Origin: a virus
DNA length: 64,000 bases
IMG/VR virus record: IMGVR_UViG_3300050343_000215
Span: 32,001-96,000 of that record
Strand: one strand, 5' to 3'
Part shown: positions 1-64,000 of the stretch, in pieces
Layout: each line of letters begins with the position of its first letter
How positions within the stretch are numbered: the stretch's first letter is position 1
Made by a program: the position numbers and the translations under genes
Notes under the pieces: generated by a model
What the model was told of the DNA's origin: nothing
What the model saw: only the letters and a program-made list of their open reading frames with translations
Databases searched by the model: none

Positions 1-950
1 GGCATGGGATTCTCTCCACCATAATCAGGTCTTACCTCAGGATGAACTTCAATATGGAAGTGAGGACCAGTAGAGAATCCAGTATTACCAGACTTACCTA
101 ATACTTCACCAGCATCAATAGTATCTCCATCCTTCACTGCAACCTCACTGAGGTGAGCAAATCTAAACATTTTATTTAATGATGGCACCCAAGCATCTAA
201 AAGTAATCCATAACCTACTGATGGATCATCAGCATTCTGATAACCAACATATTTAATGATAGATTTCTTTTTAAGTGCAAACATTGTCCCGACAGGAACA
301 CCAATATCAACACCACCATGCATTTTTCCCCAACGATGACCATATGCAGAGGTTAGTTCATAACCACTAACATCAGATCCCTCTGTTTCACCTTTTGCTT
401 TAAGTTGCCCCGCGACTGGTTGATATGGAACAATTACAATAGACTCTGCTTGATTAGAAATTCTATTTTCAAATCCTTTGGCGAGAAAGTTTGCCGCCAT
501 AAGTCCAAGAATATTATCAGTCAAAAGTCCGCCACCAGTAGCAGGGTTAAATGAGTTGCTTAATTTATTTGTAGCAAATTTTCTGGCAGTTCTTTTGGCA
601 CGGGAAGTTTTTTGTTTTTGATCGCTGGTCTCAAGTCCATGCAGAGATCTCTTCTGCTCAACTGCTTTCAAATAGTTTGAATGCATCTCGGAGAGAAAAT
701 TCTCCATTGAGTCAAGATAAGTTCCCAATCTAACAAAGAATTTACTCATTGGGTTGGTAGACTTATTCTCAATAATAAGTTGCTTTACCTTCTTTTCAGG
801 AACAACCTCAAGATTTTCTACATCATCTAACTTGAGAATTCCATCAACACTAGCAATAGCAATAGGTGTAATATTATCAGCTACAACAAAGACTTCGGAA
901 GCAAATGCCTCCGAATCTCTCTCTATCATTTTAGTCTTTGCTTTAAACAT
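1..950 (-). CDS. Virion-associated M23 family peptidase (3' end runs off window; absent from ORF track)
   Basis: Manual translation from ATG at 950: ...SAYGHRWGKMHGGVDIG...FAHLS...GKSGNTGFSTGPHFHIEV (HxxxD and HxH motifs); TGATG overlap with the upstream gene. Confidence 0.85.
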   Translation of the reverse strand, partial: MFKAKTKMIERDSEAFASEVFVVADNITPIAIASVDGILKLDDVENLEVVPEKKVKQLIIENKSTNPMSKFFVRLGTYLDSMENFLSEMHSNYLKAVEQKRSLHGLETSDQKQKTSRAKRTARKFATNKLSNSFNPATGGGLLTDNILGLMAANFLAKGFENRISNQAESIVIVPYQPVAGQLKAKGETEGSDVSGYELTSAYGHRWGKMHGGVDIGVPVGTMFALKKKSIIKYVGYQNADDPSVGYGLLLDAWVPSLNKMFRFAHLSEVAVKDGDTIDAGEVLGKSGNTGFSTGPHFHIEVHPEVRPDYGGENPM

Positions 951-3340
951 CAATCAATATCACTATCATGTGTAGATCTAGTAAATACACTCGTTCTCAT
1001 AAAAATATCAGGAGAATCATCACCGACAAAACTAGGTGCTTTCTTCTTACCAGGAATCTTAATATAATCAGGCGGCAGTGGTGTAATGTCTAGTTTCTGC
1101 TCATTTTTACCAGACATCATACTACCTTGAGCATTCTCAAGATTTTGTGATGGCATCGGACCCTTATATCCAGGAGCATTATAATAAGCATTGGGACCAG
1201 TAACCTGATCATACGTGGCTGTAGAAGCAGGATTAACTAATTCATTAATAATTAACTCAGCAAATAATGCAAATGGATTCAGTGCAGAAGAAGGATTGAT
1301 ACCTCTTCCTACAGCACGAACAGGTCTTTCAAATGCCTGACGAACAGCAGGAGTAGGACCAGTTTTTACCATATCAGGTGTGAATGCCTTGAAAGGATTC
1401 CATCCTTTCATTCCTGTTGCACCAGATTTAAATGCTTTATTACTTCTAGTAATTTGTCTGGCATCATCTGCCATCAAACCATCTGGTCCTCTCCATCGCG
1501 CAGTATTCTCATTAGGAACTCTAGTATTTCTACCCTTATTCCACCATCCGGCAAGACCACCATCTGCCATAGGCATAATCTTACTAGACATTCCTCTAAA
1601 ATAATTTAATGATTCACTATTATACAATTGAACATCACCATATCCACCACTTGATTTAGTTTTAATTTTTGGTATTATATCACTACCTTGTAAAAAGTCT
1701 TCTATTTTGGTTTTAGCGGCTGGTTTGTTAAGACTTTCTTGTAAACTTCTCGCATTCATATCTCTTTGAATACCTGCAGGTGCTGGTTGATCCGACAAAT
1801 TTCTAACTTGTCTTTCAATTCCTTTTTGATCTCTTTGTTTTTGGGATACTTTTCTACCAGTGCGAGTTACCTTTCCTCCACCACCTTGCATACGCGCTAA
1901 TGCTCTCTGTCTAGCAGTCATTCCTGCTCCAGGTTTCACTGGTGTAGCAATAGGTTTAGGCGCAACTGTAGTTACAGGTTTAGGAGCAGCAACAGTTGTA
2001 GCAGCAACATCATCTGCCACACCAGTGCCTGCTTTTCCTGCCTTAACAGTAATCTCAGCAACATCATCACTTAAACCAAATAATCTTTTAAGACCAGGAA
2101 CTCTAGAAACAAATGGAACTCCAAGTCTTCTAACGGTGTTTGCGATTGCAGGTGCTTTTGCGGCACCCTGTTGTAATGCACCACCGCCACTCATCATCAT
2201 GACAGTTTCTAATGCAAATTCTAAATCCTTACTGATAGGAAGACCAGTAACTTCAGCTAATGATTTAGGATTAGTAAATCCATCCAACATTGTCTGTAAG
2301 GGATTTACTGCTGGAGGTGGTTCTGAAATTACTGGTGATACTGGTGAGTATTCAGTTTGTTCACCATTAATTTCTTCATTAAGTTGTTTGAGTGCTTCCT
2401 TTGGTGTGAGTGCAGGAGCAGCTGCCTGAGATGCTGCATCAAATTCACCACTGCGTAAAAACTCTTCCGTTTGACCATTAGAATTTGAAAAAGCTAATGG
2501 TGTAGTTGCATCTGCAGATTCATTACTAGCTACCCCTGGATTTAATAAAGGTCCAAAAAGAAACGGTAGGAGTTTTAAAATATCTGGGAACGCAAACCCA
2601 GGTTCAAATTCTGGTTCTTCTTTCTTAGGAGGAATAAGAACACCGGGTGGATTAGGTTGCAGAGGAGGTTTAACCTTAGTCCCTTCGGCAGCAGGATTTA
2701 GAGATGGCTTTGGATTTTTGCTTGGTACAGGAGCGGTGCCAGGGGATCCGCCGGGTCCTCTACCACCGCCACGGCGACCGCCACCAAAAAATGGAAATCC
2801 ACCACCACCAGGCAGTTTAGGTTTCTTAGATCCACCGCCCATGGCGTCAGGATTTTCAAAATCAACAGTCTTATCTAATAGATACTCTTCAAATGTATTT
2901 TGATATAACTCTCTCTTACGCTCAAATAATTCTTTCTCTGTGAGAATCTGTACTTTCTGAAGTTTGACAACATCCTTCATCAACTTTTCAGTTGCTGCCA
3001 TCTTAGCTTCAATCGCCTTCAGATGCCCCTGGATAGTCTTATTCTTTACAGGGGGGATCTTAATATTTTCAATTTTAGGCAGATCCAGAGTCGCAGCAGC
3101 AGGCATCTCTGCCATCCCAACAACCTGATCAGGAGTAACAGGAGGATTGACTGCCTTTACAACAATCTTAGGATCTGTACTGGGGTCTAACCCAGGATTG
3201 CCAACCTTAGGTGGACCCTGTTGAGCAGCAGGTTGACCCTGTTGAGCAGCAGCAGGTTGCTGTTTATTATTAGCAGCAGGTTGCTGACCAGCAGCTGGCT
3301 GATTATTATTAGGTGGTTGATTTGCTGCGGGTACTGCCAT
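950..3340 (-). CDS. Large baseplate hub/tape-measure-like structural protein
   Basis: 796 aa, Q/P/A-rich low-complexity N-terminus, directly after gp26/gp51; function inferred from position. Confidence 0.55.
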   Translation of the reverse strand: MAVPAANQPPNNNQPAAGQQPAANNKQQPAAAQQGQPAAQQGPPKVGNPGLDPSTDPKIVVKAVNPPVTPDQVVGMAEMPAAATLDLPKIENIKIPPVKNKTIQGHLKAIEAKMAATEKLMKDVVKLQKVQILTEKELFERKRELYQNTFEEYLLDKTVDFENPDAMGGGSKKPKLPGGGGFPFFGGGRRGGGRGPGGSPGTAPVPSKNPKPSLNPAAEGTKVKPPLQPNPPGVLIPPKKEEPEFEPGFAFPDILKLLPFLFGPLLNPGVASNESADATTPLAFSNSNGQTEEFLRSGEFDAASQAAAPALTPKEALKQLNEEINGEQTEYSPVSPVISEPPPAVNPLQTMLDGFTNPKSLAEVTGLPISKDLEFALETVMMMSGGGALQQGAAKAPAIANTVRRLGVPFVSRVPGLKRLFGLSDDVAEITVKAGKAGTGVADDVAATTVAAPKPVTTVAPKPIATPVKPGAGMTARQRALARMQGGGGKVTRTGRKVSQKQRDQKGIERQVRNLSDQPAPAGIQRDMNARSLQESLNKPAAKTKIEDFLQGSDIIPKIKTKSSGGYGDVQLYNSESLNYFRGMSSKIMPMADGGLAGWWNKGRNTRVPNENTARWRGPDGLMADDARQITRSNKAFKSGATGMKGWNPFKAFTPDMVKTGPTPAVRQAFERPVRAVGRGINPSSALNPFALFAELIINELVNPASTATYDQVTGPNAYYNAPGYKGPMPSQNLENAQGSMMSGKNEQKLDITPLPPDYIKIPGKKKAPSFVGDDSPDIFMRTSVFTRSTHDSDID

Positions 3341-3465
3341 TACTGTTGTGCTGCTCTACGTGCGTTTTCTTTTTCAATAAAATCAACTAATAAACTCACA
3401 TAGACATCCCGTTCCCACGGCATCATATTTTCTATCTCTGTCAAACTATATTTATGATGCTGCAT
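3340..3465 (-). CDS. gp51: gp51-like baseplate hub assembly ORF (first ATG; frame is open upstream to about 3540)
   Basis: MQHHKYSLTEIENMMPWERDVYVSLLVDFIEKENARRAAQQ; below the ORF-track size cut-off. Confidence 0.8.
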   Translation of the reverse strand: MQHHKYSLTEIENMMPWERDVYVSLLVDFIEKENARRAAQQ

Positions 3466-3515
3466 GAGATTAAAATTTAGTCGGAAATAGTTTTCCAGAT
3501 TATTCTGAAAAACCG

Positions 3516-4229
3516 CTATGCGAAAAAATTTGCTAATCCCTCAATTGTGACATCAGATTTCACACCCGTCTTAGGATTAGTTACCTTTACCGTATGAGTA
3601 AGTCTAGGCATAGTTGAAAAGAATGACTGAACTTTCTGATACTGCTTAGAATTTAGTTGCTCAACAAACTCTTCAATTTCTTTCTTAGTAGAATCTGCTA
3701 CCTCCCATGTCTCTTCATCATTGTAGATAGTATCAATACATTCAACAGCATATTCAAAAGTGCTGTCAATAAGACTTTTCTCGTCATCGGGTTTCTTTTC
3801 CATGATGTATTTCATCGTAGGATACTTCATTTTAATAAAGTAACCATTCTCAAGATCAATCGTATCACTATGTTCTTTAGACTTAACTACCTGAATATCA
3901 TCAATATTGATCTCAACCTCTGCCTGTGTCTCACCATCATCAGGACAGGTGATGGAAAACTCAAGGATCTCGCCAACAGACTTGGCACGAACGTTGAGGA
4001 AGATATACTCAACATCAAATGTAGAAAGAGTATCTAAATCAATCTTAGTTTGTACGCAATTTTCAATGATTTGAATAATAGCACTGGTAACTTCATCTTG
4101 GCTTTCAGACTCCAATGCAAGAAGAAGGATTTTTTCTTCTCTAACTACAAATGGTCTGTATTTTACTTTTTTTCCTGTAGATGGAATTTTCAGTTCATGG
4201 ACAGGGGTGTTAATCTGGGGTAATGACAT
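3516..4229 (-). CDS. gp26: Baseplate hub subunit gp26-like
   Basis: MSLPQINTP..KYRPFVVREEKILL..DVEYIFLNVRAKSVGE..CPDDG..IEGLANFFA. Confidence 0.85.
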   Translation of the reverse strand: MSLPQINTPVHELKIPSTGKKVKYRPFVVREEKILLLALESESQDEVTSAIIQIIENCVQTKIDLDTLSTFDVEYIFLNVRAKSVGEILEFSITCPDDGETQAEVEINIDDIQVVKSKEHSDTIDLENGYFIKMKYPTMKYIMEKKPDDEKSLIDSTFEYAVECIDTIYNDEETWEVADSTKKEIEEFVEQLNSKQYQKVQSFFSTMPRLTHTVKVTNPKTGVKSDVTIEGLANFFA

Positions 4230-4243
4230 AGTTCAAAAAATAA

Positions 4244-4924
4244 TTAGAATTCTGCTCCTTTTGTATCGTAAAAGATTACGACATGTTTTTCATACCTAAA
4301 GGATACTCTCAATTTATTTAGTGTGCTAGCACCATACGCTAATGGCACACTCTCAATGTTATAAGGGTATACATTAATCATATCATAATAGCATGAATTA
4401 GATCCAGAAGGACCAGTTCTATCTTTATAACTTTTAGTCACAGTCATCCTAGGACAAACCATTTCATCATAATAACGTAATCCAACAGTGTTGGTTGCCA
4501 TTCTTCTTTTTTCTTTTTCTTCTGGGATAATTTCACCACCTTCGCTATTCATGCTCTGTTCAGGAAACATGCCACCCATCCATGCTTCAAAGAATTTTGA
4601 AGGGCTGAGTTGATTAGTCTGAATAAAACTCAATCGCATATCATTATAAAGTTTAGCATGAGGATATTGAATTAATCTACCTGCATATACACCATCAACT
4701 TCCTGTGTAGCAGTAAATGTTCCCGGCAATGATGCTTCATCACACAAGAACATCATATTCTCAAATGCTCCATCTCCAGAAGTCATACCAAATCCATAAT
4801 ATTGTAATCTGGTTAGAATCTCGGCATTTTTTATAGAATCAAAGCTTAACTTTACCTCATACTCGTTAGAATATGATCCACCCTTATCAACATTGAATAT
4901 CCCTCTAAGCTTAGATATAGACAT
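4244..4924 (-). CDS. Tail tube-like protein (gp19/gp54 family)
   Basis: FLCDEASLPG..GRLIQYPHAKLYNDMRLSF..YPYNIESVPLAYG; probable start MSISK. Confidence 0.65.
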   Translation of the reverse strand: MSISKLRGIFNVDKGGSYSNEYEVKLSFDSIKNAEILTRLQYYGFGMTSGDGAFENMMFLCDEASLPGTFTATQEVDGVYAGRLIQYPHAKLYNDMRLSFIQTNQLSPSKFFEAWMGGMFPEQSMNSEGGEIIPEEKEKRRMATNTVGLRYYDEMVCPRMTVTKSYKDRTGPSGSNSCYYDMINVYPYNIESVPLAYGASTLNKLRVSFRYEKHVVIFYDTKGAEF

Positions 4925-4960
4925 TAACTCTAAATAGAAATACTTGTTCTTCATATATTT

Positions 4961-5395
4961 ATGGCATATTCTGGCAAGTTCAGACCAAAGAACCCAAAGA
5001 AATATAAAGGTGATCCGAGGTTGGTAATATACAGATCATTATGGGAACTAAAATTTATGAAGTGGTGTGACGACCACGATCATATACTTGAGTGGGGCAG
5101 TGAAGAAATTGTAGTTCCCTATCGTTCTCCTTTAGATGGAAGAGTTCACAGATACTTTGTTGATTTCTATGCCAAAGTTCGTAATAAATCTGGGACAGCA
5201 AAGAAATATTTGATTGAAGTTAAACCAAAGAAACAGACAGTTGAACCTAAACTACCTAAAAGAAAAACTAAACGTTATCTCACTGAGGTTACCACATATA
5301 TCACCAATCAAGCGAAGTGGGAAGCAGCAAGGGAATGGTGTGCAGATCATGGACTTGAGTTCATCATACTCACAGAGGATCATTTAAATGTCTAA
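4961..5395 (+). CDS. gp4: Head completion nuclease gp4
   Basis: MAYSGKFRPKNPKKYKGD..YRSLWE..WGSEEIVVPY..YFVDF..EVKP. Confidence 0.9.
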   Translation: MAYSGKFRPKNPKKYKGDPRLVIYRSLWELKFMKWCDDHDHILEWGSEEIVVPYRSPLDGRVHRYFVDFYAKVRNKSGTAKKYLIEVKPKKQTVEPKLPKRKTKRYLTEVTTYITNQAKWEAAREWCADHGLEFIILTEDHLNV

Positions 5396-5846
5396 GGGAT
5401 TTGGTAGTAATGACAGAACACAAGGTGGATTGGAGAAACATATCATAAAGAATTCTGGCGGTCAGAAAAAAAGTAGAGAGTGGTATCGCAGAGAAGTCTT
5501 TGAATACCTCTACGATAACATGACTGATGAGATTGAACCAGAAAAACTTTACTTCTATGAATATGATCCGAAATATAAAGAAAAGATGGATAAATATGAC
5601 ATATATCCTTTAGTATATGCCTTTGATCGTGGTAAAGATAACTTTCTAGGTTCAAATATTCATTACCTTCGTGACAGAGAGAAAGGTCCGTATGCTCTTG
5701 CCCTCCTAAATAAAAAAGCAAGGATTATTGAAAAAACAATCCATCGTTATATCTTCAAACAAGCTGATAATTTATTCTTTGAAGTGAAAGAAGAAGATTG
5801 GGAATTTATAGCATCTCTACCCATCCATAAGTTTATAGACAACTAA
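5388..5846 (+). CDS. gp2: DNA end protector gp2-like
   Basis: FYEYDPKYK..YDIYPLV..GSNIHYL; adjacent to gp4. Confidence 0.75.
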   Translation: MSKGFGSNDRTQGGLEKHIIKNSGGQKKSREWYRREVFEYLYDNMTDEIEPEKLYFYEYDPKYKEKMDKYDIYPLVYAFDRGKDNFLGSNIHYLRDREKGPYALALLNKKARIIEKTIHRYIFKQADNLFFEVKEEDWEFIASLPIHKFIDN

Positions 5847-6904
5847 TGCCATCCGCTGCTTTTTTACCATCAACGCGATATCCAGTAGAATTTTCCTCTA
5901 ATGGTCCTTCTGTGGACTATCTTGAGATGCAATTTATTAGAAGAGATTATAAGAGCACAGATATAAAATATTTTCCAGAACCTTCATTAAACAAGATCTT
6001 AGTTTACGTTCCTCAAAAAGTAACTGAAGCAATCTCGCAGCAGTTTAATCAAACTACACTTGGTGAATTAGGTAGTTTTCTTGGATCAAGAGCAGACGCT
6101 GGTGTGGCTGTTAAAAATGCACTTACAAGAACTGCTGAGCAGTTTTTATTAAATAAATCTGTTGATGTCGCTAATAAATTAGGTGCAACAAACCTCTCTG
6201 CTTCTGGATTGCTTTCAGCAACTAGTGGTGTTGTGTTCAACCCAAATCTTGAAGTTCTTTATGAAGGACCAGACTTCAGGACATTTAATTTCCAGTTTAA
6301 CTTATTCACTAAGTCAAGAGCAGATGCATCAGCAATTTTTAACATTGTAGAAACTTTAAGAGTGGCAAGTTTACCTAGTTCATCTGGCAATCCTAATACA
6401 AAAGCGATGGCAGATGTATTTACAGATACATCTGCTATTGACACTGCAACAGGGTTATTAGACATCGGTGCAGGAGCAGTAACTGGGGCTATTTCAGGTA
6501 AGATAAGCTCAGCATCCACTGCTGCAAAAGGAGGTAAACAGGGAGCTTTAGATAAACTTTCAGGTCTTTTTGCTCCAGCAGGAACGCTCCTAGGAGCTGC
6601 TGCAACTGCTGGCGGTTTCTTATTTAACGGTGGTTCTAGATTTATCAAACAACCTCCATTCATACTTCTTACATATAAGAGAGGAGCAGATGATCATCCT
6701 TTTATCAAACCACTGCTCCCATGCGCTATTAATCAGATTAATTTTGATTTTACGCCAACTGGAAACTACACTACAGTAGGTGAATTTAATGCTGACCCAA
6801 AGGCAACTACTGTTGGAGTCACAATTACTATGAATCTCACTGAAGTGACAAATCTATTTGCTGATAAAATGTTCACCGAAAGAGCACCAGGAGTCAAAAG
6901 CTAA
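5846..6904 (+). CDS. gp48: Baseplate tail tube cap gp48
   Basis: FNPNLEVLYEGPDFRTFNFQF..PCAINQINFDFTP. Confidence 0.8.
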   Translation: MPSAAFLPSTRYPVEFSSNGPSVDYLEMQFIRRDYKSTDIKYFPEPSLNKILVYVPQKVTEAISQQFNQTTLGELGSFLGSRADAGVAVKNALTRTAEQFLLNKSVDVANKLGATNLSASGLLSATSGVVFNPNLEVLYEGPDFRTFNFQFNLFTKSRADASAIFNIVETLRVASLPSSSGNPNTKAMADVFTDTSAIDTATGLLDIGAGAVTGAISGKISSASTAAKGGKQGALDKLSGLFAPAGTLLGAAATAGGFLFNGGSRFIKQPPFILLTYKRGADDHPFIKPLLPCAINQINFDFTPTGNYTTVGEFNADPKATTVGVTITMNLTEVTNLFADKMFTERAPGVKS

Positions 6905-7599
6905 TGCCCGGATTTTTCTCATATCTACCAAAAATAGAATATACTCCAACTAGAACTAAATTTCAGTTTACTAATCAAGATTTTGTAGTCGCTGTAAATA
7001 TTTTTAAAGGATTGAGTATTAATAATTCTGTATATACTACAGATTTATTTAAAGAATTTCAATTAAGAGATGGTGTTAGACCGGACCAAGTTGCTGAGGC
7101 AGTTTATGGTGATTCTAGTTATGATTGGGTTATTTTACTAACTAATAAAATTGTTGACCTTAAAAATGATTGGCCATTAAGTAATTCAGAATTTGAAAAA
7201 CTTATTACTAAAAAATATACTAATCCACACTTAGTAAAAAACTACCTTACCAAAGAAGTCAAAAATGACATTGGTGAGATAATTCTTCCTAGTGGATTAG
7301 AAGTATATTATAATCCAAACGATCAAGACTCATTTAAAATTACATACATTAAATCATATAATCCAATAGTAGAAGAAACTGAGAATGGTGCAACATTATT
7401 GACATCAATTACTTATTATGAGTGGGAACAACAACTCAATGAAGAAAAAAGAGTATTGCAAGTTCTTAAACCAGATTATCTTGAGACCTTTGTAAAAATC
7501 TTCAATGCATCAGCAAATTATATGCGTGATGTAAAAGCTGATGCTGGAATAAAGCAAACTTTAAACAAAACTAGCATCTTTAACAATATTACTCTATAA
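6904..7599 (+). CDS. gp53: Baseplate wedge subunit gp53
   Basis: FFSYLPKIEY..DGVRPDQVAEAVYGDSSYDWVILLTN..DWPLS. Confidence 0.85.
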   Translation: MPGFFSYLPKIEYTPTRTKFQFTNQDFVVAVNIFKGLSINNSVYTTDLFKEFQLRDGVRPDQVAEAVYGDSSYDWVILLTNKIVDLKNDWPLSNSEFEKLITKKYTNPHLVKNYLTKEVKNDIGEIILPSGLEVYYNPNDQDSFKITYIKSYNPIVEETENGATLLTSITYYEWEQQLNEEKRVLQVLKPDYLETFVKIFNASANYMRDVKADAGIKQTLNKTSIFNNITL

Positions 7600-7611
7600 A
7601 ACCTCACAGAC

Positions 7612-7644
7612 AAAAAAATACCCCGAATTTTTTTTCGGGGTTTT
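7612..7644. terminator. Bidirectional intrinsic terminator
   Basis: A-run, CCCCGAA/TTCGGGG stem, T-run, between convergent genes. Confidence 0.8.
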
Positions 7645-7651
7645 ATGGAAT

Positions 7652-7861
7652 TTAAAAACCCAATTCGTAGCAGGAAGATCTTGCTAGGTCTGGGTTTTTT
7701 TTGAGTGTTCTATGAACATGACCATGCACGTCTGCTTCTAAAGTAAGGTGTGCTTTAGTATGCACAAACTGAATCACAAATAACATTCCAACAAAAGTAA
7801 GATTTAGATAAGTAACTGGGTGATTCAGACCTTTCCAAAGAAACTTGATCACTTTATTCAC
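7652..7861 (-). CDS. Hypothetical membrane protein
   Basis: 69-aa ORF with one hydrophobic segment. Confidence 0.6.
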   Translation of the reverse strand: MNKVIKFLWKGLNHPVTYLNLTFVGMLFVIQFVHTKAHLTLEADVHGHVHRTLKKNPDLARSSCYELGF

Positions 7862-7971
7862 TTAATGAACTTGTCCATACGAAGTTTGACATAATACATT
7901 CCGATGACCCATACGGAGAAGAGGAACCCCTCCCCGTAGGACATGGAGTTCCAAGCATGTACTGCTTCCAT
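7858..7971 (-). CDS. Small membrane protein
   Basis: Manual: MEAVHAWNSMSYGEGFLFSVWVIGMYYVKLRMDKFIK; overlaps both neighbours. Confidence 0.65.
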   Translation of the reverse strand: MEAVHAWNSMSYGEGFLFSVWVIGMYYVKLRMDKFIK

Positions 7972-8174
7972 CACTCTTGATTCTTCTTATTGAATCCGAA
8001 TGGTCCTTCTTTATCTTCCAATGCAAATTTTAATGCAATACCACCAACAGCTTCCATAACCTTTAGGATGTCCTCTGACTTAGCATTCTCACCCAGTTCT
8101 TTGGCAACATACCAATACTTTGGCCAGAATGTTTCACCTGCTTTTTGATAGTCTTCAACAGTTAAGATTTTCAT
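7971..8174 (-). CDS. Hypothetical protein
   Basis: 67-aa ORF, ATGA overlap with gp32. Confidence 0.7.
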   Translation of the reverse strand: MKILTVEDYQKAGETFWPKYWYVAKELGENAKSEDILKVMEAVGGIALKFALEDKEGPFGFNKKNQE

Positions 8175-9136
8175 GAATCTTCTTCAGCAAGGCGAGCGAA
8201 GTATGACAGGGTGTCATCATTGTCAGTCGTAGGAGCAGAACGTGTTGCAACAGTGGGTTGCAGTTCACTCAGTTCCTTACGGATTTCTGGAGTGGCAGGA
8301 CGTGAAGGAAATGAAGGTGCTCCCATGATGTCAGAATCATTGAAACCACCACGACCTTCAGACTCATCTTCCATAGTTTCACGATCAAACTTCTTGCTGG
8401 TTGTACGACCGAGCACAACATTCAAACGTGACTCAAGTTCCTCATAGGACTTAAAGTTCTTAGCATCCATGAACTCATTCAAAGAATGCTGTGACTTCCA
8501 TACTTGCTCCAGTTCAGAGTCAGCCATGTCCTCAAGGGTAGAAGGGACAGCAAAATCAGACTTATCATAGTTCCAATAACCATCCTTCTTCTGCAGCTTC
8601 AGTTTGAAGTTAGCACCCTGCCACATATCAAATGGATTGATAGGAGTCTCATCTTGAAACTCAGGTTGCATTGCTGCCTGAATCTTGTCAAAGATCTTCT
8701 TACCAAACTTATAGAGGAAAACTTTACCCTCGTTACCAGGGTTAGTAGGATCACTTACAACATAGATGTTGGAGTAGTAAGAGAGTTTACGCTTCTGCTT
8801 ACGAGCAACCTCCTTGTCGCTGTCAAGACCACTGTTCCATAGTGTACGGTTGAGTTCCGACACGGGATCTTTCTTACCCAGAGTGGTTAGAGAGTTTTCA
8901 ATATACCATCCACCAGTACCTTGGAAACCGTGGGACCAGACCTTTGCCCAGGGAAGTTCTTCACCATCAGGAGCAGGCAGGAAGCGGATTACTGCGTAAC
9001 CGTTACCAGACTTATCCATCTCGGGTTTCCAGAAACGATCATCACTGCTACCACCAGTAGCTTGGAGTTTGTCAATCTCCTTAGTCAGACGATCAAAACC
9101 AAATTTAGAGCTGTTTTTAAGATCAGCAAAAGACAT
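8171..9136 (-). CDS. gp32: Single-stranded DNA-binding protein gp32
   Basis: DDRFWKP..GNGYAVIRFLP..GWYIENSLTTLG..acidic C-terminal tail. Confidence 0.95.
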   Translation of the reverse strand: MSFADLKNSSKFGFDRLTKEIDKLQATGGSSDDRFWKPEMDKSGNGYAVIRFLPAPDGEELPWAKVWSHGFQGTGGWYIENSLTTLGKKDPVSELNRTLWNSGLDSDKEVARKQKRKLSYYSNIYVVSDPTNPGNEGKVFLYKFGKKIFDKIQAAMQPEFQDETPINPFDMWQGANFKLKLQKKDGYWNYDKSDFAVPSTLEDMADSELEQVWKSQHSLNEFMDAKNFKSYEELESRLNVVLGRTTSKKFDRETMEDESEGRGGFNDSDIMGAPSFPSRPATPEIRKELSELQPTVATRSAPTTDNDDTLSYFARLAEEDS

Positions 9137-9162
9137 TCGTATTACCTTGTATTGTTTGTATT

Positions 9163-9193
9163 TGTTGGATTACGATGACCCAACAGGATCATC
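9163..9193 (-). promoter_or_regulatory. H-type pseudoknot in the gp32 leader (candidate translational operator)
   Basis: S1 GATGATC/GGTCATC, S2 TGTTG/CAACA; CTAAATA late promoter at 9206-9200. Confidence 0.65.
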
Positions 9194-9202
9194 ATACACT
9201 AT

Positions 9203-9544
9203 TTAGAGGTCGCCGTCAAGCACCTGCTGACGGACATTCTCCATGTTTTTACGGAAACTATCATAGATCCCTAACATGTCAAGACCATCGGCATCCATGC
9301 CTAGTGTCTTAGCAGCACGTCGGAATTCTGCTTGCAGTTCCTTTGCCATAGGATCATCAGAAAGATTTAATCTCATGTAAAATATTTTTTGACGCTCAAT
9401 CAAGTCCAGCATTGCATCAAAAAAATCTATACGATCATCTGATGTCATCATAGGAATAAATGGCATCCTATTAACAATTTCTTGCTGCTTAAGACTAATC
9501 TCTTCAGCTTCTTGTTGTACTATTTTTGAATCAAAGAAAGACAT
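9203..9544 (-). CDS. DUF1825-like protein
   Basis: MSFFDSKIVQQE..QKIFYMRLNLSDDPMA. Confidence 0.7.
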   Translation of the reverse strand: MSFFDSKIVQQEAEEISLKQQEIVNRMPFIPMMTSDDRIDFFDAMLDLIERQKIFYMRLNLSDDPMAKELQAEFRRAAKTLGMDADGLDMLGIYDSFRKNMENVRQQVLDGDL

Positions 9545-10137
9545 TGGTGATCTAATACTTTTTCCTTTAACGTATGCTTATATTTAACAGTATCCACAGT
9601 TATGAATGAGGAATACTTTATGACGGTTCTCCTTACATCACTCCAGACTATAGTCTCAGTAATCTTATTATCAAACTGTGGTATGAAATTTAAAATTTGA
9701 TTTAAAATAACAAAAGTTTCCATGGAAATTTGTTTTCCCAAAAGAAACTTTAGTAATGGTGGGTGAGTCTCTATGATCTTGAATAGTTGATCAAACTCAT
9801 TTACCTGTTGTAATAAAAAATCTACATCCTCACTAAAGTTATAGTGAAGACTCTCCATACGTTTCTTCCATGCTCTGTAATTGTCATCACCATCTGTTCT
9901 GACCATCTTACCAATCCATCCAGATGAATCAGCAATAAAATTTGCTACAAAGTATGGAAGAATTTCTGCATCCTTCTTACGATTCGTAAGTTTTTTAAAG
10001 AAGTAACGATCTTTTCTTTTTTCAAAGTTAGTCTCTGTTACTCTAGTTTTACCATTGAATTTAAAGTAATCATAACTGTCGGTAGTGAAGTGTAACTTCA
10101 GTGCGACATACATTTTATAGGATTCAAAAGCGGTCAT
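9520..10137 (-). CDS. gp59: Helicase loader gp59
   Basis: FESYKMYVALKLHFTTDSYDYFKFNGK..RKDRYFF. Confidence 0.85.
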   Translation of the reverse strand: MTAFESYKMYVALKLHFTTDSYDYFKFNGKTRVTETNFEKRKDRYFFKKLTNRKKDAEILPYFVANFIADSSGWIGKMVRTDGDDNYRAWKKRMESLHYNFSEDVDFLLQQVNEFDQLFKIIETHPPLLKFLLGKQISMETFVILNQILNFIPQFDNKITETIVWSDVRRTVIKYSSFITVDTVKYKHTLKEKVLDHQCLSLIQK

Positions 10138-10140
10138 TTT

Positions 10141-10899
10141 TTAGTTCTGTTCTTGCCACCAATCTATTAAATCAGCGTCATTAATCATAGGATCATAATC
10201 AAGAGCATTCCGCCCAGTTCTTCTTTTATAATCTATAAACGTAGTAACAGCATACCTTCCATTACCACTATAATAGTCATCACTATCAATTTTTACAGTG
10301 CGAACACCATGCGCTGCATAAGGTGGAATAATAATCATGGTGTTATTATTACATGGAAATTCATAATTATCAAAATGCTCAAAGAATAATTCACCACCAG
10401 TAAACTTCTTCGGTTCTTTATAAAGATATGTGAAAAGTATGTATGCAAATGGTGCATCAGTATGCGTTTCATACCCCTCATTGTTATGATAATACCTAAG
10501 TTTCGTGAAGGTATCAGTAGGAGCAGGAATACTACGCACACTGTAGTGCGATTGTTTCCATTCTCGTAAATATGGTTTCAACCTATTAAGAAGAATAGTC
10601 TCTATAGTTAATATTCCTGACAGATTTCTTGCCTTACCAGTAAATGTTGGTGTCAAAGGAATTGCAAGCGCACTGGTCAATGGCACCCCACCGCGATTGC
10701 TTTGCAACGCTGGATTGAAATTCTGAGGTTGTCCAGGAGTAGGTTTCTTTTCGGCAGCACCATAATCCTTCGGCAACATTAATTTTCCTGGTTTGGTGAA
10801 AAAATTAAGTTCTTCCCAGATAAGTTCTAATTCATGATCTTCATATACTTCCTCAACAATTACATGTGGGAAGGGTTCCGTCAAAATTTTAACTTTCAT
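10141..10899 (-). CDS. 2OG-Fe(II) oxygenase
   Basis: YETHTD..KKFTGGELFF..HGV..GRY. Confidence 0.85.
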   Translation of the reverse strand: MKVKILTEPFPHVIVEEVYEDHELELIWEELNFFTKPGKLMLPKDYGAAEKKPTPGQPQNFNPALQSNRGGVPLTSALAIPLTPTFTGKARNLSGILTIETILLNRLKPYLREWKQSHYSVRSIPAPTDTFTKLRYYHNNEGYETHTDAPFAYILFTYLYKEPKKFTGGELFFEHFDNYEFPCNNNTMIIIPPYAAHGVRTVKIDSDDYYSGNGRYAVTTFIDYKRRTGRNALDYDPMINDADLIDWWQEQN

Positions 10900-11159
10900 A
10901 AAATAAGTCGTGCCTTTGATGATCTTTTCATAAAGTTAAGACGTTGAGCATCAAACTTTAGTTTTTCTTTCAGTGGTTTAGAAATTAATTTTGATACTGT
11001 TTCAATCTCAATGTTGTTTTCAGCGCAATAGTGGATTACACATTCAATGTAATTCATTGTACCATTACTAATCTTCTTCAGATTCTCAATTTCCATGGAG
11101 AATTTTGAAGCAGTCATGAATTTCTTTTCAAGAATGTCATTAAGGTTTTCCTCAGACAT
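10896..11159 (-). CDS. gp33: Late transcription co-activator gp33
   Basis: YIECVIHYCAENNIEIETVSKLISKPLKEKLKFDAQRLNF. Confidence 0.85.
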   Translation of the reverse strand: MSEENLNDILEKKFMTASKFSMEIENLKKISNGTMNYIECVIHYCAENNIEIETVSKLISKPLKEKLKFDAQRLNFMKRSSKARLIL

Positions 11160-11844
11160 TAGCAAACTTTTCCCCCTTATGATAGTTAACAAACTCATTA
11201 ATGTACTGCTCCAATAGTTTCATATAGTACATTTTATCATACTTTTCAAACAATTGCACCTCCCCATCTTCACATGCTTGAATAATTACAAGTTTTTCTA
11301 CTTCAATGCCTGTGAGATCGTAATATAAAGCACCATAAGCAGCACATTGAACAAAATAATGCTCAATCCACTTCTCAGGTTTTTGTTTCCGTGAAGTTTT
11401 GAAGTCTACAATTGCCAGCTCACCTTTATATTCTGCGATACAATCAACGCGACCTGCGAGACCGAAATACTCACTATAGAGGGGAGCTTCTAGAGCGTGT
11501 ATATTATTTATGTCACTGAAATAAGGAAGGGAATTCTGAAACAATTGATATGGTTTACTGATCTGTTCCATAAGATCTTTTGGTTTAACCTCAAGATTAT
11601 TGAAATGATCCTCCGCATATGCATGATACTTAGTACCACGAGTTGTACCTTGTTTAGAGATACGATCTGCTTCAACAGCACCAACACGTTTACGCCATTC
11701 TGCAATACTCTTGCGAGATTTCAATGATGTGATAGACGTGATTGATGGTAGTTTCCTACCACTAGGAGTACAATAATAACGTACTCCATTTATCGTAGTA
11801 GGATCAGGGAGTTCACTTAAAGAATTACCAACATGATTAAACAT
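11152..11844 (-). CDS. PD-(D/E)XK exonuclease
   Basis: RGTKYH..AGRVDCIAEY..IVDFKTS..YFVQCAAY. Confidence 0.85.
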   Translation of the reverse strand: MFNHVGNSLSELPDPTTINGVRYYCTPSGRKLPSITSITSLKSRKSIAEWRKRVGAVEADRISKQGTTRGTKYHAYAEDHFNNLEVKPKDLMEQISKPYQLFQNSLPYFSDINNIHALEAPLYSEYFGLAGRVDCIAEYKGELAIVDFKTSRKQKPEKWIEHYFVQCAAYGALYYDLTGIEVEKLVIIQACEDGEVQLFEKYDKMYYMKLLEQYINEFVNYHKGEKFANV

Positions 11845-11845
11845 A

Positions 11846-12601
11846 CTAAAGACCGAGATTCATTTTACTTACAAGGTAGGACTTCACTAGTCCAGAACGG
11901 ACAATATCATCAATGCCAAACTCAATAGAACTAAACTCTTCCATGTCCTCTAGGATCTTCATGAAATCAATAATACCATTTTTCTCATGTTGTTTGACTA
12001 GATCAGTCTGAACTACGTCACCACAGAACATAATCTTAGAGTTCTCACCAACACGAGTGATGATACTATCAAGTTCATGGAAGTTCAGGTTCTGTGCTTC
12101 ATCAATCAGAAGGATAGCATTATCAAACGTAGTGCCACGAATGAATGATGTAGACCAGAACGACACAGTTCCCTGTGATTTTAAGTTAGTGTATAAGAGA
12201 TCAAATGAATTATCATCTGGCATTTTGAACATGTACTTCACCATGTTCTTGTATGGAATCTGGTAGAGCGAAGATTTATCTTCGTGGTCTCCAGGAAGAA
12301 AACCAATTTCTCTAGTTGCTACCAAAGAACGAACGATGTAGATCTTCTCATAGGGAGAGTTCTCATCCAGGACATCTTTAAGCGCAAGATATAATGCGAT
12401 GAAAGTTTTACCTGTTCCAGCAGCACCATAAGCAAAAATATTCTGATCCTTACTCCAATCATTAAAAAACTTTTCCTGATTTTCAGTGAGTGGTTCAATA
12501 GTTTTGAGATAATCACTATTAATGGGCTTCTTTCGCTTCATCTGTTTGGTGGACATACCACCAGTTACTGGGTTAGATGATGTGTGTCTTTTTCTAGGCA
12601 T
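11846..12601 (-). CDS. phoH: PhoH family ATPase
   Basis: GAAGTGKT..GFLPG..RGTTF..DEAQN..GDVVQTDL. Confidence 0.95.
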   Translation of the reverse strand: MPRKRHTSSNPVTGGMSTKQMKRKKPINSDYLKTIEPLTENQEKFFNDWSKDQNIFAYGAAGTGKTFIALYLALKDVLDENSPYEKIYIVRSLVATREIGFLPGDHEDKSSLYQIPYKNMVKYMFKMPDDNSFDLLYTNLKSQGTVSFWSTSFIRGTTFDNAILLIDEAQNLNFHELDSIITRVGENSKIMFCGDVVQTDLVKQHEKNGIIDFMKILEDMEEFSSIEFGIDDIVRSGLVKSYLVSKMNLGL

Positions 12602-12613
12602 TTAATTCTTTAA

Positions 12614-12847
12614 TCAAGTATAACGGGAGAGGTTTGCGTTGGGGTGTCGCTTTTGCACTTTCTGCATTACTTCCTTGAACCCAGCAGATTGTTTAGGTTC
12701 CCCATATATTGTACCACCAAATGACGCTTGTGACCAGTCCTTGTCCCATTGAGGGTTATCCTTTCGCCACTGTTCATACTCAGAGATTGACATCTTGAGT
12801 TCTAGAGTGTCTCCGTTTTTCAAGTTTTTGACGTTGTATGTCGGCAT
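12614..12847 (-). CDS. Hypothetical protein (FmdB-like N-terminus)
   Basis: MPTYNVKN..77 aa. Confidence 0.65.
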   Translation of the reverse strand: MPTYNVKNLKNGDTLELKMSISEYEQWRKDNPQWDKDWSQASFGGTIYGEPKQSAGFKEVMQKVQKRHPNANLSRYT

Positions 12848-12874
12848 GTTTTTGCTCTCAGTTAAGTATCTATA

Positions 12875-13402
12875 TCAAACCCAGTCTGGTTTGCGGGATG
12901 GGTCACGAAGATAATTAGATGCAACCCAAGGTTTGCTGCTAATGTACATTTTGTAAGCAGTAATAGTATCAATGCTTGTGTCAAATTTAAACTCATCGGG
13001 CATAGCACGAACAAAGGGCGTTGTATGCTTCCCTGAGCGTCCTTGAGGATCAGCAGTAGGAAGTATATCTTTTGCTGCTAGAAGGGTCTTCTGGCAGGTG
13101 TGGACCTTACCGTAGCGAGCAGTATACTCATCACACATAGCAAGACCATGTGCAAGTAACCACTGCCAGTTAGTTACGAACTCATTCGCCCAGATAGTAC
13201 AGGGGTGATTACGAAAAGCACCCTTCTCAGTAGCATAAGGAGTACCGTCTGCTTTGGGAAGAGTGCCGAAGTTATGTCCCCATTTGTCCGAGCATACAAT
13301 AGCAAGCATCTGGCAAGTCTCTAGGGGCATCTTGACAATGTGCTTGTCAGGGAGAACCACAGCAGACTTATATGGACTAGGATCAGTTACAAAGATGTTC
13401 AT
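12875..13402 (-). CDS. Pyrimidine-dimer DNA glycosylase-like protein
   Basis: MNIFVTD..DKHIVKMPLETCQML..NHPCTIW..EYTARYGKVH. Confidence 0.7.
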   Translation of the reverse strand: MNIFVTDPSPYKSAVVLPDKHIVKMPLETCQMLAIVCSDKWGHNFGTLPKADGTPYATEKGAFRNHPCTIWANEFVTNWQWLLAHGLAMCDEYTARYGKVHTCQKTLLAAKDILPTADPQGRSGKHTTPFVRAMPDEFKFDTSIDTITAYKMYISSKPWVASNYLRDPSRKPDWV

Positions 13403-13608
13403 ATCAATTTAGATAACGAGATGAAGAGCAGGAATGCTAACATTATAACCACATCCCAGGATTTTGTCTTTATAAAGTAAGGAACTGAAATAAGATCCGC
13501 AATGAAGTGTGCGCCCACACCAACTAATACATTTACATGAAGGACGATGAAGTAGGCAACAATGACGAGAGCACTACCTATGATCCTTAAACGAACTACA
13601 TTTACCAT
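13399..13608 (-). CDS. Small membrane protein
   Basis: 69-aa hydrophobic ORF. Confidence 0.65.
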   Translation of the reverse strand: MVNVVRLRIIGSALVIVAYFIVLHVNVLVGVGAHFIADLISVPYFIKTKSWDVVIMLAFLLFISLSKLI

Positions 13609-14234
13609 TCAAGTGCTTCTGATACTGCAGGGAACTGTTCTTTGAAAACGTCACGAACACCTTCAGCAACAATCATATGTTCCTTCTGAGTGCCATGAGC
13701 GGACCTTAGATCAATATAATGTACCCATGACCGAACTGAGCCTGTCATGTAGATTTTTGTGGGCGTACAGAGTGGAAGCACATTTCTTGCACATTCCTTT
13801 GCCACACCTCGCTCTAGCATTTGTTGATACAATGCCATTGCCGAATCAAATAATGTCGTCATTTGGATTTCCATATTCTGGACATCAAATGCATCCAGAT
13901 CATCAATGGAATTCTGACGATTCTTGGTGTCCTGCCTACGGAGTTCTGGTAGGGGGATCTTCGGACCCAGTAAGGAACTATCAGCATAACGTTGGGAAAA
14001 TTCTTGGAATGTAAATGAACGGTGCCTCAGGATCTGAGCTGCGATTGCCCTAGTCGTTTCAATTTCAACAGTCATGTATGCCTGCTCAAAGATACTCCAG
14101 TGTTGATGCTTAATACAATACTTCAGAAGACCACTGAACTTCTCATTATCCTGGTTATTGGGGTTAGACACACGAGCACAGTATGCCATGTGTTTTTCGG
14201 CATCTGGGGTAACAGAGACAATCTTAACAGTCAT
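13602..14234 (-). CDS. thyX: Flavin-dependent thymidylate synthase
   Basis: HWSIFEQA..QILRHRSFTFQEFSQRY..ECARNVLP. Confidence 0.95.
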   Translation of the reverse strand: MTVKIVSVTPDAEKHMAYCARVSNPNNQDNEKFSGLLKYCIKHQHWSIFEQAYMTVEIETTRAIAAQILRHRSFTFQEFSQRYADSSLLGPKIPLPELRRQDTKNRQNSIDDLDAFDVQNMEIQMTTLFDSAMALYQQMLERGVAKECARNVLPLCTPTKIYMTGSVRSWVHYIDLRSAHGTQKEHMIVAEGVRDVFKEQFPAVSEALEW

Positions 14235-14258
14235 TCTACGATGAAACAATATGGAGTT

Positions 14259-14287
14259 ATTTTAGCAATAAAAAAGGAGGGCGTCAA
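14259..14287 (-). promoter_or_regulatory. Sigma70-type promoter of thyX
   Basis: TTGACG-17-TAAAAT with extended TG. Confidence 0.75.
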
Positions 14288-14786
14288 GGGGGGTCAGTCA
14301 GAAATGATTCTACTTCATCGCAATCAAGAACATAGAATTGAGATGATTTGATTCCTCTGTTCAACATCTGCATGATCCTATGCTTACCATCAATCATTCT
14401 ATACCTGTTCCCATATGGATTAGGAGCACCTTCTACAATTATTCCTGGAATTGTTATGTCTGCATTAAGATATCTTAATGATGGTCTTTCTTCACAACAG
14501 AAACAATTCTCTCCAGTGTTATGTGGATGATGATGCTTCCCTAACCAAGCGATGTTGTGTAGTTCTACAGTTTGTATGTTGTCATGGGTAAGTAAATGAT
14601 AAATGTCTTTCATGCGAATGAAATGAAGTGTTCCTAGTTCTTCATTGGGTTTTGCCCACTCCCAATTACCTGTTGCTACGGTATACCATGCTTTATGACG
14701 CCTCCTTCCAGGAAATGGTTCTGGTGGTAATGTCAATTGTTCCTCATAGTTTTTTGCATCATAGCATAAAAAAGGAGGGCGTCAAG
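14268..14786. repeat. 21-bp direct repeat flanking the ParB-like gene
   Basis: ATAAAAAAGGAGGGCGTCAAG at 14268-14288 and 14766-14786. Confidence 0.9.
14284..14736 (-). CDS. ParB/Srx N-terminal-domain protein
   Basis: PGIIV..RYRMIDGKHR; true start may be the ATG at 14747 if one base is missing. Confidence 0.65.
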   Translation of the reverse strand: MTLPPEPFPGRRRHKAWYTVATGNWEWAKPNEELGTLHFIRMKDIYHLLTHDNIQTVELHNIAWLGKHHHPHNTGENCFCCEERPSLRYLNADITIPGIIVEGAPNPYGNRYRMIDGKHRIMQMLNRGIKSSQFYVLDCDEVESFLTDPP

Positions 14787-14792
14787 CCCTCC
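14757..14792 (-). terminator. Terminator whose loop carries a -35 box (TTGACG-16-TATGAT)
   Basis: GGAGGGC-TTGAC-GCCCTCC-TTTTTT. Confidence 0.75.
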
Positions 14793-14800
14793 TCCACAAA

Positions 14801-14953
14801 TCAATCTGGATAACCGTCATCGTCATCCCCTACTTTATAATTATCTGTACTTTTATACAGATCTATATCGGAATATATTTCGCTTTCCAACGCATCTACA
14901 AGTAACTTTAAATTCGTAAGTATTAACTTTAGCCTATCCCTATCTACCTGCAT
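14801..14953 (-). CDS. Small hypothetical protein
   Basis: Manual: MQVDRDRLKLILTNLKLLVDALESEIYSD...GYPD (50 aa). Confidence 0.7.
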   Translation of the reverse strand: MQVDRDRLKLILTNLKLLVDALESEIYSDIDLYKSTDNYKVGDDDDGYPD

Positions 14954-14965
14954 GAAACCTCCATA

Positions 14966-15003
14966 ATAAAAAAAGGAGGGTTACCCCCTCCCGATTATTT
15001 ATA
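14966..15003 (-). terminator. Intrinsic terminator preceded by a TATAAATA late promoter
   Basis: GGAGGG/CCCTCC stem plus T-run; TATAAATA at 15003-14996. Confidence 0.7.
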
Positions 15004-15014
15004 CTACTGTAATA

Positions 15015-15182
15015 TCACTTACTGTAGGTGCGTCCACGATAACAAAATGTACCATGGGTTTGCTTACTCTCTACACAACGTGTATCATACTCAACACCAC
15101 GATATGAGGTGTGAAGAACTTGTGCGTCGTGAAGTGCAGATACTTTATTGATCTGCTTCTTGATCATGTTTAGCGTGTTCAT
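15015..15182 (-). CDS. DUF4278-family peptide
   Basis: Manual: MNTLNMIKKQ..TSYRGVEYD..TFCYRGRTYSK (YRG motif twice); AGGAG SD. Confidence 0.75.
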   Translation of the reverse strand: MNTLNMIKKQINKVSALHDAQVLHTSYRGVEYDTRCVESKQTHGTFCYRGRTYSK

Positions 15183-15217
15183 TTAATTTACTCCTGAAAG
15201 TTAGGGTTTTTAATTCC

Positions 15218-15401
15218 CCGTTCCTTCAGTCGTGTGCGTCCCATGGATAACATTCAGGGGTTGATTCCTTCATGACCTCAATCAATTCCACCTTATATTC
15301 GGGAGGAATATTCTCATTTGTTCTCATCCGAATCATAATTGAATCGGCTTGAGCACAGCTGAGAGTTGAATAGAATAGTAATTCTAACATGGGATGAACG
15401 G
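15218..15401 (-). ncRNA. Glutamine-II (Downstream-peptide)-like aptamer 2 with ORF-sized loop
   Basis: CCGTTC/GAACGG outer stem; TCCCATG/CATGGGA inner stem; 3' GACGCACACGACTGAAGGAACGG. Confidence 0.6.
15226..15390 (-). CDS. 54-aa ORF nested in aptamer 2
   Basis: Manual: MLELLFYSTLSCAQADSIMIRMRTNENIPPEYKVELIEVMKESTPECYPWDAHD. Confidence 0.7.
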   Translation of the reverse strand: MLELLFYSTLSCAQADSIMIRMRTNENIPPEYKVELIEVMKESTPECYPWDAHD

Positions 15402-15403
15402 CT

Positions 15404-15447
15404 CCGTTCCGCGACTTACTTGCGTCCTCCTTACGGGGGATGAACGA
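15404..15447 (-). ncRNA. Glutamine-II-like aptamer 1
   Basis: CGTTCA-TCCCCC-GTAA-GGAGGA-CGCAAGTAAGTCGC-GGAACG. Confidence 0.55.
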
Positions 15448-15454
15448 TGGTAAC

Positions 15455-15500
15455 AGTGTACATTACTATTTAGTATATGTCAACTGTATAATGCAATACA
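15455..15500 (-). promoter_or_regulatory. Sigma70 promoter with embedded late promoter and upstream NtcA-like box
   Basis: TTGACA-17-TACACT; CTAAATA in the spacer; TGTA-N8-TACA at 15485-15500. Confidence 0.75.
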
Positions 15501-15502
15501 CT

Positions 15503-15700
15503 TTAATATTTTCTTAAAGTTTTAAGATGTTCTACGATGTTATCACGTACCCACATAAGTTCATGATAGCATTGTTGGTTATGAGCACACTGACGCAGTG
15601 CAGGATCTGGTTTCAATACACTCTCAATAAACAAATCTAGACCACGATTCCACTTTACTTCTTGAGATTCACTGCCATCAATAACATACTGATCTTTCAT
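15503..15700 (-). CDS. Hypothetical protein
   Basis: 65-aa ORF in a tight operon. Confidence 0.7.
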   Translation of the reverse strand: MKDQYVIDGSESQEVKWNRGLDLFIESVLKPDPALRQCAHNQQCYHELMWVRDNIVEHLKTLRKY

Positions 15701-15936
15701 TAAATCATTCCTCGTTCTTTCATGTGGTGAAGGGTTTCTTTGAGGTTACCGAGATGCTTAGCACCAATGGCTACCTGTGGGTATGTAGCACCAGATCCAA
15801 ATTCTGCTTCAAATGCTCTTTGAGTAAAATGTTCGTTGAGGTTATACTCAAGAAATTCTCCACCCATAGACCTAAGTAGTGAAGCAATACGCTCACATTC
15901 TTGACTACCGTTTGTGTAGATTACTGCTGTGGTCAT
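15700..15936 (-). CDS. Glutaredoxin-like protein (SQEC, single Cys)
   Basis: TYPQV..GAKHLG thioredoxin-fold motifs. Confidence 0.7.
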   Translation of the reverse strand: MTTAVIYTNGSQECERIASLLRSMGGEFLEYNLNEHFTQRAFEAEFGSGATYPQVAIGAKHLGNLKETLHHMKERGMI

Positions 15937-15939
15937 TTG

Positions 15940-16104
15940 TTATTTTTTAGCGTGATTGTATTCTATAACAATTTTTTCGTGCTTCGTATTTTTATCTGAG
16001 CAATAAAAATGTCTTACACTCTTAGCATTTAATAACTCAGCAACACTGTCTATTAAGTCTTTTGCAATAACTTTATTAGTTGCTTCTTTCCAGTCCTCAG
16101 TCAT
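15940..16104 (-). CDS. Hypothetical protein
   Basis: Manual: MTEDWKEATNKVIAKD..KIVIEYNHAKK (54 aa); fills the gap between neighbours. Confidence 0.6.
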   Translation of the reverse strand: MTEDWKEATNKVIAKDLIDSVAELLNAKSVRHFYCSDKNTKHEKIVIEYNHAKK

Positions 16105-16322
16105 TCATCATCATCCATATTTTTAATTTTTTCTTCAAGTGTATCAAAAATACTATCCATAGATGTAATGTTTTCAATTTCACTGAGCAATCCAGAAATT
16201 TGCGTACAAACAACCGGGCGTTCATTTCTAGCAGCATATGCTAGTGCATTGCGTAAATTTCCTGACGCTTCATCAAGTGAAATTTTAACCGAATTAGATA
16301 GTGCCATCAGGTCGTCCTCCAA
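16101..16322 (-). CDS. Hypothetical protein
   Basis: ORF track, operon-like packing. Confidence 0.65.
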   Translation of the reverse strand: MEDDLMALSNSVKISLDEASGNLRNALAYAARNERPVVCTQISGLLSEIENITSMDSIFDTLEEKIKNMDDDE

Positions 16323-16506
16323 TTTTGTCCCACATTTCTTGTACCATATCTACTGCTGGTGGTGTTTCATAAGGTGGTGCTGGTTGTGATTGCCACTTAT
16401 CAATTGCTTCCTGTGTAGGCACAGCAATTCTAAATGGATAATCTTCCTCTTCAAACTCCTTATTCATATCAATATATGTTTGAGGAGTGATCTTAATTTT
16501 TTTCAT
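16294..16506 (-). CDS. Hypothetical protein
   Basis: ORF track, operon-like packing. Confidence 0.65.
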   Translation of the reverse strand: MKKIKITPQTYIDMNKEFEEEDYPFRIAVPTQEAIDKWQSQPAPPYETPPAVDMVQEMWDKIGGRPDGTI

Positions 16507-16802
16507 AATGTTCTATTTAATCTAGTTTCTGCTTGGTCTGGGAAGTCTCTGGGTCTACTATCAGTAGCATTATCAGTCTTAGGAGAACCTTCATTCGCCT
16601 TCATGGTGTGTTGATAGTTAGGTCGTGGGTATCTCATATAGAATGGATCAGGCATCCAGTATGTTACCTGCCATTCTTGTTCAGGACATAGCTCAAGATG
16701 CTTCTCTACACTATGGCAGAAACTACCGAGTTGAATGTATCCATCGTGAGTGATGCATTTGTTGTCGCCATTAGCAACTAAGAACATCATCTTACTACTC
16801 AT
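16503..16802 (-). CDS. Hypothetical protein
   Basis: 99 aa, ATGA overlaps. Confidence 0.7.
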   Translation of the reverse strand: MSSKMMFLVANGDNKCITHDGYIQLGSFCHSVEKHLELCPEQEWQVTYWMPDPFYMRYPRPNYQHTMKANEGSPKTDNATDSRPRDFPDQAETRLNRTL

Positions 16803-16930
16803 AGCACTTCTTGCTCTGGGTTAAGATTCTTGACGAATTGCACAGGATCCTTTTCGGACTTATGTACCCAATGATAACGCATCATCTCAAAAATAGGATC
16901 CCATGTCGCGACACAAACATAATCAGTCAC
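16799..16930 (-). CDS. Hypothetical protein
   Basis: Probable GTG start (TDYVCVATWDP..). Confidence 0.5.
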   Translation of the reverse strand: MTDYVCVATWDPIFEMMRYHWVHKSEKDPVQFVKNLNPEQEVL

Positions 16931-17237
16931 GTTGCCTCCAGTCATCAGGTTTGTCTCGTTGGAACCAATCTTTGATGTCATCAGCACTGTTGAACCCCGT
17001 TCTATGATTGGATGGATCGGGGTCTCCTAAACCCATCCTATTCAGAAAATCGTCAGTGCTTCCTTCTTCAATGTTTTGAGAAGCTTGGCGGCGTGCTTGC
17101 TTCAACCAATCCCTAGCAAGTGTATGTGCCTTTGCTAGTTTCTCTACCCAGATCATATCATCTAATTGCACTTCCTCCTTGTTTGCAATTTTTTTACAGA
17201 TAAATTCTAGTCGTAGTCTATATTTGGTAGAAAGCAT
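16923..17237 (-). CDS. Hypothetical protein
   Basis: MLSTKYRLRLEFIC..DWFQRDKPDDWRQRD. Confidence 0.75.
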   Translation of the reverse strand: MLSTKYRLRLEFICKKIANKEEVQLDDMIWVEKLAKAHTLARDWLKQARRQASQNIEEGSTDDFLNRMGLGDPDPSNHRTGFNSADDIKDWFQRDKPDDWRQRD

Positions 17238-17242
17238 ATTGT

Positions 17243-17443
17243 TTAGTCTCTAAAATCTAGTTTGAGTTCTAAGTCTTCTAATTTAAGATATTCAGCATGT
17301 GCTTTCTCTTGACGATCACACACAATACCAAGAATATCATTCATAATAGTATCATTATCAATATAATCATCCAGATACTTATCAATTGCTTCTTTTAAGT
17401 ATCTGTATCTGTGCCATTCTGGTGAATAGGGTTTGTAATCCAT
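17243..17443 (-). CDS. Hypothetical protein
   Basis: 66-aa ORF. Confidence 0.7.
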   Translation of the reverse strand: MDYKPYSPEWHRYRYLKEAIDKYLDDYIDNDTIMNDILGIVCDRQEKAHAEYLKLEDLELKLDFRD

Positions 17444-17450
17444 AATAAAA

Positions 17451-17687
17451 TCATTTCTTTGGGATATTGTAAAGTCTAGGACTTATTCTACCTTCACATT
17501 GAGTGATGTTTTTTAAATCACTCCGATAGTTATCCCAATAATGATCAAAAATATCAACTTGTTTTGATGACATAACAACATCAAACTTTGTGATAGTATC
17601 TTGAAGATATTCAACAATGAAAGCATTAGTTGGTAGAGTTCGTTCTTCTCTCACACTGGGATCGCAATCAGAATAGATTGTCTTCAT
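17451..17687 (-). CDS. Hypothetical protein
   Basis: MKTIYSDCDP..DIFDHYWD. Confidence 0.7.
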   Translation of the reverse strand: MKTIYSDCDPSVREERTLPTNAFIVEYLQDTITKFDVVMSSKQVDIFDHYWDNYRSDLKNITQCEGRISPRLYNIPKK

Positions 17688-18121
17688 GCAGTACGACCTC
17701 CCCAATTAATCTGAGGAAATGCTTCAGTAACACATGCTCTAGTAATTTTGTATTTTTTACCCAGTTTCTTGTCCTTAACCAGACAGACAACGTTTGCATC
17801 ATCTTTATGAAGACCCTCAAGCAGTTGAATAAACATATTCTCACGCCTAGTTTGAGTTAGACCGTTATTGCCACCCTGGACAAAATTATAAAACAAACGA
17901 GACTCTTTCTCTAGTACAGTATGTTCAGTACCAATGGGTGCTTCATTTTTTTCATAAGGAACTTCACCAACTGGAAGTTCACTGATAACACTTTCATCAA
18001 AGTTCCAAATAAGAAGCATTCGGAGTCCATCACTATTATGTTCTTGGAGAAGTTTAATCTTCTCCGGTTTGGTTTTCGCGTTGCTTATTTTTTGCAGCAC
18101 TTCAGAAATTAAGAGTTTCAT
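17684..18121 (-). CDS. Conserved T4-like hypothetical protein
   Basis: MKLLISEVLQK..LIWNFD..LPVGEVPY..RENMFIQLLEGLH. Confidence 0.8.
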   Translation of the reverse strand: MKLLISEVLQKISNAKTKPEKIKLLQEHNSDGLRMLLIWNFDESVISELPVGEVPYEKNEAPIGTEHTVLEKESRLFYNFVQGGNNGLTQTRRENMFIQLLEGLHKDDANVVCLVKDKKLGKKYKITRACVTEAFPQINWGGRTA

Positions 18122-18140
18122 TTTAATAAATTAATTGTGT

Positions 18141-18353
18141 TTAGTCTTCATCGTCATCAACAACAAAACGAACAGAGTATAAGTCGGATGTAATTGGGTT
18201 GCCATTGTCATCAATCATCTCAGGATGATCAGACAATCTGTTCGTGACAATAGAGTTTTCATAATACTCTCTGCCCATCCAACCAAACCCAAATCCAACA
18301 GCACTGAACAGGATAATTAGGAATCCTGAGCAGAAAAGAGCTACTGAGATCAT
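18141..18353 (-). CDS. Small membrane protein
   Basis: N-terminal TM, HPEMIDDNG. Confidence 0.7.
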   Translation of the reverse strand: MISVALFCSGFLIILFSAVGFGFGWMGREYYENSIVTNRLSDHPEMIDDNGNPITSDLYSVRFVVDDDED

Positions 18354-18517
18354 TTGCTTTCTCCTGACTTTAAACTTTTGGTGGAGAACCAAAAATCAAG
18401 ATGGAAGTTGTACTCACGTCCCCATAACTTCAGAATTCTTTTGGAGGAAATTCTAAAATCAGGATCATGAGATCGCTTCCTCCTTGTCATTGTTTCTACA
18501 CTTTTATTTAGTTTCAT
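18350..18517 (-). CDS. Hypothetical protein
   Basis: Manual: MKLNKSVETMTRRKR..LWGREYNFHLDF. Confidence 0.55.
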   Translation of the reverse strand: MKLNKSVETMTRRKRSHDPDFRISSKRILKLWGREYNFHLDFWFSTKSLKSGESK

Positions 18518-18776
18518 TTTTATACAAATAATCTAGAGCATCCTGCATATCACCAACATACTTTCCATCAAAATAAACTTGAGGAAAAACACATCGTTTC
18601 GCTACAGGAATGTCTGGTTCAAGTTTAAGATATTCAGTAAAGGACATACCTTCACCTTCACCTTCAACTAACCTACGAACCTTTACTTCAACAAAAGGAA
18701 TATAAGATTCCAGCAGTACAGTTTTGAGTGCATCACAATACTTACAATTACTGATGCTGTAAACTTTTACTTCCAT
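18504..18776 (-). CDS. Glutaredoxin
   Basis: CKYC active site, FPQVYFDGKYVG. Confidence 0.85.
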   Translation of the reverse strand: MEVKVYSISNCKYCDALKTVLLESYIPFVEVKVRRLVEGEGEGMSFTEYLKLEPDIPVAKRCVFPQVYFDGKYVGDMQDALDYLYKNETK

Positions 18777-18927
18777 GTCTCAACTCCTCATAGTATTCCA
18801 GCAGTTCATCATCAGAAATTTCATTGTAATGCCCGCTAAAAAATTTAGCATTCAATACAGATAGACTCTCATCGTAGTCATCAAAAAGAATAAACTGAAT
18901 CTTCTTAATTAAGGATGAACGATCCAT
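18748..18927 (-). CDS. Hypothetical protein
   Basis: Manual 59-aa ORF MDRSSLIKKIQ..; ATAAATA upstream. Confidence 0.55.
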   Translation of the reverse strand: MDRSSLIKKIQFILFDDYDESLSVLNAKFFSGHYNEISDDELLEYYEELRHGSKSLQHQ

Positions 18928-18960
18928 TGTAGAAACTGTATTGTGTTCTTATTTATTCTA

Positions 18961-19110
18961 TCAGTTAGGCGGTTTATTGTCAAGGTTTGCTGCAATAACT
19001 ACGGGATTTCTCAAAGCATTTTTGAGTTCCTTTCCTGCACGATCTAATGCCGATTTTAAATTCTTTGGCATTGTTTTTTTGTGTTCTGTTGGGTTGAATC
19101 CTTTTTTCAT
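18961..19110 (-). CDS. Small basic hypothetical protein
   Basis: Probable start MKKGFNP. Confidence 0.45.
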   Translation of the reverse strand: MKKGFNPTEHKKTMPKNLKSALDRAGKELKNALRNPVVIAANLDNKPPN

Positions 19111-19183
19111 AAAAAACCTTTTGAGTGAAAAATTTGCCCGAATTTTTTTAGGGCGATTTTTGGAATTAAAAGTTGAATTTCGT

Positions 19184-19825
19184 TCAGACAGCGACATTAA
19201 AGACACTGATTACTCTAAGATTTCCTGGCGAAGGTGGTCTTATAGTATGTAAATACTTTCCATTAAAGATAAGCATCTTTCCAAACTCTGGTTCAGCTTC
19301 GTACTTAATTGGGAGAGGATCATTGTCCCAATCAATAGCATCATAGTCTATCACACCAGGATCAGTGTAATTATATTTACGACCTCTTGAATAAAATACT
19401 TCACCTTCTTCTGGTCGGTTTTCAGCATCAAAGATAACTGTGTTTCCATCAGACTCATTAAGATATAGTATTGTACTATAATGATCCATGGGATTGTCTA
19501 CATGGGGATCAAAGAAATCATATCCAGGAACATGATAGGTCATGTTTAAACATGCTCTAATGCATCCTTTATAATCTAAGTTTAAATCAGTGAAGGTATT
19601 ATCAACTATCTCATAAAAAAGATCAAAGAATTTTGATACTGGTTTATTATCTGACCTACCAAACATATTATGTGACATCTGTGGAAACTTAGCTGTCGTA
19701 GTTTCAGGAGTATAATACCACGGAACTATTCTTTTAGCCTTAGGATTCTTACATTCAATAAAATCATCACAAAATTTTCTAAGTTTATCAATGTCCCTAA
19801 TCTTAACTTCTACAAAATCAATCAT
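19184..19825 (-). CDS. 2OG-Fe(II) oxygenase
   Basis: PHVD..ILYLNESDGNT..FNGKYLH..RVISVFN. Confidence 0.8.
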   Translation of the reverse strand: MIDFVEVKIRDIDKLRKFCDDFIECKNPKAKRIVPWYYTPETTTAKFPQMSHNMFGRSDNKPVSKFFDLFYEIVDNTFTDLNLDYKGCIRACLNMTYHVPGYDFFDPHVDNPMDHYSTILYLNESDGNTVIFDAENRPEEGEVFYSRGRKYNYTDPGVIDYDAIDWDNDPLPIKYEAEPEFGKMLIFNGKYLHTIRPPSPGNLRVISVFNVAV

Positions 19826-21335
19826 CAGAAAATACCTCGTCTCCAAATACTAGAGTATTAAGTTTAGTGTTGCACCATAGATCTAATGCATTCTCTTTAC
19901 GTGCAGCGATTGGTTTACCTCCTACGTTCAGTGATGTATTTAACAACATTGGAATACCAGTAAGAGATTCAAATTCTTCTATCAATGAATAGTATACCTC
20001 AAGATCTTGAGATACTGTCTGTGCCCTACAAGTGCCATCAACATGTGTAACTGGAGGATATAACTCCATGTCAATCATATCCATAACGTAAAGCATATAA
20101 GGAGATGGATGAGGAAAATCAAAGTAATTATGTGCTTTTTCTTCTAACACAGAAGCACCGAAAGGTCTGAAATATTCTCTATTTTTTACATTCTTATTAA
20201 TAATGTCCTTACCATCTGGGATAGAAGGATTCATTAGAATACTTCTATTACCTAGTGCTCTAGGTCCAACCTCTCCATGTCCCTGATACCAACCAACTAT
20301 CTCACCTTTCGCCAAACGCTCAGCAGTTTTCTTAATAGTTAATTTACTTGGGACTGTACTTGGTGCCTCATCATCTTCCCAAAAAGGAAATCCTGTAGTA
20401 TCAAATTCTTCCTGATCATAATATCTCCTGAGAAACTCAACTGCACCTAAAGATAATCCACAATCACTACAATGAGGTGCAACATTTAAGTTTGGTCTAA
20501 CCTTTATAATCTCGCTATTGATTACAGTATTTTGTGCGACACCACCTGTATATCCAATGACATCATCTTCATTTGTATATTCCAAGAAGGCATTAACATA
20601 TACCTTCTCAGAAATAGTATGAGCTTTAGATACCCAATCACAAATAGTTGGAAAGTGTTCGTTACTTTTTATTGATACAGTATTCCATGGAAAATCAAAC
20701 CATGCTGTCTGAAGATTCCTAAGATCATGCCTTAGTTTTTTAACCCCATGAATAGATCCATATGCTTTCATCCCCATAATTTTTCCTGCATGGTCTAAAG
20801 GATTGCCATTTATGTCTATGGACTGACCAACATCACTAAGAATCATTGCAAGACTTTGATAAGGAATAATTCCATTCCTTTTTTCCTGTTCTTTATACCT
20901 TACAACAATTTTATCATTCCTAAACACAGAAAAATTAACTTTATCATCACCAAATCCATCAGAAACCACACTGACAGTAGGTTTAATTCCCAATGGCCAT
21001 ACACTGAGGGCATGACAATAGTGATGATCAACTCTATAAATCGGACAATCAAATCCAAGAACACTAAAAATCTTTAATTTAATTTCATTAAATAAAGAAT
21101 CTTCAGCATACTCTAAAAAATGATGACTAAATTTATCAATAGAAATAGCAATTGCATCTAATTCTGAAGGATTAATACCCCACTTCCTAATAACTTGAAC
21201 CCAACTATTTAAATCTTTGAATCCATAGTGTTTATCTTGGATATTTCTTTCGCAGTGAGTATATTTTACCTTACTACCATCTGTGTAGGTGATATTAGAA
21301 TCATGATCGTCTAATCTAAGACCTATAAATTTCAT
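19818..21335 (-). CDS. Carbamoyltransferase (NodU/CmcH family)
   Basis: HD..DHHYCHA..DGFGD..AGKIMGMKAYG..GPRALGNRS..HVDGTCRAQT..LNTSLN. Confidence 0.9.
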   Translation of the reverse strand: MKFIGLRLDDHDSNITYTDGSKVKYTHCERNIQDKHYGFKDLNSWVQVIRKWGINPSELDAIAISIDKFSHHFLEYAEDSLFNEIKLKIFSVLGFDCPIYRVDHHYCHALSVWPLGIKPTVSVVSDGFGDDKVNFSVFRNDKIVVRYKEQEKRNGIIPYQSLAMILSDVGQSIDINGNPLDHAGKIMGMKAYGSIHGVKKLRHDLRNLQTAWFDFPWNTVSIKSNEHFPTICDWVSKAHTISEKVYVNAFLEYTNEDDVIGYTGGVAQNTVINSEIIKVRPNLNVAPHCSDCGLSLGAVEFLRRYYDQEEFDTTGFPFWEDDEAPSTVPSKLTIKKTAERLAKGEIVGWYQGHGEVGPRALGNRSILMNPSIPDGKDIINKNVKNREYFRPFGASVLEEKAHNYFDFPHPSPYMLYVMDMIDMELYPPVTHVDGTCRAQTVSQDLEVYYSLIEEFESLTGIPMLLNTSLNVGGKPIAARKENALDLWCNTKLNTLVFGDEVFSDD

Positions 21336-21341
21336 ACCTAC

Positions 21342-21364
21342 AAAAAAAAGGGTCGTTACACCCT
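21342..21364 (-). terminator. Intrinsic terminator
   Basis: AGGGT/ACCCT stem plus T-run. Confidence 0.65.
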
Positions 21365-21380
21365 CTAATTATAACAGTTA

Positions 21381-21458
21381 TTAAGTAGTTTGTCTAGGAG
21401 GTGGTCTGAATGGGCAGTCGCGACATCCAGCACCACAGCATCCTCTATTCTTTATCAT
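21381..21458 (-). CDS. Cys-rich micro-protein
   Basis: Manual: MIKNRGCCGAGCRDCPFRPPPRQTT. Confidence 0.55.
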   Translation of the reverse strand: MIKNRGCCGAGCRDCPFRPPPRQTT

Positions 21459-21651
21459 AAAGTTTCTCTAGTTTTTCTCTAGAAAGATCCACATACATAA
21501 CCTTCTCACCTAGTTGAGGTGCTTCAGGATGTCTCCGAGATCTAGCACCCCAGTAAATAGATTTAAGGTTGTAGTACATAAGAGCAAAGGCACCGCCAGC
21601 AATGATAGCGAAGCATGTGAAATAAAGAAATACTTCAAAGTTATTCATCAT
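21445..21651 (-). CDS. DUF2973-like membrane protein
   Basis: TM helix followed by RHPE. Confidence 0.65.
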   Translation of the reverse strand: MMNNFEVFLYFTCFAIIAGGAFALMYYNLKSIYWGARSRRHPEAPQLGEKVMYVDLSREKLEKLYDKE

Positions 21652-21893
21652 GCCCCCTGAAGGGACTGAAGTGTGTTGTGAAGTTCTCCAATATCTAGGA
21701 GACCTTCAGCACTGAACCATGGAGCATTTGCCCAACTGAATCCTTCACCCATGGTGCTATCGGGTGCAACGATATACCAATGACATGCTGTGTCGGGTAC
21801 ATCTACGGCACACTTAGACCAATCATCACTCCACTGTGGGACTTGCACCCACATCAGAGCAGCAAACATAATACTAAAGAATGATTTAATCAT
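21648..21893 (-). CDS. Hypothetical secreted protein
   Basis: WVQVPQWSDDWSKCAVDVPD. Confidence 0.7.
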   Translation of the reverse strand: MIKSFFSIMFAALMWVQVPQWSDDWSKCAVDVPDTACHWYIVAPDSTMGEGFSWANAPWFSAEGLLDIGELHNTLQSLQGA

Positions 21894-22284
21894 TTGTAAG
21901 TTTCCTTTTTATGAGATGGTCTATTGAGAAATTACCAGGACCACTGAGAACGATACATGCTGCACCTCCCCAGTAAAGAACTAAGAGTTCTAACAAATAG
22001 ATGTTGAAACCAGATGTAAACAGAGCATGATAAATTGCGAATGATATTGTACCTAAGATTGCTAAGGCACCCAGACGAGTGCCTAGTCCACAGATAACCA
22101 TCCAACTCCCGATGACTTCAGCAAATGCTGCGAAGTATGAGGAGACGATTGGGAATGGGAGATGCAATGGTCGTACAAATGCATCCGCAAAGTTTTCAAT
22201 GTTCTCTAGTTTCTCATAACCATGATGGATAAGCATGGTGCCTAACGCTATACGAAGTAATAAGAATCCTAGAGATTGAATCAC
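21886..22284 (-). CDS. DoxX family membrane protein
   Basis: [30 protein letters not shown]. Confidence 0.85.
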
Positions 22285-23336
22285 AATGCATTACCTCTAG
22301 GTAGAACTTCTTCAGGGAATACGAATGACTCATGTGGTTGGTCAACTGGTGCTAACCATGCACGGAGTCCTTCATTTAGAAGAATGTTCTTGGTATAGAA
22401 CGTCTCAAATTCAGGATCTTCTGCTGCTCTTATTTCTTGGGAGACAAAATCGTAAGCACGAAGGTTAAGAGCAAGACCAATAATGCCAATGCTGCTGGTC
22501 CAAAGACCCATAACAGGAACAAAAAGCATGAAGAAATGTAGCCACCTTTTATTACTGAATGCAATACCGAAGATCTGCGACCAGAACCTGTTCGCTGTGA
22601 CCATTGAATACGTTTCTTCTTCTTGCGTGCTGTCAAATGCTTTGAATGTGTTTGCTTGTTCGCCATCTTCATAAAGTGTGTTTTCTACTGTGACGCCATG
22701 GATTGCTGATAGCAATGCTCCACCTAGTATACCAGCAACTCCCATCATATGGAATGGGTTGAGCGTCCAGTTATGGAAGCCCTGTAGGAAGAGTAGGAAC
22801 CTAAATATCGCTGCAACACCAAACGACGGTGCAAAGAACCAACTGGACTGTCCGAGTGGATAGATGAGAAACACACTGACAAAAACAGCGATAGGCCCAG
22901 AGAACGCAATAGCATTGTACGGACGGATACCAATGAGACGTGACAGTTCAAACTGTCGGAGCATGAAACCAATTAGGGCGAAGGCACCGTGGAGAGCCAC
23001 GAAATTCCATAGTCCCCCAAGTTGGATCCACCTGACGAAATCCCCCTGAGCCTCAGGACCCCAGAGAAGAAGAAGAGAATGACCCATAGCATCAGCTGGA
23101 GTGCTAACTGCCGCTGTAAGAAAGTTTGCACCCTCAAGATAGGAAGTAGCGAGTCCGTGGGTATACCAGCTCGTAACGAAAGTTGTGCCAGTAAGCCAGC
23201 CGCCAATAGCAAGATAAGCAGTGGGAAGAAGAAGAAGTCCAGACCAGCCAATAAAAACGAAACGATCTCGTTTAAGCCAGTCGTCAAGGATGTCAAACCA
23301 TCCCCTCCGTTGTTGTTGTAATGTTGACGCGACCAT
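22281..23336 (-). CDS. psbD: Photosystem II D2 protein
   Basis: [23 protein letters not shown], 351 aa. Confidence 0.98.
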
Positions 23337-23375
23337 TGTTAAAACCTCTTAATTTATTTGATGTGTTTTCTAATA

Positions 23376-23591
23376 TCATTGAAAACCTTTTGATTGTTTT
23401 ACATCTAGTATTTCTATATGAGATAGAAATTGTGTAGGTGCTTCAAACCATCTAGATTGTACTTGTTCCCATGAAGGGTAATGCTCCGACTGACCGTTAG
23501 AAAATACAATGTTGTATGTGTGACGATCATATGGAGCATCAGACGTTTTAGTAAAATACCGTTCGTCTGAGGGATCAATTACTTGTGTCAT
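23376..23591 (-). CDS. Hypothetical protein
   Basis: 71-aa ORF. Confidence 0.65.
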   Translation of the reverse strand: MTQVIDPSDERYFTKTSDAPYDRHTYNIVFSNGQSEHYPSWEQVQSRWFEAPTQFLSHIEILDVKQSKGFQ

Positions 23592-23971
23592 TTTCCTGAA
23601 GTATCGTAACCTAATTCATCATCGGTCTGTTTCATTTCTTCCACAGTCCATGAACCACCTACACCACCATCCATATTAACAGTAATATCTTGTGGTTCAA
23701 CAGTTTCATTTAAATGATGGGGTTTATGTTCCCTATCCATAGGTTGAGACTTAGTGTCATCATTGCGAGAAAGATTCTTAATCACAATAAATGCATCCTT
23801 ATTATACTTACGATGACCAAAAGGGGATGCCCACTTCTTATTGTAATCTTTGGGTTGTTCAATGCCACTCACTTGAGTGCCACCAACTTCAATTACAATG
23901 TTATCATTCATCACATCCCAACCAAGGGTTGCAATGGTTTCCCATAATTCATCCTGTGTCATGTTAGACAT
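23588..23971 (-). CDS. Hypothetical protein
   Basis: Probable start MSNMTQ. Confidence 0.65.
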   Translation of the reverse strand: MSNMTQDELWETIATLGWDVMNDNIVIEVGGTQVSGIEQPKDYNKKWASPFGHRKYNKDAFIVIKNLSRNDDTKSQPMDREHKPHHLNETVEPQDITVNMDGGVGGSWTVEEMKQTDDELGYDTSGK

Positions 23972-24000
23972 AACGTTTTCTTCTGGTTCAAGATTGCCAA

Positions 24001-24099
24001 TCATAATAGTAGCACACAAAGTAACGGAACGACAATGGTAAGAATACCTATAAAAAACCCCCCCACATATGTGAGGGGGTGAAGACTACCATCAGGCAT
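24001..24099 (-). CDS. 32-aa transmembrane micro-ORF after psbA
   Basis: MPDGSLHPLTYVGGFFIGILTIVVPLLCVLLL; ATG 1 nt after the psbA stop. Confidence 0.45.
   Translation of the reverse strand: MPDGSLHPLTYVGGFFIGILTIVVPLLCVLLL
24052..24080 (-). terminator. psbA terminator
   Basis: CCCCCTCAC-ATAT-GTGGGGGG plus T-run. Confidence 0.8.
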
Positions 24100-24100
24100 A

Positions 24101-25180
24101 TCAGCCAACAGCAGGTGCAGTGAGTGCAACAGGTGTTGACTCAGCAGCAGCAAGATCCAGTGGGAAGTTGTGTGCGTTACGCTCATGCATAACTTCCATA
24201 CCAAGACCTGCACGGTTCAATACGTCTGCCCAGGTGTTGAGCACACGACCCTGACCATCAAGGATGGACTGGTTGAAGTTGAAACCGTTGAGGTTGAACG
24301 CCATCGTGGAGACACCAAGTGCGGTGAACCAGATACCAACAACAGGCCATGCAGCGAGGAAGAAGTGCAGTGAACGTGAGTTGTTGAATGAAGCGTATTG
24401 GAAGATCAAACGACCGAAGTAACCATGGGCTGCGACGATGTTGTAGGTCTCTTCTTCTTGACCGAACTTGTAACCGTAGTTCTGTGACTCAGTTTCAGTC
24501 GTCTCACGGACGAGTGAAGAAGTAACGAGACTTCCATGCATAGCAGAGAACAAAGATCCACCGAATACCCCAGCAACGCCGAGCATGTGGAACGGGTGCA
24601 TAAGGATATTGTGCTCTGCCTGGAATACAAGCATGTAGTTAAAAGTACCAGAGATACCAAGAGGCATAGCATCGGAGAAAGAACCTTGACCGAAAGGATA
24701 GACGAGGAATACTGCACTCGCGGCAGCGACTGGAGCAGAATATGCTACACAGATCCATGGACGCATACCTAAACGGTATGACAGTTCCCATTCACGTCCC
24801 ATATAAGCATAGATGCCGATCAGGAAGTGGAAGACTACCAATTGGAAAGGACCACCATTGTAAAGCCATTCATCCAAGGATGCTGCTTCCCAAATGGGGT
24901 AGAAGTGAAGACCGATTGCGTTTGAAGATGGAACTACAGCACCAGAGATGATGTTGTTACCGTACATGAGTGAACCAGCAACGGGTTCACGGATACCGTC
25001 AATGTCCACGGGGGGAGCAGCGACGAATGCGACGATGAAACAGATGGTTGCCGCCAACAGTGTTGGGATCATCAGCACGCCAAACCAACCGACATACAGA
25101 CGGTTGTTAGTTGATGTTACCCACTCGCAGAATGATTCCCACGAGGAAGTAGATTGTTGTCTTGAAAGAGTTGAAGCCAT
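24101..25180 (-). CDS. psbA: Photosystem II D1 protein (Q130 type, no intron)
   Basis: [31 protein letters not shown]; uninterrupted ORF. Confidence 0.98.
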
Positions 25181-25194
25181 TGTATTTGAAAAAA

Positions 25195-25295
25195 GTAAGA
25201 CCATCAGGGTAATGGTGGAGTTACTATTCCCTCTGCACCCTTAGCAGAGGTATTAGAGACGTTGTTTATACACCCTATAGGTCTCGGTTTGAGGG
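25195..25295 (-). ncRNA. PhotoRC-II-like 5' UTR motif of psbA
   Basis: GAGAC/GTCTC, CCTCTGC/GCAGAGG and ACCAT/ATGGT stems; complementary loops AGGGT/ACCCT. Confidence 0.7.
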
Positions 25296-25342
25296 GTGTT
25301 ACGAACGGTTAAGAAATGTTTTGGTTTCTTAACCAACTGACT

Positions 25343-25376
25343 TATTTATAATAACAGGAAACCCTAGATCTGTCAA
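25343..25376 (-). promoter_or_regulatory. psbA promoter: sigma70 plus overlapping late promoter
   Basis: TTGACA-17-TATTAT; TATAAATA at 25350-25343. Confidence 0.8.
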
Positions 25377-25405
25377 CCTTTTTGCGTAGGTAAATGTGCT
25401 TATCT

Positions 25406-25705
25406 TTAAAGGTCTCCAAATTTATCTCGCATATCTTCCATTGCTTTTTTCTTCTCGGCGTAAATACCATCAATGTATCCAGCACGGTACTCCCATGTCT
25501 GCCCACCCTCTGTTCCTTTTACTGGGTTAATACATTGATTGTCGCCTAATTTATTGCAAACGAGACCAGCAAGGTCTAGTTCACTTCTATCATAGGATGC
25601 AGCTGTGCCTCTAAACATATGCTTGCCGTTAATCCAAGTAGCACCACATTTAGGACATTCTTTTCTCTCTAGTTTGAGATCCGACAGTTCCTTATCGTTG
25701 GTCAT
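25406..25705 (-). CDS. Hypothetical protein with Cys pairs
   Basis: ECPKCGATWING..DLAGLVCN..CINP. Confidence 0.75.
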   Translation of the reverse strand: MTNDKELSDLKLERKECPKCGATWINGKHMFRGTAASYDRSELDLAGLVCNKLGDNQCINPVKGTEGGQTWEYRAGYIDGIYAEKKKAMEDMRDKFGDL

Positions 25706-25726
25706 AGTTTTAATTTCGTATAGTTT

Positions 25727-25849
25727 TTAAGAGGAAAATATAATCTTGCCTAATAGTCTTATAGCATCAAGATGCTTTTTTCCCCAGGGAATGGTATGCC
25801 AACATGTGGAACCATCATCTTTTAAGATCCAGACATTAATTGATCTCAT
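25727..25849 (-). CDS. Small hypothetical protein
   Basis: Manual 40 aa MRSINVWILKDDGSTCWHTIPWG.. Confidence 0.55.
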   Translation of the reverse strand: MRSINVWILKDDGSTCWHTIPWGKKHLDAIRLLGKIIFSS

Positions 25850-25876
25850 AAAAAAATACCCATAATGGGTATTTAG
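25850..25876 (-). terminator. Terminator with CTAAATA in its 5' arm
   Basis: CTAAATACCCA-TTA-TGGGTATTTTTTT. Confidence 0.7.
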
Positions 25877-25917
25877 GTAGAATTTATATGATTTTATAAG
25901 TATATGTTGATATGATA

Positions 25918-26043
25918 TTAAATGCCCTGAGTGGCAGGAACCATCATACCACCACCACCTTGATCGTCATCATCAACATCAATATCAGATAAGACTGCAT
26001 TAATAATAAAAAGAATTACCAGACCCGATGCTAATACTAACAT
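25918..26043 (-). CDS. Small membrane protein
   Basis: Manual 41 aa: TM then DDDDQGGGGMMVP. Confidence 0.6.
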   Translation of the reverse strand: MLVLASGLVILFIINAVLSDIDVDDDDQGGGGMMVPATQGI

Positions 26044-26151
26044 TTACCATACTCCTGGAATGATTTGTCCTGTTGATGCATATGCACCCATTGCTGCAAT
26101 GACTCCGATCATTGCTGCCCAACCATTAATACGTTCTGCGTTTTCGTTCAT
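26044..26151 (-). CDS. hli: High-light-inducible protein
   Basis: Manual: MNENAERINGWAAMIGVIAAMGAYASTGQIIPGVW. Confidence 0.9.
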   Translation of the reverse strand: MNENAERINGWAAMIGVIAAMGAYASTGQIIPGVW

Positions 26152-26375
26152 GAGTTTTCTCCGAGTGTAAGATAGAATTTAGTTTGATCTGTTGATGCAT
26201 TCTCATAAAATGAGATATCACCATAAGTTTTGTGGTCTTTGTATCCAACCATACGACCTTTCGTATTTTGGATAGCTCCCATCATAGCAATGATGAGAAA
26301 GATTGCAGGTGGTCCAATGATAAGAGCACCACCGATCACATAATATGTGAGGACTTCAAGTAGAGAGGGTTCCAT
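26148..26375 (-). CDS. Hypothetical membrane protein
   Basis: 75 aa with one TM. Confidence 0.65.
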   Translation of the reverse strand: MEPSLLEVLTYYVIGGALIIGPPAIFLIIAMMGAIQNTKGRMVGYKDHKTYGDISFYENASTDQTKFYLTLGENS

Positions 26376-26517
26376 TCAGTTCCAAAGTTTTGTTGTAAAT
26401 AATTACTCTACCATTATCATGAGTGAATACTAATTCGTCATGATGACCCCAGCAGAGTTCTTCATAGAGGGCATTCAACCGCTCCATGTCTTCATAGAGT
26501 TGATTGGGGTTAGTCAT
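26356..26517 (-). CDS. Hypothetical protein
   Basis: Manual 53 aa MTNPNQLYEDMERLNALYEELCW.. Confidence 0.6.
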   Translation of the reverse strand: MTNPNQLYEDMERLNALYEELCWGHHDELVFTHDNGRVIIYNKTLELNGTLST

Positions 26518-26539
26518 TAATAGTCAAGGGTCTCCTTAA

Positions 26540-26758
26540 TCAGAATCCAAATGCACCGAAGAAGAAAACACTGCCACTAAAAGCGTATGAGACTACTGCC
26601 GAAACAAATCCTAGCATAGCAACACGACCGTTCAACTTCTCGGCACGTTCAGCATAGGTCTCAATACCATATCTGTCAAGTGCTTCCTTTGTCATATACA
26701 TGGTAGGTTCTGTGGCATACATGTTTGTGCGTCCACCATCCTCAGTTGTTACAGTCAT
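26540..26758 (-). CDS. hli: High-light-inducible protein
   Basis: MYATEP..AEKLNGRVAMLGF. Confidence 0.9.
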   Translation of the reverse strand: MTVTTEDGGRTNMYATEPTMYMTKEALDRYGIETYAERAEKLNGRVAMLGFVSAVVSYAFSGSVFFFGAFGF

Positions 26759-26814
26759 GTTACGTTCCGTAATGTTTCTTTACATAGTATATAGCAAATC
26801 TTAAATCTTGTCAA
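26759..26814 (-). promoter_or_regulatory. hli promoter with HLR1-like repeats
   Basis: TTGACA-17-TATACT; 8-mers GTTACGTT, GTAATGTT, TTTACATA at 10-bp period. Confidence 0.7.
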
Positions 26815-26823
26815 GCCCCTATA

Positions 26824-27792
26824 TCAGTCAAATTTCACAAAGAATGTAACGGTAACTACTTCTAGCTGAGTAATGTTAGCATATGATACCCTAAAGTTTA
26901 CTCTATCTCCTGATGTAAATGCAATGGGAGAACTACTCCAGTCTTCAATAACAGAAAAATTCTGTGCTGAATTACTTCCATTCATTTCCAACGTATTAGT
27001 TGTATTAGTTGTGTCACCATTAATTGACAATGCTAGACGGAAAGATTGAATTTGATTTTCAGAATGAACTGAAGCGGCATATACTTTACCAGCATAAGGC
27101 ATTACAGCACCCTCGGTGTTGTCTGTTCCTCCTTGAAACTCAGACCCACCAAAGACCATCGTAGAGTTTACAGCAGGCAATCCAATTCTACCATTAATAC
27201 CACAAGTAAATGCCATTGCAAGACCACCTAGGACCCCTGCAGACGATGTAGTACCTGCCCATCCATCAGTTGATGTAGTAGTACCAGTTACTGCTGCTCC
27301 AGTAGAAGTTGTATTTAAGTATGCTGATGTAAGTCCTGAAGAACCAGTTGACAAATATGTTGATGCAATATCTCCACTGACATCAATACCACTACTAGTA
27401 GTTTCAAATCTTGGTGTTCCTGAATATCTAAGTTCTACACTTCCGCCCTGAGTACATGTAATATAAGGATCACCGAGTCCTTGCTTAGCTCTAATAAGTA
27501 ATTTATCAGTTTGAATAGTTGATGCTGCAGGCGAATTACTATGATAGATCGTAAGTTCCTGAGATGTCCCCATCCTAACAGCATTTGTAGCAGGAGAACT
27601 ATTATTATATCCTATATTTACTTGATCTAAAGTTAATGTTGAAGTAGTAAGTGACGTTCCATCAAGAACTGTAGGTTCACTGGCATCATTAAAGGTAATA
27701 TTTTTTCCTACAGGAATATTAATCCCCTCCGTTGCAAGGAATGGTCCTAATGCGTCCTTACTTAATACTTCGTCTGCTCTTAGTCTTGACAT
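26824..27792 (-). CDS. Fibre-like virion structural protein
   Basis: MSRLRADE; VELRYSGTPRFETTSSG repeat; Ser/Thr/Gly-rich. Confidence 0.6.
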   Translation of the reverse strand: MSRLRADEVLSKDALGPFLATEGINIPVGKNITFNDASEPTVLDGTSLTTSTLTLDQVNIGYNNSSPATNAVRMGTSQELTIYHSNSPAASTIQTDKLLIRAKQGLGDPYITCTQGGSVELRYSGTPRFETTSSGIDVSGDIASTYLSTGSSGLTSAYLNTTSTGAAVTGTTTSTDGWAGTTSSAGVLGGLAMAFTCGINGRIGLPAVNSTMVFGGSEFQGGTDNTEGAVMPYAGKVYAASVHSENQIQSFRLALSINGDTTNTTNTLEMNGSNSAQNFSVIEDWSSSPIAFTSGDRVNFRVSYANITQLEVVTVTFFVKFD

Positions 27793-27796
27793 TTAA

Positions 27797-28027
27797 TTAC
27801 CACGTAGCGATTGCAACTCTCTTCCATGTATCTGTGCCAACGCAAACATAAAGATAGTTTGCATCCCAACAAATCTCCCCTTCAGTACCAGTATCACTAG
27901 CAGAAGCAATAGTTCTGGCACCTGTCACTGTTAATTTTTTACCCGTGGGAATAGTAAGACCTTCAACCGCAGAGACGGCACCAGTCTCTGTAAAGTTACA
28001 GATTTCATCTACTTTAATTCTGGACAT
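27797..28027 (-). CDS. Small virion structural protein
   Basis: MSRIKVDEI..GTEGEICWDANYLYVC..WKRVAI. Confidence 0.7.
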   Translation of the reverse strand: MSRIKVDEICNFTETGAVSAVEGLTIPTGKKLTVTGARTIASASDTGTEGEICWDANYLYVCVGTDTWKRVAIATW

Positions 28028-28040
28028 GATTTTTGATTAT

Positions 28041-28298
28041 TTATCGTGGGTATAGTTGACCGGAAGAAGGTCTTCTAGTATGAAATGCTTCTGCTGCTGT
28101 ATCGTAAAGACCACCACTAGGAAACCTAGAAAGTATAAAGTTTTTTGGAACATAAGGTCCGATTGGATTTTCTCCAAATATAAATGTAGGAGCAACAAAA
28201 GCAGTATTTGTTGTTGGTAGACCACCACTGAAACCAAAATCAACTGCTCCCGCAGCAGGAGCAAGTGAAAGTGTATGTGATACTGGTGTATAAGGCAT
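28041..28298 (-). CDS. Hypothetical protein (fibre cluster)
   Basis: 85-aa ORF coupled to the upstream gene. Confidence 0.6.
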   Translation of the reverse strand: MPYTPVSHTLSLAPAAGAVDFGFSGGLPTTNTAFVAPTFIFGENPIGPYVPKNFILSRFPSGGLYDTAAEAFHTRRPSSGQLYPR

Positions 28299-30943
28299 TA
28301 GGTTGTCCTCGCGAGAAGTAAGAGACCCATACTAGAGCTGTTATCAAGATCATCCAGAGAGTTTTGGTTGGTTTGCCATGCTGCTCTGATCACTTCATAA
28401 ACCTCAGATGCACTGATAGTAATCGTATCTCCTGGTCTAAAGTTAGTTAAACCTGGAGATGTAGAAACCTGAAGTAATACAAAATCATCAGGTAAAGTAT
28501 AAGGAACTGGCATCATCTTTCTAGACAATGGAATTCCTTTCATGGGACGATAGTAATCTGCAGATGCACTTACAGTGTATCCAGCATAATTGTCATAGGT
28601 AGCATCTCTAAAGTATGGTGTTGCTTGGGTACTAAAGTTATTGTTGGTATCAATATTACATGAATATTCATCTGCATAATCGTCCTGGTAGTAATCAGTG
28701 GAGTCTCTATAGTATCCATAAAAAGCTTCTCTAGCTAATGTCTGACTGTCTGTAGGTTCATCACCCGCACCCTGCCCATAATACTTATATCCAGGAGTGA
28801 TAAAGTTATTATATAAAGTCCTACCGCTGCTGGTCCAATTACCAACACAACCCATCCAAACATGATCTAAATCAAAGATATTTGAACCAATTTGATCTCC
28901 TTTGATTAGGTAGAATGTTCCATATTGGTGATCAATCTCATTAATAGTCTGCACAAATTGAATTATGGCAAAGTTACCATCTTGAGGAGACTGTGCGTTA
29001 TAAGAATAAATCTTTAAAGGATATGCTGTGGGAGTAGTGCTTGTAGCAAACTCAATGGTTGTCCAGTGATTTGAAGAATTAGTAACTCCTTGGTAACTAG
29101 CTTGATAATCTAAACCCGCTCTACCTGTATGGAATCCATAATCATCTCCATTACTATTTCCACCTGTTGTTCCCTTACGGTTCAACCAATGCATGAATGA
29201 ACCAGAAGAAATCCACATAGTGTGAGGATCAGCATCAGTATGAATTCCAAATGTATAGTATGAAGTACCGTATTTTTTAGTAGCATCATTTTCTAGTTTT
29301 ATTGTACCAAAGTAACCATTATCAGATTTTTGGAAGAAGTTAGGTCCAGCACCAAGAGTAGTAGTTACAATTTCTAATTTAGCATCAAAAGCATCAGTGA
29401 CAGTTTGATCTGCAGCAACACCAAAATCAACATCGTTATCAGGACTAACTCCCCCAATCTGATCACCAGGAACTGTAAATACTTCTCCAGTAGTCCATCC
29501 TTCTGCAACATTCATAATGGTGACACCGTAAAGCTTGCCGCCGTTGTAGTAAGGATATGAGTCCGAAAAACCCACATAGAATCTAAGATCTAATGCCCCT
29601 CTACCACCAGATGCAGGAACAGTATAGTCAAAATGAACATATGGTTCACCACTGCTTCCGTTGACGCGGGTATTTGCATGAAGAATAATATTTCCTGCCA
29701 TACCAGGAGTGGTATTATTGGCATAGATATATTTCTGCATACTATTCTCTTCATACTCATTAGCATTAAAATCAGGAAATCTGAGTTCAGTAGGCAAGTA
29801 TGAATTTAATTCAGTTTGGCGATAGTATAGTGTATCCAACCTCAATCCATTCTGATTTGCACCACCATCAAGATCAAGCGTTGGTGGATTTAACTCATTA
29901 CCAGTGAAATCATCTGGCCAGGAGACGTGACTAGTACTATATGGTCTATAATTACCACCTGCTTCTGTGTATTGTCTTAAAAGTTTATCTGAAGCATAGT
30001 CATCTGTATTTGAACACAATGTAAATTTCTGACCAAGTGATCCAGAAATTCTATCAACTGTAAATGTTGCATCACCATTACCAGTAGTAATTGTGATAAC
30101 ATCACCCCTAATATATCCAGTTCCTGAAGTATTAATTGTAGCGGTCTCCAAAATACCAGCACTTGAGGTAAAGTCAATCGTCAACCCTGTACCAGATCCA
30201 CCAGTAGTAGCAACATCAGTTCCAGTTACCCCATAACCTGTGCCCGCATTGGTCAAAGTAGTATGAGTAGGAATACCAGGAGTCCTATTATAAAAATAAA
30301 TCTGGTCACCACACAATACATTAATATCATTGTTATCAGCAACACTAGAAAATGCCTGGACAAGAGGAGCTTGTCTATTAGGGTTCATGGCAGAAATTGC
30401 AATTTCTGTTGCACCATTAGCATCTGATAAAGTTGCTGCAAGTTTAAAAGTATCGTTATCTACTTTGATAATATAATATGTTGTACCAAATGTCAGTTCG
30501 GGGATAGCAGCAAGAGGATCCGTTGGTGCATAAGTAGTATAACCCCAAACAACAGCATCACCAGTGCTAAATTGATGGTTTGCCGTAGTAAATGTATTGG
30601 TAGTTTCATCAACTTCAACTGAATCAATAAAAAGTTTCCTTAAAACTCTATATGCAGTAGTACCATTTGCATGTACATCATAGTACACATTCTGTCGTGT
30701 CCGAAATGGCGCTTGACCATAAGCATTGTGATAAGAGCTGTCAAATCCAGTTTGTAAATAATTGCCGGTGGGGCGGGCAGCATCACCATCATGCGATCGT
30801 ACACTCTGAGGAACTCCATCCTGTTGAGTACCTGAGTTCCATCCTAAATCACCAAAGACTTCTTCCAGAGCATCCATAACGTGCCCTGCATTCCATCCAG
30901 TGTTTCCATTATTAACTTGAACTGTGTTTTTTAAAACTGACAT
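28298..30943 (-). CDS. Large tail-fibre/receptor-binding-like protein
   Basis: 881 aa; YYIIKVDNDTFKLA..A and G/T-rich repeats. Confidence 0.65.
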   Translation of the reverse strand: MSVLKNTVQVNNGNTGWNAGHVMDALEEVFGDLGWNSGTQQDGVPQSVRSHDGDAARPTGNYLQTGFDSSYHNAYGQAPFRTRQNVYYDVHANGTTAYRVLRKLFIDSVEVDETTNTFTTANHQFSTGDAVVWGYTTYAPTDPLAAIPELTFGTTYYIIKVDNDTFKLAATLSDANGATEIAISAMNPNRQAPLVQAFSSVADNNDINVLCGDQIYFYNRTPGIPTHTTLTNAGTGYGVTGTDVATTGGSGTGLTIDFTSSAGILETATINTSGTGYIRGDVITITTGNGDATFTVDRISGSLGQKFTLCSNTDDYASDKLLRQYTEAGGNYRPYSTSHVSWPDDFTGNELNPPTLDLDGGANQNGLRLDTLYYRQTELNSYLPTELRFPDFNANEYEENSMQKYIYANNTTPGMAGNIILHANTRVNGSSGEPYVHFDYTVPASGGRGALDLRFYVGFSDSYPYYNGGKLYGVTIMNVAEGWTTGEVFTVPGDQIGGVSPDNDVDFGVAADQTVTDAFDAKLEIVTTTLGAGPNFFQKSDNGYFGTIKLENDATKKYGTSYYTFGIHTDADPHTMWISSGSFMHWLNRKGTTGGNSNGDDYGFHTGRAGLDYQASYQGVTNSSNHWTTIEFATSTTPTAYPLKIYSYNAQSPQDGNFAIIQFVQTINEIDHQYGTFYLIKGDQIGSNIFDLDHVWMGCVGNWTSSGRTLYNNFITPGYKYYGQGAGDEPTDSQTLAREAFYGYYRDSTDYYQDDYADEYSCNIDTNNNFSTQATPYFRDATYDNYAGYTVSASADYYRPMKGIPLSRKMMPVPYTLPDDFVLLQVSTSPGLTNFRPGDTITISASEVYEVIRAAWQTNQNSLDDLDNSSSMGLLLLARTT

Positions 30944-30944
30944 T

Positions 30945-33440
30945 TTATGCCTCTAATCTAATTGCGGTAAGGGTTACGTTAATGGTTGCTGCAGCACCAG
31001 AACGATTGGTAACTGCAAGATATACTGTATCTGTCGCGCTAGGCGAATCATTGTTATAACCAAAAGCAGCAGGTGCCATCCTAACTACTCCTGATCCTCT
31101 GGATTCAGCGATGACTCCTGACCCAGTGCCAGGATCATTTCCTTCACTTCGGGTAGCATCTGCTGTTCTAGCAGCAGCATCAGTATAGACTCGCACCCAT
31201 GCATCAGCATCAGTTTCAATTTTAAGCAAAGTATATGCTTTGTATGCTGTTATATTTAGGTCTCCTGTAATATTATCTGCCAGTGAGGATGTAGTTCCGG
31301 TGAAACTTTGACGTGCCTGAAGACCCACAGATCCACCAGCAGCAACAGTGACAACTCCACCAGCATCAATAGAAAGACCTGCGCCAATTTTAATACCACC
31401 CAAGGTGGCGGCGGCAGCGATTGGTAATACATATCCTCCAGCGGCAGCTGCGATATTACCATTAGAATCTACAGTAATAGTAGTACCGTCAGGGATAACC
31501 CCACCCAGTGCTGATGTTGTAGCAGCGGGTAATGAATATGCAGCTGGAACAGATGGTTTATTAAGAATCTGTGCTAACCCAGTAGTAGCATTCCAATCCG
31601 ATTGAACTGGTGCTGTACTAGAAATGGTTGCTGCTTTATTAACAGAGTCCCATGAGATATTAGTACCACCAGCACCAGAAAACTCAATCTGATCTGTTGT
31701 TCCTACAGAGGGATCAAGGTTCAGGAAGACATTATTTGATGTGGTGTTAGTACCGTAAAGATCATACAAGATTGCAGATCCACCACCGCCGCCACCAGAG
31801 GAGAGAACCGTGATGGTTCCAACCATATTAGAGTGAGCACTACACTGGTAGTAATATGTCCCAGCAACTGTAGGTGTCCAAGAAACTGTAGCAGTTCCTT
31901 CTCCAGAAGCAGCAGGATTGTTTACGCTAGAACCACCATTCGCAACCCTAATATACATTGGGTGCCCTACATATGTGGCAGTATTATCAAAGGTAATTGT
32001 ATCACCAGCATAAAGAGTGATTGAAGGATCAGCATCACCACTGAAAGTGTTACTGCGATCTGATCCAGTGAACAGATAATCTCCAGATTGAGAAGCAGTA
32101 GTAATATTATATGTGGTAGGAGTAGTTCCTACTTGAGCATTGATAACTTTACTACTGGTATCATATGTGAAAGAGATACCCAACTGAGTACCATTAAGAA
32201 GTGCCTGTGCAGCAGCATCCTTGGCTTCACTATCACTATAGGATGAACCTCCTCCAGATCCAGCACCTTGCCTCAGAGTAATTGTATTCTCGTCTGTTCT
32301 CTCAACAGTAAGACCATCAGCACCAGCGAATACAATATCATCAGTAGATGGTGTGCTATAAACATTTCCACTAGCAGTATAATGTGTACCAGTTAATCTA
32401 AGTTTTACTGTATTGCCTAATCCTGTCTCAGAAGAAATGGCATACTTTTTAGAACTGAATGTTAACGTATCATTTGAGGCAAAAATTCGTGTTTCGCCAT
32501 AGTAATTTTCAGCAAATTGAACTGTATCTGTGATAGTATCAGATCCAGTTAGAGTTAATGTCCTATTACCATCAAAACTTAAAGTATATGTGGTGTTAGT
32601 ATCTTGCTGAATGTCAGTATATCTTGCAACTCTATACCATGAGTTACCAGCAGCATAATAGAGTTGGTTATCATCATCATTAAAAGCGATTGCTCCTTCG
32701 TATGTCGTGGCACTTGGGAAACTTCCCTGCTGATCATACCAAAATGGAATCTTACTCGCTGTTTGTGTAGCAGTAGTAATACTATTAACACCTGTTAGAT
32801 TGCTATTAGTATCTACAACTAGTGTAGAATCTGAAAGAACTGTTCCATTTACCCCATCAAACAATGCGATAGCATTATCTGTTGTTGTACTAGGAGCACC
32901 TACAGTTCCTGATAATGAAGTAGAGAATGTTACTGTATTATTATTTCTAGTAATGGTAATATTACTACCACCTTTCAAGATCAATGAATCAGAACTACTA
33001 TCAGATCCTGTCAGCGTAGCACTGGCACCATCTACCTCATTAGCAAAAATTAAATCATATGTAGTATTAGTATCTGTTCCAGTGAATGTAATAACACCAG
33101 CATTTTCTGCCAGGGTTACACCTCCAGCACCTGTGAAGGTAACTTGATCCTGCTGTCCTGTAGCATCTCCAGTACCGGTGAGTCTCAACTTAACATCATT
33201 TACAGCAGCATTAACTGATGAAAATGCATATGCACTATTAGTATCAGTGAATGTAATCCACTTTAATCCAGAACCAGTGGATGCTAAAATTTGATTATTA
33301 AGTCCAAGACCATCCGACAAAGTAATTGTCGCACCATTCAAATCAAGGGTTTCCCCCGTTGAAATTTTCGCTCCTTCAGCAAAAATAACTTTATCGTTAT
33401 TCGCTAAATTTACTAGTTCGTCAACTAATAGTCGTGACAT
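30945..33440 (-). CDS. Tail-fibre-like protein with cupredoxin-like domain
   Basis: DTNTTY repeats; GHP..YYYQCSAHSNMVG; two Y.LP.A....LGG repeats. Confidence 0.7.
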   Translation of the reverse strand: MSRLLVDELVNLANNDKVIFAEGAKISTGETLDLNGATITLSDGLGLNNQILASTGSGLKWITFTDTNSAYAFSSVNAAVNDVKLRLTGTGDATGQQDQVTFTGAGGVTLAENAGVITFTGTDTNTTYDLIFANEVDGASATLTGSDSSSDSLILKGGSNITITRNNNTVTFSTSLSGTVGAPSTTTDNAIALFDGVNGTVLSDSTLVVDTNSNLTGVNSITTATQTASKIPFWYDQQGSFPSATTYEGAIAFNDDDNQLYYAAGNSWYRVARYTDIQQDTNTTYTLSFDGNRTLTLTGSDTITDTVQFAENYYGETRIFASNDTLTFSSKKYAISSETGLGNTVKLRLTGTHYTASGNVYSTPSTDDIVFAGADGLTVERTDENTITLRQGAGSGGGSSYSDSEAKDAAAQALLNGTQLGISFTYDTSSKVINAQVGTTPTTYNITTASQSGDYLFTGSDRSNTFSGDADPSITLYAGDTITFDNTATYVGHPMYIRVANGGSSVNNPAASGEGTATVSWTPTVAGTYYYQCSAHSNMVGTITVLSSGGGGGGSAILYDLYGTNTTSNNVFLNLDPSVGTTDQIEFSGAGGTNISWDSVNKAATISSTAPVQSDWNATTGLAQILNKPSVPAAYSLPAATTSALGGVIPDGTTITVDSNGNIAAAAGGYVLPIAAAATLGGIKIGAGLSIDAGGVVTVAAGGSVGLQARQSFTGTTSSLADNITGDLNITAYKAYTLLKIETDADAWVRVYTDAAARTADATRSEGNDPGTGSGVIAESRGSGVVRMAPAAFGYNNDSPSATDTVYLAVTNRSGAAATINVTLTAIRLEA

Positions 33441-33468
33441 TACATGTCCTTTATACTTTCCTTCAAAG

Positions 33469-33476
33469 TATTTATA
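33469..33476 (-). promoter_or_regulatory. T4-type late promoter
   Basis: TATAAATA upstream of the fibre cluster. Confidence 0.75.
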
Positions 33477-33482
33477 AATCTA

Positions 33483-34037
33483 TTAAGGGACGTAAGAATA
33501 CCATCCAGTAGCAAGATACTTATATTGTGTTTGACTGATCACACCATGATGATAGTGTGTCCATGAAGTAGGCCAAAATACTGCTCTTCCTTGAACAGCA
33601 TCAGTAATCAAATTATGCTGAGGAAACTTAGTGCCACCATCATCAGTAACCGTATTAAGATAAATCATCCATACCACGACACGATGGCAAGTATTCTTGT
33701 GTCCTGCCTCACAGTGTGGTTGTGGGTATCCACCACCAGGAAGATACTTCTGGAGATTATATCTATTCTCCAATCCCCAGAACCCTATTTCATTCAACTC
33801 AGGGTTTTTAATTTTATAATCTTCATAACATTTACATAGAGCACCATGTATCATGGTATCTACTTCAGTTTGATTTTGAAATCTATTGTGTATGTCCCAA
33901 CTATCTTTCATTGAAAGATTAACACCAGCACCGATCTCCCCACGCTTTATTCCAGAAAAGTTATCAATATAACTGATGATACTATCACATTGATCTGGTG
34001 ACAAAGCATTATCATATAGTTCAATAAAATTATTCAT
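33483..34037 (-). CDS. 2OG-Fe(II) oxygenase
   Basis: NLQKY..PHCE..WMIYLNTV.DDGGT..THYHHG..KYLATGW. Confidence 0.85.
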   Translation of the reverse strand: MNNFIELYDNALSPDQCDSIISYIDNFSGIKRGEIGAGVNLSMKDSWDIHNRFQNQTEVDTMIHGALCKCYEDYKIKNPELNEIGFWGLENRYNLQKYLPGGGYPQPHCEAGHKNTCHRVVVWMIYLNTVTDDGGTKFPQHNLITDAVQGRAVFWPTSWTHYHHGVISQTQYKYLATGWYSYVP

Positions 34038-34062
34038 AAAAAAGGTGGCATTAATGCCACCT
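34038..34062 (-). terminator. Intrinsic terminator
   Basis: GGTGGCA-TTAA-TGCCACC-TTTTTT. Confidence 0.8.
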
Positions 34063-34087
34063 ATAGAGGGTTTTACATGCCGCGCCA

Positions 34088-34118
34088 CCAATTCTTTAAC
34101 TGGAAATTGGAAACCAGT
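34088..34118 (-). other. Compact H-type pseudoknot 3' of stop codon
   Basis: S1 ACTGG/CCAGT, S2 CCAATT/AATTGG. Confidence 0.5.
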
Positions 34119-34121
34119 ACA

Positions 34122-34505
34122 TCATGAAAATGTAATTACATCTTGACCCGCAGCACCAGGCATAGGTACTTCTCCGGCAGCATAAGTAGCAGCACTATCT
34201 AAATTGAAATTGATATTGTCACCAATATATCCATCATATAGATCAGAATTAGATGAAGGAAACTGAGGTTCATTGCTACCAACAAAGGAACGTTTCATGT
34301 CTTCAATATCTTCAATGATGTTAAGAAGTTTACGAAGTTTAATAGCAGAAGCAGTGCCAGTTACAGAACCAAGAGCAGAACGAAGTTCTTTCTCAGCAGT
34401 ATCAAGGCGTTCATAGGTAGTCATAGTGTTTGTAAATTCAGGAGGTTTTGCAGGAACAAATTTAGTTTGGTTATTGAACTTAAAAGGAGTGTTGTTTAAC
34501 GACAT
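34122..34505 (-). CDS. Hypothetical protein (start may be 34424)
   Basis: ORF track; acidic C-terminus ..GQDVITFS. Confidence 0.65.
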   Translation of the reverse strand: MSLNNTPFKFNNQTKFVPAKPPEFTNTMTTYERLDTAEKELRSALGSVTGTASAIKLRKLLNIIEDIEDMKRSFVGSNEPQFPSSNSDLYDGYIGDNINFNLDSAATYAAGEVPMPGAAGQDVITFS

Positions 34506-34734
34506 TATTTTTTACATAGCAGGGTACGCCGTCAGGATCTAACCATTTGGTATATTCAAAATCTTCCATCGCTGTAGTCATCTGCATTACATTATCACAC
34601 AGGTACATATCTTTGTAACGCTTAGTCCAAGGATCTGCTTTCTGAATGCGAAAGTCTGGTTTACCATTGATTTCTAGTACACCAGACTCAATATAACGAT
34701 AGGGGAAACGCTCAAGAAGAACTTTCATAATCAT
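34480..34734 (-). CDS. Hypothetical protein
   Basis: LERFPYRYIESG..EDFEYTKWLDPDGVPCY. Confidence 0.75.
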   Translation of the reverse strand: MIMKVLLERFPYRYIESGVLEINGKPDFRIQKADPWTKRYKDMYLCDNVMQMTTAMEDFEYTKWLDPDGVPCYVKNNVVKQHSF

Positions 34735-34775
34735 GATGACTTACTGAATAATAATAGCAGGGGAAGCAGGAGTTG

Positions 34776-35279
34776 TCAAGGGTCAACCCAGATTTGTATG
34801 GAACACCGTGGGTATTCAGTGAGAGCAGAAACTGGTGTGACCATGTGTTCCTGATGAGAATCATTGATCACCATCATATTACGTTTGGGAACAATTGCTT
34901 TCATAATTAATGGATCGCCGTCATCCCAAATAAAAATACCACCGTGGTTTTTATCCCAAATATGATTCAAATATATTGTAGCACCATATCCATGCTGACC
35001 ATCATTGTGACTAGCAATACCAGCATTCTGTAACCAAACATAATATTGCATATCATACTTAGATCCCGCAGGAAAATATTTTGATATAGATTTAATTATT
35101 TTGTTTTTAGTTTCTTCAGGAACATATGTGTGAATAGAATCTCCAGTAATTCCCTTTTTAAGATTTGGATGCCACCTTAACATAGAAGACCCCCAACAAC
35201 GTTCTTTCATTAGTTTATCTAATTCAGAAGAACATTTTTTTAAAAGATCTTCAGGGAAAACTTTATGATGAATTTGCAT
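34776..35279 (-). CDS. 2OG-Fe(II) oxygenase
   Basis: IASHND..TIYLN..HGG..HMVTPV..RCSIQIW. Confidence 0.85.
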   Translation of the reverse strand: MQIHHKVFPEDLLKKCSSELDKLMKERCWGSSMLRWHPNLKKGITGDSIHTYVPEETKNKIIKSISKYFPAGSKYDMQYYVWLQNAGIASHNDGQHGYGATIYLNHIWDKNHGGIFIWDDGDPLIMKAIVPKRNMMVINDSHQEHMVTPVSALTEYPRCSIQIWVDP

Positions 35280-35497
35280 TAGATTAATAAATCAAGGTCT
35301 TTCTCCAATTGTGTCAGCACCACTTCATAGTCATCATCAGGGTCTCCGAACAGTTGCAGACCACGTATGTCATAAAACTCATAGATCTTCTTATAAATCT
35401 GTGGATATTCATCCTCAAGATTCACAACTCCGTCCACAGCATCATTAAGAATATCAATGTCCTCGGGGAACTTGCGAAGAATATTTTGTCTGTTCAT
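35279..35497 (-). CDS. Hypothetical protein
   Basis: 72 aa, acidic. Confidence 0.7.
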   Translation of the reverse strand: MNRQNILRKFPEDIDILNDAVDGVVNLEDEYPQIYKKIYEFYDIRGLQLFGDPDDDYEVVLTQLEKDLDLLI

Positions 35498-35521
35498 TAG
35501 TATGTGTGAGATACACTACTA

Positions 35522-35549
35522 ATTATACCATAAAAAATTTGAAGGTCAA
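35522..35549 (-). promoter_or_regulatory. Sigma70-type promoter
   Basis: TTGACC-16-TATAAT. Confidence 0.65.
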
Positions 35550-35743
35550 AGAGAACTATGAATTAATTCTTTTTTATACTTATACCAAGGATGTTCGTAC
35601 ACTTTAGGTAAAGATCTTTTAGATTGATAACTTTGTTCATGTAGATCTTGGATTTGATGACTCATTGTATGAAGTAGACCTTTTATGTAAATAATCTCAT
35701 CAGAAAGTTCTTTAATTTCGGCGTGAAGTTTTTCGTGTTTCAT
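35546..35743 (-). CDS. Hypothetical protein
   Basis: Start MKHEK; the ORF-track extension runs over tRNAs and is spurious. Confidence 0.55.
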   Translation of the reverse strand: MKHEKLHAEIKELSDEIIYIKGLLHTMSHQIQDLHEQSYQSKRSLPKVYEHPWYKYKKELIHSSL

Positions 35744-35760
35744 TAGTAAAAGTATACTAA

Positions 35761-35832
35761 TGCTTGATGACGGGATTGAACCGCCGACCGCCTCGGTGTA
35801 AACGAGATGCTCTACCGCTGAGCTAATCAAGC
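35761..35832 (-). tRNA. tRNA-Val(TAC)
   Basis: GCTTGAT acceptor, TT-TAC-AC loop, GGTTCAAT; no encoded CCA. Confidence 0.95.
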
Positions 35833-35835
35833 ATA

Positions 35836-35917
35836 TGGGCAGGGTTGGATTTGAACCAACGTAGGCAGAGCCAGTGGATTTACAGTCCACCTCCATTAAC
35901 CACTCGGACACCCACCC
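35836..35917 (-). tRNA. tRNA-Tyr(GTA)
   Basis: GTGGA-CTGTAAA-TCCAC, long variable arm. Confidence 0.95.
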
Positions 35918-35920
35918 AAA

Positions 35921-35992
35921 CTCCCAAGGCTGGATTTGAACCAGCGACCAGCCGATTAACAGTCGGCGGCTCTGCCACTGAGCTACTTGGGA
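35921..35992 (-). tRNA. tRNA-Asn(GTT)
   Basis: GCCGA-CTGTTAA-TCGGC. Confidence 0.95.
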
Positions 35993-36147
35993 TTGTTTTG
36001 TTCTCTCTTGAGTTTAAAGTACAATTTATAGTATCTATTACACATTTCTCTAAGAATTTTATGGTCTTCAGTAAAACCAAGATTCTTAGTATGTGTACAT
36101 GATCCTTCCATCTCACTAATAAGAAGAAGAATTTCAACTGGTTTCAT
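35983..36147 (-). CDS. Hypothetical protein inside the tRNA cluster
   Basis: Manual 54 aa MKPVEILLLISEMEGSC..; stop lies 10 nt into tRNA-Asn. Confidence 0.55.
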   Translation of the reverse strand: MKPVEILLLISEMEGSCTHTKNLGFTEDHKILREMCNRYYKLYFKLKREQNNPK

Positions 36148-36169
36148 AATGTAATGCCTCAAGAGAGGA

Positions 36170-36241
36170 AGCCCTCAGTAGGATTTGAACCAACGACCTA
36201 CGCTTTACAAAAGCGTTGCTCTACCACTGAGCTATAAGGGC
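36170..36241 (-). tRNA. tRNA-Thr(TGT)
   Basis: ACGCT-TTTGTAA-AGCGT. Confidence 0.95.
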
Positions 36242-36245
36242 AAGG

Positions 36246-36319
36246 CGACTCAGGTGGGACTTGAACCTACGACCGACTGCTTAGAAGGCAGTTGCTCTAT
36301 CCATCTGAGCTACTGAGTC
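36246..36319 (-). tRNA. tRNA-Arg(TCT)
   Basis: ACTGC-CTTCTAA-GCAGT. Confidence 0.95.
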
Positions 36320-36327
36320 ATGTAATA

Positions 36328-36356
36328 ATTATACCCTATGCAATTGATCTTGTCAA
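36328..36356 (-). promoter_or_regulatory. Consensus sigma70 promoter of the tRNA operon
   Basis: TTGACA-17-TATAAT. Confidence 0.9.
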
Positions 36357-36893
36357 TTATCCTTCCGTCTTGATTTTCACAAAGTTTGCAGCGAAAGCAA
36401 TTCTCTTATCTTTAGTTGGAAATACATTATGATCCACAATTCCTGGAAACAATACCAACATACCATCTTTAGGTTGAATTTGCAATTTGTTTTCAAAAAC
36501 TATAGGAGAACTTTTTTCAGTGATACTGATATAATAAACACAAGAAAAATCTGCAGGATAATGATTATGTTTATATGCACAGTCACCCTCAGAATACTTC
36601 ATTGCCCAAAAATTTTGACACTCATAAAAAGTATGACTATCATTAAAGTAATCTTGATTGGCATCATAGATGACTGCAATAATTTTTTCAATCAAAAAAT
36701 TAAAATCTTTTGTATCTTTCCTGGTATAAAATTCTGTTCTCCATGCATCAACATTAGTTCCTTGCTTCAAACCTTTTGGATTTAATTTCTGATGATCATC
36801 AATGATACGGATAAGTTTTTCGTTTAATGACTGATGATCATCTATAATGGTTGTAAATACTGGAAGTTTTTTTACGACATTATAAGTTTCCAT
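36357..36893 (-). CDS. 2OG-Fe(II) oxygenase-like protein
   Basis: FWAM..KHNH..SCVYY..LVLFPGIVDHNV..RIAFAAN. Confidence 0.8.
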   Translation of the reverse strand: METYNVVKKLPVFTTIIDDHQSLNEKLIRIIDDHQKLNPKGLKQGTNVDAWRTEFYTRKDTKDFNFLIEKIIAVIYDANQDYFNDSHTFYECQNFWAMKYSEGDCAYKHNHYPADFSCVYYISITEKSSPIVFENKLQIQPKDGMLVLFPGIVDHNVFPTKDKRIAFAANFVKIKTEG

Positions 36894-37098
36894 AATATGC
36901 TTCGTAATACTTAACTATACCTGAAGAAATTTTATGCCCTTGTGACACCCAATCATGAGCACAGGCGTATATGGACTCACAGGTGTATTTGGATTTTCGG
37001 GTGGTGTCAAGTTCACCACCATACTTTTCAAGGAGGATACTCAGAACTTCCTGCCTGAGTTTCAACCTGTCCTCACTATAGCGCCAATCTTCGCTCAT
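36880..37098 (-). CDS. Hypothetical protein
   Basis: DWRYSEDRLKLR..CAHDWVSQG. Confidence 0.75.
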   Translation of the reverse strand: MSEDWRYSEDRLKLRQEVLSILLEKYGGELDTTRKSKYTCESIYACAHDWVSQGHKISSGIVKYYEAYYGNL

Positions 37099-37688
37099 GC
37101 CAACACCATTTTTTTTGTGTAGTCAAATGCATATAGTTCACGGTTACCTTTAATACCCCACCCTAACCAGTAGTATGCAGGAACCATATACTGACTCACA
37201 GTTCGTCCACTACCCTCAAACTCAGGAAGATAGCGTTGGAAGGTAGATTCATTAATCATGTAACGAGTTTGACCCTTAAGTGTACTGGGATCACAACCAA
37301 ATTTATCACAGAACCTACCAAGGTTATCATAACGTCCTATTGATGTCCACTGGATGAGACCATAACCGCCACTACGACACTCACTATAAGACACTCTAGC
37401 ACCACCCTCACAAATGTCGGGAGTAAAATTAGATTCTTGTTTGATGTTCCCCATGATTGTAGCAAGGGCATTCTTGTCCTTGATTCTAGTGTTTTCTTGG
37501 AGTTCTTCAAGGACATACTGTTCTTCAGGGGAACATGATGGACACTTCCAGGATGGAAATGACACTACTTCAATAGGTGTAATATTATCACGAAGTCCTG
37601 TGCCCACAATCTTGCTATTGGGCAGTAGGAATGGTGTTGCAGCTACTGCTGTTGCTGCTAACAACACGGAATACATAAGATTTCTCAT
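37095..37688 (-). CDS. Phage tail-lysozyme-like secreted hydrolase
   Basis: Signal peptide; ALATIMGNIKQESNF..GYGLIQWT. Confidence 0.75.
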   Translation of the reverse strand: MRNLMYSVLLAATAVAATPFLLPNSKIVGTGLRDNITPIEVVSFPSWKCPSCSPEEQYVLEELQENTRIKDKNALATIMGNIKQESNFTPDICEGGARVSYSECRSGGYGLIQWTSIGRYDNLGRFCDKFGCDPSTLKGQTRYMINESTFQRYLPEFEGSGRTVSQYMVPAYYWLGWGIKGNRELYAFDYTKKMVLA

Positions 37689-37774
37689 CAGTGTTCATAC
37701 CAACATACCATGTATATAGAGAGTTGTCAACCCTAAAATAAATACCTATAATACAGAGGCACTAAGGTCTTACC

Positions 37775-37933
37775 ATGAGATTAAACGAAGTAGACGTGGC
37801 ACGTCTGATTACTGCTTGCAACATGTACAAAGAAAAAACTGGTTCTGAATATATGTGGGACGAGTATACTGAACTTGTAGAAAAATTAGAAAGATTATGC
37901 GAACAAGGATACTGTTCAATCACTAGTGATTGA
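37775..37933 (+). CDS. Hypothetical protein
   Basis: Manual 52 aa MRLNEVDVARLITAC..EYMWDEY; ATAAATA upstream. Confidence 0.65.
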   Translation: MRLNEVDVARLITACNMYKEKTGSEYMWDEYTELVEKLERLCEQGYCSITSD

Positions 37934-38005
37934 GTGTGTAAGTCCAAACAAAAACAATATTCACACAAAATTAAATACCTAGATAATGTAGTTGCACACA
38001 AGTTT

Positions 38006-38329
38006 GTGAAAGTCTTAATTACATTTTTTATTGCCCTATTTTTTGCTGCTCCTGCATGGGCAGTAGATGTATCAATGGGTGCTAATGGCAACCTAGCATT
38101 CTCACCGAATGAGATCACAATCTCTGCAGGTGATACGGTTCATTTTATCAATGAATCACTACCTCCTCATAATATTATTGTTGAGGCACGTCCAGATCTT
38201 TCTAGAGAAGCATTACTGTTTGCTCCAGGAGAATCACAAGACGTTGTATTTGCTGACAAAGGGGACTATAATTTCTTCTGTGGTCCTCATCAGGGCGCAG
38301 GTATGACTGGCGTAGTTCATGTTGAGTAA
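38006..38329 (+). CDS. petE: Plastocyanin
   Basis: Signal peptide; PPHN..FFCGPHQGAGM copper ligands; probable GTG start. Confidence 0.92.
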   Translation: MKVLITFFIALFFAAPAWAVDVSMGANGNLAFSPNEITISAGDTVHFINESLPPHNIIVEARPDLSREALLFAPGESQDVVFADKGDYNFFCGPHQGAGMTGVVHVE

Positions 38330-38597
38330 GGATTACATAACAAAAGAAGAATGCCAGGAGATGATTGATGATGCCATACGAAAACATAATCGTAATGCTG
38401 GAATTATCTCTATGTGTGTTGGTTGGGTTGTTCTCGCACTTTTTGCTGAGGGTCTTCTTAGACTCATTGGAGTAATTCCTCCACTATTACCATGGTTAAA
38501 GATTAACACTATGATGAGCGGACTATTTGTATTTGCATTTATTACACTAATGGTAATTACCATGGTCAAGATAACATGGTCAATGAATTGGGTGTGA
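38319..38597 (+). CDS. Membrane protein
   Basis: VGWVVLALFAEGLLRLIGVIPP. Confidence 0.65.
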   Translation: MLSKDYITKEECQEMIDDAIRKHNRNAGIISMCVGWVVLALFAEGLLRLIGVIPPLLPWLKINTMMSGLFVFAFITLMVITMVKITWSMNWV

Positions 38598-38622
38598 TTG
38601 TAAAAAATAAAGGAAAATTAAA

Positions 38623-39090
38623 ATGAAAGTAGGAATGATTGGTTTGGGTCGTACTGGTGAAGGTATGTCTCGCCGTATGATCGAAAAAGGAATTGAAGTT
38701 TGGGGTTACAGTAGTACTAACTATGAGAATGCCTGTGGACAGTATGAAGCAGGACATATCAGTGGATGTGTAACCTCAATAGAGTATCTTGTTCAGGCAG
38801 TTAAATCTGATGCTAAGAAGTTTACTAGTGCTGGTAGGATTCCTGGCATCTTTCAGATTACATGTCCCGAGCAAAAAGCAGAAGACACACTTGATGAGTT
38901 GCTGCCATTACTTGAAGAGGGTGATATTGTTATTGATTACAGCACCAATGACATCTCAAAATGTCAGGAACTGGAACTGTATTGTTCCAAGTTAGGTATC
39001 TCATATATCTTCTCTGGAGTATATGGAGCAACCCATGCTGTAAATGCATGTTCTAAAATTTTCCAATCGCTATCACCAGGTGTTATCTAA
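38623..39090 (+). CDS. gnd: Truncated 6-phosphogluconate dehydrogenase-like protein (NAD-binding domain only)
   Basis: KVGMIGLGRTGEGMSRRM..EGDIVID; only 155 aa. Confidence 0.7.
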   Translation: MKVGMIGLGRTGEGMSRRMIEKGIEVWGYSSTNYENACGQYEAGHISGCVTSIEYLVQAVKSDAKKFTSAGRIPGIFQITCPEQKAEDTLDELLPLLEEGDIVIDYSTNDISKCQELELYCSKLGISYIFSGVYGATHAVNACSKIFQSLSPGVI

Positions 39091-39731
39091 TGCCACACGA
39101 ATTTGATCCATGCGAAGCACCTGTAGAAGGTGAAGTTGATAAGTGGGGGTTTACTATCAAACCCTCTATCAGTGATGATGAATTAATTCTTATGATGTTT
39201 AAAAAATGCTCCTGTGGAAGTGATAGAAAAGCAAGCAATTGAAGTTAATTAAAATCTACGAGGATAAAATCAATGACGTTAGCTACATGTCCTACTTTTC
39301 GGATCACTACCCTTTGTATGTGCCACCATTTATTTCGGGCTACGAAAAGGTGAAAATAACTATTATGAAACCGACGCCTACTCAGGAAATGGAACAGCGC
39401 ATTAGAATGAGATTTGCGTTTGCCATGTCATCATTCGGTAGAATGTTTCGACCAGATGGTATTACACCATTGAGATGAGAGATCTTTGTAATGAATGGTC
39501 TCAAATTGAAGAGCAACCACCTCAAGGTGATTTGTATCAAGTCGATCGGTATTTTCTAGAACTTTGGAAAAAAAGAAATGAAAAATTAAAAAATTAAAGG
39601 AGGAAAACCTTAAATTGAAATTAGAAAATATAAAATTGCGTATCAAAATTCAAGGATTATCATATAATGACTGGATTCACCCAAGATCTTGTTTACACAA
39701 TGATGATCCATGGGATCATTTAGCAGGTTAA
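39090..39731 (+). pseudogene. Three small ORFs broken by single-base indels (probably sequencing error)
   Basis: Protein-like frames switch at about 39195-39240, 39310, 39470 and 39585. Confidence 0.5.
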
Positions 39732-39859
39732 AATGAATCACATTATCTTTCTTAGTTTAATTTTATTTTCCAGCATAGTAATAAGTATATCATTAAGTTT
39801 AAACTATGCATATCAAGCACCTACTCACATAATCTAAATATCACACAAGTAATTATCAC

Positions 39860-40510
39860 ATGAAAATTTTTCTAGACACAGCTGATCTGAACGAAATTAA
39901 AAAAGCAACACGCACTGGATTAGTTGATGGTGTTACAACTAATCCCACATTAATTAAACGAAGTGGTAGAACTCTTATTGACGTTGCTAAGGAATTAATT
40001 GCCGACTATCCTCAATTTGAAAGTGTGTCCTGTGAGGTAGTTGCCGAGACCGCTGAAGAAATGATTGAACAAGCTCAACAGTTTATTCAGTTAGCCAATA
40101 AAGCAATCACTATCAAACTACCATGTACTGTAGAAGGTTTGATTGCATGTAAAGCACTCTCTGTTCTTGGTGTTAAAACCAATGTGACTCTTGTGTTCTC
40201 TGTGGCACAAGCAATCATGGCAGCAAAGTCAGGTGCTACTTATATCTCACCTTTCGTAGGTCGCTGCAATGATAACTCATTCAGTGGTGTAGAACTTGTT
40301 CGTGCTATCAGTGGAACTTATTGTTCTCAAGGTGTAAGAACTCAAATTCTTGCAGCGTCATTGAGAGATGTTCATCATGTATCACGGTGTTTTGCTTATG
40401 GTGCCAGCGTTATTACAATGCCACCTAAAGTATTTTGGGCGATGTACGATCATGTACTTACCCGTGAAGGATTAGATCAATTTCAAAAAGATTGGGAAGA
40501 CGTGCAATGA
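39860..40510 (+). CDS. talC: Transaldolase
   Basis: FLDTAD..GVTTNP..IKLP..YISPFVGR..ILAASLR; CTAAATA upstream. Confidence 0.95.
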   Translation: MKIFLDTADLNEIKKATRTGLVDGVTTNPTLIKRSGRTLIDVAKELIADYPQFESVSCEVVAETAEEMIEQAQQFIQLANKAITIKLPCTVEGLIACKALSVLGVKTNVTLVFSVAQAIMAAKSGATYISPFVGRCNDNSFSGVELVRAISGTYCSQGVRTQILAASLRDVHHVSRCFAYGASVITMPPKVFWAMYDHVLTREGLDQFQKDWEDVQ

Positions 40511-40662
40511 TGCTACAGTTTGCTAGATTTTGTGGAACTGTATTAAACAACCCTTGGGGATGTGGACTACTGGCATGGTGCCTGGTCTTCGTCCCCATTA
40601 TTGGTATGTGGGCAGTTCATAAATACAGTTGGCAGCACTGGGAACCTTTCCATAAAAAATAA
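40507..40662 (+). CDS. Small membrane protein
   Basis: Manual 51 aa ..VPIIGMWAVHKYSWQHWEPF. Confidence 0.65.
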   Translation: MMLQFARFCGTVLNNPWGCGLLAWCLVFVPIIGMWAVHKYSWQHWEPFHKK

Positions 40663-40664
40663 GC

Positions 40665-40850
40665 ATGGAAGCCGATTACACCGTCAATTTAAGAATAGAA
40701 GATATACGTCTATTACATCACTGTGTAATAAAAAGACTAGAAATGTGGGAAGGATCACCTGCTCGTCCAGCAGAAGAACAAGAACATTTATGGTATATGA
40801 GAAATTCTCTTTACCGAATGATTTTAGACTATCAATTTAATGAATCATGA
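40665..40850 (+). CDS. Hypothetical protein
   Basis: WEGSPARPAEEQEHLW. Confidence 0.7.
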   Translation: MEADYTVNLRIEDIRLLHHCVIKRLEMWEGSPARPAEEQEHLWYMRNSLYRMILDYQFNES

Positions 40851-41184
40851 ATCCAGTAATTTTAATCGGTTGCTTCACCCCACTGGGTATTATCTACATA
40901 GTAATGAAACTTGCTGTTTGGGCATCTGCTGTAAATGCCGAAAACTCGGATTATGTTCGGACGAGAACCTCTACGAAAACGAGGACCCTTCGTGGAAAAT
41001 CCGTATGAGGATGTTGACGAAGAGGAAGAGGAATTTACAGATCGCACAGACTATAGATAATGCACTCCACCAATACTATGTTGTGGAGCAAGGAAAACCT
41101 GTTCCCAATTGGAGATATGTAAAAGATCAAGATTGGTGGATAGAATATTTAAAAGATTTAGGAATTGATCCGAGGAACCCATGA
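40847..41184 (+). CDS. One or two small genes with apparent indels
   Basis: MNPVILIGCFTPLG.. frame breaks near 40955 and 40995; distal frame ..PNWRYVKDQDWW. Confidence 0.5.
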
Positions 41185-41351
41185 ATTTTGAATTAGATAT
41201 GGAGGATTATGCAATTATCCTCAACGCATTACACTACTATAAGAAAGTTGAGAAACGAGGAAACTTCAAACAGTATAATGAAGACCGTATTAATATGTTA
41301 AGAGATAAGATGGCTTATCAACTAGTTCCCAGTGCAGATAGTATGAGATGA
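41181..41351 (+). CDS. Hypothetical protein
   Basis: Manual 56 aa MNFELDMEDYAIILNALHYYKK.. Confidence 0.65.
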   Translation: MNFELDMEDYAIILNALHYYKKVEKRGNFKQYNEDRINMLRDKMAYQLVPSADSMR

Positions 41352-41545
41352 ATTTATTATTAAGACCTCTAGATAATGCTAACGACCCTGTGTGGTCTGT
41401 AATTATTTGTGTGATACTTGCTGTTGCAGGAGCATTGTTTGTCGTTGTATACATATTACGACAAGCATTTGCAGAGTTAGAAAATGGGAGCAATGACACC
41501 CCCCAGCAGGAAGAGCTGCTACAACTTCCGAGTGATAAAGGTTAA
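41348..41545 (+). CDS. Small membrane protein
   Basis: DPVWSVII.. one TM. Confidence 0.65.
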   Translation: MNLLLRPLDNANDPVWSVIICVILAVAGALFVVVYILRQAFAELENGSNDTPQQEELLQLPSDKG

Positions 41546-41945
41546 TCGTGTTGTTGACGGCGATACTATTGATGTCACCATTGATCTTGGGTTTGACTTA
41601 TACAAGAAAGAAAGAGTTAGAGTTGCAGGCGTTGATACGCCAGAGAAAAGAACGAGAAATTTAGAGGAGAAAGCACTTGGAATTGACGCAACAAATTGGA
41701 TTAAAGAGCATCTTAACTCAGCAATTGCTGGAGAAGAAGATCTTGTTATCAGAACTGAGCTTGTTGGTGGAGTGGGCAAATACGGCAGACTCCTTGGATG
41801 GCTTTACATCGGAGATGCTGAACTGTCAGTCAACGAGCAAATGATTGCAGAAGGATATGCTCACCCATATGATGGTGGCACTAAGAATATGGATCTTGAA
41901 GCACTAAGAAAAATTCGTAGATCACACGGAACATTAGTAGAGTAA
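41484..41945 (+). CDS. Staphylococcal-nuclease-like endonuclease
   Basis: RVVDGDTID..RVRVAGVDTPE..GKYGRLLG. Confidence 0.9.
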   Translation: MGAMTPPSRKSCYNFRVIKVNRVVDGDTIDVTIDLGFDLYKKERVRVAGVDTPEKRTRNLEEKALGIDATNWIKEHLNSAIAGEEDLVIRTELVGGVGKYGRLLGWLYIGDAELSVNEQMIAEGYAHPYDGGTKNMDLEALRKIRRSHGTLVE

Positions 41946-42023
41946 TTGTCTACCATGATACAGTTTTAGCATTTCAAAAAAACCTTATGCTAAATAAATA
42001 TACATACCGCTTTGGTAAATCAT

Positions 42024-42518
42024 ATGAAAAGGTTTTTACCCTTCATAATGTTACTGATGACAGCACCAGCAGCGAATGCAGGTGCCCTTACTCATAAGTT
42101 ATCTTCTAGTGTTCAGTTAACCGTTGATGCTGCTGCTACTAATGTCACAAGACTTGGTAGTAACTTCTCAATTTCAGGTAGCGGTGTAGATACTACTGAC
42201 GGAACAACAGTTAATACAATTTCTACTGGTGCAATTACCAGTGGAATTTATGCCCCAGGCACAATTGCTGCTACTCAAGATAATCCTGGTAGTGCTTTTA
42301 GTTTCTCTCAGTCTTATACACAGGCAGATGCAATCCCAACCAGTGCAGTCACTGTTGGTGATGTAGCAAACTTTGGCAATATTACATCTACAACTGCAGG
42401 ATCTGCTGGTTCTCTAGCTGGTACTCTTAGTACTGCTGGTGCTATTACTTTGACAGCTGGTGGAGCTGGTACAAATGCTACAGGTCAGTTCGTAAGTGAA
42501 CTCACAATTCTACACTAA
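42024..42518 (+). CDS. Secreted/virion structural protein
   Basis: Signal peptide, S/T/G-rich; late promoter upstream. Confidence 0.7.
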   Translation: MKRFLPFIMLLMTAPAANAGALTHKLSSSVQLTVDAAATNVTRLGSNFSISGSGVDTTDGTTVNTISTGAITSGIYAPGTIAATQDNPGSAFSFSQSYTQADAIPTSAVTVGDVANFGNITSTTAGSAGSLAGTLSTAGAITLTAGGAGTNATGQFVSELTILH

Positions 42519-42538
42519 ATAAATGGAGGTCAATCAAA

Positions 42539-43015
42539 ATGACTTCTCCAAAGACTATTACGATTCTTTGGTATGTCCTGAGTGCGGTGGGTGCAAGTGT
42601 CATACTTGCTCCTGCCCAGGCGGTCCCTGTAGTCCCAAACTTCAGCCAGGGCTCAATGACGAGCCACACAGAGACAACATCAAAGGTGACTGAAACGATT
42701 AACTCTATAGACTATGCAACCGGATGGCAATATTCAGTATCGGGAACAAATGTGACCAATGGGGGGCAATCCCTCAGTCCGAACCCAACAACAAACTCAG
42801 TGATAGTGAATCCATTAGGAGGAACAGAGGGGCAAGTAACAAGTGCCAACTCTGGTCTAGATTTAAATGGACAGAGTTTCACAATCGCAGAACCAGGAGC
42901 AGCATTCCAGTTCACTCAGACCTACATGGGACCGGGTGTAACAAATCAAACTGTGATTCAAAGAACCACAGAGGTTACAAGCATCACAGATACCACAAGT
43001 ATCTTTACCCAGTAA
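42539..43015 (+). CDS. Secreted/virion structural protein
   Basis: AVPVVPNFSQGSMTSHTET. Confidence 0.7.
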   Translation: MTSPKTITILWYVLSAVGASVILAPAQAVPVVPNFSQGSMTSHTETTSKVTETINSIDYATGWQYSVSGTNVTNGGQSLSPNPTTNSVIVNPLGGTEGQVTSANSGLDLNGQSFTIAEPGAAFQFTQTYMGPGVTNQTVIQRTTEVTSITDTTSIFTQ

Positions 43016-44002
43016 TATCACTTCTTATCGCCTCCCCTGTCAGTGCTGCTGATGTAGGGGGTGTAAGTGCAACAGCAAATCCAATAGCTAATAGTTCAGG
43101 CTCAGTTACGAACCAAGCTATTCAGGTATTACAAGGACCATATATTACTAACCAATATGGTGGTGGTATTGCATGTCAAGGACCGACTGCTAATATCACA
43201 CCATTCATTACTCATGCTCGTAGTCAGAAGGATCCATTTGAACAATACTATATGGAACCTCAGTATGACAACAGAGATTTTAACGGTCAGATGGTAGAAA
43301 CTCAGAAAGTAGTAAAGAACTTTCCTTGGGAACCACATTATGATAATAGAACATATACAAACTCAGAAGGTGAGGGAAGTTCGTGCCTATGAAGATGGTG
43401 CAGACATGACTATCACCGTTATGGAAATGATGGGTGATGGTGTGCCCGATAATCCAGGGTCAGAATTGTGGAAAAAACCAGTAAGGACTGGTGATGCAAT
43501 TAATAACAGTACAAGTCTTGGTTTATCTGCAACACTTTCTTTCCCACTTGATGGTGGAATGCAAGAGCGTTGTAAGACAGCAGCAGATACTCAGATTGCT
43601 TTACAAGGTCAGATGCTTGCTAATAAAAGATTAGACTTTGAGATCGCTAGACTTAAGAATTGTGGTGAACTAATGCAGAGGGGAATCAGTTTCCACCCCA
43701 GAAGTCCTTACTATAAAATATGTGCAGACATTGTAGTTAATAATGTTACTGGTGTTAAGCAACATCGTCACTCTATCCCTTCGGTTTCAGTGCCGACCGT
43801 AGGATCTTTATCGCCCGGTTCCGATCCCGTTGCTCCGCCCTCTTCTGCGACACAGACAGTACCGGGGGAGTCTTACCCCGTAAGGCAGCAATCTTCTTTA
43901 TCACCTTCTTCACAGTCGGTTTCACAACCTTTAACAAAAGATCAGCAAGAGGCTTTGCAAGCAGTGCAGAGGTCGTCGCGACTACAGCAATTGAGGCGGT
44001 AA
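42950..44002 (+). CDS. Structural protein split by an apparent +1 G at about 43375 (start approximate)
   Basis: ..GGVSATANP..NSEGE | EVRAYEDG..RLDFEIARLKNCGEL. Confidence 0.6.
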
Positions 44003-44579
44003 CAGTTATCATACCTGCTGATGGTATGTTCTGTATAATCTGATCAGGTATATTTAAATTTTCAAATACGGGGAGACATTCTTTTCCTACTGTCTCATAC
44101 CCAGTAATCTTCTTATTGCCCTCTAGGATCTTTCCTACAGGGTTTTTTAATTCTTGTGCTCTACTAGGACACTCTGCTATTGCAGCATCAGTTCTAGGTG
44201 GTGCTGGTGCAGCAGGAGTCTCTGGTGTTTCTGGAGTGTTTGGGATGACTGGTAGAGGTGGAGAAGACTCTGTTGTTATCTTTAACCTACGGGGATCATA
44301 ATCTATTGGATTGAAACTAGGTGTTCCTGCATCACAAAATACTCGGACTCCATCACTATCCTCTTCTTTGAGTGTTTGATTCTCACTACTATCTCTATGC
44401 GACTCAACACATCCAGGTATATTAACAATAGGAACACCCACCTGTGTAGTCACGGGTGGGTAAACTGGTAGTGCCTGCGGAGGATTACTCATCCAATCAG
44501 GCATTACATTAATATTTAAATCACGAATATTACCGATACTAATATCATTATTCGGAATATTAATATTAGGTATGTCCAT
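43773..44579 (-). CDS. Hypothetical Pro-rich membrane-anchored protein
   Basis: PIVNIPGCVESH..C-terminal TM and basic tail. Confidence 0.75.
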   Translation of the reverse strand: MDIPNINIPNNDISIGNIRDLNINVMPDWMSNPPQALPVYPPVTTQVGVPIVNIPGCVESHRDSSENQTLKEEDSDGVRVFCDAGTPSFNPIDYDPRRLKITTESSPPLPVIPNTPETPETPAAPAPPRTDAAIAECPSRAQELKNPVGKILEGNKKITGYETVGKECLPVFENLNIPDQIIQNIPSAGMITVTASIAVVATTSALLAKPLADLLLKVVKPTVKKVIKKIAALRGKTPPVLSVSQKRAEQRDRNRAIKILRSALKPKG

Positions 44580-45214
44580 CAGCAATCATTAAACACACTG
44601 CCCACTGTAGAACCAAGTGATGATCCTGCTTTCTGTCCTAGTAACAATGCCCAACCACCTGCTAGCCATCCAACGTATGGGATACCCATTACAGCAGGAA
44701 CAGCAACACCAGCAGCGATAGCACTACCTGCCATGGCACCTTGACTTCGTGCTCCAGCGTCCGCCACTAAACACTCTGCGCTTACACCCCCGGTCTTTCC
44801 CAGTTCTCCTATGTCACCTCCTCCCATGTTACGGGTGCCTTCCATAGTGAATTGATCACTACGATACTCACGACGGTTCTCATATTTCTTGCCGCCAAAG
44901 AAACCACTTTGATTTTTTTGAAGTTCTAGGGATTTCTCCGACTGTAGAATTTTAGGATCGTTTGCACGATACTCAATTTCATATCCATCCTTACCTGCTT
45001 TAATAGTATAGGATGAATAATCTCCACGAGGGATATTAATTGTAGGAACCTGAGGAACTTTTGGTTCTTCTGGTCTATGAATTACATAACCTAACAAACC
45101 AATATGTGCCAGAGCAAAGAGTCCACCTAATGTCAGTGCAATACCTTTAACAGGAGACTTACGTGGTGCTTTCTCAGTAGAATATTTTTGTGCTAACTCT
45201 TCTGGATTTGTCAT
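44579..45214 (-). CDS. Hypothetical protein (glycine-zipper C-terminus)
   Basis: GAMAGSAIAAG..GWLAGGW. Confidence 0.75.
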   Translation of the reverse strand: MTNPEELAQKYSTEKAPRKSPVKGIALTLGGLFALAHIGLLGYVIHRPEEPKVPQVPTINIPRGDYSSYTIKAGKDGYEIEYRANDPKILQSEKSLELQKNQSGFFGGKKYENRREYRSDQFTMEGTRNMGGGDIGELGKTGGVSAECLVADAGARSQGAMAGSAIAAGVAVPAVMGIPYVGWLAGGWALLLGQKAGSSLGSTVGSVFNDC

Positions 45215-45471
45215 GGCAATCTAATCCCCGGACCAGTTGTAGATGGTGAGGAAGGAATAGCACCACCAGTAACACTAGGAAGTTCTGGCATCGCTGCATC
45301 CATCATTCCAGGAAGTTGTCCTGCAATTGCTTCTGCTGCTGCACCAGCAACTTGAGATTTGATATTCTCAACAATAGAATCTCTGTTGAGATACACTGCA
45401 GTACCTCCTCCAACAATACCAGCAGTTCCTACAAATGATAGTACTGCCAAAACATTAATTACTTTTTGCAT
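45211..45471 (-). CDS. Hypothetical protein
   Basis: MQKVINVLAVLSF.. Confidence 0.7.
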   Translation of the reverse strand: MQKVINVLAVLSFVGTAGIVGGGTAVYLNRDSIVENIKSQVAGAAAEAIAGQLPGMMDAAMPELPSVTGGAIPSSPSTTGPGIRLP

Positions 45472-45482
45472 TTTATTCTCCG

Positions 45483-45908
45483 TTACATTTTGTATGAGTC
45501 GTCAGTAGAAATTTTGATTGGTCCCTGCTCAATACGAATAGTCTGTGAAGGTGCAGTCTGTGCTGCTTTTTCAATCAATCTTTCCATCTGCTCTTTGGTG
45601 ATACTGCCACCACCATTACCACCACCACCTTCTCCTGCTTTCTTTGCAGCCTGGACACCAAAAGTAGCTAAAACTCCGGTGAAGACGCTGGCAATAAAAG
45701 TGGGATCTAGTTTTTGTTCAGGAATTCCAAGTGCTGGTGGAAGTTTGATGTATGCCAGCGTGAGTATTCCGCCAGACCAAACAAGGATGCCGAGCCTAAC
45801 AAAAGTAGACAAAATAGCAAGTTGTTCTTCTTTATCATCTGCTGCCTCCTTAATCTTACCGAGAAGACCTTTCTTCTTAGGTTCTACTTTCTTTACTTCT
45901 TCTGACAT
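45483..45908 (-). CDS. Two-TM membrane protein
   Basis: LVWSGGILTLAY..DPTFIASVFTGVLATFGV. Confidence 0.75.
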   Translation of the reverse strand: MSEEVKKVEPKKKGLLGKIKEAADDKEEQLAILSTFVRLGILVWSGGILTLAYIKLPPALGIPEQKLDPTFIASVFTGVLATFGVQAAKKAGEGGGGNGGGSITKEQMERLIEKAAQTAPSQTIRIEQGPIKISTDDSYKM

Positions 45909-45928
45909 CCATGAACAGCAAGGCTCTT

Positions 45929-46120
45929 TTATTTATCTAAAAGATACTGTTTTTCATTTTGGTATATATGACGCTGACCTGTCTTAAGTTCCCATGCATA
46001 TACTAGGTCAGGAATTAACCACTGATCCACCCTAATACATTGCTGCCAGTTAGCAGGGTGAGCACAACTCACTACTACAACAGCAAAGAATGCCTTAACG
46101 TGGATCCAGATGGTAAACAT
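45929..46120 (-). CDS. Hypothetical protein
   Basis: 63-aa ORF. Confidence 0.6.
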   Translation of the reverse strand: MFTIWIHVKAFFAVVVVSCAHPANWQQCIRVDQWLIPDLVYAWELKTGQRHIYQNEKQYLLDK

Positions 46121-46797
46121 TACTCTTTAATATATCCGAAGTCTACCAGATACTTTCTGGTAAGAGGTGTGGGTTCATATTCAGTCCACATCTGACCAGC
46201 CGCACAAGCATTCAATGCATTCATAGTCATGTGTTCAGTCTTACCTGCCCACATTGCTTCCTTCTCCCACGGAATTGCTGCTGGTTGCATTGCATATGTT
46301 CTACGTGTCATCTCTTGCCACATCTCAGGGACAGCATCTTCGGGTAAGATAATAGCAATCAAACTATTGTCAATCGTTCCTGCCATACAATCCTGTGCAG
46401 CGTGCCATCCTTCATGACGCATGACACTCATGAGCACATGAGGACGACCCATGAATGTTTTGTTTAGATAGAAGTTATTACTTACCGTATGGTAGACACC
46501 ACGATTTCCTACTGGAAAATACTTTTCGTCAGCAAGATATACACCCACACCAACATGGTTCAGTGAAGACATCATATGATTAAACTCTTGTGCCACTGAA
46601 GTAAATGCTTCAGGGTTATCATAATTTGAAGAAACGTCTAACAAAGAATTCACTTTAGTTACATCATCAGTGCATTCTTGAAGAAGCATACACCCCATTG
46701 AATGACTGGTATAGTAATCATCCTTTCCAATAGGGTCTGCCATTGCAGGAATAACTAAGGTAGCTGCAGCAAGTGCAGCAAATAATGTTTTGATCAT
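46120..46797 (-). CDS. Secreted HExxH metallopeptidase-like protein
   Basis: Signal peptide; MRHEGWHAAQDC..WEKEA. Confidence 0.65.
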   Translation of the reverse strand: MIKTLFAALAAATLVIPAMADPIGKDDYYTSHSMGCMLLQECTDDVTKVNSLLDVSSNYDNPEAFTSVAQEFNHMMSSLNHVGVGVYLADEKYFPVGNRGVYHTVSNNFYLNKTFMGRPHVLMSVMRHEGWHAAQDCMAGTIDNSLIAIILPEDAVPEMWQEMTRRTYAMQPAAIPWEKEAMWAGKTEHMTMNALNACAAGQMWTEYEPTPLTRKYLVDFGYIKE

Positions 46798-46799
46798 AA

Positions 46800-47132
46800 T
46801 TAGTTCTGAAAGGTTTTAATGAAGTACTCAGCGTCAATTACTACTAAAGGTTTCTTACCATTTTTTTTGATAATTACAATAGGTTCATAATCACCGCAAT
46901 TGGATGCCGATTGTTCGTAAGCATCCCAGACATTTAGTTTCTCCACGTTCTTGCATTCTACACTATGGGGGAACTTTTGTCTAGCTGCTCTTGCCATAAT
47001 GAGATCTTCTCCACCAGCACCCATTGATCTAGATTCAATGTCCTCAGGATGTACGCTAAGATGTTCAATCAATTTATCCCTAACCCACTGCTGTAACTTT
47101 CTACCCTTCGCTTTAGCACTCTGTGGTTTCAT
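46800..47132 (-). CDS. PD-(D/E)XK resolvase-like nuclease
   Basis: SAKAKGR..GEDL..SVECKNVE. Confidence 0.75.
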   Translation of the reverse strand: MKPQSAKAKGRKLQQWVRDKLIEHLSVHPEDIESRSMGAGGEDLIMARAARQKFPHSVECKNVEKLNVWDAYEQSASNCGDYEPIVIIKKNGKKPLVVIDAEYFIKTFQN

Positions 47133-47168
47133 AAAAAAATACCCCCATCATATGATGAAGGTATTTAG
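47133..47168 (-). terminator. Terminator with CTAAATA in its 5' arm
   Basis: CTAAATACC-TTCATCATATGATGG-GGGTATTTTTTT. Confidence 0.7.
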
Positions 47169-47169
47169 A

Positions 47170-47316
47170 TTACATTAAGATGTCATCCCACGGATCTGGT
47201 ATCTGTACTTTATCGCCTGTAAGTGGAATGCCTGAGCCAGACTTGACGGACCTAGTTTCAGTAATGTCCACTCTTCCTCTGTCAGTTTTGGGTCTGCTAA
47301 TGCTAACAGTTTCCAT
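47170..47316 (-). CDS. Small hypothetical protein
   Basis: METVSISR..IPDPWD. Confidence 0.45.
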   Translation of the reverse strand: METVSISRPKTDRGRVDITETRSVKSGSGIPLTGDKVQIPDPWDDILM

Positions 47317-47329
47317 GGTGGTGGTGTTT

Positions 47330-48520
47330 TCACAGTTGAAAATTAGCGAAAGTATCTTTCTTAACATCCTGCTTAATTCCTCCAACAATGTAACTTTCAT
47401 TCTCAGTTTCCTGAGGTGCTACCTGAAGACCTTTAGAAGAGATCCAATGCTCAGTCCATGGTAGTGGATTATTTCGTGCAGCAATATCATAAACTGGTTT
47501 CAGACCGATTGCTTTCATACGACGGTTGGCAACCCACTCAACATACTGTGTAAGAAGTTTAGCATTAAGACCAATCATAGAACCTTCTTTGAACAAATAG
47601 TCTGCCCAGACACGTTCCTCACTTACCGCTGTCTCAAATGCTTGATAACACCATTCTGTTTCTTCTTCAGCGATGCGAGCCATGTCTGGATCGTCTCCCT
47701 GTTTCCATTTATTGATAATGTTCTGTGTAAGAACAAGATGTTGGTTTTCGTCTCTGGCGATGAGAGAGATGATTTTAGCGGATCCCTCCATGAGTTTAAG
47801 CTCTCCAAAAGCAAATGAACAGGCGAACGAGACATAGAACCGGATTCCTTCAAGGATGTTGACATTCATAACAGCGCGAAACAACTTACGCTTGAGTTCG
47901 TAGAGGTCATCCTCTGCGAGGGGAACTCCATCAAGATTGTGTTCCCACATTCTACCGCTACCATATTCTTGAGCATGATTAATAAACTCATCATACGCTT
48001 TGGTAACAGTCTCAGCGCGTGATATAATCATATCATCTTCTAGGATGGTGTCAAGCACTTCTGCTGGATCAGCATAAACATTTTTGATTACATGAGTATA
48101 TGAACGACTGTGGATCATCTCCATGAAACCCCAGACTTCCATACATGCTTCTAGTTCAGGCAGAGAACAGTAGGGAATGAATGCCATACCAGGAGCACGT
48201 CCCTGAACTGAGTCAAGCATGATCTGATACTTCAGATTAGAAGTAAAGATATGCTTTTGTTCTGGACGCAACGATTGGTAATCACCCCGATCTTTTTGTA
48301 GGGAGACCTCTTCAGGACGCCAGAAATATCCCAGTTGTGTTTGCGTTAATCTATCAAATACTGGATACTTATATTGATCATAACGCTGCACCCCCAGAGG
48401 AGCACCAAAGAACATAGGTTGCTTTAATGTATCAACTTTATCCTTATTGAATACTGTCATTCCTTTAACTGTTGACATATCGTTACCTGCTGTACCTGTT
48501 CTAAAGTTTACACGATTCAC
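47330..48520 (-). CDS. nrdB: Ribonucleotide reductase class Ia beta subunit
   Basis: FWRPEEV..LDSVQ..EMIHSRSY..LEGIRFY..DENQH..APQETE. Confidence 0.97.
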   Translation of the reverse strand: MNRVNFRTGTAGNDMSTVKGMTVFNKDKVDTLKQPMFFGAPLGVQRYDQYKYPVFDRLTQTQLGYFWRPEEVSLQKDRGDYQSLRPEQKHIFTSNLKYQIMLDSVQGRAPGMAFIPYCSLPELEACMEVWGFMEMIHSRSYTHVIKNVYADPAEVLDTILEDDMIISRAETVTKAYDEFINHAQEYGSGRMWEHNLDGVPLAEDDLYELKRKLFRAVMNVNILEGIRFYVSFACSFAFGELKLMEGSAKIISLIARDENQHLVLTQNIINKWKQGDDPDMARIAEEETEWCYQAFETAVSEERVWADYLFKEGSMIGLNAKLLTQYVEWVANRRMKAIGLKPVYDIAARNNPLPWTEHWISSKGLQVAPQETENESYIVGGIKQDVKKDTFANFQL

Positions 48521-50807
48521 AATCTTCCTCCTGAGCGTTTTCTAATTGACTGATTAAATTTTCTAAACTTTCTTTGACATCCTCTTTATACTCGTCGGTC
48601 TTAATATCATATGTGTTTTGATAATAAGAAGTTTTCCAACCGTACTTATAAGTTGTGAGGAAGTCTTGTGCCATTACTGAGACAGGAACCTCATTGTCTT
48701 TGTAGTTCTCTGGATTATAACTCCAATTGCCAGAAATTGCTTGGTCAAAGAACTTCTGCATCAGAGAAACAATTTTAATGTAACCACCATTGTCAGGCAT
48801 CTCCCAAAGCAGAGTATAATTGTTCTTCAACGTAGTATATTGTGGAACAATCTGCTTAAGAACCCCCTTTTTACTTTTCTTAATGGACAGAAAGGCTCTA
48901 GGTGGCTCAATTCCATTTGTTGCGTTTGACACAACGGAACTGCTCTCCGATGGCATCTGAGCGGACAGTGTTGAATGTCGTAATCCGTGGGTGGCGATAG
49001 ACGCCCTAAGAGAATCCCAATCATAGGTTAGTTCGTTAGGTACAATATCATCAACATCCTTCTTATAGGTGTCAATAGGGAGGATGCCATCACTATACTT
49101 GGTGCGGTGGAAGTATTCACATGATCCTTTCTCCTTAGCAACTTCATTAGAAGATTTTAGAAGGAAGTATTGGAATGCTTCAGACAGTTCATGTACTGCT
49201 TTCCAAGCACCAGGATCATCGTAATGCTCGCCCCTGCGAGCGAGATAATGTGCAAGACCAATAAAACCAATACCAAGAGATCTTCGTGCCTTTGTAGACC
49301 GTTCTGCAGCAAATACAGGGTATTCTTGATAGTCAATCAATTCCTCAAGAGCACGGACAGAAAGATCACAGAGTTCTTCCATTTCAGAAAGTTTATGAAT
49401 CTTACCTACATTGATAGCAGACAAGATACACAAAGCAATCTCACCACCAGGATCATCAATGTGAGTAAGTGGTTTAGTAGGCAGTGTAATCTCCTGACAA
49501 AGATTACTCATATAAACTTTATCTTTAAATGAAGAATGCTCATTGCAGTGATCAATGTTCATGATATAGAGACGACCAGTCTCTGCACGTTCTTTCAAAA
49601 GATCTAGAATAAGTTCTTGAGTCTTGATAGTCTTCCTTGGAATGAGTCCATCAGATTCATAATGTTGATACAGAGCATCAAAGTTGTCAGTGCCAAAAGC
49701 ATCAAAAAGACCTGGAACATCGTGAGGTGAGAAGAGTGACATCTCCTCATCTTTGATGAATCTTTCATAGAAGAGTTTTGAGATTTGGATTGAGTAGTCA
49801 AGTTTTCTGACACGATTATCCTCTGTACCTTTGTTGTTCTTCAGGACAATAATATCTTCTATTTCTTGGTGCCAGATTGGGAAGTGGACGGTTGCTGATC
49901 CTCCACGAATCCCATTTTGCGTGCAGCATCGTACAGTTGATTCAAACTTCTTAAGGAATGGAACAACACCTGTGTGTGCAACTTCTCCTCCTCGGATCTT
50001 AGCATTGATGCCACGGATTCTACCTGCGTTGATACCAATTCCCGCCCTCTGAGCAACATAACGACCAATAGCCATGTCGCTGCTAAAGATGCTATTGAGG
50101 GAGTCATCAGAATCAATAAGAACACAGCTTGCAAATTGTCGCAGTGGTGTTCGGACTCCTGCCAAGATTGGCGTTGGGACGTTGATTTTGTGTTTGCTGA
50201 TTGCGTTGTAGTATTTTCTGACATATTCTAGTCTAGTTTCCTTAGGATAATCTGCAAAAATTGTGGCAGCAACAAGAATATATGCATACTGTGGGGTCTC
50301 ATAAACTCTATTAGAACTTCTATCTTGCACCAGATACTTATCTGCTACTTGACGTAGACCAGCATAGGTGAACAAATAGTCGCGACCATGATCAATAAAT
50401 TTATCAATCTTGTCCCACTCCTCGTCAGAATATTTATCAATAAGATCTTGATCGTAGATACACTTTGAAATTCCTTCAGTCAAATGAGATTTAATTTCAG
50501 GAAAACCTTCCTTCCAGTCTGGTCCAAACACTTGCTTGTAAAGACCAAACAATAGCAGACGAGCTGCCACAAATTGGTAATTAGGATTATCTAATGAAAC
50601 TAAATCACTAGCAGAACGAACAAGAATCTCTTGGATATTATCTGTGCTAATACCATCATAAAATTGAAGACCAGAATTCATTTCTACTTGACTAGCAGAT
50701 ATCCCCCCAAGTCCTTCACATGCACACTCAACCATTAAATGAATCTTTTCCAAGTTGAGTGGTTCAATCTCACCACTACGCTTAACAACTTTGATTCCGT
50801 TACTCAT
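48501..50807 (-). CDS. nrdA: Ribonucleotide reductase class Ia alpha subunit (no intein)
   Basis: ATP cone, FASCV, SNLCQEI, KTSYY, CESCKL. Confidence 0.97.
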   Translation of the reverse strand: MSNGIKVVKRSGEIEPLNLEKIHLMVECACEGLGGISASQVEMNSGLQFYDGISTDNIQEILVRSASDLVSLDNPNYQFVAARLLLFGLYKQVFGPDWKEGFPEIKSHLTEGISKCIYDQDLIDKYSDEEWDKIDKFIDHGRDYLFTYAGLRQVADKYLVQDRSSNRVYETPQYAYILVAATIFADYPKETRLEYVRKYYNAISKHKINVPTPILAGVRTPLRQFASCVLIDSDDSLNSIFSSDMAIGRYVAQRAGIGINAGRIRGINAKIRGGEVAHTGVVPFLKKFESTVRCCTQNGIRGGSATVHFPIWHQEIEDIIVLKNNKGTEDNRVRKLDYSIQISKLFYERFIKDEEMSLFSPHDVPGLFDAFGTDNFDALYQHYESDGLIPRKTIKTQELILDLLKERAETGRLYIMNIDHCNEHSSFKDKVYMSNLCQEITLPTKPLTHIDDPGGEIALCILSAINVGKIHKLSEMEELCDLSVRALEELIDYQEYPVFAAERSTKARRSLGIGFIGLAHYLARRGEHYDDPGAWKAVHELSEAFQYFLLKSSNEVAKEKGSCEYFHRTKYSDGILPIDTYKKDVDDIVPNELTYDWDSLRASIATHGLRHSTLSAQMPSESSSVVSNATNGIEPPRAFLSIKKSKKGVLKQIVPQYTTLKNNYTLLWEMPDNGGYIKIVSLMQKFFDQAISGNWSYNPENYKDNEVPVSVMAQDFLTTYKYGWKTSYYQNTYDIKTDEYKEDVKESLENLISQLENAQEEDCESCKL

Positions 50808-51784
50808 ACTTTTTTCCAGGCGTTTAATTTGATGGTTGCTTCTAAACCGCAGTAGTTGTTAGAGTCTACCACTCTTTGCACGTCATGTCCAGACATTATC
50901 ATGTCATTCAGATCTTTCTCCTTAATGGTGCTTGGCCAAATGACTATCTGATTTCCAGACTGAATAAGTTTTTCATACTTTTTCACAATTTCATAGTTTC
51001 TTGGTTCATTGTCAAGTACATAAACGATGTCATTAAACTGAGTGTCATCCAGTGTAACGTCAGATCCACACATGGCAATTGCATTTGATAAGAATAAGGA
51101 ATCAAATGGTCCTTCTGTGACATATACTTTTTCTTTATTGTTTACTCTATCAAGCCCAAACAATTTAGGATAATCTTTATCCAAAATTGTAGTAATATAT
51201 CTCAGTTTCGTATTCCGATCTAGAGATCTTCCTTGATACCCAAACACCTTACCATCATTAGAAATTAAGGGGATGATAATTCTAGATTCTTTCTGGTTAT
51301 TACTGAGTTTTGCCCAAGCATTGAAGTCTTCTGCGTAGTAAAAAATTGAGAATAAATCCTCTGGAATTTGGCGCTGACTTAAGTATACTTTTGCGGGATG
51401 TTCTTTATTTAGAAAATTTATTTTTTTAAGATTTGAAAATATATTGGTATTAAATTTTGGTTTTGGGATGTCAAATTTAGGGGCAGGAGTGTTACTAGAT
51501 TTGCCCGTCAGACCCTCCTTATATCGCTCCAGAATGTATTCATCATGCAATAGAGGATTCTGATCCTTCAGAAAATTTGTGAAGGTTCTACCCATGCCAC
51601 AGTTGTGACATTTAAAAAAGTAATCATTACGCTTCCGATAAAAATAACCCCTAGTTTTATTGCGGTGCTTCTGTGAGTCACCGCAGTAGGGGCATCTGAA
51701 TGTATACAGATCTGATTTCTTTTTTGCAAACTTTACTAACTGAGACGAAATAAGACTAATATATTTCGCATCAAGATATATCAT
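50804..51784 (-). CDS. gp61: DNA primase gp61
   Basis: FRCPYCGDS..FKCHNC..VTEGPFDSLF..VLDNE..KDLND. Confidence 0.95.
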   Translation of the reverse strand: MIYLDAKYISLISSQLVKFAKKKSDLYTFRCPYCGDSQKHRNKTRGYFYRKRNDYFFKCHNCGMGRTFTNFLKDQNPLLHDEYILERYKEGLTGKSSNTPAPKFDIPKPKFNTNIFSNLKKINFLNKEHPAKVYLSQRQIPEDLFSIFYYAEDFNAWAKLSNNQKESRIIIPLISNDGKVFGYQGRSLDRNTKLRYITTILDKDYPKLFGLDRVNNKEKVYVTEGPFDSLFLSNAIAMCGSDVTLDDTQFNDIVYVLDNEPRNYEIVKKYEKLIQSGNQIVIWPSTIKEKDLNDMIMSGHDVQRVVDSNNYCGLEATIKLNAWKKV

Positions 51785-52208
51785 AATGTAAGGGGGATTC
51801 AATCGTATTCATACTAGCAGATTGAGCAGAGGGTGTCAAGCGGTTATAGACAGGAAATATAATTTGTGCAATAACCCCAAGTGTCGCGAGCACAGCACCT
51901 GCACCCACTACAAACTTTTGATTTGAGTCTACCTTCTTCTGCATTTTATCAATTCTTTCATGTAGAATTTTATGATTTCTTTCTTCTTGTTCCTTCAATT
52001 CATCAATCATTTTGATGATAAGATTGTCAGTTCTCTCACTCTCATCTAGTCTGTTCTCATGGCGCTCCAAGATAACAGCAATCTTGTTACTGTTATCAGA
52101 GATTGTGCCTACTGCTCTTTCAAGCTTGTCAAGCATCTCTTTAGAGAGATCTTCATAAATGTCAAGTTTTGATTCTAAAACTGCTAATCTACCAAGACCG
52201 AAGGGCAT
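51771..52208 (-). CDS. Coiled-coil protein with C-terminal TM
   Basis: AVLESKLD..ILERHE..VGAGAVLA. Confidence 0.75.
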   Translation of the reverse strand: MPFGLGRLAVLESKLDIYEDLSKEMLDKLERAVGTISDNSNKIAVILERHENRLDESERTDNLIIKMIDELKEQEERNHKILHERIDKMQKKVDSNQKFVVGAGAVLATLGVIAQIIFPVYNRLTPSAQSASMNTIESPLHYDIS

Positions 52209-52209
52209 A

Positions 52210-52953
52210 TCAGACCTGCGACGGATCAAATCTCATAATCTGAAGAAACGATTCTACGCTCTTATTCATTAGGAAACGATACTGATCTTGACGTTCCGTG
52301 TCAAGTGCTTCAAAAGTAGAAACCATTCTCTTAGCAACGTCGCTATTAACTCTCAGTGAACGACCATCCTTAAACTGGATATGTCCTTCTACTTCCTGAT
52401 TGCCATAGGTATTTTCTTGAGCAAGTTTCAATAGGGTGCCAAGAACTTCTACGCCAGGTGCCTGAGTTCCTGCCGATTCTGATACTTGCTTCTGAAGTGA
52501 ACTAGACTTCTCAGATGCTTTCTTTCTAAAATCAGACAAACGTGCCTTCATCAGAGTATCCATCTCCTTAGTCTTACTTTGCATTTTGCCTTTGGCATCC
52601 TGCGCTTTCTTCTGAACTTCTTTTTGCTTGTTCAGTTTCTTCTGCTGAGCAATTTGCTTTTGAGCTCTCTCAGTTTCGGATGGACCCTTCTGCTTATCGT
52701 CAGCTTCAGTAATGTGTTGTTCTTGTGTCATTTTTTTCTTTGCCTTCTTGTCTCGGTTGGTTAAAATACGGTTTACAAGTTTACGACCTGCTTTTGTCCT
52801 ACCATCATACTTCTTTTTTTTCTTACTGGCAGGAATACCAGGAGGTTCATGTGCAGGAGGTAGTGCTACATTAGCACCGGAACCAACAGAATTTGTTGGT
52901 TCTTCCCACATTTGATATCTCGCTTGTTGTAGAAGTTTTCTAATGTTTTTCAT
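52210..52953 (-). CDS. Hypothetical basic coiled-coil protein
   Basis: 247-aa ORF. Confidence 0.75.
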   Translation of the reverse strand: MKNIRKLLQQARYQMWEEPTNSVGSGANVALPPAHEPPGIPASKKKKKYDGRTKAGRKLVNRILTNRDKKAKKKMTQEQHITEADDKQKGPSETERAQKQIAQQKKLNKQKEVQKKAQDAKGKMQSKTKEMDTLMKARLSDFRKKASEKSSSLQKQVSESAGTQAPGVEVLGTLLKLAQENTYGNQEVEGHIQFKDGRSLRVNSDVAKRMVSTFEALDTERQDQYRFLMNKSVESFLQIMRFDPSQV

Positions 52954-53312
52954 ATCCTATTTAGTTCTTCTAAACATTTATGATCTGGTTCAACATGCTC
53001 CAGATAGTTTGGGGGCATCCTGTTTAAGTATATCAGAAAAGATTTGAGAACGGGCCAACAATTTCTTTCTATTTTAAAAAACAACAGAGGTACTGTTGCA
53101 TCATTGAATACATTAAAAAGTAAAATTAAATGATTAAGGATAAGATGATGTTTAAGTATATCAGAATTAAGATACTTTCGTATTAATTTTTTAACATACT
53201 TAAACCTCTTCAAGTCCTCATCAAATTCTTCTTTAGTTGTGCAATGTGGATTGTTATAATGCTTAATTGCAAAGAAGATATAGTTATCTTCATTCAGTTC
53301 ATCAAATCTCAT
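52950..53312 (-). CDS. Conserved T4-like hypothetical protein
   Basis: FAIKHYNNP..EFDEDLKRFKY..LILNHLI. Confidence 0.8.
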   Translation of the reverse strand: MRFDELNEDNYIFFAIKHYNNPHCTTKEEFDEDLKRFKYVKKLIRKYLNSDILKHHLILNHLILLFNVFNDATVPLLFFKIERNCWPVLKSFLIYLNRMPPNYLEHVEPDHKCLEELNRI

Positions 53313-53319
53313 CTAATTA

Positions 53320-54102
53320 TCAGGTAACAGTTAGGGTAGCAGCAGCGGAAACTACTTCAGTAGCACCAGAGTCGGTAGTAACTTTGACTCTGTACTGTCC
53401 ACCATTGTCACCAGCAACAGTTGCGGCAGTGGTAAAGGTAGCAGCATTTGCACTAGAGATGTCAGCAAAGGTTTCGCCAGCATCTGTGCTGAGTTGCCAT
53501 TGATACTCAAGTGTGCCCGATCCAGTAGAAACTGTAGCGGCAACAGTAAAGGCTGCAGTGTTAGTAGCAGCAACAGAAATATCAGCAGGTTGAGTGCCAA
53601 TTGTGATAACAGCAAGAGCATCAGCAGCAATTCTATCATCAGTAAAGTCGCCAGAAGTTCCAGAAGCAACATTCATATGTGCCAAACATTCTGCCTTATG
53701 ACGGGTTTGACCCTCAGCATCATAAGATTTATAAAGCCACCAACCAGGACCCCAGATGCCACGCAATTTGTTTGTAGCAAGTGATGCCTCAGTGCTATCA
53801 GCGAAGATGAGTTCTCCAGGTAGAGTATCACCACCTTTAATTACATAATCTGCGACTGCTTTAGGAGCAGTGCGACGAACTGCACCAGCAAGAGCAGCAT
53901 CAGTTGCTGCCACATATCCTTTATGCAGTTCAATTTCAGTGGTGCTGGTTACTTCTTTAACGATATATGATACACCGCTAAGAACCAGAATGTCTCCTAC
54001 ATCTACACTATCTGCAGCGTTCTTCGTAACAGTAGCATCATTCTGTGTGACGGCTACATTGTTAGCAAAGTTGGCGGCATCAATTTTTCCGAGAATTGCC
54101 AT
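53320..54102 (-). CDS. Virion structural protein with Ig-like domain
   Basis: PGWWLY..QPADISV..YQWQ..YRVKV..SAAATLTV. Confidence 0.8.
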   Translation of the reverse strand: MAILGKIDAANFANNVAVTQNDATVTKNAADSVDVGDILVLSGVSYIVKEVTSTTEIELHKGYVAATDAALAGAVRRTAPKAVADYVIKGGDTLPGELIFADSTEASLATNKLRGIWGPGWWLYKSYDAEGQTRHKAECLAHMNVASGTSGDFTDDRIAADALAVITIGTQPADISVAATNTAAFTVAATVSTGSGTLEYQWQLSTDAGETFADISSANAATFTTAATVAGDNGGQYRVKVTTDSGATEVVSAAATLTVT

Positions 54103-54135
54103 TGGTCTCCCTAAAAGTTTTTCTTAATCTTTTTC

Positions 54136-54167
54136 TATTTATAAAAAAAGGGGAGTAAGACTCCCCG
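54136..54167 (-). terminator. Terminator followed by a TATAAATA late promoter
   Basis: GGGAGT/ACTCCC stem, T-run running into TATAAATA. Confidence 0.7.
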
Positions 54168-54189
54168 ATCATTAGATTTTTAACAGCGT

Positions 54190-54414
54190 TCAACCGTCAT
54201 TAGTTTCCAGAGTAGCAGGATCTCTATTCTTAATTGCCTTAGTGACAACTTCTAGAAGTTGATCATCCATGTCAGTCTTTGTCAACTTAACAGCTTTAGC
54301 AAGAATAACAAGACAGATCTCAACCATCTTCTCACCGAGTTCTTCATTCTCTGGAATTTTAGAAACAGCATCGGTGATAATTTTTGATGCGAGTGGAAGT
54401 AAAAATGCTAGCAT
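54190..54414 (-). CDS. Hypothetical protein
   Basis: LAKAVKLTKTDMDDQL. Confidence 0.75.
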   Translation of the reverse strand: MLAFLLPLASKIITDAVSKIPENEELGEKMVEICLVILAKAVKLTKTDMDDQLLEVVTKAIKNRDPATLETNDG

Positions 54415-54447
54415 AATCTTATGTCAGTAGTGTTCAAAACTTATTTA

Positions 54448-55365
54448 TCAATACTTCATTTTCATTTTTTTGCTGTCGCCACAACCTTCATCTACAGTGT
54501 CTTCACATTTACATTCAGCAGTTCCATGTACCTCACATTTAATTCCTTTCTTAGAATTATTGCATTTACCTTCTTCCAATCCCATTTCAGATCTCCAATC
54601 TGAACGCTCTTCTTTCTTCATTCCAATTGCTTTGCCGATTGCCTTACGACGCTTCATAAGGTACTTATCACTCTTATCAGTATCACCATCATTATCAACA
54701 TCAGAATCTTCTTTGCCGACAGGATCAAGTCTCTTTTCATCTAAATCTTCCTCCTTCACGCAGTTAGGAACAACCTTACCGCCCTTATTCTTAGTACCCT
54801 TTGCTTTATAACCATCCCAGCAAGTATCGGCACCAACGTTCTTGCGTGCCTGCTTCATGCTGCCTTCAAATAATTTACCTGAAGAAAGTTTAGCGACAGT
54901 AGCATCCATCAGTGATGATGAATACTCATCGGAAACCTCTTGCTTATTTTCTACTTCTCCGTAGCACTCTTTTCCAGCAATGCCCTCAGAGGATCGCTTA
55001 ATTAAAGAATCCGAATAACTATCGTTGTACATTTCTTTATGGGTACTTTTTCTTTTATTTATAGATGTAGACCATTCAGGAGTCTTAGTTTTACCATACT
55101 GCTCTTTATCTTGACCGGGTGTAAGGTCCTGAAGATACTCTCTGGTCTCATCAGTTCCAAGTTCATGGACCTCGCTGATATCAGAAATCCAACTTCTAAA
55201 AGTCTTATGATCTTCACCTAAGCAAATAACATAGTTAGGTCCACGCCTAATAATAGTCCCCACTTGATCGTTTCCATTACGAACTTTCATTCCTTCAGGA
55301 AAGATTTCATCATTATAATACTGTTCACGAGTGTAAACCTTTGAGTATTCTGAAAAGTTATACAT
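54448..55365 (-). CDS. Hypothetical protein
   Basis: IIRRGPNYVIC..CWDGY..VPNCV..DNDGDTDKSDKYL. Confidence 0.75.
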   Translation of the reverse strand: MYNFSEYSKVYTREQYYNDEIFPEGMKVRNGNDQVGTIIRRGPNYVICLGEDHKTFRSWISDISEVHELGTDETREYLQDLTPGQDKEQYGKTKTPEWSTSINKRKSTHKEMYNDSYSDSLIKRSSEGIAGKECYGEVENKQEVSDEYSSSLMDATVAKLSSGKLFEGSMKQARKNVGADTCWDGYKAKGTKNKGGKVVPNCVKEEDLDEKRLDPVGKEDSDVDNDGDTDKSDKYLMKRRKAIGKAIGMKKEERSDWRSEMGLEEGKCNNSKKGIKCEVHGTAECKCEDTVDEGCGDSKKMKMKY

Positions 55366-55390
55366 TAATAGTTAAATTCTATCAAACTAT

Positions 55391-55940
55391 TTAGCTGAGC
55401 ATAATATCTCTAATCTTATCCATAAGTTCTCTACAGTCTCTATCAGAAATAGTTCTAGGCATTCCTGCTCTAAATGAATTAAAGTCAGATTGAACTGCTG
55501 CTGCTCTCATCTTACTAGCAGACATACCCTCAGCACCATCAGCATCAGGATCTCTCTCACCAGCAGATACTACTTCCAAATTTCTAAATGTATATTCAAT
55601 ACCATTATACTTACTAATCATTTTATCATATGATTGTACACGATCTGATCCTGCTACTAGAACACAGTCATGATATGTTCCCTGTAATTGCTGTAATGCT
55701 TGAATAATAGTTTTAATGTGAGGGTCATATATGATATTCCTACTCATCGTAGGAAACATTTTTTGCATTACTTCAGATTTAGTTTTAGAATCTAGAGGAT
55801 TCTTCTTCTTGTCCTGTGTATGTGTAGGGGTAGATAAAGAAATCATCCTGACCAGCAATGTTCTTGACTGACAGTAGAAGTTTCTCATGTCCGATGGTTG
55901 GTGGGTTAAATCTACCCCATGCAAATACTACTCGTTTCAT
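55391..55940 (-). CDS. Cytidylyltransferase-like protein (apparent +1 C at about 55827)
   Basis: MKRVVFAWGRFNPPTIGHEKL | THTQDKKKNPL..GSDRV..SASKMR. Confidence 0.8.
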
Positions 55941-58546
55941 TTATCTCCTGATACCCAGTCTTTGGATACGTTAAAGTTTGCTACACTAAATGACAAACGA
56001 TCCACTAACTTTACAGCATTGGTGCCACCACTGATGGCAACATAACCCTCAGGTGCTGTAACCTCATAACCATCTTCAGTCTTAAGATAAGTACCAATCT
56101 TCTCACCTTTTTCAAGTTTACGAATGAATACTAACTTCGCTTCTTGTAATAACTTATATAGTTGAACCGTACTGTTTAAAGAACTTTTATTCTTTTCAAT
56201 AAACTCTAGACCATCAAACATCTTCTTGAGTTTGGTTGCTTTTGCCTTCGGAGTTTTTACTTTATCAACTGCCTTCTGACATTCAGTCTCAAAATATTTT
56301 GTGAACTCTTTGTAAAAAGCATCAGGTGAAGGAACCGTTCTACCCTGACGAACATAAGCATTAAAGAAGATCTTCAGTCGTGGTCCAATAGTCAACTGAT
56401 CTTTAGCAACAATCTGCTCAGCAACCTCATCTAGAAATGCTCCTGCAGAGCGTACCATTGATGGTGCTTGAGTTCTCAATTGTCCTAGTTTAGTTTTCTC
56501 TCCCGTTGTGAGAAGTGTATCATTACCAAGTGTTCCTATCTCTGCACTTAGAACTAGAACATCTTCAGAAGATTTAAGTTGATTGACATTGAAACCAAAC
56601 GAAGCATTCATAGTACTGACATCATTGCCAGTATATGTGGTATGAAATACTACACCAAGTTTTGCTTTCTTTGCTTTCTCATAAAGATCACTATCTTCTG
56701 GAATAGCATATGTAATAGTATTAGGTTGAAATGTAATACAATTCTTTCCGTCAATCACCTGTTGCTTTTTATCAGTGGTGAATAAAAGATCACCCTGTGC
56801 AACTCCTTTGATACCTAATGCTGGAAGATATTTAAGTGATGCTTTTAGTTTTTCAACCAACCCTGCAGCATGACCATGATTCCTATCAATATCAGAATCA
56901 GCGTAGTTAATCTTGGCGTCCTTATTGAAAACTGATTTAGTTCCTACAAAGAAGTTATCAGTACCAGGATAGATACCACAAAATATAGCAGGTGCTCCAT
57001 CCCACTTTGTGGTAATCTTAAATGCATTAGACCCACCAGTGGTAAATGTTTTTGCCAGCAAATCTAAAAATTTAAATGCATCAGTAGCACCTTCCTTTCC
57101 ATCAAGTAAAATGCTGTCCTCTAAATGTTCTAAGTGAGTGTTCTTGCTCATCCCGATGTAGTCCTCCAGACCAGAACGTTTCTCAACATAATTACGGATT
57201 GCTTTAGGAACACCACCAGTTCCTTTCTCCATCTTAAACCGGAACTGGACTAACTCATACTTCTTATTATCATTTTCATTAGTACCAGAGACTCTAACTG
57301 TAGGTAAACCGCTAGCACCTGTAACATAATCAGAACTTAATTTAAGGTTAGCAGGAACGTCTGCATCAGGGAATCCTACCAAAGCAACTTTTAATTTTTT
57401 AAAATCATATCTGTGGAATGTATCACCTTTGATCTCAACCAGTGCAACGTTCTCTTCTTTATATGTTGCAAAATTATCTAATACCTCAACAAAATTTTCC
57501 AACCATACTTTATTATTAAACTTTTGCTGTAATTGACCATCAGCCCATGTGTAAACTCTCCTCATAGTTTCAGCAGCAACCTCCTCCGTGGTTCCCCTCA
57601 TCTCAGCAGAGTCAGCATAGATCTGCTGAACAATACTAGATATAGATGGTTTGCTGCCAAGGATCTTACCCCACAAATTATCCATTTTATCAAGAGTCCA
57701 TCCACCAACTTGAGCAAACTGATCAACATCTTTCTTCAATGAGATTTGAGTCAATCGCAACTGTGTACCATTAACAGTACCGGGAATAGAAATGTTCTTA
57801 GAGTTATTGATGATAAGATTCACATCAACTTTTGTTCCTGTCTCATCACCAATACCATCAGCGATCACATCAATATAATCTTTCTTACCATTGCGATACA
57901 TCATCAGTGCCGCAGTATTAATCTCCTGTGAATTTGCATACGAAATACATGCTGGCATTAATTCCTTCAATGCCACATACTCATCAGGATCACTGGTGAA
58001 CAGCATATCCATATTTGCTGCTGTAAGGTTTACAACTACCTTAACATCATCAAACAAAAGTTTTCTCATCTTAGGATGAGGAGCATTAGGTGACTGGAAT
58101 ATCTTACCTGACGAAGTTCCAGATCTTGTAGGTTTAACTGCATTCAAAACCTTAACGAGATCTTGTTCTGTAATTCTTTTATTCTTATTTAAAAATCTTG
58201 CAGTAATAGCAAATGCCAGAATACCTTCCGCTACGTTTCCAAGGTTATACTTCTTTCTGGGACTTCCTACACTTACATTTACCTTAAGAATTGCACCTAA
58301 TGAAATCTCACCACCACCAAGTTTAGGGAAAGAATATCCTCTACCCTTCTTAAATTGTTCCATACCAATTTGAGCATTGGCATCAAAACTATTAGCGTTC
58401 TTTAAAAACCCCCAACGCTTGTCACTCTTGTCTATAGTTACATGTCCATCCTTAGTAAGAAGTGCGACATCATTCCGAACTTTCTCAGCAAAAGTTTTCC
58501 AATAGTGAGTACCATTGGATGCTTTTTTGAATTCGGCAATACCCAT
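55937..58546 (-). CDS. 869-aa ORF: nuclease-like N-half plus KNTHLEHLED-domain C-half (possibly two genes)
   Basis: TKVDV..QISLK; internal MSKNTHLEHLED at 57151; KWDGAPA. Confidence 0.7.
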   Translation of the reverse strand: MGIAEFKKASNGTHYWKTFAEKVRNDVALLTKDGHVTIDKSDKRWGFLKNANSFDANAQIGMEQFKKGRGYSFPKLGGGEISLGAILKVNVSVGSPRKKYNLGNVAEGILAFAITARFLNKNKRITEQDLVKVLNAVKPTRSGTSSGKIFQSPNAPHPKMRKLLFDDVKVVVNLTAANMDMLFTSDPDEYVALKELMPACISYANSQEINTAALMMYRNGKKDYIDVIADGIGDETGTKVDVNLIINNSKNISIPGTVNGTQLRLTQISLKKDVDQFAQVGGWTLDKMDNLWGKILGSKPSISSIVQQIYADSAEMRGTTEEVAAETMRRVYTWADGQLQQKFNNKVWLENFVEVLDNFATYKEENVALVEIKGDTFHRYDFKKLKVALVGFPDADVPANLKLSSDYVTGASGLPTVRVSGTNENDNKKYELVQFRFKMEKGTGGVPKAIRNYVEKRSGLEDYIGMSKNTHLEHLEDSILLDGKEGATDAFKFLDLLAKTFTTGGSNAFKITTKWDGAPAIFCGIYPGTDNFFVGTKSVFNKDAKINYADSDIDRNHGHAAGLVEKLKASLKYLPALGIKGVAQGDLLFTTDKKQQVIDGKNCITFQPNTITYAIPEDSDLYEKAKKAKLGVVFHTTYTGNDVSTMNASFGFNVNQLKSSEDVLVLSAEIGTLGNDTLLTTGEKTKLGQLRTQAPSMVRSAGAFLDEVAEQIVAKDQLTIGPRLKIFFNAYVRQGRTVPSPDAFYKEFTKYFETECQKAVDKVKTPKAKATKLKKMFDGLEFIEKNKSSLNSTVQLYKLLQEAKLVFIRKLEKGEKIGTYLKTEDGYEVTAPEGYVAISGGTNAVKLVDRLSFSVANFNVSKDWVSGDK

Positions 58547-58547
58547 T

Positions 58548-58574
58548 AAAAAACCCCCTTACGGGGGTATTTAT
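58548..58574 (-). terminator. Terminator preceded by ATAAATA
   Basis: ATAAATA-CCCCC-GTAA-GGGGG-TTTTTT. Confidence 0.75.
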
Positions 58575-58972
58575 TAGAGATCTCCTGCTACTCGGTTTTC
58601 CGAGCGTTCAATACTAAATGTTCCTTCGGGGTAACGAGAACTCAGTTTTTCAAAATTCATCTGAATGATTTCCTCAAGCGAAATGTTGAGACCAATACAT
58701 GCTTGCATAACATACCACATGATGTCTCCAAGTTCACGTTTCAGATGAAACATTTTCATATCAACAGGTTTACCCTGGAAAACAATCTTCTTCACAATCT
58801 CAGTAAACTCACCTGCCTCAGCAGACATTCCTACAGCAGCAGTAAGCAATCGCTCGGGAGGAAAACCTTCTTTTGTAAGTTGATAACAACGATAGTGAAT
58901 TCAGTGGATCTTTGCTAGGTTCCTGTGAGGTAACCTCATTAACAAACTCGGCATACTTTTTTGATCAATCAT
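58574..58972 (-). CDS. mazG: MazG-like pyrophosphohydrolase (5' part frameshifted in this sequence)
   Basis: EAGEFTEIVKK..RELGDIMWY; upstream KKYAEFVNEVTS in another frame. Confidence 0.85.
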
Positions 58973-60343
58973 ACTTTAAATCTTGAAATGTTTTCTTTGC
59001 TGTGAACTTTTTAACTAGATCAATTTGCTGTTCTTGACCAGAATCAACTATGTCTTCTTGAGCAGACTCCTCTACATCATACAACCTCATCTTTGATCTG
59101 TCAATACCTATACAAATCTTTTGTATGTATTGGTATCATTATATCTATTCTTTAGTTGTTTGACCATAAGTTGATTCATGCCCTCAAGCTCCTCCGTACT
59201 AATAAGGGCAAACATAAGATCAGCAGTAGCAGGGAGGCCAAAGGATTCACTAGTATCAGTAAGGTCAACATCAGTGCTACCAAAACCTGAACGAGTGGTC
59301 TGCGTAGCACTGACAATAGGAACGTTACACTCCACAGCAAAACCCCTAAGTTCTTCTGCGATTGCTTTAACGTAGGTGTAGGAGTTAACAATGCTCCCTT
59401 TATATCTCTGGGAAGCACAGATATTGAGGTAATCCACAAAGATAATATTGGGTTTAATGCTCCGCTTAAGAGCAAGATCAGAAACAAGAGACTTAAAATG
59501 TCCAACATGTGCAGATGCCGTAGGATATTCTTTAATGATTAATTTACCTTAGTCTTCTTAGAAAGTTTGCAATCTTCTTTTCAAACATTACCTCAGGAAG
59601 ATCTCCAAGTTGTTGAATAGGAACATTAAGTAGATTGGCGTCAATTCGTTCTGCGATCTTCTCTTCTGCCATCTCCAATGTAATGTAAAGAACATTTTTA
59701 CCTTGAAGTAAGGACAGCAGCAGCACAGTGACACATAAACAAAGACTTACCAACACCTGTGCCAGCAAGTGCAACGTTAATGACTTTTGTTAACCAGACC
59801 ACCCTTTGTAATCTTATTAAAGAGCGAAAGATCAAATGGAACTTTATCTTCTTTTCTGTGATAATACTCGTAACGATGTTCATAGTCTTCTATGTAGTCG
59901 TGTCCGATATGATCATCAAATGAAACTGCAAGAGCTTCCTGTAGAATTGAGGGGATCGCATCTTCAGTTCTCTTCTCATCCTGACCATCAGCAATCTTAA
60001 CACTATCTAATAGTGCCAAGTAAACTGCACGTTGCTTACACCATTTCTCAGTGGAATCTAACAACCACTGAGAGTCAACTTCAGTATTGTCAATGTTCTG
60101 AATTTTAACCTGTAACTCTTTGTATGAATCTTCATTCAGATCTTTACGATTCTCTACCTCAATAGTAAGAACTTCTTTAGTTGGAGTCTGACCATAAGTC
60201 ACGATAAAGTTGTTAATGATATCAAACAAAATCTTATCCGAATAATCGTTAAAGTATTCTGGTTTAATATAAGGAATTACCTTACGAACATAAGTGTCAT
60301 CACCAACTAAGTTCTTGATAATAGTGCTTTCAATTGCTTCCAT
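58965..60343 (-). CDS. gp41: Replicative helicase gp41 (at least 4 apparent indels)
   Basis: AGTGVGKSLF, YITLEMAEE, DYLNIC, ESFGLPATAD, KNRYND spread over several frames. Confidence 0.9.
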
Positions 60344-61356
60344 CAAGATCCATAGCAGAACTCTTTCTTGGCGCACTCATCAAGTGCTTGGAGGATTTCT
60401 GGGGTAAAATACTTCTCAGGTTCTTTGTAGATAACAGAAGGATATACGTTCCCATGCTCAGTCTTAACACGGTTGCCAACACGCTCAAAGACTCCGTGCT
60501 CCTGACCCAATTCCAATAGTCCGTAATACTTGTCAAGTCCACGTTCGTCAAAGAATAACCTCGTTTCCACAATAGAATTTTCTTTAGTAAAGCGAGACTT
60601 ATGTGCCTTCACTTTAATGATGTTACCAACCTGTTCAGTACCATCCTTCTCCTTCTTTTTAGAGAGGAACAGAATGCTAGAAGCAGCATACTTAAGACCA
60701 GTGCCACCACCCATTTCCTTAGTAGGAACGTAAGCACCAACAACATCATAAGTATGATTGGTAACAATCAGGGGGATACCTGCCCGACCCAGTTTTAGCG
60801 ACAAGATTCTAAAGATAGACTTGATCACCTGAGCACGAGTCATATCACGAGTCTCCTTACCGTCAGTGGCATCCTGCACTTCTTTAGTAGTGGACAGCAT
60901 ACCCAAAGAGTCTAACACAAAAAGCATTGGAGGACGATCCTCCTTTTTAAACTTCATGTACTCATCAACAATCTTGATTGCCTGAGTTCGGAACTCCTGA
61001 ACTGTAGTTACAGGAACCAATCCAACATTTTTAGTACGAATTCCACGGACTTCCATCATGTCCTTAGAAATAGCAGACTCAGACTCAAAGTATGCAACCT
61101 CACCATCAGGATTTTGATCCAGAAAGTTTTTTACAATACTAAGAGCAAAGAAGGTTTTGCCTGTACTGGACTCTCCTGCGAGGGCAGTGACTTTGTTTTG
61201 TGGGAGACCACCAAAAATGCTCCCAGACACAAGAGCATTGAGGATATAAGAACCGGTGTCCACAAAAGTATTACAATCTCCTGCGGCGATGCCTTCATCA
61301 ACGATTGATGCAAATTCATTATCCAACTCCTTGATAACGTTGTTAAGAAAACTCAT
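60343..61356 (-). CDS. uvsX: RecA-like recombinase UvsX
   Basis: [28 protein letters not shown]. Confidence 0.95.
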
Positions 61357-61358
61357 AA

Positions 61359-63851
61359 TTAAGAAAAGAAACTAGTTAGTGTGCCTGTACGCTCATGCTT
61401 CCAACCAATACAGTCTAGCACATTTTTGAGAGGATCCAAGAAAGACTTCTCAAACTGTTTGGTATAATCAACATACTTGTCAAGACCAAACTCTTTCGGA
61501 ATAGTATTGAAGAATGAAATAATATTCTCGTTAATGGGGTTTGGTTTTTTCAAATAGATGAATTTTATTTTTTCTCCCTCTTGGATAAGAGGAAACTTAT
61601 TAGTAATCCGATGCTGCTTGAGATAGTGATTATACAATAATGAACCTCGGACAGCAATAGGTGTACCCTTCTTATAAATCTCTGAGTAACTTTTATAAGT
61701 ACCAAGATTATTGCAACCTCTAGGAAACGAAATATCTAGGTAACTTTGTTTGCGAGTATCAGATTTGATACCTGCAATATAATCAATCATGTCATCATTA
61801 GTTCCTTCAATCATGATCTTATATGCTTTAAGTAGTTTATCCTTAAAGTATGCAGGGGTAGAAGAACGTTGTGTCTCCAGTCCCATGATCTTCATCTTAG
61901 GTTCCTTATAACGAACACCCTCACTGTCCCATACATTAAGAATGTATCTCTTCTTAGCAGTCCAGATGCCACGGTTAGCGATGTTCTCGCGTTTCATTAC
62001 CATCTTCTGCTGATATGCATTTACATATTGTGCCAGTTCTTGGTAACAACTTTCAATATAAGTTTCAAGTTCCACCTTACAGATCTTATCAAGGAAATTG
62101 ACAACCTTCTTATCAGACGGCGTTCCTCCCTTGAATACATTCTTAACCAGATCACCCAGATCAAGATAGATGGAATCAGTATCCACAGCAATAACATAAT
62201 CTTTATCACCTGATTTTAAAATTTTATTAAGATACTCATTCATCTTATTCTCAATCCATCTGATAGAGAGTTGTCCTGAAAGAGTAATTGCTTCAGCGTT
62301 CTCTAGTCGGAAGTACCTGAAGTATTCATTACCAATAGCACCATAAGCAGAGTTCAGTTGGATCTTACGTGCCATCTGAATGTTATTGTACTTAGCAATA
62401 TCCTTAACAAGTTGAGGATCTTTAGTATTCTCATACTCTTGCTTAGCAGCAAGCATCTTCTTCTTGTAAATTGTGCGCTCCGTATAGATTTTCTGCATCA
62501 ACTTAGGAAGGAAACCCTGCTTCTTTGTAGTAAACAAAGTTCCGTTAGGGCACATAGTAACGCCATCTAAGGTGCTTGTATCAATCTCACGGTTTAGTAG
62601 TTTGTCTACATTAATACCGCTCACACGGTCATCCAGAAGGGTCTCAGGAGAGATATTATACTGCATGATAAGGTGTGGATACAGTGAGTTAAGGTCAAAG
62701 TTAACTACCCAATCATAAATGCCAGGTTTAGGTTCCTTCACATAAGCACCAGCATACTGCTGATCCTTTGTACTCTCAGTTTTAGGAGGAATGACAATGT
62801 TCTCCTGTGTCAAGGCATCATAGATGATACTATCCCACATACGAACCTGATAGAATACATCCTCAAAGTTTACCTTGGCATCATATGCCATGGTAACAGC
62901 AAGTTCAATCAGTTTCATCTTATCTTCCAGCATGTCTACAAGTTCAACGTCATGGATGTTGTACTCAATAAACTTCTGCCAGTTACTACGATAGAAGTCC
63001 TGGAAATTATCAAACTCACTATGATCTAGTTTCTTCTGACCAAGTTCAACGAAAGCAATATGGTCAAGGCGATATGATTCCTGGTTAGTGTAAGTAAACT
63101 TCTGATACAGATCATAGTAATCCAGAGTTGCTACACCAATAAGGTCATAGTAAATTTTCTTCTGACCCTTGACATGCAGTTCACGCTCACGCACAGAGTT
63201 CCATGGAGACAATGCTCTCATGTGCTTCATACTAAGTACACGATCCATGCGACGGCAGATGAATGGAATATCAAAGAACTTAACGTTCCATCCAGTCACA
63301 ACATCAGGAGTCTTCTGCACCCAATATTCTTGAAACTTGAGAAGAAGTTCACGTTCATTCTGACAATAAACATAGTGAACATCACTACGTGAGTTTTCAA
63401 ACTCACCACAACCCCAAGTAATAATCTTCTTACTAGTAAAGTCCTTTACAGTAATGCAAAGAATTTCTTCCCGTGCTTCCTCAACACTAGGAAATCCATT
63501 CTCAGATGTAGTCTCAATATCAAGAGACATGATATTAAGTTGACTGAAATCATAGTCAACTTCTTTAGGATACTTACTCAGGATATACTGATATAAGTAT
63601 TTGGTATTACCGTAGATAGTAAAGTTATCTACTGCCTCATAAGTATTAACAAACTCTTTAGCATCTTTGATGCCACCAAAATGAACAGGTTCTACACAGT
63701 TGCCCTCAAGAGTTTTATATTCAGTTTCATTTTTTGATGCAACATAAAGAGTTGGTGAAAACTCTTCGCGGCGCTCAACCCTATCACCTCCATCAAATCC
63801 ACGATACAAAATAGTATCGTTGATAATGGCAACATTAGTATAGAAATTCAT
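61359..63851 (-). CDS. gp43: Family B DNA polymerase gp43
   Basis: DIET exonuclease, [25 protein letters not shown]. Confidence 0.97.
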
Positions 63852-64000
63852 CAATCAATAGCATCACGATATAATTTTAGCAGACTATCCATAGGATCCA
63901 CGATAGTAATAATATCAGTAGACCTAATAGGAATCTGCTTTTGATGTGAATATGGAACAAAATTTTCCAAAATAAAATCTGGAATATATCCAATCACCAC
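63851..64000 (-). CDS. 3' end of a hypothetical protein
   Basis: ..FVPYSHQKQIPIRSTDIITIVDP..AID stop, coupled to gp43. Confidence 0.6.
   Translation of the reverse strand: MVIGYIPDFILENFVPYSHQKQIPIRSTDIITIVDPMDSLLKLYRDAID

Follow-up and report, generated by a model that had tools for sequence, protein, structure and literature searches.

A probable programmed -1 ribosomal frameshift joining gp26 to a start-less gp51-like frame in a T4-like phage

A single tail-assembly gene of the phage studied here very probably yields two proteins, one of 237 residues and a longer version of 296 residues, and we consider it highly likely that the gp26/gp51 junction is a site of programmed -1 ribosomal frameshifting. 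There is no protein or ribosome-profiling evidence, so the trans-frame product remains unseen; the actual shift of the ribosome, its frequency and the binding partners of each form are inferred, not shown. In the mechanism that we propose, most ribosomes would read AAT TTT TTC GCA and stop at TAG to give the short form, whilst a minority would slip back by one base at U UUU UUC as both tRNA-Phe molecules re-paired with UUU UUU. The slipped ribosomes would then read 60 further codons in the -1 frame, giving the long form with a helical tail. An internal SD-like GAGG about 10 nt upstream, the heptamer itself and an 11-bp hairpin 7 nt downstream may together promote the slip. The two products would be counterparts of T4 gp26 and T4 gp51 and also, to judge from fold and the order of the genes, those of lambda gpG and gpGT, with an abundant short and a rare long chaperone together readying the tape-measure or hub protein for assembly of the baseplate hub and tube. 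This reading, put forward in a preliminary description of the sequence, is supported by our analysis.

The gp26/gp51 locus comes from an uncultured marine T4-like phage and lies in a 64,000-nucleotide stretch of DNA, referred to here as the window (Table 1). The gp26 protein matched PF12322 (T4_baseplate; 1.1e-72) over residues 10-237, that is, over the whole domain, and phrog_150 (4.5e-78). On the minus strand the gene ends GAG(3542-3540) GGA TTA GCA AAT TTT TTC GCA TAG(3518-3516), whilst the -1 frame has a TGA at 3543-3541, is open from 3540 and ends with TAA at 3342-3340. This gene end, two overlapping heptamers within it, the SD-like GAGGGA and the open -1 frame had been noted before, and their sequence and coordinates were confirmed. 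The predicted trans-frame product would have 236 + 60 = 296 aa. The 177.7-kb genome, which is 95% complete, has a single PF12322 gene, and its one match to phrog_634 lies at the gp26/gp51 junction. A scan of the minus strand from gp26 to the small ORF for sigma-70 promoters and terminators found none.

Table 1. Features of the gp26/gp51 locus and its neighbors in the window.
Feature	Position	Strand	Basis
796-aa Pro/Gly/Ala-rich protein, candidate tape measure/hub	950..3340	-	Position only
-1 frame extension, 60 codons CGC to TAA, homologue of the T4 gp51 C-terminal tail	3340..3522	-	phrog_634, T4 gp51 alignment
41-codon ORF, 'gp51' to gene callers	3340..3465	-	ORF listing
19 -1-frame codons, slip site to first ATG	3466..3522	-	Third-position bias of differences; start-less
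Predicted hairpin, 11 bp, 4-nt loop, proposed downstream stimulator	3489..3514	-	Folding, pairing conservation
gp26, zero-frame short form, 237 aa	3516..4229	-	ORF listing, PF12322, phrog_150
gp26 zero-frame stop TAG, one sense codon past heptamer	3516..3518	-	Spacing kept in 114/114 heptamer loci
Slippery heptamer T TTT TTC, proposed -1 shift site, tRNA-Phe in P and A sites	3522..3528	-	114/118 loci
Second overlapping heptamer A AAT TTT; a slip there would give the same product	3525..3531	-	24/118 loci
SD-like GAGGGA, proposed upstream stimulator	3537..3542	-	GAG codon bias
236-aa tail-tube-fold protein, directly upstream of gp26	4244..4954	-	PF23849 Phage_TTP_2 7.6e-29

The motif T TTT TTN was found at 114 of 118 related loci, always with a single codon between it and the gp26 stop (TTC at 107, TTA at six and TTT at one), and the stop itself varied between TAG, TAA and TGA. 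The codon preceding the heptamer was AGT, TCT, GCT, GAT or AAT and the residue S, N, A, D or G; whatever the residue encoded, this codon always ended in T, and the first Phe was always TTT. The combination 'xxT TTT' was present in all 40 independent clusters, which has a chance of ~10^-16 given each gene's own codon usage. This probability, taken with the retention across related loci, places the heptamer beyond chance. The FF motif is conserved in the protein, so coding explains part of the T-run; it explains neither the third base of the preceding codon nor the choice of TTT. Heptamer position Z was C in 38 of 40 clusters, though the preferred Phe codon is TTT (P 4e-16), and this base is the first of a -1-frame Arg codon. 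In lineage L024, a switch to TTA GAA retains the -1-frame Arg (AGA) whilst altering the zero-frame residues. Only one of the two heptamers originally proposed stands: T TTT TTC is conserved and is the putative functional site, and A AAT TTT, which occurs only where AAT is the preceding codon, is not conserved.

The length of the T6 run stands and is not an assembly error, as X4 and X10, which are independent DNA runs, and the RNA run X15 all gave contigs that span it without an indel. This check used assembled contigs only, so minority T-run lengths would be invisible. Among the closest 120 protein clusters, 119 were of 235-239 aa and one was a 179-aa fragment; none was an in-frame fusion.

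The gp51-type tail is found only in the -1 frame, and joining it to the PF12322 domain needs a frameshift. The -1-frame translation ahead of the ATG at 3465 is G I S K F F R I A V F Q N N L E N Y F R L N F N L, and between the TGA and that position this frame contains no ATG, GTG or TTG codon. The match to phrog_634 (2.2e-28) runs from residue 3 to residue 64, the last of the -1 segment, and so takes in the 23 residues that precede the ATG. Across the 118 related loci, the extension was detectable at 113, and at every one of these its homology lay in the -1 frame and began at the heptamer. The first -1-frame ATG shifts by lineage (+5, +14 or +53); gp51 thus lacks the conserved start of its own that the preliminary description would have taken as refutation. 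In the 19 start-less codons, 38 of the 58 nucleotide differences within the clade fell at -1-frame third positions (P 5e-7), and sets of 4-11 base changes altered 1-2 residues in the -1 frame, 3-6 in the zero frame and 4-9 in the +1 frame. This pattern of substitution shows purifying selection acting in the -1 frame on the stretch from the slip site to the first ATG. Conservation of the heptamer, of the -1 phase and of a coding signal upstream of the gp51 ATG, to which the preliminary description had looked for corroboration, was found in each case. The extension was 47-97% identical to that of the window across 67 other aligned lineages, with 13 invariant residues. Its structure was predicted to be all-helical (pLDDT 75), and a complex prediction between the 62-aa extension and the upstream tube-fold protein scored 0.00, which is uninformative either way.

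Signals flanking the heptamer were also assessed. The end of GAGGGA lies 8 nt from the heptamer, or 10 nt when counted from the GAGG core. The Glu codon of this motif was GAG in 32 of 36 clusters, compared with a GAG share of 30% elsewhere in these genes (binomial P 4e-13). On this codon evidence the putative SD-like GAG-GGN motif, ~10 nt upstream of the heptamer, is maintained by synonymous choice, and the dnaX-like upstream SD suggested in the preliminary description held up as a real feature; GAG-GGN does, however, also code for a conserved Glu-Gly.

A predicted hairpin at 3514-3489, unmentioned in that description, also forms part of the signal. Its onset is 7 nt past the heptamer, and the 82-nt stretch containing it folds at -14.4 kcal/mol (z -2.0). 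In the clade of the window, pairing was preserved in 98.9% of cells, against 33-61% when the partners were slid; no compensatory double changes were seen within the clade, only one-sided changes that preserve pairing. Most other lineages have hairpins of differing sequence 4-7 nt downstream of the heptamer, the hairpin site was distinguished from the locus background (p < 0.035) in 11 of 15 lineages, and the stems of different clades have no positional homology. No Rfam family matched the frameshift site.

Each of three other explanations would account for some of these data. Without any recoding, a small gp51-like peptide could be translated alone, here as 41 aa from ATG 3465 and in other lineages by translational coupling from an ATG at or just past the gp26 stop, and the T-run would simply follow from a conserved FF motif being encoded in AT-rich genomes. 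Database records do carry the separate-peptide annotation, and S-SSM7, Cr30, Yut2 and D483 have an ATG that overlaps the stop or lies 1-5 nt past it, so independent or coupled initiation cannot be excluded in those phages. We nevertheless regard this explanation as unlikely, since the 19 codons preceding the ATG are start-less yet constrained in the -1 frame, both phrog_634 and T4 gp51 align across them, and Aeromonas Ah1 has no Met anywhere near the junction. No SD-like sequence lies ahead of ATG 3465. The origin of the T-run as a by-product is opposed by the conservation of xxT TTT TTC and of GAG at the codon level, which exceeds the needs of the protein, and by T4 gp26, in which the FF codons are TTC TTT.

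Transcriptional slippage on T6/A6, by which some mRNAs would lose one U or gain two and so bring the extension into frame, would have the same frame result as a -1 ribosomal shift, and a homopolymer run lies exactly where it would be needed. Slippage sites of this kind are known to need runs of ~8-9 or more, against which six bases is short. The selected C at position 7 caps the run at six and suits a ribosomal mechanism, as do an SD and a hairpin at ribosomal spacings, and the indel-free contig from RNA run X15 is weak evidence in the same direction, as contigs drop rare variants; we therefore hold slippage to be very unlikely. Homopolymer runs are also prone to errors, and the split could in principle reflect a misassembled T-run, or the dying remnant of an ancestral fused gene. 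This merits almost no credence and is refuted for practical purposes by the identical frame break in 113 independent loci and in independent DNA runs, the absence of in-frame fusions from the closest clusters, and an extension conserved, invariant residues included, across so many lineages. Programmed ribosomal frameshifting remains the explanation that we prefer.

The neighboring genes were then compared across related loci. As the tube-fold protein is encoded directly upstream of gp26, the gene order is tube-like gene, chaperone pair, long gene. At 96 loci, gp26 is closely preceded by the end of an ORF of 180 codons or more, and among the 80 listed these upstream ORFs scored 113-1058 against the 236-aa protein (BLOSUM62 local alignment). 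The 796-aa protein had no Pfam or PHROG matches, and BLASTP aligned it neither with T4 gp29 nor with the tape measure protein of Cr30, nor with its syntenic counterparts in S-SSM7, Yut2, Ah1 and D483. Nor was phrog_1283 (T4 gp29) found in the 177.7-kb genome. Of the syntenic proteins, only those of Cr30 and Vibrio D483 matched tape-measure PHROGs, and the matches were weak. No sequence evidence was obtained here for the label 'tape-measure-like' that had been attached to the 796-aa gene; position is its sole basis.

A sequence profile search with gp26 found no solved relative. In an AF2 model (pLDDT 87.6), residues 1-95 form a tail-assembly-chaperone-like domain, with a second, C-terminal domain after it. 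The structures most similar to the model were 3fgx (Z 7.9), 3klu (Z 7.6) and 2ob9 (Z 7.4-7.6), and the next, unrelated match had Z 3.9. These are the three tail assembly chaperones of solved structure, identified as such in PMC9603447, namely Geobacillus Rbstp2171 (3fgx), B. subtilis YqbN (3klu) and HK97 gp13 (2ob9), and most of each chain superposes on the N-terminal 85-95 residues of gp26 (rmsd 3.9-4.4 A over 83-85 residues), although sequence identity to gp26 is only 7-13%. The modeled short form thus matches the tail assembly chaperone fold, with the reservations that Z scores below 8 may reflect a common arrangement and that Foldseek, run with gp26 on the PDB, found nothing at E<=0.001 and did not rank the solved chaperones as significant.

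We found no published report of a gp26/gp51 frameshift in the literature searched; most subscription journals were outside its scope, and novelty is unproven. Xu, Hendrix and Duda reportedly described, in 2004, a conserved -1 frameshift in the tail assembly chaperone genes of long-tailed phages, and E/E+E' of P2 is an example from a myovirus. T4 is the reference contractile-tail phage, and to our knowledge the T4 group has seemed to be without this otherwise near-universal frameshift. Our results suggest that the poorly understood hub chaperones of T4 resemble the lambda G/GT system. If this is true, gp26 and gp51 would be the G and GT of T4-like phages, giving a concrete and testable model of their role, and hundreds of records from cyanophages and other T4-like phages would misannotate a start-less fragment as an independent 'gp51'. 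The alternation of frameshift and duplication would represent two evolutionary routes to the same protein pair in a fixed proportion. The compact cassette of SD, UUUUUUC and hairpin may also be useful for studies of -1 frameshifting in marine hosts.

In T4, gp26 (208 aa) and gp51 (249 aa) are hub assembly chaperones (Leiman et al., 2010, PMC3004832, Table 2), and both share the PF12322 and phrog_150 family with gp26 of the window. The suggestion in the preliminary description that T4 gp51 is a gp26 paralogue with an added tail proved correct: its residues 1-201 span the entire PF12322 profile, like gp26, and residues ~202-249 are colinear with the -1-frame tail found here. The alignment of T4 gp51 with the predicted 296-aa fusion runs from end to end, tail included, as had been anticipated, and T4 gp26 terminates where the short form does, three residues past the FF motif. 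The two forms in T4 are, however, separate and divergently transcribed paralogues without a slippery site, whereas in the window phage one gene and a frameshift are predicted to yield both. Like T4, the two-gene phages RB16, Octan and 44RR lack the heptamer. T4 gp26 and gp51 have paired cysteines, probably of a zinc ribbon, which the protein of the window lacks.

On balance we favor, with some reserve, the view that the -1 frameshift is ancestral in the whole T4-like superfamily (cyanophage-type, KVP40-type, Aeh1-type, Cr30 and Menderavirus, with a variant site in Ackermannviridae), and that T4 genes 26 and 51 arose by a later duplication which hard-wired both frames. Were this so, the tail-chaperone frameshift would be universal in long-tailed phages, the relatives of T4 included, and the long-puzzling 'catalytic' gp51 would serve the tape measure protein gp29 as its rare long chaperone, in the manner of gpGT.

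As with lambda gpG/gpGT, the locus has two overlapping frames of which the second is without its own start, an X XXY YYZ heptamer close to the end of the first frame, and a pair of products encoded after a tube-fold gene and directly ahead of a long gene. The short form with the predicted tail-assembly-chaperone fold and the long form with a ~60-aa extension also have their likeness there. In contrast to lambda, the proteins of the window do not resemble gpG or gpT in sequence, a further domain of ~140 aa follows the chaperone-like domain of gp26, the slip site U UUU UUC is separated from the stop by one codon and has an SD-like motif on one side and a hairpin on the other, the product of the downstream gene cannot be recognised as a tape measure protein, and the T4 homologues have their role in assembly of the baseplate hub.

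The -1 cassette of E. coli dnaX consists of an upstream SD, A AAA AAG and a downstream stem-loop. Its three parts lie at spacings similar to those found here (SD-like core ~10 nt 5', heptamer, hairpin 5-7 nt 3'), although the heptamer is a different one and the tRNAs are Lys/Lys, compared with Phe/Phe in the window. In dnaX the shifted frame stops almost immediately and gives a shorter product, whereas the shift predicted here would bypass the stop and give a longer one.

The gp26 homologue ends in GAG GGA TTA GCA AAT TTT TTC GCA TAG, and the T TTT TTC, A AAT TTT and GAGGGA motifs lie exactly where the preliminary description had placed them. All junction features, including the -1 frame, are on the minus strand of the window. 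Slippage on either of the two overlapping heptamers would give an identical predicted 296-aa product (236 + 60 residues).

Features of the gp26/gp51 junction and flanking genes (window positions)
Feature	Position	Strand	Details
gp26 homologue, 237 codons	3516-4229	minus	PF12322 1.1e-72; phrog_150 4.5e-78
SD-like GAGGGA	3542-3537	minus	
A AAT TTT	3531-3525	minus	
T TTT TTC	3528-3522	minus	
-1 frame at gp26 end	TGA 3543-3541 to TAA 3342-3340	minus	open from TGA to TAA
41-codon ORF listed by gene callers	opens with ATG 3465	minus	in -1 frame
Predicted hairpin, 11 bp	3514-3489	minus	starts 7 nt past heptamer
796-aa protein gene	950-3340	minus	
Peptidase_M23 gene (8.6e-14)	3-953	minus	runs off window end; start overlaps stop of 796-aa gene

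The 64-aa -1 translation was matched by phrog_634 ('baseplate hub assembly catalyst'; 2.2e-28) over residues 3–64, which takes in 23 residues preceding the ATG, and also by the C-terminal 47 positions of phrog_150. Across the 19 start-less codons in the window's own clade, -1-frame third positions took 38 of 58 nucleotide differences (P 5e-7), and 4–11 base changes produced 1–2 residue changes in the -1 frame, 3–6 in the zero frame and 4–9 in the +1 frame. By this bias and the phrog_634 match, the coding signal that had been proposed as a check upstream of the gp51 ATG is present; judged on sequence, the -1 frame codes for protein right from the slip site. A helical structure is predicted for the extension (pLDDT 75).

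We surveyed 110 IMG/VR loci and 10 annotated phage loci (120 in all), with a complete junction in 118. T TTT TTN ended exactly one codon ahead of the gp26 stop in 114 of the 118 (TTC 107, TTA 6, TTT 1), including S-SSM7, Caulobacter phage Cr30, Stenotrophomonas phage Yut2, Aeromonas phage Ah1, Cronobacter phage LPCS28 and a KVP40-like Vibrio phage, and extension homology was in the -1 frame in 113/113 loci with a detectable extension. The expected heptamer and -1 phase thus recur in related phages; of the two heptamers originally noted, T TTT TTN is conserved and A AAT TTT is not. For codon statistics, loci were clustered at 75% identity, giving 44 clusters. The codon preceding the T-run was AGT, TCT, AAT, GCT, GAT or GGT (five amino acids, always T-final), and the first Phe codon was invariably TTT, though TTC is used for 34% of Phe in these genes; the joint probability of both from codon usage was about 10^-16. 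Position 7, which opens a -1-frame Arg codon, was C in 38/40 clusters, against codon preference (P 4e-16). At one locus (L024), TTA GAA preserves the -1 Arg (AGA) with both zero-frame residues altered.

No T6 heptamer was seen in Ackermannviridae (L037:2190-2260, L038:2250-2320, L041:2170-2240), where gp26 ends ATT TTC ATT TAA, or in Vibrio phage D510 (L040:2120-2190; CTT TTC AAG TAA). The gp51-like extension at these four loci still overlaps the gp26 end in the -1 frame, with no nearby start. The sequences suggest use of a non-canonical slip site, perhaps with tRNA-Phe shifting from UUC to UUU.

Eight codons ahead of the gp26 stop, Glu was encoded by GAG in 32/36 clusters, vs 30% at other gene positions (P 4e-13); GGN comes next and G often stands directly before, giving (G)GAGG about 10 nt 5' of the heptamer as a proposed upstream stimulator. 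Hairpins, the proposed downstream stimulator, also occur 4–7 nt past the heptamer in other lineages, with unrelated sequences, and the 42 nt downstream of the site folded better than the locus background (p<0.035) in 11/15 lineages. Fisher's combined P (1e-12) overstates the significance, some of the lineages being related. Within the window's clade, 98.9% of hairpin stem cells were paired, vs 33–61% for slid controls; five pairs had one-sided changes only, with pairing retained, and no double compensatory changes were found.

Three rival readings are judged unlikely. The small peptide might instead be translated independently, without a frameshift, from the ATG at 3465; no ATG, GTG or TTG occurs in the -1 frame between its upstream TGA and that codon. 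The long form might also arise by transcriptional slippage. The remaining alternative is an artefact, and the preliminary description had itself raised an assembly error hiding a T7 run. The data all but exclude it: contigs of two independent DNA runs (X4, X10) and an RNA run (X15) crossed the T6 run without an indel, upholding its length, and the 120 closest protein clusters (60–98% identity, many samples) were 235–239 aa, bar one 179-aa fragment, with no in-frame gp26-extension fusion among them.

Contig depth jumped roughly 10–30-fold at window 3412-3465 in DNA runs X2 and X4, and many short contigs of other organisms aligned to that stretch only. Related phages thus show unusually high nucleotide conservation in the DNA for the MQHHKYSLTEIENMMPWER part of the extension. 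At window 3283, 15 nt are missing from contigs of three independent DNA runs; the 796-aa protein thus varies in length, in frame, within its Gln/Pro/Ala-rich N-terminus.

T4 gp26 (208 aa) and gp51 (249 aa), which are transcribed divergently, both match PF12322 at full length (residues 1–201 in gp51), and phrog_634 and the phrog_150 tail align to roughly the last 48 residues of gp51. In a joint alignment, T4 gp51 was colinear to its end with twelve frameshift fusions (DVFKLL at the junction in T4 vs NFFRIA in the window), and T4 gp26 terminated three residues past its FF. The preliminary description of T4 gp51 as a gp26 paralogue with a tail like the -1 segment is thereby borne out. Full-length gp51 was found in 1380 records (Tevenvirinae, RB49, 44RR, RB16, Acinetobacter phages). 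The heptamer was absent from the gp26 end in four two-gene lineages: T4 (GAG TTC TTT), RB16 (GCG TTT TTA), Octan (GAA TTT GTT) and 44RR (no motif). The window phage's genome (177,686 bp, 95% complete) contains a single PF12322 gene and a single phrog_634 match, the latter at the junction, leaving frameshifting as the only way for this phage to make a gp51-type protein.

RB16 (L124:1201-2494) carries full-length genes 51 and 26 in tandem on one strand (order 48, 54, 51, 26, 25); the two genes are divergent in T4. The RB16 arrangement may represent an intermediate stage of the duplication history. Two cysteine pairs (e.g., CPKCG, CPECG) in T4 gp26/gp51 and the Yut2, Ah1 and D483 homologues look like a zinc ribbon; they are lost in the window's clade and cyanophage-type proteins, which have NPKTG instead.

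The AF2 model of gp26 (pLDDT 87.6) was compared by a Foldseek-independent search. Residues 1–95 matched 3fgx (Z 7.9), YqbN 3klu (Z 7.6) and HK97 tail assembly chaperone 2ob9 (Z 7.4–7.6), with rmsd 3.9–4.4 A over 83–85 residues; subsequent hits fell to Z 5.4, then 3.9. All three are tail assembly chaperones (PMC9603447). In GenBank MT409116.1 (Acinetobacter phage Octan, L125:489-1956), the sole such record encountered, the depositors gave gp26 as well as gp51 the label 'tape measure protein assembly chaperone', so a chaperone role had been assigned before. The frameshift itself does seem to be new, and our literature search found no paper reporting a gp26/gp51 slip.

Gene order in the window runs from a tube-fold gene (PF23849) through gp26/extension to the 796-aa Pro/Gly/Ala-rich gene. 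The latter had been called tape-measure-like, a label that rests on position alone; no similarity of its product to any tape measure protein was detected, and weak tape-measure PHROG matches came solely from its syntenic counterparts in Cr30 and D483. The Peptidase_M23 gene likely encodes a tail-associated cell-wall hydrolase. Window 4961-21335 holds T4-like marine phage neighbors (gp4, gp2, gp48, gp53, gp32, gp59) and auxiliary genes for PhoH, a 2OG-Fe(II) oxygenase-like protein and a Nol-like carbamoyltransferase.

The long form has not been seen as a translated product, and the binding partners are inferred; even so, the -1 frameshift first proposed from sequence alone is the best-supported reading, and we hold it to be very probable. 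A -1 slip on U UUU UUC, in the style of dnaX, would yield a major 237-aa and a minor 296-aa product, which would take the roles of gpG and gpGT, respectively, in T4-like phages.

Follow-up and report, generated by a model that had tools for sequence, protein, structure and literature searches.

A probable glnA-type riboswitch with a nested, permuted second core and a complete 54-codon gene in one of its loops, conserved in cyanomyoviruses

The window analysed here is the whole stretch of 64,000 nucleotides covering positions 32,001 to 96,000 of the IMG/VR record IMGVR_UViG_3300050343_000215. The source is a 178-kb record of a T4-like cyanomyovirus, about 95% complete, which also contains a PhotoRC-II RNA and five tRNAs. 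All coordinates are window positions and sequences are quoted in the RNA sense. The whole module lies on the minus strand at 15448-15180, and reading of the sequence recovered there every motif named in a preliminary description of this DNA. The genes, the transcription signals and the motifs of the two sequence units are the following:

15485-15500, minus: NtcA-type box TGTA-N8-TACA, TGTATTGCATTATACA, 1 nt upstream of the -35 element
15455-15483, minus: sigma-70-type promoter TTGACA-17-TACACT, 10/12 matches
15446-15441 and 15410-15404, minus: unit 1, CGTTCA and GGAACGG
GACGCAAGUA, minus: between the hairpin 15440-15425 and AGUCG 15416-15412
15401-15396, 15394-15388 and 15245-15239, minus: unit 2, (C)CGTTC, TCCCATG and CATGGGA
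15400-15395, minus: second CGUUCA, after the linker AGC
15226-15390, minus: nested gene, 54 aa (phrog_504; T4-GC_430; syn9 gp197 family)
15015-15182, minus: downstream gene, 55 aa, DUF4278-like (phrog_545; T4-GC_937; syn9 gp198 family)
14970-14992, minus: intrinsic terminator, at the end of a bicistronic transcript of about 480 nt

Copies of the module are conserved in 372-417 phage records, nearly all of them Synechococcus or Prochlorococcus myoviruses, whose annotations list the two ORFs as hypothetical proteins (T4-GC_430 and T4-GC_937, or syn9 gp197 and gp198). Pattern scans of IMG/VR gave 123 and then 212 unique environmental modules, of which 199 of the 212 were ORF-bearing. Eight modules without the ORF showed a plain tetraloop hairpin in its place, for example CCC-UUCG-GGG, and the ORF therefore occupies a P2-type loop, the position that had been proposed for it. 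The scan of cellular genomes returned 17 matches, which equals the chance expectation; about six of these contained the module, on phage-like or marine MAG contigs. Contigs that carry the module are assigned to MAGs or assemblies of Synechococcus, Verrucomicrobiales, Nonlabens and 'Euryarchaeota' (L150, L153, L156, L160, L161 and L165). Contigs of this kind filed as cellular are most likely mis-binned or contaminant cyanophage DNA. A published survey lists only two glutamine aptamers in cyanophage genomes (PMC5473149), and glutamine riboswitches have been annotated in a few cyanophages (PMC9964418). No published description of genes nested in an aptamer, or of nested or permuted cores, was found in the searchable literature.

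The promoter precedes the leader and the terminator is located downstream of the second ORF, from which a bicistronic RNA of about 480 nt is predicted; its start should be a few nucleotides upstream of the first CGUUCA. Most modules have a TTGAC-type -35 element at -36 to -38 relative to CGUUCA. The pattern GTA-N8-TAC was found within 90 nt upstream in 74 of the 123 modules, compared with 3.1 expected from shuffles, and its positions cluster at -52 to -61 from the first CGUUCA, adjoining the -35 element; judged by these counts, the NtcA-type box is real and conserved in position. The spacer of the promoter contains CTAAATA (15466-15472, minus), which resembles the late-promoter motif of T4-type cyanophages, and TAAATA or TATATA occurs at the same place in many related modules. 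A late-like motif in the spacer suggests a dual early/late promoter. Directly upstream (15503-15936, minus) there are a 65-aa ORF (phrog_495) and a glutaredoxin-like gene, the latter with a Pfam score of 22.3 bits against a cutoff of 22.9. Elsewhere among the phages the module follows nrdB, speD or an HNH endonuclease gene, and because the upstream neighbours differ between phages it behaves as a movable cassette.

The ATG of the nested gene (15390-15388) lies inside the 5' arm of a stem designated P2b below, and its last codons and stop, TGG GAC GCA CAC GAC TGA (15243-15226), form the conserved 3' aptamer block, as the preliminary description had pointed out. In this region the RNA reads CAUGGGA-CGC-ACA-CGACU-GAAG-GAACGG (15245-15218), with the stop UGA at 15228-15226. 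Of 112 modules, 106 have the AUG at +10 relative to the second CGUUCA, and 108 share a single position of the stop. The 111 distinct nested proteins are 49-66 aa long, and the indels between them comprise whole codons solely. The median dN/dS over the interior codons was 0.27, with 99.9% of 2078 pairs below 1, and the variability at the three codon positions was 13.9, 6.1 and 19.0. The nested ORF is a real gene under purifying selection, which had been named beforehand as a check on it.

Cysteines C12 and C47 are invariant in the nested protein, and the RNA block determines its C-terminal DA(N/H)D. The AlphaFold2 model is a two-helix hairpin (pLDDT 81.7). The protein belongs to no Pfam or NCBIfam family, a Foldseek search against the PDB gave no match at E <= 0.001, and the homologues are all annotated 'hypothetical'. 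Many database entries for this protein (P0003-P0045) are 77-82 aa long, with the called start upstream and the reading frame running through the aptamer; these longer versions are probably a start-site artefact. The GGAG at 15405-15402, composed of the end of strand 2 (see below) and an AG linker, is the likely SD sequence of the nested gene. It was present in 109 of 112 ORF-bearing modules versus 2 of 11 ORF-less ones (Fisher 9e-10, relatedness ignored), the linker after the middle GGAACGG being AG in the former and AU in the latter.

The loop of the P2a hairpin of the outer core contains an ORF of its own, of about 66 aa (gp196-like), in 32-34 other modules including that of syn9. Its AUG is also at +10, and its stop (UGA, UAA or UAG), part of the 3' arm, covaries with the 5' arm. 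This gp196-like gene was observed at 290-523 of the syn9 locus L006, in L012, L016, L019 and L045 and in about 30 environmental loci; the encoded protein has a hydrophobic N-terminus and two Cys.

The 55-aa ORF downstream is preceded by an AGGAG SD sequence (15195-15191). Gene and SD sequence are thus as first described, the assignment to DUF4278 less so, as the protein gave 22.2 bits (E 1.9e-4, residues 26-54) against Pfam DUF4278 (PF14105), the cutoff being 25.3. Against phrog_545 the E value was 5e-35, two YRG-type repeats are visible and no PDB sequence relative was found; on these matches the protein is best called DUF4278-like.

A further element of the leader concerns this SD sequence:

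15191-15200, minus: CUUUCAG, partner of CUGAAGG, overlapping the AGGAG SD sequence (covariation; MFE structure)

It forms part of CUUUCAGGAG at 15200-15191, which follows a small hairpin 3' of the last GGAACGG. Its partner CUGAAG, in the 15218-15227 region, doubles as the anti-SD strand. The SD-masking helix CUGAAG/CUUCAG, which comprises 6 bp only and covers 2 nt of AGGAG, was paired in 99.6% of the cells of an 89-sequence alignment; its variable pair is G-C in 40, A-U in 26 and G-U in 23 sequences, and 33 of 33 CUAAAG variants are partnered by CUUUAG. The ORF-less forms retain the same mask. In some phages the last GGAACGG of the riboswitch is followed, still ahead of the SD sequence, by a third element, ACGGAUCC-hairpin-GAGAAGGUU (loci L011, L036, L067, L076, L089, L093, L112, L124 and L166-L174); it is absent from the window. 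The GUUC of this element may pair with the GAAC of the last GGAACGG and offer an extra platform for alternative pairing.

The leader contains four P1-type strands, which are numbered in the order of the transcript, together with the helices and linkers of two cores:

15442-15446, minus: strand 1, CGUUC, 5' strand of outer P1 (invariant in alignment A1)
15425-15440, minus: P2a hairpin of the outer core (RF01739 alignment)
15417-15424, minus: CGC linker of the outer core, then AAGUA, 5' half of loop E (invariant; role of the CGC per PMC6698751)
15412-15416, minus: AGUCG, 5' strand of P3, pairing with 15228-15232
15402-15410, minus: strand 2, GGAACGG, of the inner core, and AG linker (covaries with strand 3)
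15396-15400, minus: strand 3, CGUUC, of the inner core, forming a hairpin with strand 2 (covariation; RNAfold MFE and centroid)
15388-15394, minus: UCCCAUG, 5' arm of P2b with the nested start codon, pairing with 15239-15245
15239-15245, minus: CAUGGGA, 3' arm of P2b, within the last codons of the nested gene (covariation, RNAfold)
15236-15238, minus: CGC linker of the inner core (invariant; role inferred from PMC6698751)
15228-15232, minus: CGACU, 3' strand of P3 (covariation)
15218-15227, minus: GAAG, 3' half of loop E, and strand 4, GAACGG (RF01739 composites; covariation with strand 1)

The four P1-type strands are nearly invariant, hence variants were scanned at the outermost pair. Their distribution in the 212 environmental modules was as follows:

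All four strands canonical, uninformative: 126
CAACG strand 2 with CGUUG strand 3: 72
CAACG/CGUUG plus CGUUU strand 1 with AAACG strand 4: 9
CGUUU strand 1 with AAACG strand 4 alone: 1
Not parsed: 4

It was found that strand 1 is CGUUU only where strand 4 is AAACG (C:G to U:A, 10 modules), and that strand 2 is CAACG only together with CGUUG as strand 3 (81 modules). All 82 informative modules fit solely the pairing of strand 1 with strand 4 and of strand 2 with strand 3; none fits solely 1:2 and 3:4, and none fails both, these counts representing few independent events of P1 covariation because the 2:3 positions are 13 nt apart and the 1:4 U:A variant looks like one clade. The variant state of 2:3 was found with several families of the nested protein, and the scans for variants at A37 of either GAACG strand gave no matches. 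The outer P1 accordingly joins 15446-15442 to 15223-15219, and the inner one joins GAACG 15409-15405 to CGUUC 15400-15396. Strand 4 is the 3' strand of outer P1, and its final G would form a pair with the C that ends the CGC linker. Evolution has not kept the outer stem that the preliminary description drew for a second aptamer between CCGTTC and the last GAACGG.

The remaining helices were counted on the 89-sequence alignment with 500 shuffles and slid controls; none of the 500 shuffles reached the observed covariation measures, and the slid controls were far lower. P2a pairs in 98% of the cells, and 2 of the 3 pairs counted show compensatory changes. P3 is paired in 100% of the cells in A1 and in 210 of the 212 modules, with the compensatory variants AAUCG/CGAUU and AUUCG/CGAAU. 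The cross-pairing of AGTC with GACT, proposed earlier as a possibility, is hence real and corresponds to P3, AGTCG at 15416-15412 being complementary to CGACT at 15232-15228. P2b changes on both sides in 7 of 7 pairs, with 38 haplotypes; pairing reaches about 99% of the cells for its four junction-proximal pairs and about 50-80% for the outer three, and one phage has a wholly different stem, GAUUAUG/CAUAAUC. The inner stem TCCCATG/CATGGGA of the preliminary description is thereby borne out as a covarying helix, its arms being 142 nt apart and not 143, while the outer stem gave way to 1:4 and 2:3.

The 270-nt leader folded in RNAfold with -77.1 kcal/mol (z = -3.2), and the 2:3 hairpin, P2b and the SD-masking hairpin were all contained in both the MFE and the centroid structure. 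Closure of P2b buries the nested ATG, as had been claimed. The helices and their wiring are observed features of this RNA, and so are the conserved module and the fact that the nested gene is coding. In the loci L141 and L101 the loop of the 2:3 hairpin, from the middle GGAACGG to the second CGUUCA, is expanded by 98 and 63 nt, respectively, so that judging from these two sequences inserts are tolerated in a third loop as well.

At the gathering thresholds no riboswitch family of Rfam matched anywhere in the window. With permissive filters, unit 1 gave 25.4 bits against RF01739 (cutoff 35), the sole match to this family in the 178-kb genome, and 19.3 bits against RF01704 (cutoff 33), to which the relatives reach 27.3 bits at most. 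Two ORF-less natural homologues passed the RF01739 cutoff, with 43.6 and 42.9 bits, solely as a composite alignment in which P1 consists of the first CGUUC and the last GAACG and is followed by P2a, CGCAAGUA, P3 as AGU...ACU and GAAGGAACG, the whole second unit being treated as the 'loop' of P3. Single units in the ORF-less forms gave 25-31 bits, and the composite was about 13-18 bits higher. The window's own score stays below the RF01739 cutoff; its P3 insert of 186 nt exceeds the span of the model. The covariance model R1, which was built from 7 natural ORF-less forms in place of a deletion of the ORF in silico, likewise found in the window the two halves of the module only (25.5 and 15.4 bits) and was unable to bridge the ORF. 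The published glnA match of S-CREM1 is 99 nt long with 44 bits, which fits the same composite. By these scores the best family match is glutamine-I (glnA, RF01739) and not glutamine-II (RF01704), the identity first suggested; the resemblance of the units to glutamine aptamers was upheld.

At the level of individual nucleotides, the outer linker and AAGUA match the RF01739 consensus CGGAAGUA, and the loop-E strands AAGUA and GAAG flanking P3 are present and invariant in the 89-sequence alignment. Unit 1 is devoid of GAAG and unit 2 of AAGUA; since AAGUA occurs only in the former and GAAG only in the latter, loop E forms solely under the nested wiring. Both cores contain CGC and GGAACGG at invariant positions, which would give a C:G cap pair as in glutamine-II. 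In the solved glutamine-I and -II structures the ligand is bound in the groove of P1/PK, where it contacts C1:G40, the pair G2:C39 with the linker G, and the last base of the linker, which itself pairs with the base 3' of GAACG; the outermost P1 pair is tolerant to change in the solved glutamine-II structure (PMC6698751). All the glutamine-contacting nucleotides of the solved structures are present and invariant in both cores.

Taken as a whole, the module is probably a glnA-type riboswitch with a permuted second core nested in its P3 and built around the 54-codon gene. The host-type promoter and the adjacent NtcA-like box would drive the bicistronic RNA, the first 233 nt of which would fold as the glutamine-I riboswitch. 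Its outer core would comprise P1 of the first CGUUC and the last GAACG, P2a, the CGC linker, the AAGUA/GAAG loop E and P3, AGUCG/CGACU. Having no capping loop, this P3 would open into a second, circularly permuted glutamine-binding core, composed of the GAACG/CGUUC hairpin, the second CGC and a P2 stem which encloses the complete 54-codon gene.

For the working of this RNA we infer glutamine binding, a direction of control and a competition between folding and translation. In the absence of glutamine CUGAAG(G) would pair with CUUUCAG and mask part of the SD sequence of the DUF4278-like (IF17-like) gene. CUGAAG combines the two final bases of P3 with the loop-E GAAG, and the liganded outer core should for this reason free the SD sequence: in the presence of glutamine the anti-SD bases would be held in P3, loop E and P1, and translation would be ON. 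In cyanobacteria the riboswitch turns on translation of gifB/DUF4278, for which an anti-RBS model was proposed (PMC6212724), and by analogy the SD-masking helix is consistent with a glutamine ON switch as on gifB.

Because the inner core buries both the GGAG and the AUG of the nested gene, folding of the sensor should preclude translation of that gene and vice versa. Ribosomes on the nested gene would have to melt P2b and P3 and would stop at the UGA lying within the anti-SD strand. As the stem closes round the gene, sensing of nitrogen probably competes with nested-gene translation for one and the same RNA. A glutamine-controlled switch between two proteins is plausible on this layout; the regulatory logic is ambiguous because termination at the nested UGA could alone unmask the downstream SD sequence. 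It is tempting to speculate further that the RNA is a two-site, pseudo-symmetric glutamine sensor, which controls the two proteins reciprocally, silencing the nested gene and turning the IF17-like peptide on when folded with its ligand, glutamine, and which is unfolded and reset by translation of the nested gene, although we hold this extension to be possible and no better than tentative. If true, part of the switching would be done by ribosomes translating a gene that lies within the aptamer of the riboswitch itself.

The nearest competitor of the nested two-core reading takes the outer glnA-type aptamer as the only sensor, the inner core as a duplicated remnant or a scaffold for P3, and the nested gene as an uncoupled passenger, settled in a tolerant loop much like the homing-endonuclease genes of group I introns. 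Forms without the ORF occur with the SD mask unchanged, the loop of the ORF is filled by different protein families, inserts are also found in the loop of unit 1 or that of 2:3, and the full loop E is found in the outer core only, all of which would agree with a single sensor. However, more than 200 variants show no change in the inner CGUUC, CGC and GGAACGG, which exceeds the needs of a scaffold, and the AUG fixed inside a stem, the stop inside the anti-SD strand and the GGAG linker tied to the presence of the ORF are not the marks of a passenger, so that this explanation appears rather unlikely. Two independent tandem aptamers (1:2 and 3:4) with the ORF in the loop of the second, the model of the preliminary description, would account for each unit alone being a sub-threshold match to RF01739 or RF01704 and for the pairing of 1:2 by RNAfold in one short form, and tandem glnA RNAs are reported (PMC2864571). 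Against this, in the 82 informative modules the outermost pair of each tandem P1 helix is lost while 1:4 and 2:3 persist, loop E is possible only across both units and the composite exceeds the single units; the tandem wiring was rejected on the covariation (82 modules versus 0), which makes this model very improbable, and the tandem pairing may at most be a transient co-transcriptional fold. Least probable by a small step is a protein-binding, processing or stability element that merely resembles an aptamer and senses no glutamine, with which the sub-cutoff Rfam scores of the window itself would be compatible but not the invariant glutamine contacts, the homologues above the Rfam cutoff, or an NtcA box and a DUF4278 gene context that match host gifB control.

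Compared with the known glutamine-I riboswitches (RF01739), such as the Synechocystis gifB (IF17) leader (PMC6212724) and the three-way-junction aptamer of the solved structure (PMC6698751), the nested two-core RNA has in common the P1 CGUUC/GAACG, the P2 hairpin, a putative linker in the P1 groove, the AAGUA/GAAG loop E and P3, together with a downstream DUF4278-type gene and an anti-SD arrangement that would fit an ON switch. It differs in that P3 bears a second, circularly permuted core in place of a loop, the P2 loops hold whole protein genes, and the putative pair capping P1 is C:G, as in glutamine-II, and not G:C. Moreover, the element is found in a phage and the window sequence is below the Rfam cutoff. 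With glutamine-II (RF01704, the Downstream-peptide motif of marine picocyanobacteria) it shares the core CGUUCA-hairpin-CGCA...GGAACGG, the putative C:G pair capping P1 and the short DUF4278-type peptide genes downstream, whereas the pseudoknot with a coaxial P2 flanking GGAACGG is absent and the RF01704 scores are 19-27 bits against a cutoff of 33. The helix which does flank GGAACGG here starts directly at GAAG-GAACG and overlaps the SD sequence, and because it overlaps both the core and the SD sequence it should exclude the folded core.

Tandem riboswitches (glycine; the tandem glnA RNAs, PMC2864571) also have two ligand-binding cores on one leader, an arrangement that by analogy could give a sharper response. 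The cores described here are nested, share P3 and are wired 1:4 and 2:3 instead of standing side by side. Group I introns with homing-endonuclease ORFs in their peripheral loops (PMC3984707) likewise show that a structured RNA tolerates a whole ORF in a hairpin loop, and in both systems folding and translation must be coordinated since the structured RNA holds the ORF in a loop. Unlike the introns, the module is a putative metabolite sensor and not a ribozyme, and the start and stop of its ORF are built into the core.

Riboswitch aptamers are regarded as compact non-coding domains, and their use by phages is thought to be rare. Here a glutamine-type aptamer with whole genes in its loops and two nested cores occurs in hundreds of cyanomyoviruses, in a form that standard covariance-model scans miss. 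The module provides a testable case of ligand sensing versus translation on the same RNA, and of a possible two-site permuted aptamer architecture. By analogy, the NtcA box, the riboswitch and the IF17-like peptide mirror host gifB control. The phage may thus offer a testable copy of the host nitrogen-status circuit, with NtcA box, glutamine riboswitch and IF17-like peptide, and such copying would bear on how marine phages steer the nitrogen metabolism of their hosts.
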